Shown piece by piece: positions 1 to 64,000 of a stretch of 64,000 nt of DNA. Below the pieces are notes generated by a model that saw only the letters and a program-made list of their open reading frames with translations, did no database searches and was not told the DNA's origin. Location: NCBI GenBank assembly GCA_032718475.1, contig JAUCBJ010008361.1:1-64000 (forward strand), written 5' to 3'. The stretch comes from Nemertoderma westbladi. Taxonomy: Eukaryota; Animalia; Xenacoelomorpha. Within the stretch, counting starts at the first letter, position 1. Each line of letters starts with the position of its first letter. The position numbers and the translations under genes were made by a program.

Positions 1-423
1 TTGACTTCTCGCCCAATCGATCTGGTGTTCTTCCACCGCGATCAATAACCTAGTGAGTACGGCTGCAGGAAGGATGAGAAGGGGATCCGTATAAACCGCA
101 TCCGTCATCTCTGCTCCGCGCTCGGGTGTCAGCTCTACAGTATCCTCACTACTGGAGCTGCTGGGCCGCTGAGGAATAAGTTCTTGACTAGCGGGTTGTT
201 GCTGTTCCGCTGCTTCTTGGTCCCGTTTGACCTGAGCTCGAGTGCCTATGATAGACCTACGATGTTGGACCAGCCTAGGTTCTTTTATTACTACTGGAGG
301 GATGACTTTCCTCACAGTGGGAGGTGAACTGAACTTACGACCAGACGGTTGTACGTCTCTATCTGAGTCGCAGATAGTTACATCTAATAAACTGTCTGAC
401 AGGTTCTGCTTAGTATCAGACAT
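1..423 (-). CDS. N-terminal part of Gag, copy A (partial)
   Basis: ATG at 423; nearly identical to the start of ORF 8739-13760 (MSDTKQNLSDSLLDVTICDSDR...); continues beyond position 1. Confidence 0.85.
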   Translation of the reverse strand, partial: MSDTKQNLSDSLLDVTICDSDRDVQPSGRKFSSPPTVRKVIPPVVIKEPRLVQHRRSIIGTRAQVKRDQEAAEQQQPASQELIPQRPSSSSSEDTVELTPERGAEMTDAVYTDPLLILPAAVLTRLLIAVEEHQIDWARSQ

Positions 424-2670
424 GACTATGTATACCGTTGAATGTCTACTGCTGTATTACAGTCTGAGCAAGTCTAGTAACTCAGTATTAACTGCTAGCC
501 TAGTAATTAATTACCGGTACTGCTACTCAGTGTAGCGTGATATATAATATATTAGAACACCGGTATGCTTATGGTATATATAACTATATAAGTATTATTA
601 CAGACTAGGTTTATCACAGAATACCGGTATAATTTTAGCACAAATATATATAAATATATAATAGGCCTATCGGGAATACCGGTATACAGCTTACAGTTTG
701 TAGTATATATAATTCTAGACTAGAATTAATTACAAGTACCGGTATAATTTCAGCCTAAATTTATAGAAATAAAGATAATAGGCCTATCGTAAATACCGGT
801 ATATCAATTATTTTAAATAATTGAATTTCTGAATTTTAGGGTTACTTTGTTACTTTACTTACTTTATTACCGTTATTTGAGCAGTAGTCCAACTGATATT
901 GAGACCTAATGGTTGTATGGTAGGCCTACTATTTATAAATCGTTAGATTTGATTTATAATATATATATACCCGTTTTAATGGGTTTTGTCAATGTTTGAA
1001 ATAAATGTTATTATTTCTGGGGTAATCACTACACAAAGCGGTACGCTTTCAGTGAAGTGTTACGTACAGGACACTAAAACAAATGATTCTAATTTACCTA
1101 AGTTACTTAATACTACAAATTACGTACGATTCGGGTTGAGATTACAATCTCTAAATAAACACAAAAATTTACAAAAACACAAAATACGAATTTTTAGGGT
1201 AATTTTACAAGAAGTCTACAAACCAGCCTAACAAAGGGTTAGAAAACTGGTTATTACAACGGACAGGGTACTGCGGTTATTTGAAAATAATACGTAGTAG
1301 TAAATACACTGCGTTGTCCAGATAGGAAAATACCACCGCCTGACGACCTATAGCCGTATCGCTATAGGTTCTACGTTATGTATCACGGAGTGTTCCTACC
1401 TAGAAGTTAATAGAGCTAATCGAACGTGCCTATTAACCACTTTACAACACAAATATAATGCCTACACTAATTACTTTCGGAAAGCACTGTACACTAAACC
1501 CTAAATTAGGTACGAGTACTTGTACAACAGATAATCAGTAGTTAAATATACTTGAACAGCTAAAAGAACCACGGCATCTGCTGGAGTGACCGATGCACAA
1601 AATCACCAGTCTTTACCTACGCCAAGCAGCCCGTGTAGTACCGGGGTTAATTTAACTATAGCGGTATGTATAACAAACACAATTATTGTAGGAACAAACT
1701 TGGGGAATGAATGTTGCGGATAATCGCATAAACTCTGAATAATAAATATTACGCTACGCGTACAAACCACTCAAACAAAATGCAGACCGAACACTGACAG
1801 ACTACTATCAAGCCTAAACAAACTACGGTATATGCAGACTCCGAAATAATTAGGTAGTATGCGTTCTAACCCAGTAGTACGACTTATTCTTTAATTGGGG
1901 GTTTACCTTACAGCATTCGCTGCCCCTACTTCCTAACCGTTCTTTATCGGACAAGTGATCTACACACGCTGCAATCCGCTCAGGCCTAATAACAGCCAGA
2001 CAACTATCCAGCCTACAAATTATCTAAATAAAATTATACGCTACCCGTACAGACTTACACAAACAAAGTACAGACTAAACGATGGCAGACTACTCTCAAG
2101 CCTAAATAAACTACAGGACATGCAGACTCCGAAATGATTAGGGAGTATGCGTTCTAACCCAGTAGTACGACTTATTCTTTAGTTGGGGGTTTACCTTACA
2201 GCATTCGCTGCCCCTACTTCCTAACCGTACTTAATCGGACAGGTGATCTACACACACTGCAATCCGTTCAGACTTAACAGCAATCAGACAACAGCTCAGC
2301 CTACAAATTGTCTGTACAATCTGATCAGGCTTACACGTCTTCTGTTCAATACTGGCCTACAAACAAATAAAACTTGACAGAAATAAGTAAAATCTCAATA
2401 AAAAACCAGGGCGGCCGTTCCCTGATTAAGTATTAAGACCTACCGGTATACAACAATCAAATCGAATAATACTAATGTACTTATACGGGAAGTACCGGTT
2501 AGGACAGTTAGGCCTACGGACCTACAGAAGTACCGGTTCTGGCAGTTGGACCTACGGACCTACGGCAGTACCGGTTCTGGCAGTTGGGCCTACTGACCTA
2601 CAGATGTACCGGTTCAGGTTTACCGGTTGACCGGTACTTTCAACTTTATTGCTTACTGCAATAAAGAAGC

Positions 2671-2682
2671 TATATCCTTTAA
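2671..2682 (-). promoter_or_regulatory. PBS-position sequence of A, complementary to its own LTR
   Basis: Plus-strand TATATCCTTTAA abuts the LTR end and is the exact reverse complement of TTAAAGGATATA at 3477-3488; no TGG. Confidence 0.75.
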
Positions 2683-3989
2683 TGTTCGCGCTTTCAGACC
2701 TTTGGCAGTTTAATCCGCCAAATTAAGATGTCTTCTAGATATTAAATCGCTTTTTAGCCTATGACAAGTATTTGATTCACTACACTAGTCGAAACCAATC
2801 TGTGCGCGATCATTCACCCGCTGGATATTCCCGGGAGATTGGGTTCGACGGTTTAATTTTATTGCTATGTAAGCCTAATGTATTATTCGACTGACAGTAT
2901 TATATAATCTCTGACAATATTATTCACCTTCGGGAATATTAACAGTTCCTTTAGGACGTGGCGCTTTATCTATATAAACAGAGTTATGACTTAAACTACT
3001 CACAACGATATGGCTTAATTATAATTCACATATATGGCGCATTCTTTAGGAATTGCTTCTTTAACAGACTCACTCATACACAATGCTGCACAATACTGCA
3101 CACTAATCTGCCAATCTTCACTGATTTTAGTCACATATAAAAGGAACACAGACTGACTCATGTAGGGTCTATCAAATAACATTAGATTCACTTCAAACCA
3201 CTTTAACATAAGTCACAATCGTTATTGGTAACCTTTCTCTCTTACCTTCGGTATATCAAGAATATTGGGTTTTCGGGGTTATTTCTCGTTATTCCAATAT
3301 AATAATTCATCAACAAATATAATGAATAACCGACAACAAATAGCAGTATACAGTATTGATTGAGCAGGTAAATTTTAGCAGTTTCAGCAGTTATTAAAAG
3401 CCGTGTGTTCAGCAGTATTACGAAATTGCAGTGATTCCATGAGAGATATTTAGCGAGCAGTGAGATATTCAAGGAGTTAAAGGATATATGTCCTTATAAT
3501 TAAACCTACTAGTGTTGAGCTAAAAAGCAGAAAGCACAAAACACTACAAAGCCGTTCTTTCGTGGCTTTGAAAAACTCGTGACTACTGCTCTATACGAGG
3601 ATACCAACTACCCTTATTCCACGAAGCTCCCGTTCAACACAGAGAAAGAGCAGTGAGATAGGAAAATTTCAGTTCAGTAGCTCTGTGATAGGTCAAAATC
3701 AAAGCTAACTCAAATTCTATTGGCAGATACAGAAAGCTGCAACGTGGCAATATCAGCCGTTAGCCGTCGTCATGGTAGCGACACTGTTTTCAAGAGTATC
3801 GAGCTTTTTACGTCATGAAATTGCAGATTATGTCCTCTAAAGTACAAATACAGTTCAAATACAGAAGAAATGACTTTTATGTCCTCTAAAACACCAGTAC
3901 AGCAAGGACACGGCCTTTATATGCCTGGCAAACCAACTACAGAGTACTTTAAGGGAAAATAACCGGTTAATGACGCAAAAGCTTTTACA
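2683..3989 (-). repeat. 5' LTR of copy A (1307 bp)
   Basis: Homologous to LTRs 5255-6481 and 16821-18047; TG...CA ends. Confidence 0.92.
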
Positions 3990-5254
3990 GGCTGTTGGGT
4001 TTGTGGGACAATAACCCTATTCCAGTAAAGGATTAGACCATCGGTTAATGAAAGTTCACCTCGAATCAATTTGAACTTTTTCTAAAACGGAGGATATACT
4101 GAAAATAATTTTGGATTAATTCGATAAGTTTCTTGTAGTTTGAAGCATCCTGTGCTGCTTGCTACACCCAGTTCCTCGAGTATGTAATCGTTAATTCGAG
4201 GTGTTATGTCATCGAATTTAACACACATAGCAGCGATATTAAAGTTACAGCCAATGATGGATTTCCCTTTTTGCCATTTGACTTTGAATTGGTAACAGGG
4301 TTGCATATCACGTTTGATCCGCTGTTTTCATTCTGATCGACTGAGTAGTTATTAAATAGTGTGACTAAAGGTCTGTGAACTGTCACAACTGTAAATAAAG
4401 GAAGGCCCAATAAGTATATGCGATATTTCTGGATTGCATATCGGATCGCGCAGCATTCCAGTTCTATTGTTGTGGTTGCACCAATGCATTTTTCACCTTC
4501 ACGGAATGTGGTTGGGGGTCCACATGAAAGTATTACAGGTACACAATAAATCCCGGAGGGGTGCTGCAGATGTGCTCATTTTAATGGAAAAATTACTAAA
4601 GATTTCATGGATTTATTATATTTTAAGTCAAACTGTATTTTTCTGTTGATTGTAACCGAGTTCGAGGGAGAAAGAAATTTAAGGACGCTACTGATCTAGT
4701 ATTATATTTATGTATTTTTATTTTTTCTTGAAATAAAGATGTGATTAAAAGGTTGTTATTTATTGTTATTTATGTCCCACATTAATTTTGCTACTTCAAG
4801 TTTGTAAATATTTTTAACGGTAGTATGTTTATTTGTTTATATATTGGATTTGAATGTGACTGATAATGGCTAAAAGTGATGGCTCTTACAATTTTGTTTG
4901 TTTTGACTCGAATTGGTTGTATATATTAGTTGTGAGTATTGCCCCATGATATACCGTATTGTATGTATGAATGAATAAGTGAAAAATAAAGTAATTTTAG
5001 TAATTCTGTGCGTGGAATCTGTCTGTCAATCTGTCTGTCAGAATGTAAGACAGACAGACAGACAACCAACCGACCGACGGACAGACTAGATTCCACCACA
5101 TATTAAAACTGACATCAGAAATGCAATCAGCAACCCCGAAAACCCCTGTAAATATAATTTTAGCTCGGTATTGTGCTTCCTTCATGTCAGTCACTATTAA
5201 CCAACCAGACACCATACAGGTACGGTAGTTTTGCGCGGAATGGTTTTAACATTA
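3990..5254. repeat. Part of an inverted segmental duplication (paralog of 27114-28423)
   Basis: Near-identical reverse complement of 27114-28423; the ORF track shows matching spurious ORF pairs (4204/27994, 4434/27728, 4997/27153). Confidence 0.9.
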
Positions 5255-6481
5255 TGTAAAAGCTTTTGCGTAATTAGCCGGTTATTATCCCCGTAAAGTA
5301 CTCTGTGGTTGGTTTACCAGGCATAAAAAGGCCGTGTCCTTGCTGTACTGGTGTTTTGGAGGACATAAAAGCCATTTCTTCTGTATTTGTACTTTAGAGG
5401 ACATAATCTGCAATTTCGTGACGTAAAAAGCTCGATACTCTTGAAAACAGTGTCGCTACCATGACGACGGCTAACGGCTGATATTGCCACGTTGCCCCAT
5501 AGCCCTGCTTTCTGTATCTGCCAATAGGATTTGAGTTGGTTTTGATTTTGACCTATCACAGATCTACTGAACTGAATTTCCTATCTGTATGCTCATTCTC
5601 TGTGGTGGGTGAGATCTTTGTAGAATAAGGGTAGCTGGTATTCTTATAGTTATTCTTATCAGTTTTTAGTGTTGTTGGTGATTCTAAGCCAGGAAGAACG
5701 GCTTTAGCCTTACACTAGTTGGCTTAATTATAAGGACATATATCCGTTATCTGCATTTATCATAACATAACACACCATACCTAATCAAACAACCTGTGCA
5801 TACTTTTATATTGTTATACTGCTATTTACTGTCGGTTCTTCATAATATGGTTGATGAATTATTATATTTGGAATAATGAGAAATAACCCCGAAACCCAAT
5901 ATTCTTGATATACCGAAGGTAAGAGAGAAGGGTTACATATAACAATTGTGACATATGTTAAAGTGGTTTGAAGTGAATCTAATGTTATTTGATAGACCCT
6001 ACATGATTCGGTCCGTGTTCCTTTTATATGTGACTAAAATCAGTGAAGATCGGCAGATCAGTGTGCAGTATTGTGCAGCATTGTGTATGAGTGAGACTGA
6101 TAACGAAGCATTTCCTAAAGAATGCGCCATATATGTGAATTATAACTAAGCCATATCGTTGTGAGTAGTTTAAGTCATAACTCTGTTTGTATAGATAGAG
6201 CGCCACGTCCTAAAGAAACTGTTAATATTTCCCGAAGGTGAATAATATTGTCAGAGATTATATAATACCATCAGTCGAATAATACATTAGGCTTACATAG
6301 CAATAAAATTAAGCCGTCGAACCCAATCTCCCGGGTATATCCAGCGGGTGAATGATCGCGCACAGATTGGTTTCGACTAGTGTAGTGAATTAAATACTTG
6401 TCATAGGCTAAAGGTGATTTATTATCTAGAAGACATCATAATTTAGCGGGTTAAACTGCCAAAGGTCTGAAAGCGCGAACA
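5255..6481 (+). repeat. 5' LTR of copy B
   Basis: TGTAAAAGC...GCGAACA; direct repeat of 16821-18047; CCAAT at 5521 and AATAAA at 6302, both conserved in A and C. Confidence 0.96.
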
Positions 6482-6492
6482 ATAACGGATAT
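6482..6492 (+). promoter_or_regulatory. PBS-position sequence of B, complementary to its own LTR
   Basis: ATAACGGATAT is the reverse complement of ATATCCGTTAT at 5740-5750. Confidence 0.75.
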
Positions 6493-6549
6493 CGCTTCTT
6501 TATTGCAGTAAGCAATAAAGTTGAAAGTACCGGTCAACCGGTAAACCTG

Positions 6550-6675
6550 AACGGTACATCTGTAGGTCAGTAGGCCCAACTGCCAGAACCGGTACTGCTG
6601 TAGGCCCGTAGGTCCAACTGCCAGAACCGGTACTTCTGTAGGTCCGTAGGCCCAACTGTCCTAACCGGTACTTCC
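6550..6675 (+). repeat. About 37-bp tandem repeat in the leader (ACCGGTAC...TAGGYCC), about 3.5 copies
   Basis: Visible in A and B, reduced in C. Confidence 0.7.
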
Positions 6676-6850
6676 AGTATAAGTACATTAGTATTATTCG
6701 ATTTGATTATTGTATACTGTAGGCTGCCAGGGGAATAGGGATTGATCACCCCTCATTCTTTTGTATAGTTTACTTGTTTCTGTCAAGTTTTATTTATTTG
6801 TAGGCCAGTATTGAGCAGAAGGCGTGTAAGCCTGCTCAGATTGTACAGAC

Positions 6851-7425
6851 AATTTGTAGGCTGAGCTGTTGTCTGATTGCTGTTAAGTCCGAACGGATTG
6901 CAGTGTGTGTAGATCACCTGTCCGATAAAGAACGGTTAGGAAGTAGGGGCAGCGAATGCTGTAAGGTAAACCCCCAACTAAAGAATAAGTCGTACTACTG
7001 GGTTAGAACGCATACTACCTAATCATTTCGGAGTCTGCATGTCCTGTAGTTTATTTAGGCTTGAGAGTAGTCTGCCATCGTTTAGTCTGTACTTTGTTTG
7101 TGTAAGTCTGTACGGGTAGCGTACAATATTTATTTAGATAATTTGTAGGCTGGACAGTTGTCTGGCTGTTATTAGGTCTGAACGGATTGCAGCATGTGTA
7201 GATCACTTGTCCGATAAAGAATGGTTAGGAAGTAGGGGCAGCGAATGCTGTAAGGTAAACCCCCAACTAAAGAATAAGTCGTACTACTGGGTTAGAACGC
7301 ATACTACCTAATCATTTCGGAGTCTGCATGTCCTGTAATTTATTTAGGCTTGATAGTAGTCTGTCAGTGTTTGGTCTGCATTTTGTTTGAGTAGTTTGTA
7401 CGCGTAGCGTAATATTTATTATTCA
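6851..7425 (+). repeat. Two about 289-bp tandem leader modules with a structured core
   Basis: Units start at 6851 and 7140; homologous pairs in A (about 1740-2310) and C (about 45760-46330). Confidence 0.85.
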
Positions 7426-8738
7426 GAGTTTATGCGATTATCCGCAACATTCATTCCCCAAGTTTGTTCCTACAGTAATTGTGTTTGTTATACATACCGC
7501 TATAGTTAAATTAACCCCGGTACTACACGGGCTGCTTGGCGTAGGTAAAGACTGGTGATTTTGTGCACCGGTCACTCCAGCAGATGCCGTGGTTCTTTTA
7601 GCTGTTCAAGTATATTTAACTACTGATTATATGTTGTACAAGTACTCGTACCTAATTTAGGGTTTAGTGTACAGTGCTTTCCGAAAGTAATTAGTGTAGG
7701 CATTATATTTGTGTTGTAAAGTGGTTGATAGGCACGTTCGATTAGCTCTATTAACTTCTAGGTAGGAACACTCCGTGATACATAACGTAGTACCTATAGC
7801 GATACGGCTATAGGTCGTCAGAAGGTGGTATTTTCCTATCTGGACAACGCAGTGTATTTACTACTACTTATTATTTTCAAATACCGTAGTACCCTGTCCG
7901 TTGTAATAACCAGATTTCTAACCCTTTGTTAGGCTGGTTTGTAGACTTCTTGTAAAATTACCCTGAAAATTCGTATTTTATGTTTTTGTAAATTTTTGTG
8001 TTTATTTAGAGATTGTAATCTCACCCGAATTGTACGTAATTTGTAGTATTAAGTAACTTAGGTAAATTAGTATTATTTGTTTTAGTGTCCTATAAGTAAC
8101 ACTTCACTGAAAGCGTACCGCTTTGTGTAGTGATTACCCCCAGAAATAATAACATTTATTTCAAACATTGACAAAACCCATTAAAACGGGTATATATATA
8201 TTATAAATCAAATCTAACGATTTATAAATAGTAGGCCTACCATACAACCATTAGGTCTCAATATCAGTTGGATTACTGCTCAAATAACGGTAATAAAGTA
8301 AGTAAAGTAACAAAGTAACCCTAAAATTCAGAAATTCAATTATTTAAAATAATTGATATACCGGTATTTACGATAGGCCTATTATCTTTATTTCTATAAA
8401 TCTAGGCTGAAATTATACCGGTACTTGTAATTAATTCTATTCCAGAATTATATATACTACAGACTGTAAGCTGTATACCGGTATTCCCGATAGGCCTATT
8501 ATATATTTATATATATTTGTGCTAAAATTATACCGGTATTCTGTGATAAACCTAGTCTGTAATAATACTTATATAGTTATATATACTATAAGCATACCGG
8601 TATTCTAATATATTATATATATCACGCTACACTGAGTAGCAGTACCGGTAATTAATTACTAGGCTAGCAGTTAATACTGAGTTATGGGACTTGCTCAGAC
8701 TGTAATACAGCAGTAGACATTCAACTGTACACATAAGC

Positions 8739-11700
8739 ATGTCTGATACTAAGCAGAACCTGTCAGACAGTTTATTAGATGTAACTATCTGCGACTCAGA
8801 TAGAGGCGTAGAACCGTCTAGTCGTAAGTTCAGTTCACCTCCCACTGTGAGGAAGGTCATCCCTCCAGTAGTAATAAAAGAACCTAGGCTGGTCCAACAT
8901 CGTAGGTCTATCATAGGCACTCGAGCTCAGGTCAAGCGGGACCAAGAAGCAGCGGAACAGCAACAACCCGCGAGCCAAGAACTTACTTCTCAACGGCCCA
9001 ACAGCTCCAGTAGTGAGGATACTGTAGAACTGACACCAGAACGCGGAGCAAAGATGATGGATGCGGTTTATTCGGATCCCCTTCTCATCCTTCCTGCAGC
9101 CGTACTCACTAGGTTATTGATCGCTGTGGAAGAACACCAGATCGATTGGGCGAGAAGCCAGCGTTCAACTAGAGATAGTTATGCTGGATACACAAGGGAA
9201 GAACTGAAGTCCATGGTCGAGTCGCAATGGAACTTCCCCGGACCCGGACTCCCGTTTGATTTATCAGAAGCTGCCTGGGAAGACATACACCGGATGGGAG
9301 TAGCCAAGGAAACCATCGATCCCGCTGTGTGGAAGAGGTCCGCAGCCGGATACGCACAGGGATTCTTCAGCTCTATGGAGCGAGTAAAAGGACAACTGTT
9401 TCAACAACCACAAGGACCTCAAGAGCAGGGACAACTGCTTTATCAAGTGAGAGAAAGAATTCTACGAATCAGGCTAATATTATCGGCCTTTGAAGAGGCT
9501 TCTAAACGAAGGCAAGACACGTCGTTGCAAGTTGCCGTAAAGACTTGGTTTCAAAGGGTAAGTCTCCAGGTTCAAGGAACAGCTCAGTGGAAAGCTCAGC
9601 TGGAGGAGCGCTCAACCCATGGAGAATCAACAGACGCTACTTTTTCCCAAGTGGAAAGTGAAGCGACGGCAGAGAAACCGCATAAGAGGGATGCCATTGA
9701 CATCTATCTGTCAGACTATCAACGTTTTTTAGGTGATGACGAGTTGAGGAGAAGGTTAGAGGGACTTAGCCCTAATAGTGAAGGAACCAAGCTTGTGTTG
9801 GATGCCATCGATGTGGAAATGAGGGCTGCGAATCAGGCTAAATTTGATGAACAACTCCGCATCACACGAGTCCAAGAAGAACAAGTAAAGAAAAAACGTA
9901 TAGAAGACAGAAAGAAAGCAGCAGTGGTAGCTGCAGAAGCAGAAAGAAAGGCGGCAGCGGCCAAGGCAAAAGCGGCAGAGGCAGCGGCCAAGGCAAAAGC
10001 GGCAGAGGCAGCGGCCAAGGCAAAAGCGGCAGAGGCAGCGGCCAAGGCAAAAGCGGCAGAGGCAGCGGCAGAGGCAAAAGCGGCAGAGGCAGCGGCAGAG
10101 GCAAAAGCGGCAGAGGCAGCGGCAGAGGCAGCGGCAGAGGCAAAAGTGGCAGAAGCAGAAAGGAAAGCGGCTGACGAAACCACCCAATTAGAATTGGAAA
10201 ACATTCAGGAGAATCAAGACTGCATAAATAAACAGTTAGCAGCTAGTAATATGCAGATGATGAATCGATCTACTCCCAAAAGACAGGGATATACATCATC
10301 TGAGGAAGGCGATACCACCGATACTGAAGGCAAGGGAAATAGATCTCGTCTAAGTAGACGTAAAAGAACATTCCACCGTCAGAAATTGCCTGATTTGCCT
10401 CCAGCTGTTAGAAGGCAACTAAATAACACCAACTTAGGTAGTACAGAGCCCACAGACCAAATAATTAAAATAGAAAGACTCCCTACTATAGTAGATGAGC
10501 CTGAAATAATTAGGCCTGTTCTTGAAATCACCCCTTCGGTGATAGACACACCTGTGCTCCCTGAAACTACCTCTAAATTCCCTCTGCATAGCACTAAGCT
10601 ACCTGTGCCCCGTAGAACTGCCCAGGAGACAGTTCAGGTCCTGGACCCCGAGCAAAATATTCCTGATTTGTCGCCCGTTGTCCCTCGTCCGCTCGCTACA
10701 ACGTTGGCGACTCCCGCTTCTGCGGTCGAATGGGTGGACGAGAGACGGCGGGGGATGGATCTCCTGCTCGGGCAGATGCAGGAGACTGTTCAGCAATTCA
10801 AGGGCACAGTAAGGGAAAGTAGACTAGAGTTGCAAGAAGTGCAGCAAAATATCGCGCTAGAACGTGATAAATTAGTAAATTTACAAAAGGGTATACCACC
10901 ACCCCTTGTAACAATGTGTCAACCTGTTAGGTCTGAAGTATCTCATGCGCAAGGTGTGGAGCCTACACGCATCTATACTGCTAGCGAAGTAGAAACTCCT
11001 ATAGTGAACCCTATTAAGGGTAATTATAAACCTGTTGATAATGATATTCCCTATAGACCGGATCATAATCCGAGAAATTTATATACCGATAACTCGATAT
11101 TAAATAACACGATGGCCCAAGAAAGTTTTACGCGTCAAATGGCTAGAACCGAAGCCCGGCAAGCGGTAAAGGTGGGAGAGATCGTCAAGTTCAATGGAGA
11201 TGAGATGAAATGGTTACCTTTTAATGAATATTACAAAGATAACATACAGAACTCTGTGCTATCTAATGGAGAGAAACTTAGATTCCTCATCGAGTGCTTG
11301 GAAGGATCTCCCAAGTCAATGGCGTTAAAATTTATTGGACATCCAGATGGATTAAGACAAGTTTGGGATACACTAAACATCAGGTATGGTAATAGGACTA
11401 ACATAGCTAGGTATTTATATGTGAAATTAATGGCGCCCCGAAAGTTTCTTAGCAGCGGGATTATAGAGTTTTCCGATGAGATTCAGGAGATCTGTAGACA
11501 ACTAGATTGGTTAGGTAAGTCTCATGAATACCAGAATTCTATGGTTGTAGGAGCCTTAGCATCTACTTTGCCCAAGGGTGGAGTAGGTACACGCTGGGAC
11601 AAGAAGGTGTTATATATGATGGAACAACAACAACGAGACCCTACCATGGCTGATCTCATGTCATTCTTGGATAGCGAGGTGAAATTACAGCTCATAAAGC

Positions 11701-13760
11701 AGTCCAGAGAGAAGACAGCGGAAAGTAAGGTAAGTGAGAAACCCGTTTCTAGGAGAAGGGTAACACCAGTATGTTATACCGACGACGGTGAAAGCCAAAC
11801 TTCTCAAGGAGAGGACAGCGGGAAAGACACTGACAGATCTTATTATGTCAATAAAATGCCTAAAGATCAGGTAAGTAAATCCGAGTCTCGACCCAATGAC
11901 AGAAGGGAACCGGTACAAAAAACCCTTCCTACGTCTCCTAAAAGAATTCAGGTGAGAAAGCCCGAGGAAAGAACAAGTGTGCACCACATAGCACAGGTTA
12001 AAGTAAGTAACATCAAGCCGAAATGTGTGCTGTGCGACGGGCCCCACCGTTTAAATGCGTGTGATAAATTCCTGAGGAAATCACTAAAGGATAGACGTGA
12101 AGTCATGTGGGATAAGTTGTGTTATAATTGCCTCAGACGAGGACACCAACGGCGAACCTGTTACTCCGACGCAAGGTGTGCAAAGTGCGGCGCAAAACAT
12201 CATATCTTGTTGCACACGGAATTCGAACGAAACAGCCCGAGTCAGGTAAGTGAGTCCGAACTACATGTCCAATTCAGTGATGTGAACGACACTGATCAAT
12301 CTGAGATGGAAGGATTCTATACGGACGAGTTCTCCGACCAAAACGAATCCTGTTACCTAATAAACACCACCGCAGTGTATCGAGCACTCATGCATGAGAA
12401 AGACACAGACAGCGACCTTACCTTAACTACTTCTGATCAACAACCATCTTGGAAAGCGCCAACTTCCAATATAGGAATCCGAGAATTTCCTGTAGTCCAG
12501 TTACGGGTCCACGGACCTCAGAAGAGCTATATAGTAAATGCCCTCCTGGACTCCGGTAGCACAGGAACATTCATCGATAAAGAACTAGCCGAAGTCATCT
12601 TTGCTGGACAACCCAAGTTCCGAACCAAGCTAAACATGTCAGGGATCATGCAGGTTTGGAATTCTACTGTAGCTGCCGACTATTATATAGGTGAGTTGTC
12701 CACTCCACAGGATAAACTAGGAGAATACAGTATAAGGTCAGTAAAAATGGTGGCAATAAAGAACTTCGCTACCACCCAAGTGGAACCTTATAATTGGGAC
12801 GAAGATGATCATGCCCAACAACTTAACATCCCTAGATTCGACACCGATTATCCTGGAGTACAAATATTAATCGGTCAAAACGCGCATGAGGCGCTGGAGA
12901 CATTAGAGAAACGACCTACTCAACCGCAACCACTTCAGACCTATGCGGTAAGAACTAGAGTAGGTTGGTACCTTACTGGACCTTCCCGTAGAACACTCAG
13001 AGAAAGACTGCTTCAAGATCGCGTCTGCCAGGTGAGTGAATGGGAAGACGATACTAGTGAGGGAGACGACCCAACTGAGGGAACACCACATTCCTCAGAT
13101 AATGACAATCTTAACTCCAATGTAGATCAATGGAGATATTGCCCCAAGACGATGAATATAACTGACATCGCTTCCAGAGGAGCAACTCCTCAAGAACTGA
13201 CAGATACTACAGACCGGTTAGGTGAACCCGGCTTCCTGAGTAAGGAGGATGAATGGCCTCCCCATCTTACTCCGACTGAGATTAGACCAGCCAAGGGAGC
13301 GGAGAAAGTCAAACCTAAAACCCGGACGGGTGGATCGGAGTTATTTGAACCCGGGATAGATCTGTCGGTATTACAGATTGCCAGGGACGACGCCGTGGAT
13401 CTGGACCTCCCCACCGCGAGTGGATCCTTCATGAAGATCAGAGAGAGCGATTGGAGCTCTGGAACATCAGACGTCTCGCAGGGACTCTCACCTCTCCTGC
13501 GGGGAGCGACGGACCACTATAGCTCCTGGAATCGGCTTTGTAAGGCCGTCGTGTACTTAGAGCGATGTTTCTATCGTCACTATTCCAGGACGAAGAGGAA
13601 ACCTGGAATTGTATTCGGGATGCAGCGACTCAATCGCCCAGCTGGTCGTTTGTGTTTACCGGAAGGGAATGGAGGACTCTCCGGAAACTGTGGAAGGCAA
13701 GATTCTCTTCCCACGACTACCTCCCTAATCCTTCAAACATCTAGGGACTCCATAACGTAA
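8739..13760 (+). CDS. BEL/Pao Gag plus aspartic protease with short Pol relics; no RT or integrase (1673 aa)
   Basis: DUF1759-like capsid region (KFNGDEMKW...EKLRFLIECLEG...LNIRYG); three BEL-type Zn knuckles (CVLCDGPHRLNAC, CYNCLRRGHQRRTC, CAKCGAKHHILLH); protease ALLDSGS and ILIGQN; relics DIASRG, YSSWNRL and RPAGRLCL; no YxDD motif seen. Confidence 0.93.
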   Translation: MSDTKQNLSDSLLDVTICDSDRGVEPSSRKFSSPPTVRKVIPPVVIKEPRLVQHRRSIIGTRAQVKRDQEAAEQQQPASQELTSQRPNSSSSEDTVELTPERGAKMMDAVYSDPLLILPAAVLTRLLIAVEEHQIDWARSQRSTRDSYAGYTREELKSMVESQWNFPGPGLPFDLSEAAWEDIHRMGVAKETIDPAVWKRSAAGYAQGFFSSMERVKGQLFQQPQGPQEQGQLLYQVRERILRIRLILSAFEEASKRRQDTSLQVAVKTWFQRVSLQVQGTAQWKAQLEERSTHGESTDATFSQVESEATAEKPHKRDAIDIYLSDYQRFLGDDELRRRLEGLSPNSEGTKLVLDAIDVEMRAANQAKFDEQLRITRVQEEQVKKKRIEDRKKAAVVAAEAERKAAAAKAKAAEAAAKAKAAEAAAKAKAAEAAAKAKAAEAAAEAKAAEAAAEAKAAEAAAEAAAEAKVAEAERKAADETTQLELENIQENQDCINKQLAASNMQMMNRSTPKRQGYTSSEEGDTTDTEGKGNRSRLSRRKRTFHRQKLPDLPPAVRRQLNNTNLGSTEPTDQIIKIERLPTIVDEPEIIRPVLEITPSVIDTPVLPETTSKFPLHSTKLPVPRRTAQETVQVLDPEQNIPDLSPVVPRPLATTLATPASAVEWVDERRRGMDLLLGQMQETVQQFKGTVRESRLELQEVQQNIALERDKLVNLQKGIPPPLVTMCQPVRSEVSHAQGVEPTRIYTASEVETPIVNPIKGNYKPVDNDIPYRPDHNPRNLYTDNSILNNTMAQESFTRQMARTEARQAVKVGEIVKFNGDEMKWLPFNEYYKDNIQNSVLSNGEKLRFLIECLEGSPKSMALKFIGHPDGLRQVWDTLNIRYGNRTNIARYLYVKLMAPRKFLSSGIIEFSDEIQEICRQLDWLGKSHEYQNSMVVGALASTLPKGGVGTRWDKKVLYMMEQQQRDPTMADLMSFLDSEVKLQLIKQSREKTAESKVSEKPVSRRRVTPVCYTDDGESQTSQGEDSGKDTDRSYYVNKMPKDQVSKSESRPNDRREPVQKTLPTSPKRIQVRKPEERTSVHHIAQVKVSNIKPKCVLCDGPHRLNACDKFLRKSLKDRREVMWDKLCYNCLRRGHQRRTCYSDARCAKCGAKHHILLHTEFERNSPSQVSESELHVQFSDVNDTDQSEMEGFYTDEFSDQNESCYLINTTAVYRALMHEKDTDSDLTLTTSDQQPSWKAPTSNIGIREFPVVQLRVHGPQKSYIVNALLDSGSTGTFIDKELAEVIFAGQPKFRTKLNMSGIMQVWNSTVAADYYIGELSTPQDKLGEYSIRSVKMVAIKNFATTQVEPYNWDEDDHAQQLNIPRFDTDYPGVQILIGQNAHEALETLEKRPTQPQPLQTYAVRTRVGWYLTGPSRRTLRERLLQDRVCQVSEWEDDTSEGDDPTEGTPHSSDNDNLNSNVDQWRYCPKTMNITDIASRGATPQELTDTTDRLGEPGFLSKEDEWPPHLTPTEIRPAKGAEKVKPKTRTGGSELFEPGIDLSVLQIARDDAVDLDLPTASGSFMKIRESDWSSGTSDVSQGLSPLLRGATDHYSSWNRLCKAVVYLERCFYRHYSRTKRKPGIVFGMQRLNRPAGRLCLPEGNGGLSGNCGRQDSLPTTTSLILQTSRDSIT
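9945..10165 (+). repeat. 27-bp coding repeat (AAAKAKAAE)n inside Gag of B
   Basis: Tandem GCAGCGGCCAAGGCAAAAGCGGCAGAG units; C has a differently expanded Ala-rich tract at this position. Confidence 0.9.
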
Positions 13761-15412
13761 CAACATATGGAGTGGGTGTGTGACTCTATTATTTTATATT
13801 ATTTTATTATTTTTATATTTATGTATGTATTACTACGTAATTTTATTATAATTGTTTTATTTAATTTAGTAGAATCTTATTTAGCGATTATTTAGTAGAA
13901 TAGTGCAATATATTCATGTTTATTGCGTACGTAATTACGTATATATTATATTTAGTGCGACGGCAAGAAATAATTCTTTTCCTTCTTCCTTACTGTCCGT
14001 ATTACATTACAAATACGTAACTACAGTAAGATGAAATGTCCGTACTTATTAAAGTACAATAAAGCCACTACTATATTAAAGTATTATTGGTAGGCAGAGT
14101 ATTAGGAATGCAAAGTTCAGATCCTCGTGTCTCAGCTAAACCAAGCTCTGGGTAGACCTTGGAAACGACTTGCCTCTTCACACTGACATTGCTTCGTGCG
14201 ATATTGCTCTCATACCGTGTATAATAATACATATAGTAGCGTGATGTCCCTCTAACAGTAGCGTAAAACGCACATAAATCTGTTAAACCTTTTGACCATC
14301 TGTAATTCTAGTCGATTAAGATATCGCGGCACCCACCGATATACTTGAAAGACAAAATTCTAGAATCAGTGGTTAACGTCCCCAGACAAGTTCTGGAATA
14401 AATCGGTGCCCATCTCAAATATTAATTATTTAATATTTGCAAATCTAATAAATCAAAATCTGTAAAATTCAGATCCTTCAACAATTCTAGTCAATTAAGA
14501 TATCGTAGCATTTACCGATATTCTTAAAAAGACAATTGTCATAGAATTAAGGATCTTGTGTCCCCAGACATGTTCTAGAATCAAAATATGTCAATTTAAT
14601 TATCAAATAATAAAATTTCAGGGAATAAATTTAAATTCATGCCTTTTAATGAATTTAATAAATTGCCATTTTTACGCAATTTATAACATTCCCAAAATTC
14701 CATTAATTAATAGATCAAGGGAGCGGAGATTTATCTTATTATGAGTATGAGTGTGCGAAGTCTCCCAAACATAGTCAATAGCCGATAAAATTCATAAAGT
14801 CATGTATAAAACAGGACATTGACTATTAAAGAATTACTATTAAATAACATCCCAGATCTGTATGCATTGGAATTACCCTAATTCTACCGCTAGCTTTACA
14901 TAATGTCACCATAGCAACAACCACGCTAGAATTAGAATTGAGTTAAGAGAACAATAGAAAGCTTGTCCCATTGAATAACATAGGGAATAAATAGTGCACT
15001 GATAGTATCCAAGGATACATAATAATACAGTGACATTCTGGAAGGCATTGACTAACGGACAAGTGACCCGAGTGTGTGTAATTTGTGACAAGTTGTGTGT
15101 GTGGTATTTGTGATGTTATAGGCGAATGTTACTACTAAGGTGTGTTTACAGTAGCGAGTCGCAATTGTGAAAGTAACCCTAACTCTCCAGTAAGAACCTG
15201 AGGTGTATCTAAGCCTTTGGGACGGACAGTCGAGTGACTTGTGCCGGTTGTCGTTGTCGTTGTGCGGCTACGTCGTTGGCGAAAGTACAGCGGCGACGAC
15301 ACATCGGCGCTGAGGATCTCGTACTGTCCGGGGGTTGATTGGGGTAAGCAGCGACGCCCGCTCGCCTAAATATAAACTCATTATAATATGGATAAACTCA
15401 TATATAGCAGAT

Positions 15413-16742
15413 ATGACGGAGTTGATAGAAGATGGTCTTAGTATCGGGGAGCGATATACTCTACTTTTACAAGCGTTTGTTGATAGCTTAATACGCGGCG
15501 ACGTTAGTCCAACTGCTGCGGAGGACGATGGTCGTTATATCGAACCGCCAATGTCCCAAGAGCAGCTCGCGCGAGTTGGACTATAGAAAATTCGCTGCTC
15601 GATATACGCAGCGTAATGGTACGTATATGGTCTTCTTAACTACTGGTCATCCTATCGATTTACATAATACGGACTATGTCGACTATATATCCTGCCCAGC
15701 GGAGTCGGAACCATAAACTGAAATTCGAATGCGAAAATTCTATTCGAAATCGACTCGAAAGAAAAGACACTAAAGAAACAAATAAACGCGGTAACTCCAA
15801 CGTATATTTGGAATTCTTGATAGAAGCATTGTAACAACAAATAAATATCACCCGCGTTTCCCCTACCAGACGTGCGTCTTTGGTATTATTATGATAAATG
15901 CCCTAGACCCAACTAATAAACGGAAAGACATAAACATCCACGGAAACGTTGTGTTAAACACAGTTGTGCTCGTTATATTTACTGGAGTTTCGAGCGAAAC
16001 TTGTTTGACGTATCACCTATGCTCACTCGGCTCGAACGATCCTGGAGTAAACCTACGATCAGAGTCCCGGAATACTCGGTCAAACCTCCTCATTCCTTAG
16101 TTGGACCTCAGACCTGCGATCCTGGTGGTGTCGCGGATCCTCGCGGACTGTATTCACTGTTCAAAGATCTAGTGCTACCCTAACAATTAATCGGTAACAC
16201 TCCGACAGTGATTTCTAGCTAGCCGCCCATCTTACCTAGCCGGATTGTGACGCGGACACCTAATATCACTATCCAACCGTATGGTCGTTCCCGTTTAACG
16301 CGATACAACCCTTCATCAAGGTGAAGGAGAGTGTTGTACGAAACGAGTTAAACGCTATTCTATAAAGAACAAAAAAGAAACCTGCGTTTGTTCAGATAAA
16401 CGTAAGTTATAACAGTAAGTCCAATCGATAAACGAATTGGCCTTATCTCAGTTCGATTGGGAAATCTCGAATCTCTAAGAAGATATCAAGCTTAGAAAAC
16501 CCTATTCTCTGCGAGAGTTTTGGATGAACGTATCCAGCTACGAGCGGAGGAAAATCAGCTCGAGGAGAAGCATATCGAAACGGCGGATAACCCGACCATA
16601 ATCCTACACCTTCTGATGCAATCATATTGCACCCTTCACCCAGGATTTATAGCCCTCCTAGTAAAGTGGCTCGCCCCAAAGAGAAAAGGACTCTTGCTAG
16701 CCTCAAAAACTGCGTAAACGCCGTCTGCGTAAGAAAGACTAA
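15413..16742 (+). pseudogene. Decayed second ORF of copy B
   Basis: N-terminus (MTELIEDG...) and last about 150 nt align with C 53448-54896; frameshifts near 15570 and 15685; middle not alignable. Confidence 0.75.
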
Positions 16743-16810
16743 CTGTTTAGAGTATCTTTATATTTTAGAAACTGTGATTTGTTATATTTTATAGACTTAA
16801 ATCCCATTTT

Positions 16811-16820
16811 CTGGGAGCGG
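16811..16820 (+). promoter_or_regulatory. Short polypurine tract
   Basis: CTGGGAGCGG directly before the 3' LTR; identical at 54965-54974 in C. Confidence 0.7.
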
Positions 16821-18047
16821 TGTAAAAGCTTTTGCGTAATTAGCCGGTTATTATCCCCGTAAAGTACTCTGTGGTTGGTTTACCAGGCATAAAAAGGCCG
16901 TGTCCTTGCTGTACTGGTGTTTTGGAGGACATAAAAGCCATTTCTTCTGTATTTGTACTTTAGAGGACATAATCTGCAATTTCGTGACGTAAAAAGCTCG
17001 ATACTCTTGAAAACAGTGTCGCTACCATGACGACGGCTAACGGCTGATATTGCCACGTTGCCCCATAGCCCTGCTTTCTGTATCTGCCAATAGGATTTGA
17101 GTTGGTTTTGATTTTGACCTATCACAGATCTACTGAACTGAATTTCCTATCTGTATGCTCATTCTCTTTGGTGGGTGAGATCTTTGTAGAATAAGGGTAG
17201 CTGGTATTCTTATAGTTATTCTTATCAGTTTTTAGTGTTGTTGGTGATTCTAAGCCAGGAAGAACGGCTTTAGCCTTACACTAGTAGGCTTAATTATAAG
17301 GACATATATCCGTTATCTGCATTTATCATAACATAACACACCATACCTAATCAAACAACCTGTGCATACTTTTATATTGTTATACTGCTATTTACTGTCG
17401 GTTCTTCATAATATGGTTGATGAATTATTATATTTGGAATAACGAGAAATAACCCCGAAACCCAATATTCTTGATATACCGAAGGTAAGAGAGAAGGGTT
17501 ACATATAACAATTGTGACATATGTTAAAGTGGTTTGAAGTGAATCTAATGTTATTTGATAGACCCTACATGATTCGGTCCGTGTTCCTTTTATATGTGAC
17601 TAAAATCAGTGAAGATCGGCAGATCAGTGTGCAGTATTGTGCAGCATTGTGTATGAGTGAGACTGATAACGAAGCATTTCCTAAAGAATGCGCCATATAT
17701 GTGAATTATAACTAAGCCATATCGTTGTGAGTAGTTTAAGTCATAACTCTGTTTGTATAGATAGAGCGCCACGTCCTAAAGAAACTGTTAATATTTCCCG
17801 AAGGTGAATAATATTGTCAGAGATTATATAATACCGTCAGTCGAATAATACATTAGGCTTACATAGCAATAAAATTAAGCCGTCGAACCCAATCTCCCGG
17901 GTATATCCAGCGGGTGAATGATCGCGCACAGATTGGTTTCGACTAGTGTAGTGAATTAAATACTTGTCATAGGCTAAAGGTGATTTATTATCTAGAAGAC
18001 ATCATAATTTGGCGGGTTAAACTGCCAAAGGTCTGAAAGCGCGAACA
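16821..18047 (+). repeat. 3' LTR of copy B
   Basis: Direct repeat of 5255-6481, followed by TSD CATTA. Confidence 0.96.
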
Positions 18048-18425
18048 CATTAAGTTTTTTCAATTTATAAAAAATTTTGAATTTTTTTTACAAAATTCCT
18101 AATTATTAGAAATAGAAAACGAAAATACAAAATGTGGCCGAATAATATGATGAAAGTGAACATGCTGGGCTGGTTCCAAAAAATGTGGTATCAGAAAATA
18201 AAAATGGAAAATTACGTAGGAATAGTCTTTTTAGTGTAATTTTTAAAATCTCATGCAAGCCGCTAGAGGGCGCCAAAAGTTTGTTTTCTAGTTTTGATAT
18301 ACTTTTGATGATTCTCTATTCGTTGGTATATCGTTTTCTATGAATTTTTCAACCACATTGGAGACCGTGGAGTACAAAACCGTGAGGTTGTTCGAAGAAA
18401 ACCGTTGGGGGGCTACCCCACTTAA

Positions 18426-18957
18426 GGGGAGGGGGGGGGGGGGGACACCATTTTGGTCGAAAATATGACGGAATTATTTTTATGATCTATTATAACGCAC
18501 GATTAAATGGTGTTTCCAAATCTGAAATCCGCTATTGAATAGCTCTTTTAGTTTTTAAGTTATAACAATTTCCATTTAGGGAATCCTATTGAAATTACTA
18601 TTACTATGTATAATGAAAGGTCGATTATCTCCAAATATTTTTTTCATGAAATTGCCAACTTCAAAACCCTACTACCTCTACAAACTTCCTGTGGGTGTCT
18701 AGATAGCCACCCTGCTTAAAATTATCAGACAACTTTTTGAAATTTGTTCTTAATAAAATTTAATACTATTTATAACAAACCTAAAAAATTAGTATAAATT
18801 TGCAGCGCCACCTAGCGGTGCAGAATTATTTTCACAAAATTTCGCCTGATAGGTATGTTACCCCATCTTTGATCTATCATCTAAAAATTTCATGTGATTA
18901 TCATGTTATTCACAACTGTAAAAGCCTTAGGGTTTTAAGTGCAACCAAGTTTTTTTG
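18426..18957 (-). mobile_element. Partial Kolobok-like non-autonomous DNA transposon
   Basis: TTAA at 18422-18425 then G-run/ACACCATTTT terminus; homologous to 62266-62980 and 26256-26880. Confidence 0.7.
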
Positions 18958-19554
18958 ACCGAAGTTTGCGACGTTTGCGAAATTCGCGAAGAATTCGTCA
19001 GTTTCTGTGCCCTAATGGTTTCGTGACGAAACAATCAAATATTACACACTTAACACACACGAACTAATTCAATGTGTGTATTAGTATGCCTGAATAATTA
19101 AATAGAAATTAAATTAATGAACGCTATTACAACATGAAATCTACGGAATCAATACAGAACACACGCACACTACTGAATTTAAAAATTTATATAGATTGCA
19201 ACTTATATTTGGCCACCTTTTAATGGGTGACTAATTTAATTATTCACCCCTATATATTTGTAGCCTTTTTAATTTGTGCCTCTAATTGAATCAAACATTA
19301 AACTAAAATATATGTCACAATATTGGTCTGTCGGTAGCTGGTCAATGAGTTTCTCATAAATTTGTTAATTAGTCGCTGTTCATTCATTGAACATTTGAAC
19401 ACGTGTTGCTCGAAGACCCCACAACGTGTTAATTATTGCTAGCTAGCTATATTTATTTTCTTTTGATAATAATTTCCTATAATAAACTAATAATTCATAA
19501 TTTCCTATTATTTATATCTTTATTTAATATTTTAATCGTTATTGGTTTACTCAC

Positions 19555-20211
19555 TGTTAGGTGTAGTGTAGTTTAGGAGCTCCTCGTATGCTTCTCCTAA
19601 TTGTTTCACTGAGAGAGAACAAGGGTAATATCGAGCATGGGCAATAAAACCTGGGAAGGCTTGTGGAGCGTTGTAAATACGTTTTCCTAAATGCAGATTC
19701 ACAGTGCTATCCAATGCTGCTCTCTGGGTATTTGGAGTGTCAAACTCCATTCTTCTGTAATCGGCACTACCAACTCTTCGACTGTAGAGAAATGTTTGTT
19801 TATTAGCAGCACTCACACCAACCGCAACCAAATACCATTCGTTGGTCGTGATGGCGTTGGGAAATAATTTAACTGCTGACGATACTGGATTATAGAGCAA
19901 TTGATGAGCATCAGCAGGCCAAATCCATAGATTTGTTCCATAGTTTACAGCGTCGCCAAACTCAAATATTGGGCCACCTATACCAGGCGTATTGATAAAG
20001 GCCAACATTGTAAGAGATTCTGAGGTTAACTCATTTTGATCATGTGCGATTGATATGTAACCGTTAGTGAAGTCTATCGCTTGGTTTTCTACACCCCCTG
20101 GTCCGGGTACGTAGCTTAATGTTCCAACAATTTCACCATTGTGAGAATCTAGTCTATCATTTCCACCATTATTCAAGTTCAAAACCCACCATGATGTGTA
20201 GTTACATTGAT
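19555..20211 (-). CDS. Host exon: LamG/concanavalin A-like (Laminin_G_3/pentraxin-like) domain
   Basis: Acceptor TTTTAG and donor GTGAGT; 657 bp, phase 1-1; GPGGVENQAIDF, NEWYLVAV, LHLGKR, FPGFIAHARYY; paralogous to exon 32629-33312. Confidence 0.8.
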
Positions 20212-20857
20212 CTAAAATAAAATATCGAATAAATTAAAATGAGATATAATAGTAAGGAGGTAGCTTATATGAATATATTCTAAATATTCAGTAAAAATTT
20301 TCGACTACTATAATTATTATTGAATACATTTATAAACAGATATATATATATATATACCAGTAGGCTGATAATAGTCGGTAATGCTAAATGTAAGCATGAG
20401 CATATCCAACAAACATTGTTAGATGTAATGAATTACTAATAAGATCCCCAAGAAAGCTCAAATTAAAAACATTGTAATCAGGGCCTTCTAGAACATTTTG
20501 ACCGCTAAAATATATTTTGAACTAGCGATAAATACCAAGATGTTCCACGCGGTGGTGCCGGTAATATTTATATCCCAATTGAATGGGATAGTTTGCCTTC
20601 TAGAAAATAAAAGAAGTCAATATAGTATCAGAAACAAAGAAAAAGTAGCCAGTAAAAGTGGAAACGTGCTTTTTTGTTTGCGAATAAATGCACGAAATAT
20701 AATGCAAAACAAATATTGATTTATTCATTACAAAAACATGTAGCAACATTGCTCTCAATATAAGTGTACTAGAGGTATTGTTTTGTATTGGTATGGTATT
20801 ATAATTAAATAATAAAATAAAATAAATATTGTTGGTATGGTATGATGTTAAGCTTTG

Positions 20858-21793
20858 TGTTGCCGTTATCCCAACACCAGGGGGGAAAAACGCCGATGCT
20901 GGAGACGTGACTTTACAGACCACTGAGCCCCGGCCAGTCACCGGATATTGATTTTGGAGAAGGAATGATTTCTGAGATGCAGGGTTGCGGTTGAGAAAAA
21001 GCTGCATTAGTTGGATATACTCTTTAATGTAACTGAACTCTGTTGAACCTGGTCAACAATATTGAACCCTGTTGAACCCTGATTAAGAATAATTTTGGGC
21101 TTCCCCAAATCAATATACACCAAATATTCACAATAATTATACACGATAATATAAATCCCTACAGTATATTATTTAATTACCCACTGTTCGCTCAGATTTT
21201 AGCCTACCTAATGTTCCCCAGATTTTCCCTCGGTCCTAGTCTTAGTGCTGTAGTGTCGGTGTCGGTCGACCCTGTCACGTGTCCGTTCCACCCCTCACGA
21301 ACCCCGAAGGGAACGATCATCGAGAACCAGCACGGCTTGGCTAAGGGTCGGTCCAGTCGGTAGACTCTGTCGCGTATCCGTACCGCCCCTCTCGAACCCC
21401 GAAGGGATCGGTCATCGAGAACCAGTACGGCTTAGCTAGGAGTCTGTCGTGTCGGTGGACCCGTTCGCGTGTCCGTTCCACCCCTCACAAACCCCGAAGG
21501 GTTCGATAATCGAGAACCAGAACGGCTTGGCTAGGGGTCCGTCGGTTCATCGCAGAAACCCAACCACCTAGGCTTTCCGAGTCCCTTTCAGGCTCATAGT
21601 CGCTTCGGCAGCCGAGAAACTGCTCCGAACAGTCGGTAGGCCAGTAGAGTCTAGTCCTTTGTCTTTCGACCCCGTCGCGTGTCCGTTCCACCCCTCACGA
21701 ACCCCGAAGGGAACGATCATCGAGAACCAGTACGGCTTGGCTAAGGGGTCTGTCGTCGGTTCCCGTCGCAGATCCCGGTACAAGCAGTCAGCG
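20858..21793 (-). repeat. Truncated 3' LTR of D (936 bp)
   Basis: Direct repeat of 24121-25056 (offset 3263); fused to gag by a deletion at 21793/21794. Confidence 0.92.
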
Positions 21794-23682
21794 GTCAGTT
21801 TCTCTAGAGTTTTATTAATTATAGTCCCGGTATTTCCGTATCTTTTGTCTAGAGTTTTCCATGCGTCGTAGTAGGCTTCATGAGAACCTCCCTCAAAACA
21901 AGCGATGATTCGGCGTGGTTTGTCACCCAGGTATTGCGATAAATATACCAGTTTCTGTGCATCGGCTATGTCCGTTGATCCAATCTGCGCAAAGAACCGT
22001 TTCTTGAATCTGAGGTAATCGACGGGATCTCCTTCGAAGGTGCGGATCTCCATCTTGGGCATGGAGAGGCGGTTTTCCAATGCCCGGATAATGCCGATGT
22101 TGTCCGAACTGGAGTGGTTCGGAGGGTTATAGTTATTGGCACTCTCTCCCATACTCTATGTATCAATGGTAGGTGGAGTTTTAATGATGACGCGACTACG
22201 GGTTTGTGGTGTGGATGTGAACGGGTTGTTGGATCGAGGAGTGGCGTCCCGTTCCGAGTCCCTTTCAGGCTCGTACTTGGGTACACTCGTTGCTATGGGG
22301 TTGGATGGGAAATACGGTTCCTCATTTTTAAGCGTAACCGGTGGGGGATGGAACACCGGGGCTTGTGCCGATAGTGTAGACTGTTTGGTAGGCGGGATCT
22401 CGGGTTTCGGAAGTTTCGCCGCTGTTGGTGTAAATGACTTTTCTAACTCCGGTACCGGGATTGGTTCATATTCCTGATCTATATCCCTTTCCCAGTCCTC
22501 GTAGAGTTGAATATCTCGTTCTATAAGTGCGGCTTCGTATTCCGCGAGTTTTGCAATATCCGCATTCTTTTTGTGGATGAGAATTGCTTGGGCCTCGGCG
22601 TGTTGTTTACGCATTTCTGCTTCCCATTTACGTTGTTCGATCTCTCGTTCGGCCTCTCGTCCGCGTTGTTTGGCCTCCTGTTTGCGTTGTTCGGCCTGTC
22701 GTTCGTCCTCTCGTCTACGTTGTTCGATCTCTCGTTCGGCCTCTCGTCCGCGTTGTTCGGCCTCCTGTTTGCGTTGTTCGGCCTGCCGTTCGTCCTCTCG
22801 TCTATGTTGTTCGGCCTCTCGTCTATGTTGTTCGGCCTGCCGTTCGTCCTCTCGTTTACGTTGTTCGGCCTGCCGTTCGTCCTCTCGTCTATGTTGTTCG
22901 GCCTCCTGTTCGCGTTGTTCGGCCTGCCGTTCGGCCTCTCGTCTATGTTGTTCGGCCTCCTGTTCGCGTTGTCCGGCCTGCCGTTCGGCCGCTTGTTCGG
23001 GTTGTTCGGCCTGCCGTTCGGCCGCTTGTTCGGCCTCTCGCTTTTGTGTTTCGGCGGCTAATACATCTTGCTCGGCTTGCAGTTGAATATACTCATCTTC
23101 CATCCGAGCTTTGAGGGCTAATGCCTTCCATTCTCGGAGTTGGTCTCGGAGTGGCGGCGCCCCTTGAGAACTGCGTGCTGATCCGGATATCTCGCTCCTA
23201 GCGCTGGAGTGCTGATTTCTAGCGGACCCCGTTCTCTTTCGATGTACTGCTGTCCTGATGCTGGAGGATCGTACCGATTCCGCATCTGTTCTTTCGGCCC
23301 TCTTGTAATACTGTTCTTCATAGCCTCTCACAAGGCTGAGGGTCCTCCGGTGTTGTTTGCGGAACCCATCTAGATGTACAACGTGTTCTTCCAACTTGGG
23401 GTAGTTTTCCTGATCAGTGGAGGGAACGAGCTCTTGGTACGCCTGTATCATTCTTTCGTACCGCTGTAGGATATTTCGGATACTTTGAAGCTGAGTTTGT
23501 ACCTCATTGAGGGGGGTTTTGACTCCCTTGAGTTGTTTCTCCATCCGTTGATACGCTCGGGTTACTCCGCCTTTGAGAGCCCCTAGCCGACGGGTCATGT
23601 TCTTGACGTTTGGTACCTCGTCGGCTTCCGAGTCTGTGTGGTGATCCATCTCGTCGGTATCGGATACGTTATTTGTCGTCAT
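21794..23682 (-). pseudogene. Gag of element D, truncated, with one in-frame TAG at 22156-22158
   Basis: ORFs 22156-23682 and 21568-22152 share a frame; LSMPKMEIRTFEGDPVDYLRF...QKLVYLSQYL...AWKTLDKRYG; E/R/Q/A repeat tract at about 22620-23060. Confidence 0.85.
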
Positions 23683-23870
23683 TGTAACGCCTCGTCGATA
23701 GCTAGATACGCGATGTCATAAAACAGTTCCTCGTGGGTATTGTACTCAGCTTGGACCACCCGAACGGTAATCCTGAATCGTCCGACGTTCGTTCCTTGTA
23801 CTTCAACTTCGACGTGCCAGATTCCTGGCTCAACTTGGATTATATCAATGGGTGTGATCGATACTTCCAT
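23679..23870 (-). CDS. Small 63-aa ORF upstream of D gag with ATGA stop/start overlap
   Basis: True ATG at 23870; its TGA overlaps the gag ATG; alternating hydrophobic beta-strand pattern. Confidence 0.4.
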   Translation of the reverse strand: MEVSITPIDIIQVEPGIWHVEVEVQGTNVGRFRITVRVVQAEYNTHEELFYDIAYLAIDEALQ

Positions 23871-24105
23871 TCCCTGTTAACAACTCTCCAAATATGTGAT
23901 CTGCCGACTACGAGTTGGTTAGATCGAGTTTGTTGATTAATAAAACCACGACTTCGTCTTAACTCAAATACCAGAGTTTCCTCGTAGTGGGTGCTGGCAA
24001 GCACGTAGAGAGTTTTGAAGAGTATTGAAGGATTCTCAACTTCCACCAGTTGAAGTTGACCGTAATTATTCTTAATTTTGACACCCTGTCAAAATTAACC
24101 GCATT

Positions 24106-24118
24106 AATTATTCTTAAT
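24106..24118 (-). promoter_or_regulatory. PBS-position sequence of D, complementary to its own LTR
   Basis: Plus-strand AATTATTCTTAAT lies 2 nt from the LTR end and is the exact reverse complement of ATTAAGAATAATT at 24345-24357. Confidence 0.72.
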
Positions 24119-24120
24119 TT

Positions 24121-25730
24121 TGTTGCCGTTATCCCAACACCAGGGGGGAAAAACGCCGATGCTGGAGACGTGACTTTACAGACCACTGAGCCCCGGCCAG
24201 TCACCGGATATTGATTTTGGAGAAGGAATGATTTCTGAGATGCAGGGTTGCGGTTGAGAAAAAGCTGCATTAGTTGGATATACTCTTTAATGTAACTGAA
24301 CTCTGTTGAACCTGGTCAACAATATTGAACCCTGTTGAACCCTGATTAAGAATAATTTTGGGCTTCCCCAAATCAATATACACCAAATATTCACAATAAT
24401 TATACACGATAATATAAATCCCTACGGTATATTATTTAATTACCCACTGTTCGCTCAGATTTTAGCCTACCTAATGTTCCCCAGATTTTCCCTCGGTCCT
24501 AGTCTTAGTGCCGTAGTGTCGGTGTCGGTCGACCCTGTCGCGTGTCCGTTCCACCCCTCACGAACCCCGAAGGGAACGATCATCGAGAACCAGCACGGCT
24601 TGGCTAAGGGTCGGTCCAGTCGGTAGACTCTGTCGCGTATCCGTACCGCCCCTCTCGAACCCCGAAGGGATCGGTCATCGAGAACCAGTACGGCTTAGCT
24701 AGGAGTCTGTTGTGTCGGTGGACCCGTTCGCGTGTCCGTTCCACCCCTCACGAACCCCGAAGGGTTCGATCATCGAGAACCAGAACGGCTTGGCTAGGGG
24801 TCCGTCGGTTCATCGCAGAAACCCAACCACCTAGGCTTTCCGAGTCCCTTTCAGGCTCGTAGTCGCTTCGGCAGCCGAGAAACTGCTCCGAACAGTCGGT
24901 AGGCCAGTAGAGTCTAGTCCTTTGTCTTTCGACCCCGTCGCGTGTCCGTTCCACCCCTCACGAACCCCGAAGGGAACGATCATCGAGAACCAGTACGGCT
25001 TGGCTAAGGGGTCTGTCGTCGGTTCCCGTCGCAGATCCCGGTACAAGCAGTCAGCGTTCCGAGTTCTTTTCAGTCTCGTAGTAGCTGCCGTTGACCAGAG
25101 ACCGCTAAGGGCAGTCCTCGTCAAACCCGTCCTGTGGCCAGCCCTTTCGCATGTCCGTCCCACCCCTCGCGAACCCCGAAGGGATCGGTCATCGAGAACC
25201 AGTACGGCTTAGCTCAGGGGGCAGTCGTTAGTTGGCCACCCGTTCGCGTGTCCGCTCCACCCCTCACGAACCCCGAAGGGTTCGATCATCGAGAACCAGA
25301 ACGGCTTGGCTACTAAGGGGCCGTCGTTTCCCGTCGCAAATCCCTGACACAAGCAGTCAGCGTTCCGAGTTCTTTTCAGTCTCGTAATAACTGCTGTTGG
25401 CCAGGGACCGCTAAGGGCAGTCCTTGTCCTTTAGGCCTGGCGCATTACCAAATCCACCCCTACAGGCAGCAGGAAGTTGGCCAGGGCCTAATAGTACTCA
25501 GGCTAACCTGAATACTGCTTGCATTTTCCATCCCCCCCTGGCCCTTATAACTATGAAATTATTCCCGTACCCTGTAAGTTGCCCCAAAGTTCGCCCATAA
25601 ATCGCCCCCAGTTTATTGAATGTGCCCAAAACCCATGGTCCCGCACCCAGTAGTAATATCGGAATAATCAATTTTAATAAAATACAAAAATATTCAACTC
25701 GCGTTATGGAAAGTTGAAATACCGCGAACA
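24121..25730 (-). repeat. 5' LTR of D (1610 bp) with GC-rich internal repeats
   Basis: About six roughly 80-bp units containing CGAACCCCGAAGGG at 24530-25320; element-sense ATTAAA near 24290. Confidence 0.9.
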
Positions 25731-26380
25731 CTTTGTATGGTAACTATGACATGGTATGTTTGCAATGTTAATCCTATTAGGGGGGGTGGCGAATCCCCCC
25801 CCCCCCCCCCCCCCCCCCTCCCCGCCCCCCACATATGGGAAATCGAAATCGAAAACGACAAATTTATTTTGATTTGATTCGATGCCAGTCCCTGAAATTA
25901 CAATGGGTTTTTCCACAGCCCACCATAACATATGATTTTAATGAGATCGACAAGCCATTTGAATTGGTAGTACCGCAGTTAGTACTAACCTGCTCCTTTG
26001 ATAGTAATATTAATTGGAGGGCAACTCCCTCTGAATGGATCAACAATTCCTGTATGAAAACAGGAATATTGATCCGTGGGCTGATTGGTTATTCACGGAT
26101 CAATATACCTGTACGGAACGGCTTGTGTCATTACAAAACGTTATACGGGGGGGGGGGGGGGGGGGGGGGGGTAGGGAAGTGCTACACCAAAAGGGCAGAC
26201 CAATTTTCGATTTTAATTCGCACAATTTAATATGATATCATGCAAGTTCGGTTCAGTACACCATTTTCGGACAACTCTTCGATTTATCACTCTCAGCGTT
26301 TCAAATTTTTTTGGTTGGGGCTATAATTTGGAATATACAGTAGGTACATAAGATGCTCATCTACATGACAGGTCAAAAAT

Positions 26381-28423
26381 ACTTAGTTGCACTTAAAACC
26401 CTAAGGCGTTTACAGTTGTAAATAACATGATAATCACATGAAATTTTTAGATGATAGATCAAAGATGGGGTAACATACCTATCAGGCGAAATTTTGTGAA
26501 AATAATTCTGCACCGCTAGGTGGCGCTGCACATGTATACTAATTTTTTCTAATAAATAGTATTAAATTTTATTAAGAACAAATTTCAAAAAGTTGTCTGA
26601 TAATTTTATGCAGGGTGGCTATCTAGACACCCACAGGAAGTTTGTAGAGGTAGTAGTGTTTTGAAGTTGGCAATTTCATGAAAAAAATATTTTGAGATAA
26701 TCGACCTTTCATTATACATACAGTAGTAATAGTAATTTCAATAGGATTCCCTAAATGGAAATTGTTATAACATTAAAACTAAAATATCTATTAAATAGCG
26801 GATTTCAGATTTGGAAACACCATTTAATCATGCAGTATGATCAATCATAAAAATAGTTTCGTCATATTTTCGACCAAAAACAAAATTTTTGGCGCCCTCT
26901 AGCGGCTTGCATATAGATTTTAAAAATTACACTAAAAAGATTACTCCTACGTTATTTGCCATTTTTATTTTCTGATACCACATTTTTTGGAACCAGCCCA
27001 GCATGTTCACTTTCATCATATTATTCAGCCACATTTTGTATTTTCGTTTTCTATTTCTAATAATTAGGAATTTTGTAAAAAAAATTCAAAAATTTTTATA
27101 AACTGAAAAAACTTAATGTTAAAACCATTCCGCGCAAAACTACCGTACCTGTATGGTGTCTGGTTGGTTAATAGTGACTGACATGAAGGAAGCACAATAC
27201 CGAGCTAAAATTATATTTACAGGGGTTTTCGGGGTTGCTGATTGCATTTCTGATGTCAGTTTTAATAGGTGGTGGAATCTAGTCTGTCCGTCGGTTGGTT
27301 GGTTGTCTGTCTGTCTGTCTTACATTTTGACAGACAGATTGACAGACAGATTCCACGCACAGAATTACTAAAATTACTTTATTTTTCACTTATTCATTCA
27401 TACATACAATACGGTATATCATGGGGCAATACTCACAACTAATATATACAACCAATTCGAGTCAAAATAAACAAAATTGTAAGAGCTTCACTTAGCTTCA
27501 CTTTTAGCCATTATCAGTCACATTCAAATCCAATATATAAACAACTAAACATACTAACGTTATAAAACATTTACAAACTTGAAGTAGAAAAATTAATGTG
27601 GGACATAAATAACAATAAATAACAACTTTTAATCACATCTTTATTTCAAGAAAAAATAAAAATACATAAATATAATACTAGATCACTAGCGTCCTTAAAT
27701 TTCTTTCTCCCTCGAACTCGGATACAATCAACACAAAAATAAATAGCACAAAAATATGGAATTCACTACAGTTTGACTTAAAATATAATAAATCCAAGAA
27801 ATCTTTAGTAATTTTTCCATTAAAATGAGCACATCTGCAGCACCCCCCCGGGATTTATTGTGTACCTGTAATACTTTCATGTGGACCCCCAACCACATTC
27901 CGTGAAGGTGAAAAATGCATTGGTGCAACCACAACAATAGAACTGGAATGCTGCGCGATCCGATATGCAATCCAGAAATATCGCATATACTTATTGGGCC
28001 TTCCTTTATTTACAGTTGTGACAGTTCACAGGCCTTTAGTCACACTATTTAATAACTACTCAGTCGATCAGAATGAAAACAGCGGATCAAACGTGATATG
28101 CAACCCTGTTACCAATTCAAAGTCAAATGGCAAAAAGGGAAATCCATCATTGGCTGTAACATTAATATCGCTGCTATGTGTGTTAAAGTCGATGACATAC
28201 ACCACGAATTAACTATTACATACTCGAGGAACTGCGTGTAGCAAGCAGCACAGGATGCTTCAAACTACAAGAAACTTATCGAATTAATCCAAAATGATTT
28301 TCAGTATATCTGAGAGCTGCCTCCGTTTTAGAAAAAGTTCAAATTGATTCGAGGTGAACTTTCATTAACCGATGGTCTAATCCTTTACTGGGATAGGGTT
28401 ATTGTCCCACAAACCCAACAGCC
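26381..28423. repeat. Inverted paralog of 3990-5254 plus 18053-18950, lacking the BEL insertions
   Basis: Single TAATG (CATTA) at 27114-27118 and single CAGCC at 28419-28423. Confidence 0.88.
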
Positions 28424-30804
28424 TGAGATATTATGTCGAATGCACACATCCCATCAGGGTATCACCCGTACCAAGCAGCGCGCCCATCTGACTATTTACT
28501 GGCCGGGAATATCACGTGATATTAAACTTATGATTAATAAATTGCCACTAATTACGACCCAGTCTCGCTTCTAAAGATACACTAAAATCTGATAAAACCC
28601 CATTCCAATCTGTATCTAACGACCTTTTTGCTATTGGTAGTAAACACTACCTTGTTTACGTAGATCGACTTTCTGGTTGCCCAGATATTCATGAGTGGCG
28701 GCATGACCCAACTTCAAAGGAAGTTGCACATATTTTAAGACAGAGATTTGTAGACCTAGGAGTCCCTTTTCTCTTGAGGTCAGATGGCGGACCTCAATTC
28801 AAGGCAGCCTCATTCCCCGCATTCCTGAAGTGATGGGGAGTTGAATGGAGACCCAGTACCCCATACTTCCTGTCCAGTAATGGACATGCAGAAGCTGCAG
28901 TAAATCCCTTAACCCTTTAGTACCGGGCTATAAAATGTTGTACAAATACCGGGGGGGGGGGGGGGGGGGGAGGGTCATATTGACCCCCCCCCCCCCCCCC
29001 CCCCCCTCTAAAATCTACAAATATTTACAACAACGTCTGATTTTTTGTTTGTACGTAGGTATCACTTGTCTGGATCCGACCGAAAAAAAACATTTCGAAA
29101 AAATGTACTGGGGTGGGTATATTGCAGCACAAAAAATTACCAATAGTGCACAATTTTCACAAAATTTGAAAGTTACATTTTTTGGCTAATTGTTTTTCAA
29201 TACAGGTATTCTGGGGTGGAAAATACATTGGAAAATATTTAAAAATGATATGATTACTATAAAGGGCTGTTTAGTCCTCTCTGCGTAGGAAAAAAATGAA
29301 AAAAACTAGTAACCAGCACTTTTCGGTTAGAACACAAAATTTTTAATTCACTTATACGATGTTATAAATTCACATTTTCAGGGTTTCGAGGGCGCTGATT
29401 TTAATGGAATACATTTCTAATATGCCAGATCATTGCTACTTGTATTTTTCGGCGTAATTTGGCAAATTTTGGTGCTAGCACCAAATTTCGTACCCATCAC
29501 CAAAACGTACAAGTTTACGATGTCCAGTGCTGTTTTTATTGATTCCATCGGATTCAGGGCCCTCATAAACCCGTATAACGCAAGAAACAAGGTGATACTA
29601 TCTACTGATCAATTTGCATATTTTCCAAAATTTGGTGCTGGCACAACAATTTTCACCCACCGGCGAAAAATACAAGTTTGAGAACTCTTATGAAATTTTT
29701 ACTGATTCCATTGAATTCAAAACCATCACAAACCCGTATAACGCAATAAACAAGGTGACACAATCAATTGATATATTTGATGGTTTTCAAAATTTGGTGC
29801 TAGCACCACATTTTGCACCCACATCCGAAAAATACAAGTTTGCGATGTCTAGTTCGATAATTATATATTCCATTGAATTCAGAACAGCCATAAACCTCTA
29901 AAACGCAAGAAATAAATTGTCACAAGCAATTTTATCTATTGAATGGATTTTCAAAATTTCGTGCTAGCACCAAAATTTGCACACAGCACCGAAAAATACA
30001 AGTTTGATACGCTTGGTGCAACTCGTATATATTTCATCGAATCCAGAATCCCAAAAAACCCCAATTGCGTAAAATAAAAGTTTCAAACAATCAATTTACA
30101 AAATTGACATATTTCAAAATTTGGTGCTGGCACCAAAATTTGGCACCCACCGAAAAAAACAAGTTTGAAATTTCTAAATCAATTTATATGAATTCCATCC
30201 AATTTCTAACACCAAAAAACCGGTGTAATTCAAAAATAGAGATGTTACAATTCATATTTAATGAAATGTAATTTTCAAAAAACGTCTCAAAAAAAGTGCC
30301 AAAAGTAGGGTTAAAAAATGGTGCTATAACTCGAAAAGTACCCAATATTTTTGAAAACGGTTTTCACTACTAGGAAGACAATAGGGTTTTAGGAAAAGTC
30401 ATAAAATTTCAGATTCCCAACTGCGTTTGTTTCAGAATTATAATAAAAAAACCACGGGGGGTCATATTGACCCCCCCCCCCCCCGGGTTTAATAGGGTTA
30501 AACACCTCGCATCAAAGTTCCCCCACCACGAAACCAATTCCTCGCCTTCGTTTCCTCCGTCCTTACATATCACCGGATGACACTGAAAATTCAAACTTAT
30601 CAAAAGGTACCCCCAAATCAAACATTCATTCAAACATCAATTCGCCAAACATTCACAAACTGAAACTATTTCTCCCGCAGCACCATCACTGCGACGAGGC
30701 CTTCAAACATAGACACCGGTTATTCGTTTCGAACAAACAACAACTATACCTATCTAAACTCACTGTTAACAGTCCAAACTCTTAAGATCGTGAAGGAAAG
30801 GGGA
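28320..30804 (+). pseudogene. Decayed Ty3/Gypsy integrase region, split by a MITE and ending in a polypurine tract
   Basis: HTSHQGITRTKQRA...YWPGI, YLVYVDRLSG, LRSDGGPQF, SNGHAEAAV; GAAGGAAAGGGGA at 30792-30804. Confidence 0.82.
28913..30497. mobile_element. piggyBac-like MITE with about 180-bp internal tandem repeats
   Basis: TTAA at 28909-28912 and 30498-30501; CCCT...AGGG ends; subterminal GGGTCATATTGACCCCC at both ends. Confidence 0.85.
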
Positions 30805-31102
30805 TGTGATAATCACAATGTCGTTACCCCCAGAAACATTATACTTATATCATAGCTTGCCCCATATAAGTAGTTATGATATATTACTGTATTAGGCATA
30901 TGCCTGGTGATGGAGTACAGGAGTACAGCGGTAGGCCTATCTATATAAATATAGCGCTATAGCCAGATAGTGCGGTGACTGATACCATGATATGATATCC
31001 ATTAATTTATTAATAATATGGACATATTATTATCATAATGTTTTATATTATATACTGTATGACCATGACCAACTGGTTCATTTACCGGTCCAAGACATAA
31101 CA
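30805..31102 (+). repeat. Probable 3' LTR of the Gypsy relic
   Basis: TGT directly after the purine tract; the right end (ACA at 31102) is a guess because no partner LTR is in the window. Confidence 0.4.
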
Positions 31103-31445
31103 TTATTATAGTACCGGCTGACCGGTATTTCAACCCGGTGTTATTTTAAATCAAATCTGTAGGCCTACCAAACTCAATACAGCGTGGAATGCAGTATTGC
31201 TGCTGAAGCTACTGCTGGAAACAACATTTTATCAATGTTCCTTATTAATTTAATTAATTTAAATTTTATTTAATTACATTAATTTAATTAATTGTAGTGT
31301 TAGAAGATAGGCAAGACTATCCGCTTTTAATTAATATAAGCCGCGTGTGAAATGATTGGATTTAATGTGTATTATATAAATTTGTATGGGTAGAAAATCA
31401 CCATCCGTAGAAAGCAAGGTAATAAATTATCAGAGCACATCATAC

Positions 31446-31590
31446 AACTACTCTCGGATCGGAATGCTGCATTGCAGTTGCATTACATATTATTATATTA
31501 AGAATGCTGTGCCGGCTTGTCGACGAAATTGCGCCGCCACAACTCACTATCACACATGACATTTGCAAGATCATCCGCATCTTCATCTGG
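31446..31590 (-). mobile_element. 3'-end fragment of the RTE LINE
   Basis: Reverse complement resembles 37435-37560. Confidence 0.7.
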
Positions 31591-32628
31591 CTGAATCTGG
31601 GTGCGTGATAGATAGATAGATTTATTTATACATTATGTAAAAACAATAACAAATACACCAAACAGTGTACCGGTATAAAGGTATTGTCCAACATAACATA
31701 TAGGATTACCCCTAAAGCTTTGCAGCTTATTTCCAAGGGGGGTCCTTTATGTTACTTGGTTACAAATACAACATTACACTACGCTAACCTAAAACCACTA
31801 TAAAACGTAATTACACTATGTACATGTACAACTTTACTGAGAGCGTGACAATGTCCGACTCAACGATAAAGATGTAATGTACAGAACAATTTATTATAAA
31901 ACGTAATTACAGTATAAATAGTAAATAATTAATAAACTAATAACTTACTGTAGGACTATTCTACCTATTTTTACATTGGGATTTACCGTGGGATTGGTTG
32001 TGTAACAATGCATGTTGGGTGTGATGACAATATATTATTAGGTATGTGTTGTGTGAATGAATCTTAATATGTTTTAATATTGTAAATGTATATTGCCATA
32101 TATTGTCAATGGTGCACGTCTAATATGTTATTATTTCGCAAAGAAGGAGAAGTCTCCTAATAAATAAGCTATTCTTGTTATCCGATCCTACTCCACATTG
32201 AGCATATTATATGTATTAGAGTTAAATGCTATTAAAGTCTCAAATAAATGATAGTAACTCAATTCATTGATTGACATTGAAGTTGCACATTCTTAGTCTA
32301 GGTTAAGGTTATGGGAAAAATATATGTTGCTTTTTTAACAACAACCCCATTGTAAACATATATGAACTATATATATATATGAACTTAGAGCGAGAGCGCG
32401 TACGATTGGGTGAGGATGGCAGTCACATTTTGGCTGCAATCTAACATACATACTTGATGTAAGAACACACAAGCCATCCATTCTTGATAGGCATTGAATT
32501 ACTCAATGATTCAAACATCTTCAAATGTTCCCATTTGCTCAAAATATATTCTTGTTTAAACTGCCTCTCATATCAACGAAACTTAATGAAACTACAAATA
32601 AAATCAACTAAAACGATTAAATTCTTAC

Positions 32629-33312
32629 CATCATGTTGATAAATTAGTTGATCTTCATAAACTTCTTCCAGATCTTGCAGTGATAAATAGCAGCTGTAAT
32701 ACCGGGCGTGAGAGATATATCCTGGGAAGGGTCGATTTGGTAACCCACATGTCCCACAAATACGTCGACCCAATGAAAGTTCGAAAACACCATCATTAGG
32801 ATTCCTTTCAGTAGTTATGGTGTTGATGAAATCTACCATCTGATATTCAGAACTCCCAACTCTTCGACTGTAGAGGAATGTTTGCATATTAACTGCACTC
32901 ACAGAAACGACAACCATATACCATTCTCCTACAGTTACAGCGTTACTAAATTCTTTTCCTGGTTCAATAGGAACCTCAGGATTATACCAAAGATCCACAA
33001 TACTATCATATAACCAGAAGTGTGAAGCATATGCAGTAGAACTGGAATATTCAAATATCGGACCAACTTGAGATCCAGTTGGCTTAATATAAACTATCGT
33101 AGTAAATGTCTCGGAAGTTAACTCGTCTGGACCATGTTGTATTGAGATATAGCCAGTATTCTTTATCATGTCAACTGCCTGATTTTCAATCCCCCCAGGA
33201 CCAACACTATAGGCAATAATGCCGTTTTCAATACCAGGATGATTTCCATAAAAATCGTCAGCGGCATTTGATATATTCCAAATCCACAACGTCTTTTCAT
33301 TTTCACAAGTAT
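32629..33312 (-). CDS. Host exon: LamG/concanavalin A-like domain
   Basis: Acceptor TTTCAG and donor GTAAGA; 684 bp, phase 1-1; GPGGIENQAVD, GEWYMVVV, FPGYISHARYY. Confidence 0.82.
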
Positions 33313-33607
33313 CTGAAACATGTATAAATAAATATTAGTTAGTAGCGGGGGAGTTTTTGTTTCGGCATAAATGATTTAAAGGGAATGGTCAGGCTGCATC
33401 AGGAAATGATAGCTGAATGAGTGAAGGTTTTCTCTGGGGAGTATATTTCAGGGTGGCGGTTGGGGGGCTGCACTGCTACAGTAATATGTCATCAGACTTG
33501 TTTGCAACCCCTGACCTAATGACAGAAGAAACCACAAGAACTAACGTGGAGTTTGGCAGCTGCTAGGAATTGCGGCTTTCACATTATATGTACTTGTTCA
33601 AATGTAT

Positions 33608-33672
33608 GGTAGCTCAGTGGAAGAGCTATCATCACACGGGTGTCATGGGTGTCCCTTGTTCAAATCCCGCTT
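33608..33672 (+). mobile_element. Degenerate tRNA-derived (SINE-like) head
   Basis: A-box-like TAGCTCAGTGG and B-box-like GTTCAAATCCC; no proper cloverleaf. Confidence 0.4.
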
Positions 33673-34156
33673 AAAACGGATTTGTTCGTTTAAATAAATT
33701 ATACAACCTTACCAAAAAAATTGTTGTAAATTTTCATAGGAAATCGGTATAAATTCCCGGATTGAAAGTTCTGTGAATCACCATTGGATATATCCATATT
33801 GTTTACCACCGACACTAACAGTTCAAATAATGGTAATGGTGTAGATTAAGAAAGTTTATCACCAAAACAATAAGTCAGATTCATTAGCAAACAGTTTTTT
33901 TATATTTCTTCAACATTCCCAGGTGAGCGTCAGAACTTTAATTAGATCAAGATCCCCCCCCCCCCCCCCCCCCACTCCATATCTATATATCTTTGTTTAA
34001 TCTGGATACATTTATTATAGTGAGGTTCAAACATAGTCCACTTTTGTGTTTTCTTCTTTTATTCCTGTGGGTCTCTATGAATAGACGCAATGACGCAAAA
34101 TATAGTGTTTATTTCGATTTTTTTAGATATAGGAGGGCATCTGGACACTGTACTAT

Positions 34157-34311
34157 TTCTACTACTACTACTAGGATCGGCATGCTGCATTGCAGCAGCA
34201 TTTTTAATAATGCTGGGCCAGCTTTTCGATAAAATTGCACCGCCACAACTCCCTATCACCCATGACATTTGCTAGATCATCCGCATCTTCAAGGCCAGTG
34301 TCTTTAAGATG
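34157..34311 (-). mobile_element. 3'-end fragment of the RTE LINE with (TAG)n tail
   Basis: Reverse complement matches 37415-37564; sits inside the last unit of the 51-bp repeat. Confidence 0.85.
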
Positions 34312-35022
34312 GACCCTGTGGTACCATTGTGAAACACACTACTATTAAATGGGGGGCATCTGGAGTCTGTAGTACCATTGTGAAACACACTACGATTAAA
34401 TGGAGGGCATCTGGAGTCGGTAGTTCCATTGTGAAACACACTACCGTTATTAAATGGAGGGCATCTGAAGTCTGTAGTACCGTTGTGAAATACACTACCG
34501 TTATTAAATGGAGGGCATCTGGAGTCTGTAGTACCATTGTGAAACACACTACGATTAAATGGAGGGCATCTGGAGTCTGTAGTACCATTGTGAAACACAC
34601 TACGATTAAATGGAGGGCATCTGGAGTCTGTAGTTCCATTGTGAAATAAACTACCGTTATTAAATGGAGGGCATCTGGAGTCTGTAGTACCATTGTGAAA
34701 CACACTACGATTTAATGGAGGGCATCTGGAGTCTGTAGTACCATTGTGAAATACACTACGATTTAATGGAGGGCATCTGGAGTCTGTAGTACCATTGTGA
34801 AACACACTACGATTTAATGGAGGGCATCTGGAGTCTGTAGTACCATTGTGAAACACACTACGATGATTTAATGGAGGGCATCTGGACTCTGTAGTACCAT
34901 TGTGAAACACACTACTACGATTAAATGGAGGGCATCTGTACTCTGCAGTACCATTGTGAAACACACTACGATTAAATGGATGGCATCTGGACTCTGTAGT
35001 ACCATTGCGAACATTGTGAAAG
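34312..35022 (-). repeat. 51/54-bp minisatellite, about 14 units
   Basis: Unit TGTGAAACACACTACGATTAAATGGAGGGCATCTGGAGTCTGTAGTACCAT; minus frame reads FHNGTTDSRCPPFNRSV. Confidence 0.92.
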
Positions 35023-35249
35023 GGGATTTCTAGAACAATGATGGCAGGTAACATTAGTGTGCCTAGAAGGCACCACCAGGACAATAGACTTATATTTCCA
35101 GAATATTCCTACCTTAAATTCAAATTAATCAATACATAGTGCAATTAATGTGTGCAATAAATGCAATATAATTACATAGATAATACAATAGATATTAAGT
35201 ATGTAATATAAAGTCAGACAGAACCTTTCTCAATTAGCTACTGGTTCAG

Positions 35250-37564
35250 CGGCTACTGGCTCTATACAAGACTGTAATGCATTTACACTTCGACCCTTCT
35301 CCAGTGATCACCGCCTTATTGTGGCCAAGGTAAGACTTAGTCTGCGTGCTAGCAGAACAACGAAATCTGCCTTGCCACGGCATGACTGGTCCTCTCTGTT
35401 GCAACAGCCAAGTGTGAGATCCAGCTTCACACTACAGCTGAGCAACAGGTATGAGGCTCTTGCCTCTGAGGCGGCAGATCACTGTGAGGGCTATACTGCC
35501 TTTACAGAAGCAGTTAAGTTAGCAGCTGCAGAAACAGTTCCTGTATACCCTCGAAACAGGAAAAGGGCCCCCTGGACTGACAACAAAATTCAGAAGTGCC
35601 GAAATGACCTTCATAAGGCGCAGAAAGAGTCCCGACTCAAACAGACTACAGCGGCCAAGAATGCAGTTAAAGCTGCATCTAGGTCCCTGAACAGGCAGTA
35701 CTCTGTTAATCTACAGGAGCTAATAAACCAACAGGTTGATGCCATCAATGATGCTGACGACAGCAGGCAATCATCCCAGGCATGGAAATCGATCAATCTG
35801 CTTACTGGGCGGAAAAGCCAACCAACCACCAAGGTTAAGGCTGAATCACCAGCCGATCGCCTCAATGGTTGGAAAGCCCACTTTGAAAAGCTCCTCAATA
35901 ATGACAGGGTATTGCCTGATAACTTTATAGAAGTAAAAGTGTCTGAGTCTGTACTCCCAGATATTCCCATTGGCGATATCTCCTTTGCAGAAGTGAAGGC
36001 TGCTGCAAAGAGCATTAAGACCAATCGTGCCAGTGGAGTAGATGGTGTTCCCCCTGAGGTCTTTAAAATACCTGAGTGTTTAAAGCTCATCTATCCCATC
36101 ATAGTAGACATGTACCGTACAACAAGAGTCCCACAAGAAATGAAAACAAATAAGTTGGTGCCAGTTCCCAAGAAGGGCAACCTAACACTCTATGGTTCTT
36201 TTCGGGGAATCTCATTGATCTCGATTGCTGCAAAACTATACAATAGAATTCTATTAAATCGCATCAGGGATCCCATTGAGAGACTGCTACGTGGAAATCA
36301 GAATGGGTTCCGTAAAGGTCGTGGGACCATGGAGCCCATTTTGGCACTTAGAAGGATAATTGAAGAGTTATCAAAAAAGAAAGACAGGCATCTGGCTGTT
36401 ATATTTGTTGACTTCTTCAAGGCCTTTGATTCAGTCTCTCGCTCACGTATGTTCAGCATACTTTCATTATATGGGATTCCTGATGAAATTATTGCAGCAA
36501 TCAGATCAGTATACGATGGTTCGACAACATTTGTGTCTACTGTTGATGGTGACACAGAACCATTTGAAGTGTTATGGGGCGTCCTCCAAGGAGACACACT
36601 TGCACCATTCTTGTTCATTATTGTGGTTGACTATGTTCTACGCATGTCCTTAGATCATCATAATGATGATGGGGTGATGATAACTCCACCTACTGGCTCC
36701 AGAAGTCGAGGAAATCCTGCCAAGTACCTAACTGATCTAGACTTTGCTGATGACTTAGGAGTACTCTCAGAATCATTAGAGGGAGCCCAGCGGCTCCTCA
36801 GCTCATTAGAACATGCTGCTTCTAGTGTTGGTCTTTTTATTAACTCCAGAAAGACAAAAATTCTGACAGTTAACTTTGAAAGTCCTCAGCAAGTCTCTGA
36901 TCGGATGAGCATAAGCTCAAAGGATGGTATGCTTGAGCATGTGGACGACTTCTGTTACCTGGGATCATGGATCCGGAAGTCAGGTGAGGACCTTCGAATA
37001 CGTAAGGGAAAGGCATGGGCAGCCTTGAATAGGCTTTCCAGGATTTGGAAGTCACCTAGAATTAATCGGAAACTTAAGGTCCGATTATTCAGAGCAGCAG
37101 TAGTTCCAGTACTCCTCTACGGGAGTCCATGCTGGGCTCTAACTGCTGAGGACACCAAATCTCTGGATGGCACATTCACAAGAATGCTACGCCGGGTACA
37201 TTGTGTCAAGTACAATGCACACATCTCCAACCAGACACTATATAACATTGGAGGTGTCTCATTGGTTCCCCCAAGCTTGACACTAGAACAAAATCGCCTC
37301 CGCTTTGCAGGACATTGCTTTCGCCGTGAGGACCAGCCAGTGCATAATCTTGTACTTTGGCAGCCTCATGGAGTGAATAAGCATGGTGGACAGCCCATGA
37401 CTTTCTTGAGACGCATCTTAAAGGACACTGGCCTTAAAGATGCGGATGATCTAGCAAATGTCATGGGTGATAGGGAGTTGTGGCGGTGCAATTTTGTTGA
37501 CAAGCCGGCACAGCATTCTTAAAAATGCAGCTGCAATGCAGCATGCCGATCCTAGTAGTAGTAG
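35250..37564 (+). mobile_element. 5'-truncated RTE-clade LINE
   Basis: TSD TACTGGTTCAG (35239-35249, 37565-37575); (TAG)n tail; long RT ORF. Confidence 0.9.
35321..37522 (+). CDS. RTE-type reverse transcriptase ORF (N-terminally truncated)
   Basis: Preceded in frame by the SDH end of the AP endonuclease; FVDFFKAFDSV, GVLQGDTLAPFLF, LDFADDL, YLGS. Confidence 0.92.
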   Translation: MAKVRLSLRASRTTKSALPRHDWSSLLQQPSVRSSFTLQLSNRYEALASEAADHCEGYTAFTEAVKLAAAETVPVYPRNRKRAPWTDNKIQKCRNDLHKAQKESRLKQTTAAKNAVKAASRSLNRQYSVNLQELINQQVDAINDADDSRQSSQAWKSINLLTGRKSQPTTKVKAESPADRLNGWKAHFEKLLNNDRVLPDNFIEVKVSESVLPDIPIGDISFAEVKAAAKSIKTNRASGVDGVPPEVFKIPECLKLIYPIIVDMYRTTRVPQEMKTNKLVPVPKKGNLTLYGSFRGISLISIAAKLYNRILLNRIRDPIERLLRGNQNGFRKGRGTMEPILALRRIIEELSKKKDRHLAVIFVDFFKAFDSVSRSRMFSILSLYGIPDEIIAAIRSVYDGSTTFVSTVDGDTEPFEVLWGVLQGDTLAPFLFIIVVDYVLRMSLDHHNDDGVMITPPTGSRSRGNPAKYLTDLDFADDLGVLSESLEGAQRLLSSLEHAASSVGLFINSRKTKILTVNFESPQQVSDRMSISSKDGMLEHVDDFCYLGSWIRKSGEDLRIRKGKAWAALNRLSRIWKSPRINRKLKVRLFRAAVVPVLLYGSPCWALTAEDTKSLDGTFTRMLRRVHCVKYNAHISNQTLYNIGGVSLVPPSLTLEQNRLRFAGHCFRREDQPVHNLVLWQPHGVNKHGGQPMTFLRRILKDTGLKDADDLANVMGDRELWRCNFVDKPAQHS

Positions 37565-38499
37565 TACTGGTTCAGGGGACTCACTGACCGAACCAGGAGG
37601 ACGAGACAATGAGTGAGACCCACTTATAACATATAAAGTGCACATATGTGAGAGTGTGGGAATCCAATGAGAATAAGAGAGTACAAAGAGTTGAGTGGTG
37701 AGAAGTGTGATGTCTGAGAGAGTAAGAGAGGATAAGAGGTGAGGGGTGCAACATCCGGGAAGTATGGGGAGCGAGTTGTGGATGGGGATGAGTCCTATGG
37801 GATTAATGAGACATGTAAGAAGTGATGAAGTTGGGACCCAGCGGATCGGATCCAATGGCACCCAATATAAAATTGTGCGACGAAGGGGCGATTATAGAGA
37901 CGCCACATACCTTGGCACCCCTTAGATCGCAGGAGTGCCAAGGATGTGTAGTGAGATCAGATCCTGTGGAACCAGATTGGGAGACAGAGAAGATAATCCC
38001 ATCCCACATCCAATACTAGATTGGATTCCACGGATTGGAACACACTTTACGGTAGATGCAATCTTCTGACCGGGAAGATAGCATGGGGGGGGGGGGGCAA
38101 TTTACTAAGTTGGCGATTAAGGCCAACCAAGGGATGATGCAATAGGGTTAACCAGGAGGTGAATTAACTATCAACCTCGGTAGGTAGAGGCTAGCAGAGG
38201 CCTAAGTGGGGCAGGTTTATGGCGTGATAAGGTAGCCGCCAATGGGAGGGCTGTGTGTGTCAGCTTAAGCTGTATCGACCAGAGGCCAATGTTATGTGTT
38301 AGCCAACGTGCAGTGTATTTTCCCCTTTATATTAACTGTCATGTGCTTTATGTGGTTATTTGGCAAATTATTCAGTGACGGACGCGATGAACAGTTTTCG
38401 CTATCATCCGTAACTAAATACTGATTATCTGTGCTGTAATCAATTACTGGTAAACTATAATATTCCGTTATCACTATTAATAATCGAACATCAGATAAC

Positions 38500-39937
38500 T
38501 ACGGAGCCCCTAAAGGGACATGGGTTTCCCCCTTTTTTTCTTAGTCCGGCCCGGAGATACTATCTCAGGCCCGGAGATACTAAGTCCGGCCCGGTGATAC
38601 TATCTCAGGCCCTGAGATTCTAAGTCTGGCCCGGAGATACTATCTCAGGCCCGGAGATACTAAGTCCAACCCGGAGATACTATCTCAGGCCCTGAGATAC
38701 TAAGTCCGGCCCGAAGATACTATCTCAGGCCCGGAGATACTATGTCCGGCCCAGAGATACTATCTCAGGCCCGGAGATACTAAGTCCGGCCCGGAGATAC
38801 TATCTCAGGCCCGGAGATACTAGTCCGGCCCGAGATACTATCTCAGGCCCGGAGATACTATCTCAGGCCCTGAGATACTATCCGGCCCGGAGATACTATC
38901 TCAGGCCCGGAGATACTAAGTCCCCCGGAGATACTATCTCAGGCCCGGAGATACTAAGTCCGGCCCGGAGATACTATCTCAGGCCCGGAGATACTGAGTC
39001 CGGCCCGGAGATACTATCTCAGGCCCTGAGATACTAAGTCCGGCCCGGAGATACTATCTCAGGCCCTGAGATACTAAGTCCGGCCCGGAGATACTATCTC
39101 AGGCCCGGAGATACTCTGCCATCTCATACAGTTGCTATAGTTTATGGGGTAGCTGCTTGTCATACTCATATCATCTCATTCAGGCCTTTGTGAGTGACCG
39201 TGGCCTATTTGTTTCGGTTTACATACACCTCTGTTGCAGTTTAACTTTACGCGGCTATTCAGCCATTGCCTCCAAATAATATGGAATGTTCTTATTATTG
39301 GTAGTTCATTTCTGTAGCCGTAGAAGGGTATTATCATTAAGTAAATGCCCGTTGGTAGGTCGGCTTTTATTCAAAGGCACGGGGTCATGCCTCCCTCCAG
39401 ACATGTAATTACTTTGTATTGTGCTAATAATACTCTTGTGTCTCCATATTAAATATCTCACAAATTGAAATGTGAAACTTAATTTCCATGTTCCCGTCAA
39501 GATGTCTGTACTTGTAGAACAGCCATTGATCTGGTATTAACCCAATTAGCTGATTGGCTGCAATTTGTTTCTGTGGATTGCTGTCAGCGCTATAACATCT
39601 ATGAACCTGTTCTGTATTTGTATCTCCGGGCCTGAGATAGTATCTCCGGGCCGGATAGTATCTCAGGGCCTGAGATAGTATCTCAGGGCCTGAGATAGTA
39701 TCTCTGGGCCGAGATAGTATCTCCGGGCCTGAGATAGTATCTCCGGGCCTGAGATAGTATCTTCGGGCCTGAGATAGTATCTGCGGGCCTGAGATAGTAT
39801 CTCCGGGCCTGAGATAGTATCTCCAGGCCAGACTTAGTATGTCCGGGCCTGAGATAGTATCTCCGGGCCGGACTTAGTATCCCTGGGCCGGACTTAGAAA
39901 AAAAAGGGGAAACCCATGTCCCTTTAGGGGCTCCGTA
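38500..39937. mobile_element. Non-autonomous foldback-like TIR element, IS3EU-like
   Basis: TIR TACGGAGCCCCTAAAGGGACATGGGTTTCCCC; 6-bp TSD GATAAC (an 8-bp AGATAACT reading is also possible); subterminal 20-bp GGCCCGGAGATACTATCTCA arrays in opposite orientations. Confidence 0.85.
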
Positions 39938-40126
39938 GATAACTCTTAATTTATCAGGCCTTCTGCCACTCAGTATTCCCTAAGCGGTGACGCTTAGGAA
40001 ACATCATAAACTCAACCCGGTAGAAACTTTTATACCAACTTTGTCATATCAATTAATAATAGCCTTCAGTCTTTTACAACACACATATCTAATATGTAAT
40101 AATGCTAATACAAATTTATTTATTAC

Positions 40127-40270
40127 CTAGGCAAATCTGTGGATTGGCAGTTGATGGTATGAATCCAGCTTTACAATCACATTGATAGCTCCCCTCATTG
40201 TTTGTACAACTTCCAGTTGTAGTGGCACTTTCAGAGCATCCGTGAGTATTAGCAGCGCACTCATCTACAT
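40127..40270 (-). CDS. Host exon: calcium-binding EGF domain (not in the ORF track)
   Basis: CAG acceptor and GTAATA donor; 144 bp, phase 1-1; DVDECAANTHGCSESATTTGSCTNNEGSYQCDCKAGFIPSTANPQICL. Confidence 0.88.
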
Positions 40271-40807
40271 CTGTTGATTATTATTTATATTATTGTGATA
40301 ATAAAAATAAGCCACGAAGAAGGACAATCATAAATAAAAAAACTAAGTTCTTCAACACCCCCCCCCCCCCCCCCCCTCGGGATGAGCCTCCTTTGATTGA
40401 CACAGTTAATGGTCTAGTACAAATGTCACGTTTCAGCTAGAAAGGGTTTAATGCAAAGAGATCTGAGTATATTTAAATGTCTAGACATGTAGCCCTCTAG
40501 CGAGAGACTGTTGATTTGGGTGTCTGAAAGTCCCCAAAAAATTTAAACTTATGGTCTTATTGATACCTACTGATTTTCGACTCGACAGATTTAATTCCGA
40601 CGGAATTATAAGTAACTCAAAATCGTAGTGATGACGATGACAGACAGTACCATTATTGAATGAAATATTTGCCATAATTAACCTTCGACCCTAGAATCAG
40701 TTCGCAAGCTGTCCGCCAACTTCGTGGCTCGGACCCCATACCCCATGCTATAAATGTATTAATTTGATATACAATCATATATTAATCCGCTAGGTGGTGC
40801 AAAAGCA

Positions 40808-40946
40808 TGGGAGTCAATGCTGTGCTCTAACTGCCGAGGACACCAAATCTCTGGATGGCACATTCACAAAAATGCTACGCCGGGTTCATTGTGTCAAGTA
40901 CAATGCACACATCTCCAACCAGACACTATATACAGTAACATTGGAG
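40808..40946 (+). mobile_element. RTE fragment, left part (right part at 59457-59705)
   Basis: Matches 37120-37253; the family sequence resumes at 59457 after the inserted LINE. Confidence 0.78.
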
Positions 40947-41075
40947 AACGAATGTGTGTTATTTTTTGAGGTATTACCGGTCCGCTGATTAACTGAGCAC
41001 TATGTAGCACTGTTACTGCCGTAGGCCTACCTACTGCAACCAACATACATTTTACATACTGACCGCGGTCCTACA

Positions 41076-41992
41076 ATGCCGAGCCCCGGCTCCAGTTGAT
41101 ATCGATATTCATCTATGTCTATAACACTTGACGCGGTTTACCGAGAAATAATTGAACTACGCAAAACTAGTGAGGCGAATTATCTGAACCTGCAACACAG
41201 CATTGATATATCTAGAGCTGCAAGCGAAAGCACACGCAGGCAGATTAACGAACACCAACCAGTTTCCTAAACAATGACTCTGAACACCAATATCGACGCA
41301 GATGCAACATTCTGCTACACGGTATCGAAATTCGTTCCACAGGAAAACCTGAGGATGTCCGAAACATCATTGAACCTATCTTGGGGTCACTAAAAGTCTC
41401 CGACGGATTGAAGTCAGTAGATGGTTGTCATCGACTTGGCCCTCAACGCCCTGGTTCTAAACGACCACCACCAATTATTGTTAAGTTTAAGTACCATTCC
41501 CCGCGTTCTGAAATATTTTCAAATATCAAACATGTTCCTAAAGGCGTTCAGATTAGCGACCATCATACGATTTATCGCTCGCGTTTGCTAAACTTCCTTA
41601 GGAAGATCCGTGCGGATGGTATCATATATGGCTGTGGCTCACGTAATGGCAACATTAGCGTACAGCTGGCCGCAAAATCTCGACACATAAGGATTACGAC
41701 CTTCGAGGACATCGAGGACGTTCTGGGATCAAAGAAACCTCAATCGCTCATCATCCCCGACACATACGAGGAGATTCGATCCTGCATGGATCTCCCAGTT
41801 AGCGAATCAATCTCTGGGGGGACAGGGGGTGAACCGCAAACATCTCGTGACGACGAGTCGACAGCTGTTCCAGTACCGAAGGACAAGGGGAAGAAACAAC
41901 GCGTCCAACTCAGCCGATCTCGAACCGGTCTACGATCCCACCCCACGTCGACTGACAACCAATATATTTCCCTTGAAGAAGAATCCCAATAG
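41076..41992 (+). pseudogene. LINE ORF1 (RRM-type), 5' part disrupted
   Basis: NILLHGI...CHRLGPQRPGSKRPPPIIVKF...ISDHHT motif order is typical of CR1-group ORF1. Confidence 0.75.
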
Positions 41993-42374
41993 TAATTATA
42001 TTATTCATTTAATATGCAGTCTTATGTATTTTGTCTGTCTGCCTTAAGATTGATTAATTTAGAAAGTGTAACTGTTATGCACTCTATAGGTTTATGATCT
42101 GCAATGTGTCGTCTATATTTAGGTTTATTATTCCACTTTTATCGTCCTAAATGTGTCTTACATCACTGGTGTTTCTACTACATCTTAGTTCACTATTTCA
42201 TCTTTCCTTGCTTCATGTCAGGATGTTGAATGTCATACTCGAACTAATATTTCACTCTGCTTCATTCAGAATAACAAGTAATTTCACAATAATAATATCC
42301 TTTCATTTTCTTTCATTATATTTCATATTAATTTCTCAATTTCTTTATTTCAAACAAACATACGAACAAGTTGG

Positions 42375-44234
42375 TTGTGGGCAGCCTATGGCCTTCACAT
42401 GCTACTTTCGTCACTTATAATGCCCCAGCATCACCCTACCCCACTACCCCATCCCCCTTCCTGTACCTTCTGTTACTCGATAGTATCCCCCACCGAAACC
42501 TCCTTAAAGTGCTCACTATGTCAAAATTTATATCACTATCCTTGTGGGACCTGTCTCGATTTAGCGCATTTACCATTGTCTAACACAAATTCGATCCTAA
42601 CATACTGTATATACTGTTACTTGGATATTTTTCCTTTTAATAATGTCCCTAACTCTGATACTGATATTTTTTCTGACGGGGCCGAGGACACTAATTCAAT
42701 AGACTTTTCTGCTTCAAATAATCAATTCAAATCAATTGACCCCGACAGAAATATAATATCTTCCATCAATAGCTCTGACTACTTTAACACTGACTCTTAC
42801 AACTCCCTTCTAGAACAAGCACAGCACAATACAAACAAAAAACCACTTACTGTGTTTCACCTTAACTGTCGCAGTCTCAATAAAAATATACAGGAAACTT
42901 CAGACTATCTGGATTTATTAAATAAAAAGTTCGATATACTTACATTCTCTGAAACCTTTCTTACAGATAATACAGACCTTTCACAGCTCCAACTGGATGG
43001 ATACTACAAACCAATAATTAATAATAGACAATACGGCAAGCGTGATAGGGGAGGCACCGCTATTTACATAAAACAGGGAATCCAATACTCAACTGATGTT
43101 AACTTTACTGTAGATGGGTGCGAATCCTCTTGGGTACTGCTAACAGCAGAGAGAGCTAACCGTAAACCTCTACTTCTAGGAACGCTGTACCGCCCAGACT
43201 CATGCACTGAATCCAAATTCTCGGACGAACTTAATAATTTACTTACTAAAGTTACATACTCGAAATACGACACAATTATAACAGGGGATATCAATATTGA
43301 TACCTTAAAACAAAATTACAAAACAAAAACCTATAACAATACATTAGGCACTTACGGATTCCAACAGCTAATAAAACAAGCAACGAGAATAACACCTTAC
43401 TCAAAAACCTTAATTGACCACATATCCACCAATATAACCGATAAATTTGTTACAGCTGGTGTTTTTCTAGCAGAAATGGGAACCTCTGACCATTTGGCCA
43501 CATTTGTTGTTGTCAACTCTTTTGACGTTTATCTGTCCGAAACTGAAACTCCTCGATCAATTTATGATTATAATAAATTTACTAAAGATAAATTCTTATC
43601 TGACATAAATAATCCTTCAAATTGGACATATAATGATGACGCTATTTTGAAAGAAGAAAAATTCCAAGTTTTTTACAACAATTTTAATTTAATTTGTGCC
43701 AACCATTTGCCGAAAAAAACAATAAACCCGAAATTAATTCCGAAAAAACCATGGATGACAACTAACTTGGTCAAATGTGTAAGGAGGAAAAATAAACTAT
43801 ACACTGCTTTCATCTCAAACCCGTCGGATACAAATCTTTCACAATATAAAACCTACCGAAACACTCTCACAAAAATTATGCGTAATGCCCAAAAAAGTTA
43901 TTACGAAAATGAGTTTCTGAAAAATCAAAACAATAGCAAAAAAACCTGGAAAACAATAAATACGGCACTACATAGATCCAAAAAATTATCGTCCCCCGTG
44001 AAAATCAAGATAGATTCAATAGATTCAACTACAACTGATAAATCTATTATTGCTAATATATTAAATAAACACTTTGCATCGATTGGGCCGCAATTAGCGA
44101 GTAAAATACCAAAATCACAAAGGCAACCAACTCGTTATGTAAAAAATAATAAATTTAATTCTTTCTCACTCATAGAACCCAGTGAAACTGAAATAATATA
44201 TTTTTTGTTAGATATCGACAAAAATGTCTCAACT
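42375..44234 (+). pseudogene. LINE ORF2 part 1: PHD-like Cys cluster and AP endonuclease
   Basis: CTFC...CSLC...H..C...CIYC; HLNCRSL, FSETFL, LYRP, GDINID, LIDHI, SDH; cut by the C insertion. Confidence 0.88.
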
Positions 44235-45458
44235 TGTAAAAGCTTTTGTGGGATAACTGATACGTTTGCCTTTGCTGGCCAGTTCCCCCCCAGTCGCTAG
44301 AATACTCTCAAAGGGATTTATAACTAAAATAGTGCAAGCTACCAGCTTATTGGCTGATGTGCTGTACGGAGATATCTGGGCTCAGTTTAATCGGCCAACT
44401 AGCTTAGAGAGGTTGCCTTAGCCTTGCTGTTCGTGTCAGCCAATAGAATTTGCGTAGGCGTTGATTTCGACCTATCCCAGCGCTACTGAACTGAATTTCC
44501 TATCTCACTGCTCATCCTCTGTGTTGAACGGGGCTTCGTGGAATAAGAGTTTTTGGTATACTCGTATAGTAGTAGTAGTTATATGATTTTATATGATTCT
44601 GTTGTTGTGTTCCCATTTTTCGCCATAACACCGGCTTTTTGGGAAGAACTCTAGTAAAACTGCTTAAATTATCGAAAGTATAAACTGTTACCTAATTAAT
44701 CAAACCTAACTCCCGAATCACCGAATCTTAACATACTCACTTAATTTAACTGCATTAATCATATTGTTTGTACTGTTATTTTACTGTCAGTTATTAATTG
44801 TACCTATTTGTTGATGGAAATATTGCTCTTTGGATAATACGGATAAATCACCCAAATTCCCAATTTTCTTGATACACTACAGGTTAGAGAGGCGGGCTAT
44901 ATATACAGTAACAATTGCGATTTATATTAATGTGGTGTGTATTGAATCTAATGTTATTTAGCAGACCCTACATGAGTCAATTGCTGCTCTCTTTATGTGT
45001 GATCAAATATACTGACGGTCGGCAGAATAGTGTGTATGATTGTGATTGGTAACAAAGTATTTCCTAAAGAATACGCTTTATACTTTAATCATAAGCAGTA
45101 TCGTTGCGTTTAGTATAAGTCCTAGTTCTGTTTAAATAGATAGAGCGCCACGTCCTAAAGGAACTGTTAATATTTCCCGAAAGCCAATAATATCTGTCAG
45201 GAATTAATTATTAACGATCTATCGAATAATACAGTAAGTTTACGCTGCAACCTTACACTGCAATAATAAAATTTAAGCATCCGAATTCAGCCTCCCGGGT
45301 GTAGATCCATCGGGTGAATGATCGCGCAAGGGCTGACTTCGGCTAATGTTTTGTGTATTAGCATAAATTGTTGTCGTATGCTAAAGGTGTTTTAATTAAC
45401 TAAAAGACACATAAATTTTGGCAGGTTAAACTGCTAAAGGTCTTCAAAAGCGCGAACA
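44235..45458 (+). repeat. 5' LTR of copy C (1224 bp)
   Basis: Direct repeat of 54975-56193 plus CAGTA at 44906-44910. Confidence 0.96.
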
Positions 45459-45475
45459 GTAACAGTTATACTTTC
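45459..45475 (+). promoter_or_regulatory. PBS-position sequence of C, complementary to its own LTR
   Basis: GTAACAGTTATACTTTC pairs with GAAAGTATAAACTGTTAC at 44674-44691 (17 bp, one bulged A). Confidence 0.75.
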
Positions 45476-47653
45476 TTATTGCAGTAAGCAATAAGGTTGC
45501 AAAATACCGTAGTGACCGGTAAAACTGAACCGGTACTTCTGTAGGTCAGTAGGCCTAACTGTCATCACCGGTACCGGTACTGCTGTACAAGTACATTTAG
45601 TATTATTTCGATTGTGATCTATTGTATATTGTAGGCTGCCAGGGGAATAGGGATTGATCACCCCTCATTCTTTTGTATAGTTTACTTATTTCTGTCGGTT
45701 TTATTTACTAGTAGGCTAATATTGAGCAGAAGGCGTGTGACCCTGCTCAGATTGTTCAGTAATTGTAGGCTGAACTGCTGTCTGACTGTGTTGAGTTTGG
45801 AGAGATTACGGCGTGTGTAGAGTTTGTCTGATAAAGTGCCGTTAGTAAGTTGGGGCAGCCATATGCGGTAAGGTCAATCCCCTCTTAAAGAATAAGTCGT
45901 ACTACCGTGTTAGAACGCATACTAACTAACAGTTTCAGAGTCTGCATATACTGTAGTTTATTTAGGCTTGATCGTAGTCTGCCAGTGTTTTAGCCTGTGT
46001 TTGTTTGTGTGGTCTGTTCAGGTACCGTAATAGTTATTACTCAGATATTTTGTAGGCTAGATTGTTGTCTAACTATTCTTAGGCCTGAAGGGATTGCTGC
46101 GTGTGTAGAGTTGGTCTGATAAAGTGCCGTTAGTAAGTTGGGGCAGCCATATGCGGTAAGGTCAATCCCCTCTTAAAGAGTAAGTCGTACTACCGTGTTA
46201 GAACGCATACTAACTAACAGTTTCAGAATCTGCACATACTGTAGTTTGTTTAGGCTTGATAGTAGTCTGCCAGCGTTTGGTTTGTATTTTTGTTTGAGTA
46301 TTCTGTACGGGTAGCGTAATATTTATTATTCAGAGTTTATGCGATTATTCGCAACATTCATGTCCCCAAGTTTATTCCTACAGTAATTGTGCTTGTTATA
46401 CATACCATTATAGTTAAACTAACCCCGGTACTACATCAGGGCTGCTCGGCGTAGGTAAAGACTGGAGATTTTGTGCTTCGGTCACTCCAGCAGATGCCGT
46501 GGTTCTTTTAACTGTTCAAGTATATTTAACTACTGATTATTTGTTATACCAGTACTTGTACCTAATTTAGGGTTTAGTGTACAGTGCTTTCCGAAGTAAT
46601 TAGTGTAGGCAGTATATTTGTGTTGTAAAGTGGTTGATAGGCACATTCGTTAGCTCTATTAGCTTCTGGGTAGGAACAATCCGTGATACATAACGTAGTA
46701 CCTATAGCGATACGGCTATAGGTCGTCAGGCGGTGGTATTTTCCTATCTGGACAGTGCAATATATTTACTACTACTTATTATTTCAAATACCGTAGTACC
46801 CTGTCCGTTGTAATAACCAGAATTCTAACCCTTTGTTGAGCTGGTTTGTAGACTTCCTGTAAAATTACCCTAAAAAATTTCGTACGTAATATTTTGTTGT
46901 GTTTTAATTAGAGAATTAATCTCACCCATATCGTAAGTAATTTGTAGTATTAAGTAACTTAGGTAAATTAGAATTATCAGTTTTAGTGTCAAATAAATAG
47001 CACTTCACTGAGAGCGCACAGCTTCTGTGTAGTGACCCCCCAGAAATAATAACATTTATTTCAAATATTGACAAAAACCCATTTAAACGGGTATATATCT
47101 ATTATAAATCAACTCAAACGATTTATAAATAGTAGGCCTGCCAGACAACAACTAGGTCTCAATATCAATTGGACTACTGCTTAAATAACGGTAATAAAGT
47201 AAGTTAAAGTCTGAAAGTAACCAAGTAACCCTAAAATATTCAGAAATTCAATTATTCTAAAATAATTGACATACCGGTATTTACCATAGGCTTATTATAT
47301 TTATTTCTATAAATTTGAGCTGAAATCATACCGGTATTCTGTAATTAATTCTAGTAATAATTATACTTATATATACTATAAGTGTCAGCTGTATACCGGT
47401 ATTCACGATAGGCCTATTATATATTTATATATATTTGTGCTAAAATTATATACCGGTACTCTGTGACAAATCTAGTCTGTAATAATACTTATATATATAT
47501 TATAAGCATACCGGTATTCTAATATATTATATATATATCACGCTACACTGAGTAGCAGTATCGGTAATTAATTATTAGGCTAACAGTGATACTGAATTAC
47601 TAGACTTGCTTTAACTGTAATATAGCAGTAGGCATTCGACTGTACAATCAAAC

Positions 47654-50600
47654 ATGGCTGACACAAGGCAAACTCTGTCAGATAGTCTTTTAGAAACAAC
47701 AGCCTGTTTCTCAGATAAAAGTGTAGAGAATCCCAGACCGAGGGCTGAGACCCCTCCTACTGTAAGAAGGGCAACCCCTGCAGTAGTTGTGTCAGAACCT
47801 AGGTTGGTAGAAGCGATTTCGCAATTTGCGAAGTTAGTGAAGCGCCGTAGGTCTGCCATAGGCACTCGGGACCAAGTTAAGCGGGATCAGGAAGCAGCTG
47901 TCAAACAGCAGCGACATCCTAGCCAAGAACCTAGTTCCCAGCAGCCCGATAGCTCCAGTAGTTCGGAGACTGTTGAGCGGACGCCCGAACGCGGAGCGAA
48001 GATGGCGGATACGGTTTATGATGACCGGCCAACCTTTGAAGAATCAACCGACGCCACTTCTTCTCAAGTGGAAAGCGAAGTGGAAAGCGAAGTGGAAAGC
48101 CAAGTGGAAAGCGAAGTGGAAAGCGAAGTGGAAAGCGAATTAACAGCAGCAGAGAAGCCACGAACTAGAGATGCCATTGACATCTATCTGTCAGACTATC
48201 AGCGATTTGTAGGAGACGAAGAGTTGAGGAGACGACTGTCTGGACTTCGCCCTAATAGTGAAGGAACCAAGCTTGTGTTAGACGCAATCGATGCGGAAAT
48301 GTTAGCTGCAAACAAAGCTAAATTTGATGAACAACTCCGCATCACTAGAGTCCAAGAAGAACAAGTAAAGAGAAAACTAATCGAAAGCAGAAAGACAGCA
48401 GCAGCGGCAGTGGCAGAAGCAGACAGAAAGGCGGCAGAAGCAATAGCAGAAGCAATAGCAGAAGCAGACAGAAAAGCGGCAGCGGCAGTGGAAGCAGCAA
48501 AAGCAGCAGCAGCAATGGCATTGGCAGAAGCAGAACAGAGAGCGTCTGAAGAGACCACCCAAATGGAGTTGGAAAATCTTCAAGAGACGCAAGACAGCAT
48601 AAATAAACAGTTAACTGCTAGTCAAATGCAGATGATGAGTCGATCTACTCCCAAACGCCAAGGATACACATCATCGGAGGAAGGCGAGACCACCGATCCT
48701 GAAGGCAGAGGAAATAGATCTCGTCTCAGTAGGCGTAGAAAGACATCTCACCGTCATAAATTGCCCGATTTGCCCCCCGCTGTTAGAAGACAAATAGCTA
48801 GCACAGACTTAAGTAGTACAGAACCCACAGACCAAATTATTACCGTAAATAGACTCCCTACTATAGTAGATGAGCCGGAAATAGTTAGGCCTGTCGTTCC
48901 CAAAGTCACTCCTGTGCTAGAGACCCCTGTACTTCCAGAACTTAATTATAAATTCCCTTTACACAGTACTACACTGCCTGTACCCGGTGGAACAGTCCAA
49001 GAGAATATCCCTGTCCAGATAGCAGAGAGAGAAATCAAAAATTTGTCTCCCGTCGTCCCGCGTCAGCCCGCTACTATGTTGGCGACTCCCGCTTCGGCGG
49101 TTGAGTGGGTGGAAGAGGGACGGCGGGGGATGAATCTCCTGCTAGGACAGATGCAGGAGACTGTCCACCAACTTAAGGGAACAGTGAGGGAAGGTAGAGC
49201 AGAGTTGCAAGAAGTGCAGCAAAGTATCGCGCTAGAACGCGACAAATTAGTCAATATACAAAAGGGCATACCAATACCCCCTGTAACATTGTGTCAACCT
49301 GTTAGGTCTGAAGTATTACATGCGCAAGGTGTGGAGCCTACACGCATCTATACTGCTAGTGAAGTTGAAACTCCTATAGCAAACCCTATTAAGGGTGATT
49401 ATAGACCTGTTATTAATGATATTCCCTATAGATCTGATAATGATCCGAGAACTTTATATACCGATAATTCGATATTAAATAACACGATGGCCCAAGAAAG
49501 CTTTACGCGTCAGATGGCTAGAACAGAAGCCCGCCAAGCGGTCAAAGTGGGAGAGATCGTCAAATTCAATGGAGATGAGATGAAATGGTTACTTTTCAAC
49601 GAATATTACAAAGATAGCATACAGAACTCTGTACTATCTAACGGAGAGAAACTTAGATTCCTCATCAAGTGCTTGGAAGGACCTCCCAAGTTAATGGCGT
49701 TAAAGTTTATTGGACATCCAGATGGATTAAGACAAGTTTGGGATACATTAAACATCAGGTATGGTAACAAGGATAACATAGCTAAGTATTTGTATGCAAA
49801 ATTAGTAGCCCCCCGACACTTCCTTAGTAGCGGGATTATAGAGTTTTCCGATGAAATTCAAGAGATCTGTAGACAACTGGACTGGTTAGGTAAGTCGCAT
49901 GAATATCAGAGTTCCATGGTCATTGGAGCCGTAGTCTCTACTTTACCAAAGGGTGGAGTATGTACGCGCTGGGACAAGAAAGTGTTGTACATGAATGAAC
50001 AACAACGCAGAAGCCCTACCATGGCTGATCTCATGTCCTTCTTAGATAGTGAAGTAAAATTACAACTCATAAGGCAGTCCAGAGAGAAAACATCGGAAAA
50101 TAAGGTAAGTGAGAAACCCGTTTCTAGGAGAAGGATAATACCAGTGTGTTATACTGACGACGGCGAAAGCCAAGCTTCTCAAGAAGAGGACAGCGGGAAA
50201 GACACCGAACGATCTTACTATGACAACAAGACCTATAAAGACGTAAGTAAATACAAGTCTCGAACCAGTGACAGGAGAGAACAGGTAACAACAACTCCTC
50301 CTACGTCTCCTAAGAGAATTCACGGAAGAAAGCCCGAAGAAAGAACGAGAGTGCAGAACGTTAACCAAGTTAAGGTGAGTAACATCAAACCAAAATGTGC
50401 GCTGTGCGACGGGCCCCACCGTTTGAGTGCGTGTGCAGAATTCCTAAAGAAATCCCTGGCAGATAGACGTGGAGTCCTGTGGGATAAGCGGTTATGTTAT
50501 AACTGTCTCAGACGCGGACACCAGCGGCGAACCTGTTACTCTGACGCAAGGTGTGCTAAGTGCGGCGCGAAACATCATAGCTTGCTGCACACGGAATTCG

Positions 50601-51829
50601 AACGAAACAGCCCGAGTCAGGTAAGTGAGCCCAAATCACATGTCCAATTCAGTGATGTGAACGACACTGACCAAAGTTCTGAGTGGGAAGGATTCTATAC
50701 GGACGAATTCTCCGATGCCAACGAATCCTGTTATCTAATAAATACCGCAGTGTATCGAGCACTTACGTACGAAAAAGACACCGACACGGAGTTCCCCCCA
50801 ACCACCTTTGACAAACAACCATCTTGGAAAGCTCCAGCTTCCAACGTAGGAATCAGAGAATTTCCTGTAGTGCAAGTTCGAGTTCATGGTCCCAACAAGA
50901 GTTACATAGTGAACGCCCTACTTGACTCTGGCAGCACAGGAACATTCATCGATCAAGAACTAGCCGAAGATATCTTTGCTGGACAACCCAAGTTCCGGAC
51001 TAAATTGAATATGTCAGGAATTATACAGGTTTGGAAATCTACCATAACGGCAGATTACTATGTAGGTGCGTTGTCCACCCCCCAGGATAAATTAGGAGCA
51101 CAAAGTATAAGGTCAGTAAAAATGGTGGCTATAAAGAACTTCGCTACTACCCAAGCAGACCTTTATAATTGGGACGAGGATGAGAGCATCCAACATCTTA
51201 AGATACCTCGATTCCAGACAGATTATCCTGGAGTGCAAATACTCATCGGCCAAAACGCGCATGAGGCGCTAGAGACATTGGAGAAACGGCCTGCTCAACC
51301 ACAGCCACTACAAACCTATGCGGTAAGAACTAGAGTAGGTTGGTACTTCACTGGCCCTTCCCTTAGAACTCTCAAAGAGAGATTACCTCAACAACAGGTA
51401 TACCAAGTAAAGGAATGGGAAGTGGAGAGCAGTGATGTGGACGATCCAACTGAGGGAACACCATACTCCTCAGATAATGACGATATTAACTCCAATGTAG
51501 ATCAATGGAGACATTGCCTTGGGACGATTAATCCAGCCGACATCGCTTCCAGAGGAGCAACTCCTCAAGAACTGATAGATACTCCAGGCTGGTTAGGTGG
51601 ATCCGACTCCTTAAGTAAAGAAGAAGAAGAATGGCCTCCTCATCCTACCACGGCAGAAATTAGACAGGCCAAGGGAGCGGAGAAAGTAACACAACAACTC
51701 AATCGCCCAGCTAGTCGTTTATGTTTACTGGAAAGAGACCGAAAACTGTCCGAAAACTATGGAAGGCAAGATACTCTTCCTACGACTACTTCCCTAATCC
51801 GGCAAATATCTAGGGACTCCATAACGTGA
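47654..51829 (+). CDS. BEL/Pao Gag-protease of copy C (1391 aa); no RT or integrase
   Basis: Homologous to 8739-13760 with the same Zn knuckles and ALLDSGS; NPADIASRG...WLGG...WP relic and RPASRLCLLE end. Confidence 0.93.
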   Translation: MADTRQTLSDSLLETTACFSDKSVENPRPRAETPPTVRRATPAVVVSEPRLVEAISQFAKLVKRRRSAIGTRDQVKRDQEAAVKQQRHPSQEPSSQQPDSSSSSETVERTPERGAKMADTVYDDRPTFEESTDATSSQVESEVESEVESQVESEVESEVESELTAAEKPRTRDAIDIYLSDYQRFVGDEELRRRLSGLRPNSEGTKLVLDAIDAEMLAANKAKFDEQLRITRVQEEQVKRKLIESRKTAAAAVAEADRKAAEAIAEAIAEADRKAAAAVEAAKAAAAMALAEAEQRASEETTQMELENLQETQDSINKQLTASQMQMMSRSTPKRQGYTSSEEGETTDPEGRGNRSRLSRRRKTSHRHKLPDLPPAVRRQIASTDLSSTEPTDQIITVNRLPTIVDEPEIVRPVVPKVTPVLETPVLPELNYKFPLHSTTLPVPGGTVQENIPVQIAEREIKNLSPVVPRQPATMLATPASAVEWVEEGRRGMNLLLGQMQETVHQLKGTVREGRAELQEVQQSIALERDKLVNIQKGIPIPPVTLCQPVRSEVLHAQGVEPTRIYTASEVETPIANPIKGDYRPVINDIPYRSDNDPRTLYTDNSILNNTMAQESFTRQMARTEARQAVKVGEIVKFNGDEMKWLLFNEYYKDSIQNSVLSNGEKLRFLIKCLEGPPKLMALKFIGHPDGLRQVWDTLNIRYGNKDNIAKYLYAKLVAPRHFLSSGIIEFSDEIQEICRQLDWLGKSHEYQSSMVIGAVVSTLPKGGVCTRWDKKVLYMNEQQRRSPTMADLMSFLDSEVKLQLIRQSREKTSENKVSEKPVSRRRIIPVCYTDDGESQASQEEDSGKDTERSYYDNKTYKDVSKYKSRTSDRREQVTTTPPTSPKRIHGRKPEERTRVQNVNQVKVSNIKPKCALCDGPHRLSACAEFLKKSLADRRGVLWDKRLCYNCLRRGHQRRTCYSDARCAKCGAKHHSLLHTEFERNSPSQVSEPKSHVQFSDVNDTDQSSEWEGFYTDEFSDANESCYLINTAVYRALTYEKDTDTEFPPTTFDKQPSWKAPASNVGIREFPVVQVRVHGPNKSYIVNALLDSGSTGTFIDQELAEDIFAGQPKFRTKLNMSGIIQVWKSTITADYYVGALSTPQDKLGAQSIRSVKMVAIKNFATTQADLYNWDEDESIQHLKIPRFQTDYPGVQILIGQNAHEALETLEKRPAQPQPLQTYAVRTRVGWYFTGPSLRTLKERLPQQQVYQVKEWEVESSDVDDPTEGTPYSSDNDDINSNVDQWRHCLGTINPADIASRGATPQELIDTPGWLGGSDSLSKEEEEWPPHPTTAEIRQAKGAEKVTQQLNRPASRLCLLERDRKLSENYGRQDTLPTTTSLIRQISRDSIT

Positions 51830-53447
51830 TAGCATGTGGAGTGGGCGTGTGACTATATCATTTTATATTTGTTTTTATTTTATATTTATGTATGTATTAT
51901 TATGTAATTTTATTATAATCGTTTTCTTTAATTTTATTTAGTAGAATGTTATTTTAGAATATTTAGTAAATTAGTGCAATCTATTAGTGTTTATTACGTA
52001 TTTAATTACTTACAATATATTTAGTGCGACGGCAAGAAATAATTATTTTCTCTTTCCTTACTGTCCGTATTATATTATAAATGCGAGACTATAGTAAGAT
52101 GACATGTCAGTACTTCTTAAAGTACAATAAAGCCACTACTATATTTAAGTATTATTGGTAGGCAGAGTATTAGGAATGCAAAGTTCAGATCCTCGTGTCT
52201 CGGCTAAACCAAGCTCTGGGTAGACCTTGGAAACGACTTGCCTCTTCACACTGACATTGCTTCGTGCGATATTGCTCTTCTACCTTATAACAAATAATAC
52301 ATATAGTAGCGTGATGTCCCTCTAACAGTAGCGTAAATCGCAAATAAATCTGTTAAACTTTTGACCATCTGTAATTCTAGTCGATTAAGATATCGTGGCA
52401 CCCACCGATATACTTGAAAGACAAATTCTAGAATCAGTGGTTAACGTCCCCAGACAAGTTCTGGAATAAATCGGTGCCCATCCTAAATATTAATTAATAT
52501 TTATTAAAATCTGTAAAATCCCGATCCTTCAAAATTTCTAGTCAATTAAGATATCGCAGTATTTACCGATATTCTTAGAAGGACTATTTTATAGAATTAA
52601 GGATCCTAAGTCCCCAGATATGCTCTGGAATAAAATTTGTGTCAATTTAACATCAAATAATAAAATTCACGGGAATAAATTTAAATTCATATTCAAATGA
52701 ATTTCATAAATTGTCATTTTGTGCAATTTATAACATTCCCAAAATTCCAGTAATTAATAGATCATGGGAGCGGAGATTCATATTGAGTGTACTAGAGTGC
52801 GAGAATCTCCAATATATAGTCAATAGCCGATAAAATTTATAAAATCATGCATAAAGAGGATATTGACAATTAAAGAATTACTATTAAATAACATCCCAGA
52901 TCTGTATGCATGAGAATTACCCTAATTCTACCGCTAGTTTTCCATAATGTCACCATGGCAACACCTACGCTAGAATTAGAAGCAAGTTAAAGGAACAATA
53001 AAAAGCTTTCCCCATTGCGTAGCATAAGAGTATACATAGCGCACTATTAGTATCCAAGGATACATAGTAATAACGTGACATTCTGGAAGACACTGACTAA
53101 CGGACAAATGGCATGCATGTGTGCAGTAAGTAATGATTGTATGGAATTTGTGCGTTTATAGGTGAATGTTACTACTAAAGTGTGTTTACAGTAGCTAATC
53201 GCAATTGTAAAATAGCCCTAACTCTACCGAGATAACCTCAAGTGGATTCAAGCCTTTGGGACGGACAGTGGTGGGACTTGTGCCGGTTATCGTTGTCGTG
53301 CTGTTGCTACATGTTGGCGTAAACACTGCGACAGCGGTACATCGGCGCTGAGAAACCCACTGTCCGGGGGCAAAAGCCTAGTAGGCAGCGACGCCCGCTT
53401 GCCTAAATACTAACTCATACTGATATTAATAAACTCAGATAGCAGAT

Positions 53448-54896
53448 ATGACGGAATTGATAGAAGATGACCTTGGTATTAGAGAGCGATATACTCTACC
53501 TTTACAAGCGTTTGTGGATAGCTTGATACGCGGTGAAGCCGATCCAACCATTACGGAGGACGATGGTCGTTATATCGAACCGCCGATGTCCCAAGAGCAA
53601 CTTACGCGTGAATTGGACTATCGAAAATTAACCGCTCGCTATACGCATCGTAATGGTACGTATATGGACTTCCTAACTACCGGCCATCCTATCGATTTAC
53701 ATGATACGGACGATGTAGACACCAAAAGGGAAATGGTTCTATTTAAATATCATACCCAGCGGCGTCGTAACGATAAACCGAGAATAGATCACGAAAATTC
53801 TATTCGTAACAGACTGGGAAGACGAACCAATATGCCTAGAATCTGAGGAGATTCAGCCTATCGCGCCCGGAACAACGACAACGATTACCTCCTAGAATCA
53901 TATCAAGGTCCACAGTGTCTCACTGCGTACGATTATCGCCATGCCAACTATGTTTCTAGGCAACGTTGTCGGTTATGCGCATCGAGAGACCATATTACGT
54001 CTATGGACACCAACGATCTTTGTTCCTATTTCCACGAGCAACCGTCGATGGAAATCTATTGTGCATATTGTCGGCTTAATAATTTGCACATTTTTGCTGT
54101 CTGCCCCCAATTTATGACTCAATGCCATCATTGTCAATTAAAAGGACACGCCAGCTTTGATTGTCCCTTCAACCATGATTTAGAGAGCGTAGATGAAATG
54201 ATTGTACTACGTTATATCAGAGCTTGGGAAGCGAACGCTGATTTACATTGTGATTCACGCCATCGCTATTATCCTGGACGCGCTTACGAAGGAGTTTATG
54301 CGTTCCATCCTTATTTGTTTGCCTCCGTCGAGCAGAAATCGCGCCTATCAAGTTATGAACTATTGAAGCGCGTTGGAGAATGTATTTCAACCAAATATGT
54401 ACGCAAATTTCTCAGGAGCATTAATCCGAGTGACATCCATTCTTACAACTTAATAAACTTTATCCGTCAAGACCCTGCCTATGGAGACTTATTCGTCAAC
54501 TCACACCCTGAGTTACAAGAAGTATATCGACGGCCTTACGAGTACCGAGCCCGCGAACGCGAGTTGGAAAGAACCATTAAACCAAGGAAGTTTCTAACTA
54601 CTTATGGTCCACCCACGGCCCTCGTGCAGACCACTCGTACAGGACCCGTAAGAGCGGCTGTCTTGAAACGAGCTCTCAAAGCCGTTAGACCCCTCTCCCC
54701 GGACGTTGATGTCAATCAACCCGGTACTTCGACCGGCGGATATACCGATCGCAATCCCATACCTTCTGATGCAATCATATTGCACCCTTCACCCAGGAGT
54801 TATAGCCCTCCTCGTAAAGTGGCTCGCCCCAAAGAGAAAAGGACTCTTGCTAGCTTTAAAAAACTGCGTAAACGCCGTCCGCGCAAGAAAGACTAA
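53448..54896 (+). CDS. Second ORF of copy C: about 482-codon Zn-knuckle protein with a basic tail; one in-frame TGA at 53844-53846
   Basis: ORFs 53448-53846 and 54003-54896 share a frame and the 52 codons between them are open; CRLCASRDH, CAYCRLNNLHIFAVC, CHHCQLKGHASFDC; C-terminal KKLRKRRPRKKD. Confidence 0.7.
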
Positions 54897-54974
54897 CTGT
54901 TTAGAGTATTTTTATATTTTAGAAACTATGATTTTGTATATTTTATAGACTTAAATCCCATTTTCTGGGAGCGG

Positions 54975-56193
54975 TGTAAAAGCTTTTGTGGGATAACTGA
55001 TACGTTTGCCTTTGCTGGCCAGTTCCCCCCCAGTCGCTAGAATACTCTCAAAGGGATTTATAACTAAAATAGTGCAAGCTACCAGCTTATTGGCTGATGT
55101 GCTGTACGGAGATATCTGGGCTCAGTTTAATCGGCCAACTAGCTTAGAGAGGTTGCCTTAGCCTTGCTGTTCGTGTCAGCCAATAGAATTTGCGTAGGCG
55201 TTGATTTCGACCTATCCCAGCGCTACTGAACTGAATTTCCTATCTCACTGCTCATCCTCTGTGTTGAACGGGGCTTCGTGGAATAAGAGTTTTTGGTATA
55301 CTCGTATAGTAGTAGTAGTTATATGATTTTATATGATTCTGTTGTTGTGTTCCCATTTTTCGCCATAACACCGGCTTTTTGGGAAGAACTCTAGTAAAAC
55401 TGCTTAAATTATCGAAAGTATAAACTGTTACCTAATTAATCAAACCTAACTCCCGAATCACCGAATCTTAACATACTCACTTAATTTAACTGCATTAATC
55501 ATATTGTTTGTACTGTTATTTTACTGTCAGTTATTAATTGTACCTATTTGTTGATGGAAATATTGCTCTTTGGATAATACGGATAAATCACCCAAATTCC
55601 CAATTTTCTTGATACACTACAGGTTAGAGAGGCGGGCTATATATAACAATTGCGATTTATATTAATGTGGTGTGTATTGAATCTAATGTTATTTAGCAGA
55701 CCCTACATGAGTCAATTGCTGCTCTCTTTATGTGTGATCAAATATACTGACGGTCGGCAGAATAGTGTGTATGATTGTGATTGGTAACAAAGTATTTCCT
55801 AAAGAATACGCTTTATACTTTAATCATAAGCAGTATCGTTGCGTTTAGTATAAGTCCTAGTTCTGTTTAAATAGATAGAGCGCCACGTCCTAAAGGAACT
55901 GTTAATATTTCCCGAAAGCCAATAATATCTGTCAGGAATTAATTATTAACGATCTATCGAATAATACAGTAAGTTTACGCTGCAACCTTACACTGCAATA
56001 ATAAAATTTAAGCATCCGAATTCAGCCTCCCGGGTGTAGATCCATCGGGTGAATGATCGCGCAAGGGCTGACTTCGGCTAATGTTTTGTGTATTAGCATA
56101 AATTGTTGTCGTATGCTAAAGGTGTTTTAATTAACTAAAAGACACATAAATTTTGGCAGGTTAAACTGCTAAAGGTCTTCAAAAGCGCGAACA
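54975..56193 (+). repeat. 3' LTR of copy C (1219 bp)
   Basis: Preceded by CTGGGAGCGG and followed by TSD CAACT. Confidence 0.96.
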
Positions 56194-56198
56194 CAACT

Positions 56199-57235
56199 TT
56201 TGACGAGTTTCCTGTCTTATTGGTCAAATTAGCTGCCCACAGCCTTGCCCCTCACCTAACTTATCTCATTAACCTTTCAATTAAAAATGGATTCTACCCA
56301 GATGCTCTAAAAAAGGCTAAAATAATACCAGTTTTCAAATCCGGAGATCCAACCGATAAAAACAATTACCGCCCGATATCAATATTACCCTTATTCACAA
56401 AGATATATGAACGTGTAGTCAATTCCCAATTACTGACCTTCTTAAACAAATACGACCTGTTATCACCATGTCAACACGGATTTCGTAAACACATAACGAC
56501 AACGGACGCTATTCTTACTGTTACGGAACAACTACAGGAAACACTTGACAACGGTAGCTCTGCATGTTTAATATCAGTAGACTTAAAGAAAGCCTTCGAC
56601 ACCCTACCACATGACATACTACTGAAAAAATTAGATTGTTACGGGATACGGGGACTTCCATTGCAACTTATAGGCAGCTTCTTACATAACCGCTCTCATA
56701 TTGTCTCTATTGATGGTATTACCTCAGAACCAGCTTTGGCCCCTTGCGGTACCCCACAGGGGGCTATATTGTCCCATTTTGTTTCTTATGTACATAAACG
56801 ACTTACCGCTCTGCACAAAACTTTTCACCACACTCTTTGCAGACGACACAACTTTACTCTATTGCCATAGCAATACTGACACACTAATCTCGACAGTCAA
56901 TACGGAACTCTCTAAATTAGACAATTGGCTCATTGACAATAAATTATCCCTAAACCTTAAAAAAACTGAATATATAATCTTTAACAACTCTAGGAACTAT
57001 ATAACACCCAACATCACTATACGATCCACTAATCTTACGGAAACTACCGCCACTAAGTTTTTAGGTATATATATTGATAATAAAATTAACTGGTCGACTC
57101 ATTGTGAATACATACTCTCTAAAATATCCAAATTATCTGGTATTTTCTTCAAATTGCGACACATTTTACCTCTACACATTATGAGAACCCTGTACTTTGC
57201 ACTAGTTCACCCTCACATACTGTACGGAATTTTAA
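56199..57235 (+). pseudogene. LINE ORF2 part 2: reverse transcriptase
   Basis: In frame with part 1 across the TSD; NYRPISILP, QHGFR, DLKKAFD, GTPQGAIL (frameshift near 56770), LFADDT, KFLGI. Confidence 0.9.
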
Positions 57236-58493
57236 CCCTATTACCACTGGGGTGTTTTGACCATTAGCACCACTGGGGGGGGGGGGCCGATTCGGCCCAC
57301 CCACTATATTTTTGTAGTCGTCCAATGAAATCCTACAAAATTTGGGCTGTTGGTGAAACAACTATAGATGAACACTACCAAACCTTAAAAAATTTAAATT
57401 TCATAAGCAGGGTCTCATAATTTTGATGAAAAATAAACGTAGTCCCAGGACAAAATTACAAAATTTTTCGTTTTCTAAAAACTGATAGTGTGGCAGTGTT
57501 GGCTAGATTTAGTAGGTTTTTCAAGACGCTGAATCGAATGTGATTATATTCCACTTCCAAAAATTGAAGTGGATGCTATTTTTCGTGCACCTAAGAAGTG
57601 GGCGTGGCACTTCAAATTTTGAAAAATTAGATATTCAGAAAATGCCCCTAATTTTTTTATTTCAACGCATCTTTATGGGTTTTCTGGGCCGCTGAATCGA
57701 TTGAAAGTAATATAGAAGCCTGAAGACTGAGTGGTTCGCCATTTTTGGTGCACCAAAATTAGGGCGTGGCACTTCAAATTTTGAAAAATACGAGATTCGG
57801 AAAATAAACCAAAATTGAAAATTTAACGAATTTATATAGGTTTTCCAGACCGCTGAATCGATTGAAAGTAATATAGAAGCCTGAAGACTTAGATGTTAGC
57901 CATTTTTTGAAATCAAAACTTTAGTGTTTTTTCCGAATAAAGTAATTTTGAAAATTTGAAGTGCCACGCCCTAATTTTGGTGCACCAAAAATGGCGAACC
58001 ACTAAGTCTTCAGGCTTCTATATTACTTTCAATCGATTCAGCGCTCCAGAAAACCTATAAAAATGCTTTGCAAATCAAAACTTTAGTGTATTTTCCGAAT
58101 CTCGTATTTTTCAAAATTTGAAGTGCCACGCCCTAATTTTGGTGCACCAAAAATGGCGAACCACTACACTTACATACTTGTATAGAACATTAGAGTGATC
58201 CAAACCAATAAAAATAAATAAAAATAGCCCAAACATAAATAATTACTAAATCACGAATGACTTTGTAAAATTCGAAAATTTCAAAAAATTTGGTGCTGGA
58301 GACCAAATTTTGAGGTGGTACCCACATCGAAAAGTAGAAATCCAATTGCAACGGCGTTTTTTGCAAAAGATGCGGCATTAAATTTGGCTAATTCTCACAA
58401 AAAAATGGGCCGGTACGTAATGTGGTTGCATAGTTACAGCAACTAAAAACTAGGAAGGGGCCGATTCGGCCCCCCCCCCCAGTGCTAATAGGG
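57236..58493. mobile_element. piggyBac-like MITE
   Basis: TTAA at 57232-57235 and 58494-58497; 17-bp TIR CCCTATTA(C/G)CACTGGGG; internal direct and inverted repeats; removal restores YGILMWG in the LINE. Confidence 0.9.
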
Positions 58494-58497
58494 TTAA

Positions 58498-59078
58498 TGT
58501 GGGGAAATAGCTACAACTATAACACGTCGAAAATAAAAGTAAAAATAAATAAGATAATCAGAGCAATAACATTTAGCCATTACCAAGCGCATGCAGCACC
58601 TATTTATAAATCTCTACAAATCCTCCCACTAGAAAAATTATTTGACCTAGAAGTAGCTAAATTTATGTACGACATTAACAAACATAAGAAAACTGAAACC
58701 ATGCAAAAAATATTCCGTCACACAAGTACAATACACAAATATTCCACGCGCTCTGCTTCTACACAAAAGTTCTTTGTCCCTCGTGTCCGCTTACAACTTT
58801 CCCAAAATTCTATAAAATATACAGGACCTAAAATTTGGAATGATTTACCCTTAGAACTTAAAAACTCACTATCTAAAAATGCCCTAGCAAATAAATTAAA
58901 AAACGTTTTCTTGATACCTTGTCTTGAAGCTGACGGTAAAGATTCCACAAATAAATTATCCACTTTGCGACTTAGGCATACTGTCCATACTCAAGTTAGA
59001 CCTATACTGTATTTATCTATGTTTGACCTATATACAATAAAACATCTCCAATATATCCAATGTGCAGTATATTCCTGA
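58498..59078 (+). pseudogene. LINE ORF2 part 3: C-terminal region
   Basis: WGNS...KIIRAI...H.YSTR...SIKYTGPKIWNDLP. Confidence 0.85.
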
Positions 59079-59456
59079 TGGGTCCCACTAGCTAGCAACT
59101 GTTTCATAAACATGTTTTTTACATTCCGAGCACCTAAATTACACCCCCCCCCCCCCCCGCCTCTCCTGATCAGTCCACTAAACCTTTCACAGTCATGCAC
59201 CAGTGGAAATCTATACTAGCTTTGCTACAACTGACCACTGGCTGCACCCCAACACCCCACGGCTACGGCATATTATCATTAGGCCTATCATATCACCCAC
59301 ATTCATGAATAAATACTGAATTAAACATTTTATGGTGACCTTTGGTGTTGGGTTTTTGCAATATACTGTATAACGATATCGAAAGGTGAACTTCCGAAAT
59401 TAAAGGCCCGGGCCTATCCCGGATTGAAATTGAAATTGAAATTGAAATTGAACGGA

Positions 59457-59705
59457 GCAGGACAATGCTTTCGCCGTGAGGACCAGCCAGTGCATAATCG
59501 TGTTCTTTGGCAGCCTCATGGAGTGAATAAACATGGTGGATAGCCCATGACTTTCTTGAGACGTTTCTTAAAGAACACTGGTCTTGAAGATGCGGATGAT
59601 CTAGCAAATGTCATGGGTGATAGGGAGTTGTGGCGGCGCAATTTTGTCGACAAGCCGGCACAGCATTCTTAAAAATGCAGCTGCAATGCAGCATGCCGAT
59701 CCTAT
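59457..59705 (+). mobile_element. RTE fragment, right part
   Basis: Matches 37306-37555. Confidence 0.82.
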
Positions 59706-60529
59706 CCTAGGTGGTGACAAATTGTTATTAACTGCAATTTCGTACTAAGCAGTGCACAGTACAGCAGTACCGTACCGGTAGGCCTATTTCATTACTTCCG
59801 AGTCTCTATCGGATCACCAATTCAATGTGTTTTATCTTTTCAATTTCGTAAAAAATAGACGAGTGTTACTTTCTTGCATACGTTAAATACGTTAAATGTC
59901 TACGTTAAATAGAGTTCATGATTCTCGACAAGCAACCAAAATTTCTGCTCTGGAAAATGAGGCGTTCTGGAGAAATTAAACATTTTCTAAAAACCACATA
60001 ATCTGTTGTAGCTGACGTCAGACTGAATGAATTTTCACCAAACTTTATACAAATTTTCTAAACTTTCCCTCTACTACTGTACTTGCCTACTAAGTTTGGT
60101 TCAATTCCGAACCAGCGATGCCGAGAAATTCGCGTTCAAACATTTACCAGACAGACGGACGGACGTACGGACAAACGGACAGACATGCCCCATTGGGGCC
60201 TATATGAACCGTATGCCAAGGCTCAACGACTACGTGTCTCGGCCAACAGTAATTTACCATATTACTCAGACATTGGACTGACAGGAAATTCAATAAACTA
60301 TAATAATCATAATCATAAACGACTTGTCCTACAGGTACGGTAGATGAAACACAACATGAAACACTAGAATGATATCTATAATGATAATATTGTGTTTTAA
60401 CAGTCATTTTGTGATAGTTAGTTGGTTGTTTATTGACAAAATAGCAACAATCAGTGCAAAAATAGTCAACAATAAAGTAACACAATATAGTGGAGCAGAA
60501 ATTGTCCATAATACATTTATAATATTAAT

Positions 60530-60650
60530 AATAATAGATACAATATTTCTAATATTAATAGATACAATATTTAAAATATTAATAGATACAATATTAATAA
60601 TATTAATAGATACAATATTTAAAATATTAATAGATACAATATTAATAATT
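60530..60650. repeat. 24-bp AT-rich tandem repeat (second array at 63048-63173)
   Basis: AATAGATACAATATTAATAATATT-like units. Confidence 0.8.
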
Positions 60651-62265
60651 GTTACGATATATGGCATTGTGCTCAAAACAGCCCATTATACAATATAAAA
60701 TAAAATAAGTTAGATAAGTGTGTTTGCAATGCAATCGCAGTATAATTAGATACGGTAAAAAAACCTACAAGTTTGGTTTATATTCATTTCATTTTATACA
60801 GTATGTAGCATTTAGTACATATATACTGTATATTATAATAAAACCGCAGTGTATTTAATTACGGTGGCAAAAACCTATAATTCTAGTATAGATATTTGCC
60901 GTTATATAGTATCTACCAAATCTACCTAATAATTGTGCTAAAATCGCTTGTATTTCTGTATTAATCAATACAGTAATTGTGTTTAATTTACGTTAAAATA
61001 CGTTTTTAATTATTGTCAAATTAAGTTAGGACAAATTTCGATTTCCTGCTCGCTAATTGGACGAACATCCAGCTGGACATCGTATGATCATGTGATTGTT
61101 AATAGGATTGCGTCATTATAGGCCGCCATCTTTAATTTCCGTTAAATCGAGTTTTTGCAGTGCCGGAACTTTACTGTTTTTCTGCTCTACAATGTGACTT
61201 TGATAATTGATTACTGGTGCTGATTACTGATTATGATTATTCTGATTGATTAAAAACTGCTAAAATGTGATTTGTTTCTAACCTTTACTTCTCTACTCTC
61301 AACTGTCAGAATGTTGCATGCAATTTACGCTTGTGCGGTAACAGCTTACTTTAGCATGTTGGGCTGAGGGATACAGTGCGGGAGCGTCAGTAGGTGAATC
61401 AGTAGGTGACCTGGATGTTTCACGCCAAATGTGGCACGCTAATGTGATATCTTTATTGAGCTAATGTTACACGCTAATGTGATACGCTAATGTGGCTAAT
61501 GTAATACTGGTACGCTAATTCGGCATGCTAATTTGGCATACTAATGCGTTACGGCAGGCATGATTCTTGTATTGTTGGGCGAATGTTTGGCTATTTGTTG
61601 TGATGTTTTAGATAGGCGCTATATTCTTGACTGTTTTCTATTTATAAATAAAATGCTTGCTTGAATTACAGTTTGGGTAAGTAATACAGTATTTAGGCTA
61701 AATCTAGTGTAACCCAGTAGCGTAACTAGTTTGTTACAATTCTGGAATAAAACTAATTTTGGTAGTTAGTGATCCTGTATGTTTAAATAAATCTAGTTCC
61801 TACAAATATTTAGGGTGAATAAAATTAGTATGCAGCATAGTGGAGAGCATAGTGCAGCATAGTGCATCATAGTGGAGAGTAGTTTAGTTTGTTTACGTAT
61901 AGGAATTATTTAAACTGATCTACGCTATGCGGTTATCTTAAAAGGGGTGGGTTCGCCAGTTCTACAATTAGCCGAAAGTGTCACAGGCAGTGGAATTGCT
62001 GATTACAGTCAGCTCCAGGCAGGCATAAGAGTACTTTGGTCCAAACCCGATACTTGTCCGTTTGTAAAATATTAAATATTCTCCGAAACAACACTCGATT
62101 GTCTAGTGAATTGCACCCTTCTCTACGAATGGTGAACAGACTGAGTGCTAAGTCACCTGCACTCATTTTCGTGGCTTAGGAAGTCAGAACCGGAGTCAAT
62201 GTTTTGGTTGATTTAGATTCGGCTTGCTTTTGCTTGATTAGCTTGATATGTGATAGCTTGTTTAA

Positions 62266-62980
62266 GGGGGGGGTACACCATTTTCGGACTACTCTTCGAT
62301 TTATCACTCTCAGCGTTTCAAAATTGTTTGGTTTTGGCTATAATTTGGAATATAAGTGCCTAAGATGCTATTCTACATGACAGGTTAGAAAATTTTTATT
62401 TTTCGCTATTTAATATTAGTTAATACTAGTTAACAACCAAAAAAACTTGGTTGCGCTTAAAACCCTAAGGCTTTTTCAGTTTTGAATCTAATCACATGAA
62501 AGTTTTTTTATATGATAGATCAAAGATGGGGCAACATAACTATCAGGCGAAATTTTGTGAAAATAATTCTGCACCGCTAGGTGGCGCTGCAAATTTATGC
62601 CTAATTTTCAGGTTTGTTATAAATCGTATTAAATTTTATTAACAAATAATTTCGAAAAGTTGTCTGATACTTTTATGCAGGGTGGCTATGTAAACACCCA
62701 CAGATAGTTTCAGACTAATTGCTCAAAAATTGTAGAAGTAGTAGGGTTTTGAAGTTGACAATTTCATAAAAAAAATATTTGGAGATAATCGACCTTTCAT
62801 TATACATAGTAATAGTAATTTCAATAGGAATCCCTAAATGGAAATTGTTATAACTTAAAAACTAAAAGAGCTATTAAATAGCGGTTTTCAGATTTGGAAA
62901 CACCATTCAATGGTGCATTATAATAGATCATAAAAAAAATTTCGACATATTTTTGACCAAAATGGTGTACCCCCCCCCCC
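62266..62980. mobile_element. Kolobok-like non-autonomous DNA transposon
   Basis: TTAA at 62262-62265 and 62981-62984; TIR G(n)TACACCATTTT. Confidence 0.82.
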
Positions 62981-63316
62981 TTAAACCCGTGTGTTCTATT
63001 GGAAAACACAAACATATCAAAAGAATGAAATACTTGGGTATTTTCTTTACAATAATATTAATAGATACAATATTATTAATATTAACATATATAATATTAA
63101 TAATATTAATAGATACAATATTAATAATATCAATAGATACAATATTAATAAAATTAATAGATACAATATTAATAGGTTAGTGATTAATAAATATATATAT
63201 AAAAAATAATAATTTCTTCCAGAAACTTTTATACCAACATTGCCATATCAATTATTAATAATAGCCTTCTGTATTTTACAATACACACATCTAATAATGT
63301 GTAATAATGCTAATAC

Positions 63317-64000
63317 TACGGTGGTGATTTCCGGCCATTTACTACTTTTTTAGTATTTTTTTCATTTTTTTCGAAACTAAGTATTTTTTTAATTTTTTTC
63401 GAAACTAAGTATTTTTTTCATTTTTTCGAAAGTATTTTTTTCATTTTTTTCGAAAGTATTTTTTTCATTTATTGGATAATGTTTCTTAACTGTTCAATAT
63501 TATTATAATATTATGTGCTGTAATTGTTTTTCTGTATTGAAATGACCCAATGTTAAATAGCTAATTTATATTACTGTAATGGAAGAGGCTTTTCATGACT
63601 ATTTTGATCACGGCTATTCGTATGACGAAATTAGGAAACTTTGCAAGGAAAACCACAATGTGATTGTGTCTACAAGGACAATTCGACGTCACATGCATCG
63701 ACTTAACCTTAGAAAACAATTTAATGTAGGAGATATCCCACATATAGTGGCAGCAATTAAACGCGAACCATCATGTGGCTACCGGCACATGAAGATAATT
63801 ATGTTTAAAAAATATGGGATATTTGCCCGTGAAGAAGTTGTTTATTGCATTCAGCGAGTTATTGATTCTGATGGTGTTAAAAGTCGAATAGGTCATAAAA
63901 CCGTACCTCGGGTGTATCATTCCTTGGGACCAAATTTCCTTCATCATATTGATGGTTGGGATAAATTAAAACCATATGGTTTGGCTGTCCACAGTTCCAT
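63317..64000 (+). mobile_element. 5' end of an IS3EU-like DNA transposon (runs off the window)
   Basis: Starts TACGG exactly where homology to 40022-40111 stops; short tandem repeats at 63345-63470; transposase ORF follows. Confidence 0.72.
63579..64000 (+). CDS. IS3/integrase-like transposase N-terminus (partial, not in the ORF track)
   Basis: Open from the ATG at 63579 to the window end: HTH-like GYSYDEI...VSTRTIRRHM, GYRHM, YHSLGPNFLHHIDGWDKLKPYG. Confidence 0.78.
   Translation, partial: MEEAFHDYFDHGYSYDEIRKLCKENHNVIVSTRTIRRHMHRLNLRKQFNVGDIPHIVAAIKREPSCGYRHMKIIMFKKYGIFAREEVVYCIQRVIDSDGVKSRIGHKTVPRVYHSLGPNFLHHIDGWDKLKPYGLAVHSS

Follow-up and report, generated by a model that had tools for sequence, protein, structure and literature searches.

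Complementarity between primer-binding sites and their own LTRs suggests self-priming in BEL/Pao retrotransposons of Nemertoderma westbladi

Organization and coding content of the elements

The window analyzed here, a stretch of 64,000 nt from Nemertoderma westbladi, contains one LTR family present as three copies, designated A, B and C. Elements B (5255-18047, plus strand) and C (44235-56193, plus strand) are complete and each bounded by 5-bp target site duplications (TSDs). The 5′ LTR of B (5255-6481) comprises 1227 nt, its TSD (CATTA) occupies 5250-5254 and 18048-18052, and a short purine-rich tract, with its last base at 16820, comes before its 3′ LTR (16821-18047). The 5′ LTR of C (44235-45458, 1224 nt, TSD CAACT) is about 70% identical to the B LTR, and repeat comparison placed the 3′ LTR of C at 54975-56193. 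Since the LTRs of each pair differ only little, by 5 substitutions in B and by a single 5-nt indel in C, both elements are young. Element A lies on the minus strand; its 5′ LTR (2683-3989) has 1307 nt and TG...CA ends, and its internal part leaves the window at the left end. Positions 2-3350 of A and 5815-9160 of B are 95% identical. Contigs that align to the A-C LTR number 15,257 in a single public run, and the family is thus an abundant one.

Element D, also on the minus strand, represents a second BEL/Pao family that was absent from the original prediction for this DNA. Its 5′ LTR (24121-25730) comprises 1610 nt, is unrelated in sequence to those of A-C and has the TSD CAAAG, and its 5′-truncated 3′ LTR (20858-21793) is 99% identical to the 5′ LTR. 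The LTR pairs of B, C and D are 99-99.6% identical, with TG...CA ends and 5-bp TSDs.

Regarding the surroundings of the elements, A and B are arranged back to back, 1.27 kb apart, within one copy of another repeat (3990-5254, 18048-18960, 26256-28425, 62273-62980), which recurs twice in the window. C is inserted in a LINE-type element with the endonuclease on its left and the reverse transcriptase (RT) on its right (42282-44300 and 56139-56870), and an additional RT frame is located at 35207-37522. The frames 19547-20233 and 32573-33334 (minus strand) gave weak matches to Laminin_G_3 and are probably host exons. The region 34272-35108 consists of a 51-54-nt tandem repeat, whose minus frame yields a conotoxin-family Pfam line with no single stretch passing, likely a repeat artefact.

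According to protein domain matches, B contains a frame for gag (DUF1759, Cys/His knuckles) and protease (8706-13760, plus strand), and C a frame of the same build (47621-51829, plus strand). In both, this frame continues into a short piece that belongs beyond RT/RNase H. D has a gag in two frames (21796-23715, minus strand) cut off by the 3′ LTR, with DUF1759 in 21796-22155. The E-values for DUF1759 were 2.5e-12 (B), 2.7e-12 (C) and 7.9e-11 (D). Comparison of the B gag-protease with longer proteins gave 21 matches among 2538 candidates, all of them with the Pao peptidase A17 domain (PF05380); these homologs are distant, with 22-26% identity where the query is mostly covered. When the homologous polyproteins were aligned to the window, gag and protease were followed by a piece about 550-570 residues further on, and neither these polyproteins nor domain searches within the window gave a match for RT or integrase in B, C or D. 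We therefore classify the elements as non-autonomous BEL/Pao LTR retrotransposons, the assignment of the A-C family and of D to BEL/Pao being based on the predicted proteins (gag, and in B and C also protease) and not on the primer-binding site (PBS) or an RT phylogeny. As they have no RT/RNase H of their own, the enzyme must come in trans, a point absent from the original prediction. C has an extra 3′ frame of 349 aa (53433-54896, plus strand), which is Cys/His-rich and shows only a weak zinc-knuckle match (E 0.027); broken remains of its counterpart are found in B at about 15300-16700.

Pairing of the leader with the element's own LTR

The PBS of tRNA-primed elements starts with TGG. This triplet had been reported missing after the 5′ LTR of A, B and C, and it is indeed absent from the first 8 leader bases of all four elements (4/4, A-D). 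The leader sequences of A, B and C are complementary to a site within their own LTR, and all coordinates originally proposed for this pairing were correct. In B, the PBS (6482-6492, plus strand) is complementary at 11/11 positions to 5740-5750 (plus strand), the predicted self-primer, for which we infer an RNA start at or just before 5740 and a cut after 5750. In A, the PBS directly following the LTR (2671-2682, minus strand) is complementary at 12/12 positions to the 12-nt predicted self-primer at 3477-3488 (minus strand), with 2682 to 2671 facing 3488 to 3477. In C, the PBS (45459-45475, plus strand) pairs 9/9 through 45459-45467 with a perfect core at 44683-44691 of the LTR site (44674-44691, plus strand); with one bulged A, the pairing comprises 17 bases and reaches 44674. 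The PBS of C lacks this one A of its site and is thus an imperfect copy there. The 3′ end of the site lies 513 (A), 496 (B) and 457 nt (C) into the LTR. As claimed before, pairing halts at the LTR end, where A faces C, and in all three elements the base after the site is C, more precisely the site precedes CT.

The pairing is specific for the individual element, in agreement with the original prediction. The longest anchored complement in the own LTR has 12 (A), 11 (B) and 9 nt (C) versus 5-6 nt in the 5′ LTRs of the other elements, and for the flanks of the two 3′ LTRs the value is 4-6 nt. Duplex energies are -10.3 to -12.5 kcal/mol with the own site versus +0.3 to -7.6 kcal/mol between elements. 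Among 5000 shuffled LTRs, the observed length (offset 0-3) was matched by 7 for A, 6 for B and 164 for C, which leaves C weak when its contiguous core is taken alone; A and B, being 95% alike, are not independent.

In columns 1-9 of the core of A-C, Watson-Crick pairs occur in 27/27 cells, and sliding by 1-3 columns gives only 3-9/27. Four of the nine columns are variable, PBS positions 2-4, 7 and 9 being constant across A-C, and all 5 substitutions are mirrored on the other strand of the duplex (5/5), which bears out the claimed covariation of site and PBS as a count resting on three sequences, not as a phylogenetic covariation test. A and B are especially informative: the 27 nt ending at the site hold just two differences (-1 and -5), which lie opposite the leader differences +1 and +5. 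Within the first 60 leader bases, A and B differ at three positions, of which +12 has no mirrored partner. This position is paired in element A and mismatched in B, and at 6493 most of the contig depth carries the base A (301,557 of 340,477 in one public run), so that 11 nt is only a candidate primer length. None of the variants listed from public-run contigs (40 of 230) falls inside the core or the site. Taken together, the pairing is confirmed as a real and non-random feature.

The same own-LTR geometry is present in D, that is, in an unrelated BEL/Pao family. A 13-nt site in the D LTR (24345-24357, minus strand), again followed by C, is complementary at 13/13 positions to a PBS located after a 2-nt spacer (24106-24118, minus strand), a pairing that was reached by 0/5000 shuffles. 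D has no sister copy in the window, and it contributes geometry and no covariation comparison. Among the 2297 positions of the inner part of D, a 13-nt match occurs at just one further place, 42 nt downstream, where the PBS is repeated (24064-24076, minus strand); a perfect 12-bp inverted repeat with a 3-nt loop lies between the copies and overlaps the second one (whole arrangement 24064-24118, minus strand). This arrangement might have been left behind by aberrant primer copying or might represent a dimerization hairpin.

Beyond the core, pairing is at background level, with ranks of 511/1285 (A), 149/1205 (B) and 200/1202 (C). Extended helices of about 30 nt upstream of the site in A and B appeared plausible in duplex folds, yet were no better than background; they also compete with a stable leader hairpin and were rejected.

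Transcript geometry and predicted RNA folds

Predicted poly(A) signals were located in all four LTRs: AATAAA at 6302-6307 in B (plus strand, 180 nt before the LTR end), at 2858-2863 in A (minus strand, 181 nt) and at 45265-45270 in C (plus strand, 194 nt), and ATTAAA in D (minus strand, 171 nt before the LTR end and 54 nt downstream of the site). In 4/4 elements, the distance from the site down to the canonical signal is 54-614 nt, and from the signal to the LTR end 171-194 nt. With such a predicted signal downstream, the site may begin R but cannot end R. Upstream of the site, A-C have only rare signal variants, and D has none. No conserved TATA box is present 30 nt upstream of the site. TATA-like words lie inside or just before it (TATAAA at -12 in C, TATAAG at -21 in A and B, and at -35 and -59 in D) and would, if used, shift the start to a later position.

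A boundary of sequence variation coincides with the predicted cut. A and B resemble each other over the roughly 45 nt that lead up to the site; past it their homology is lost for about 60 nt, and in B a hypervariable, G-poor segment (5751-5815, plus strand) begins right after the site. The homology between copies breaks 0-6 nt past the site, both for A versus B and in contigs of 4/4 public runs. These contigs, from four studies of which one possibly used the source sample, leave B at 5751, 5753 and 5756. The summed contig depth, which is not a copy number, is lower at 5626-5784 than in the downstream LTR. A boundary at this position would fit the end of a template, where strand transfer and end errors fall. 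The LTR of A itself (3350-3640) appears mosaic: R-U5 is about 95% like B, and the region around the site is unlike B. Upstream of the A site, two 50-column windows are nearer to C (0.86 and 0.71) than to B (0.76 and 0.39).

Several splice-like and processing-like motifs were also observed. A splice-donor-like AG/GT(A/T)AG, conserved in A, B and C, lies 167-230 nt past the site (5919 in B and homologous places in A and C), and CA/GTAAG is found in the loop of a leader hairpin just after the PBS (6508 in B and homologous places in A and C); the preceding TTTATTGCAG might also serve as an acceptor. Splicing from the 5919-type donor to a leader acceptor could remove U5 and the PBS. No joint from 5919 to the leader was present among the joints listed (15 of 17) for run X4, which is RNA only by guess. 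The leader hairpin 3′ of the PBS (6498-6520 in B, plus strand) is predicted to have 9 bp in A and B and 8 bp in C, and in all three this stable hairpin carries in its 3′ arm an AATAAA located just after the PBS (6513-6518 in B), which it could mask.

Folding over about 750 nt is a long-range prediction and thus weak evidence by itself. For A and B, the helix between site and PBS is predicted with P 0.76-0.97 for transcripts with a start 9-28 nt ahead of the site end (one case 0.38) and with P ≤ 0.31 for a start at least 31 nt ahead of it. In the folds examined, the loss from 31 nt onwards is due to R sequence occupying the site. This start-dependence favours an RNA start near the site in the modelled transcripts. 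The helix of C requires a start at least 14 nt before the site end and holds to 37-40 nt; it is fragile below, with P 0.05-0.88 for 11-12-nt starts. For D, P is 0.95-0.97 with a short tail, and the helix to the first PBS has P 0.04-0.11 for 13-15-nt starts when the second PBS copy is included. Adjacent to the PBS, the last 16 nt of U5 in A and B are predicted to pair with a motif 114-130 nt upstream (P about 0.9-0.99); in B this stem spans 6357-6478 (plus strand), with 6465-6478 facing 6357-6367. In C, the corresponding stem is the best local duplex, yet is absent from the ensemble, and D has a different U5 hairpin.

Candidate priming mechanism and comparison with known systems

The best reading of these data, and one that we consider fairly probable, is Tf1-like self-priming in which the PBS is recopied from the primer; that the primer is in some way derived from the element itself we regard as highly probable. 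In the proposed mechanism, transcription would begin 11-13 nt before the 3′ end of the site (up to 17 nt in C), and the 5′ end of the RNA would fold back to the PBS, bridging 730-795 nt in A-C or 225 nt in D. RT/RNase H provided in trans by an autonomous partner would cut before the C that follows the site, creating a free 3′-OH, and minus-strand synthesis would extend from this freed 3′ end of the element's own RNA. During plus-strand synthesis the primer would be copied, so that a change in the LTR site would reappear in the progeny PBS. Such copying would produce mirrored changes without selection on both sides, would account for two mirrored changes already between elements that are 95% alike, and would explain how C, within a run of A, can be one base behind. 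The position of the poly(A) signal, the homology break after the site and the predicted U5 stem next to the PBS would all fit the Tf1 model. The earlier proposal that these BEL elements self-prime gains support from the predicted BEL/Pao proteins, the missing tRNA-type PBS, the mirrored pairing and the addition of D, all of them features of the sequence.

A self-derived primer need not be the capped 5′ end of the RNA. It might also arise by a cut on both sides of the site, from the 3′ LTR copy, from a second packaged RNA or from a small RNA of the LTR site. Such origins would explain the mirrored changes equally well; both LTRs contain the site, the length of perfect pairing varies between 9 and 17 nt, and the missing TATA box at -30 and the downstream start implied by the TATA-like words also speak for them. 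On the other hand, a cut in the 3′ LTR would, from general knowledge, remove the R needed for strand transfer, the folds of A, B and D no longer contain the helix once upstream sequence is attached, and in A, B and C pairing beyond the core does not exceed background, which makes an uncapped primer rather unlikely. A primer formed by the 3′ end of an RNA at a poly(A) site or by splicing inside the LTR appears very improbable. Weak signal variants are present upstream of the site in A and B (ATTATA at -23) and in C (TATAAA at -12, AGTAAA at -38), but D has none, and in 4/4 elements the canonical signal lies downstream of the site and its distance from the LTR end is constant, a geometry that disfavours the poly(A)-end candidate. 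The splice-built candidate was rejected, as none of the GT/GC..AG junctions within the four LTRs yields a complement of at least 9 nt.

The PBS of a tRNA-primed element is reset to a single host sequence in each cycle. If a host tRNA fragment or small RNA were the primer and the LTR site a shield of the PBS or a circularization element co-maintained by selection, the variation of 4/9 core columns would be unexpected, as it also is for half-tRNA priming of the copia, Osser or Bianca type, which expects a family-constant PBS that pairs with an internal stretch of the tRNA. Moreover, A and B differ at two mirrored positions despite being 95% alike, and D would require one more RNA. Neither tRNA genes (ARAGORN) nor Rfam matches were found in the window. 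The constant PBS positions (2-4, 7 and 9) would agree with a host primer, and half-tRNA primers described for Ty1/copia elements in the accessible part of PMC6317226 show that the absence of TGG alone is insufficient evidence; overall, we hold priming by a host RNA to be improbable. Chance complementarity in AT-rich sequence can be practically dismissed: the contiguous core of C is reached by 164/5000 shuffles and the D 13-mer is AT-rich, but the exact register at the LTR boundary, the homologous site in three elements, the mirroring of every change and the 0/5000 shuffles for D speak against it.

Cer7 of C. elegans reportedly codes for a tRNA-like primer of its own. In the accessible parts of the publications cited, Tf1 takes its own first 11 nt as primer once RNase H has cut (PMC7175516), about half of the Tf1 cDNA keeps the complete PBS in a DNA copy (PMC11042837), and self-priming of Tf1 is experimentally shown (PMC7175516, PMC5341516, PMC11042837). 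It has been proposed for Tj1 and other Tf1/sushi elements (PMC4600332, 10.1101/2022.12.06.519325), with a three-duplex "pretzel" around the Tf1-type PBS (10.1101/2022.12.06.519325); plant Tcn1 and copia TAR elements are predicted to use it (PMC6317226), again as far as these texts were accessible. For BEL/Pao, the ICTV describes host tRNA priming with a PBS of 18 nt for tRNA-Arg or tRNA-Gly and calls the replication poorly understood (PMC8742986). In the literature surveyed by title and abstract, self-priming was found for Ty3/gypsy and Ty1/copia only, with no link to BEL/Pao. The terms primer, PBS and tRNA did not occur when a BEL/Pao survey (PMC3118150) was searched for them, the Sinbad paper (PMC554778) gave only PCR primers, and the accessible parts of PMC5443660, PMC3601003, PMC6934838, PMC8220671 and PMC3286476 do not tie self-priming to BEL/Pao. 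Self-priming in BEL/Pao therefore has apparently not been described before, and the novelty, for which there is strong sequence evidence, would be a known priming mechanism in a superfamily described as tRNA-primed. Searches for relatives in other data gave no further copies: the LTR-end/leader pattern had 0 matches in metagenome and viral contigs, the B gag-protease had 20 pattern matches in metagenome contigs with 0 confirmed, and query P0001 had no match in viral contigs.

Self-priming is already predicted in Ty1/copia (TAR) besides Ty3/gypsy, which would make BEL/Pao the third superfamily; should it hold for both of the unrelated families in this animal genome, all three LTR-retrotransposon superfamilies would have the mechanism. 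The window contributes a primer that is contiguous and shows five mirrored changes, a primer-PBS distance of unusual length and a second family, and the predictions are base-exact. A broader proposal, for and against which we see the scales about level, is that tRNA-independent self-priming is the regular mode in a broad BEL/Pao branch and evolved apart from Tf1/sushi, that BEL/Pao RNase H supplied in trans cuts a duplex spanning about 800 nt, and that the primer-PBS pair of each subfamily drifts freely. If true, subfamily-specific primer-PBS pairs may limit which copies prime or recombine together, BEL/Pao RNase H would be expected to have RNA-duplex cleavage activity, and the elements would presumably be independent of the host tRNA supply and of tRNA-fragment silencing at the PBS. 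Annotation tools demanding a tRNA PBS would miss such elements. Self-priming in BEL/Pao would also bear on whether self-priming or tRNA priming is the older mode, a question raised in the accessible part of PMC3601003.

The elements share with Belpaoviridae (PMC8742986) the LTRs, a DUF1759 gag with nucleocapsid knuckles, the protease, the purine-rich tract and the 5-bp TSD. Unlike Belpaoviridae as described by the ICTV, none of the four has an 18-nt PBS for tRNA-Arg or tRNA-Gly, and B (12.8 kb) and C (12.0 kb) exceed the given range of 4.2-10 kb although pol is largely missing (PMC8742986). They resemble Tf1 and Tf2 of Schizosaccharomyces pombe, Tj1 and Tf1/sushi elements in having no tRNA PBS and a segment of some 11 nt within the 5′ LTR complementary to the bases following the LTR, and Tf1 also in the U5 duplex adjoining the PBS that is predicted for A and B. 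The PBS of B starts with ATAAC like that of Tf1 in the available text of PMC11042837, which may be a coincidence. With respect to the "pretzel", the central duplex is found in the predicted folds of 4/4 elements, and the third duplex of Tf1, between the region 3′ of the PBS and the LTR, is not predicted, a local hairpin being formed instead in A-C. Further differences from Tf1 are the distance of 730-795 nt between primer and PBS in A-C, the lack of a detectable RT/RNase H in B, C and D, and a start and cut that in A-D we only infer. The predicted proteins match BEL/Pao polyproteins, and the elements are thus not members of Tf1/sushi, which are Ty3/gypsy chromoviruses. The closest parallel in the kind of evidence is provided by the plant Ty1/copia TAR elements (Houba, Osr-1) and the Tcn1 clade, for which, in the accessible part of PMC6317226, self-priming was likewise predicted from sequence only. 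These belong to a different superfamily and different hosts, but in the case of TAR, as proposed here for BEL/Pao, the prediction concerns a superfamily that is otherwise tRNA-primed.
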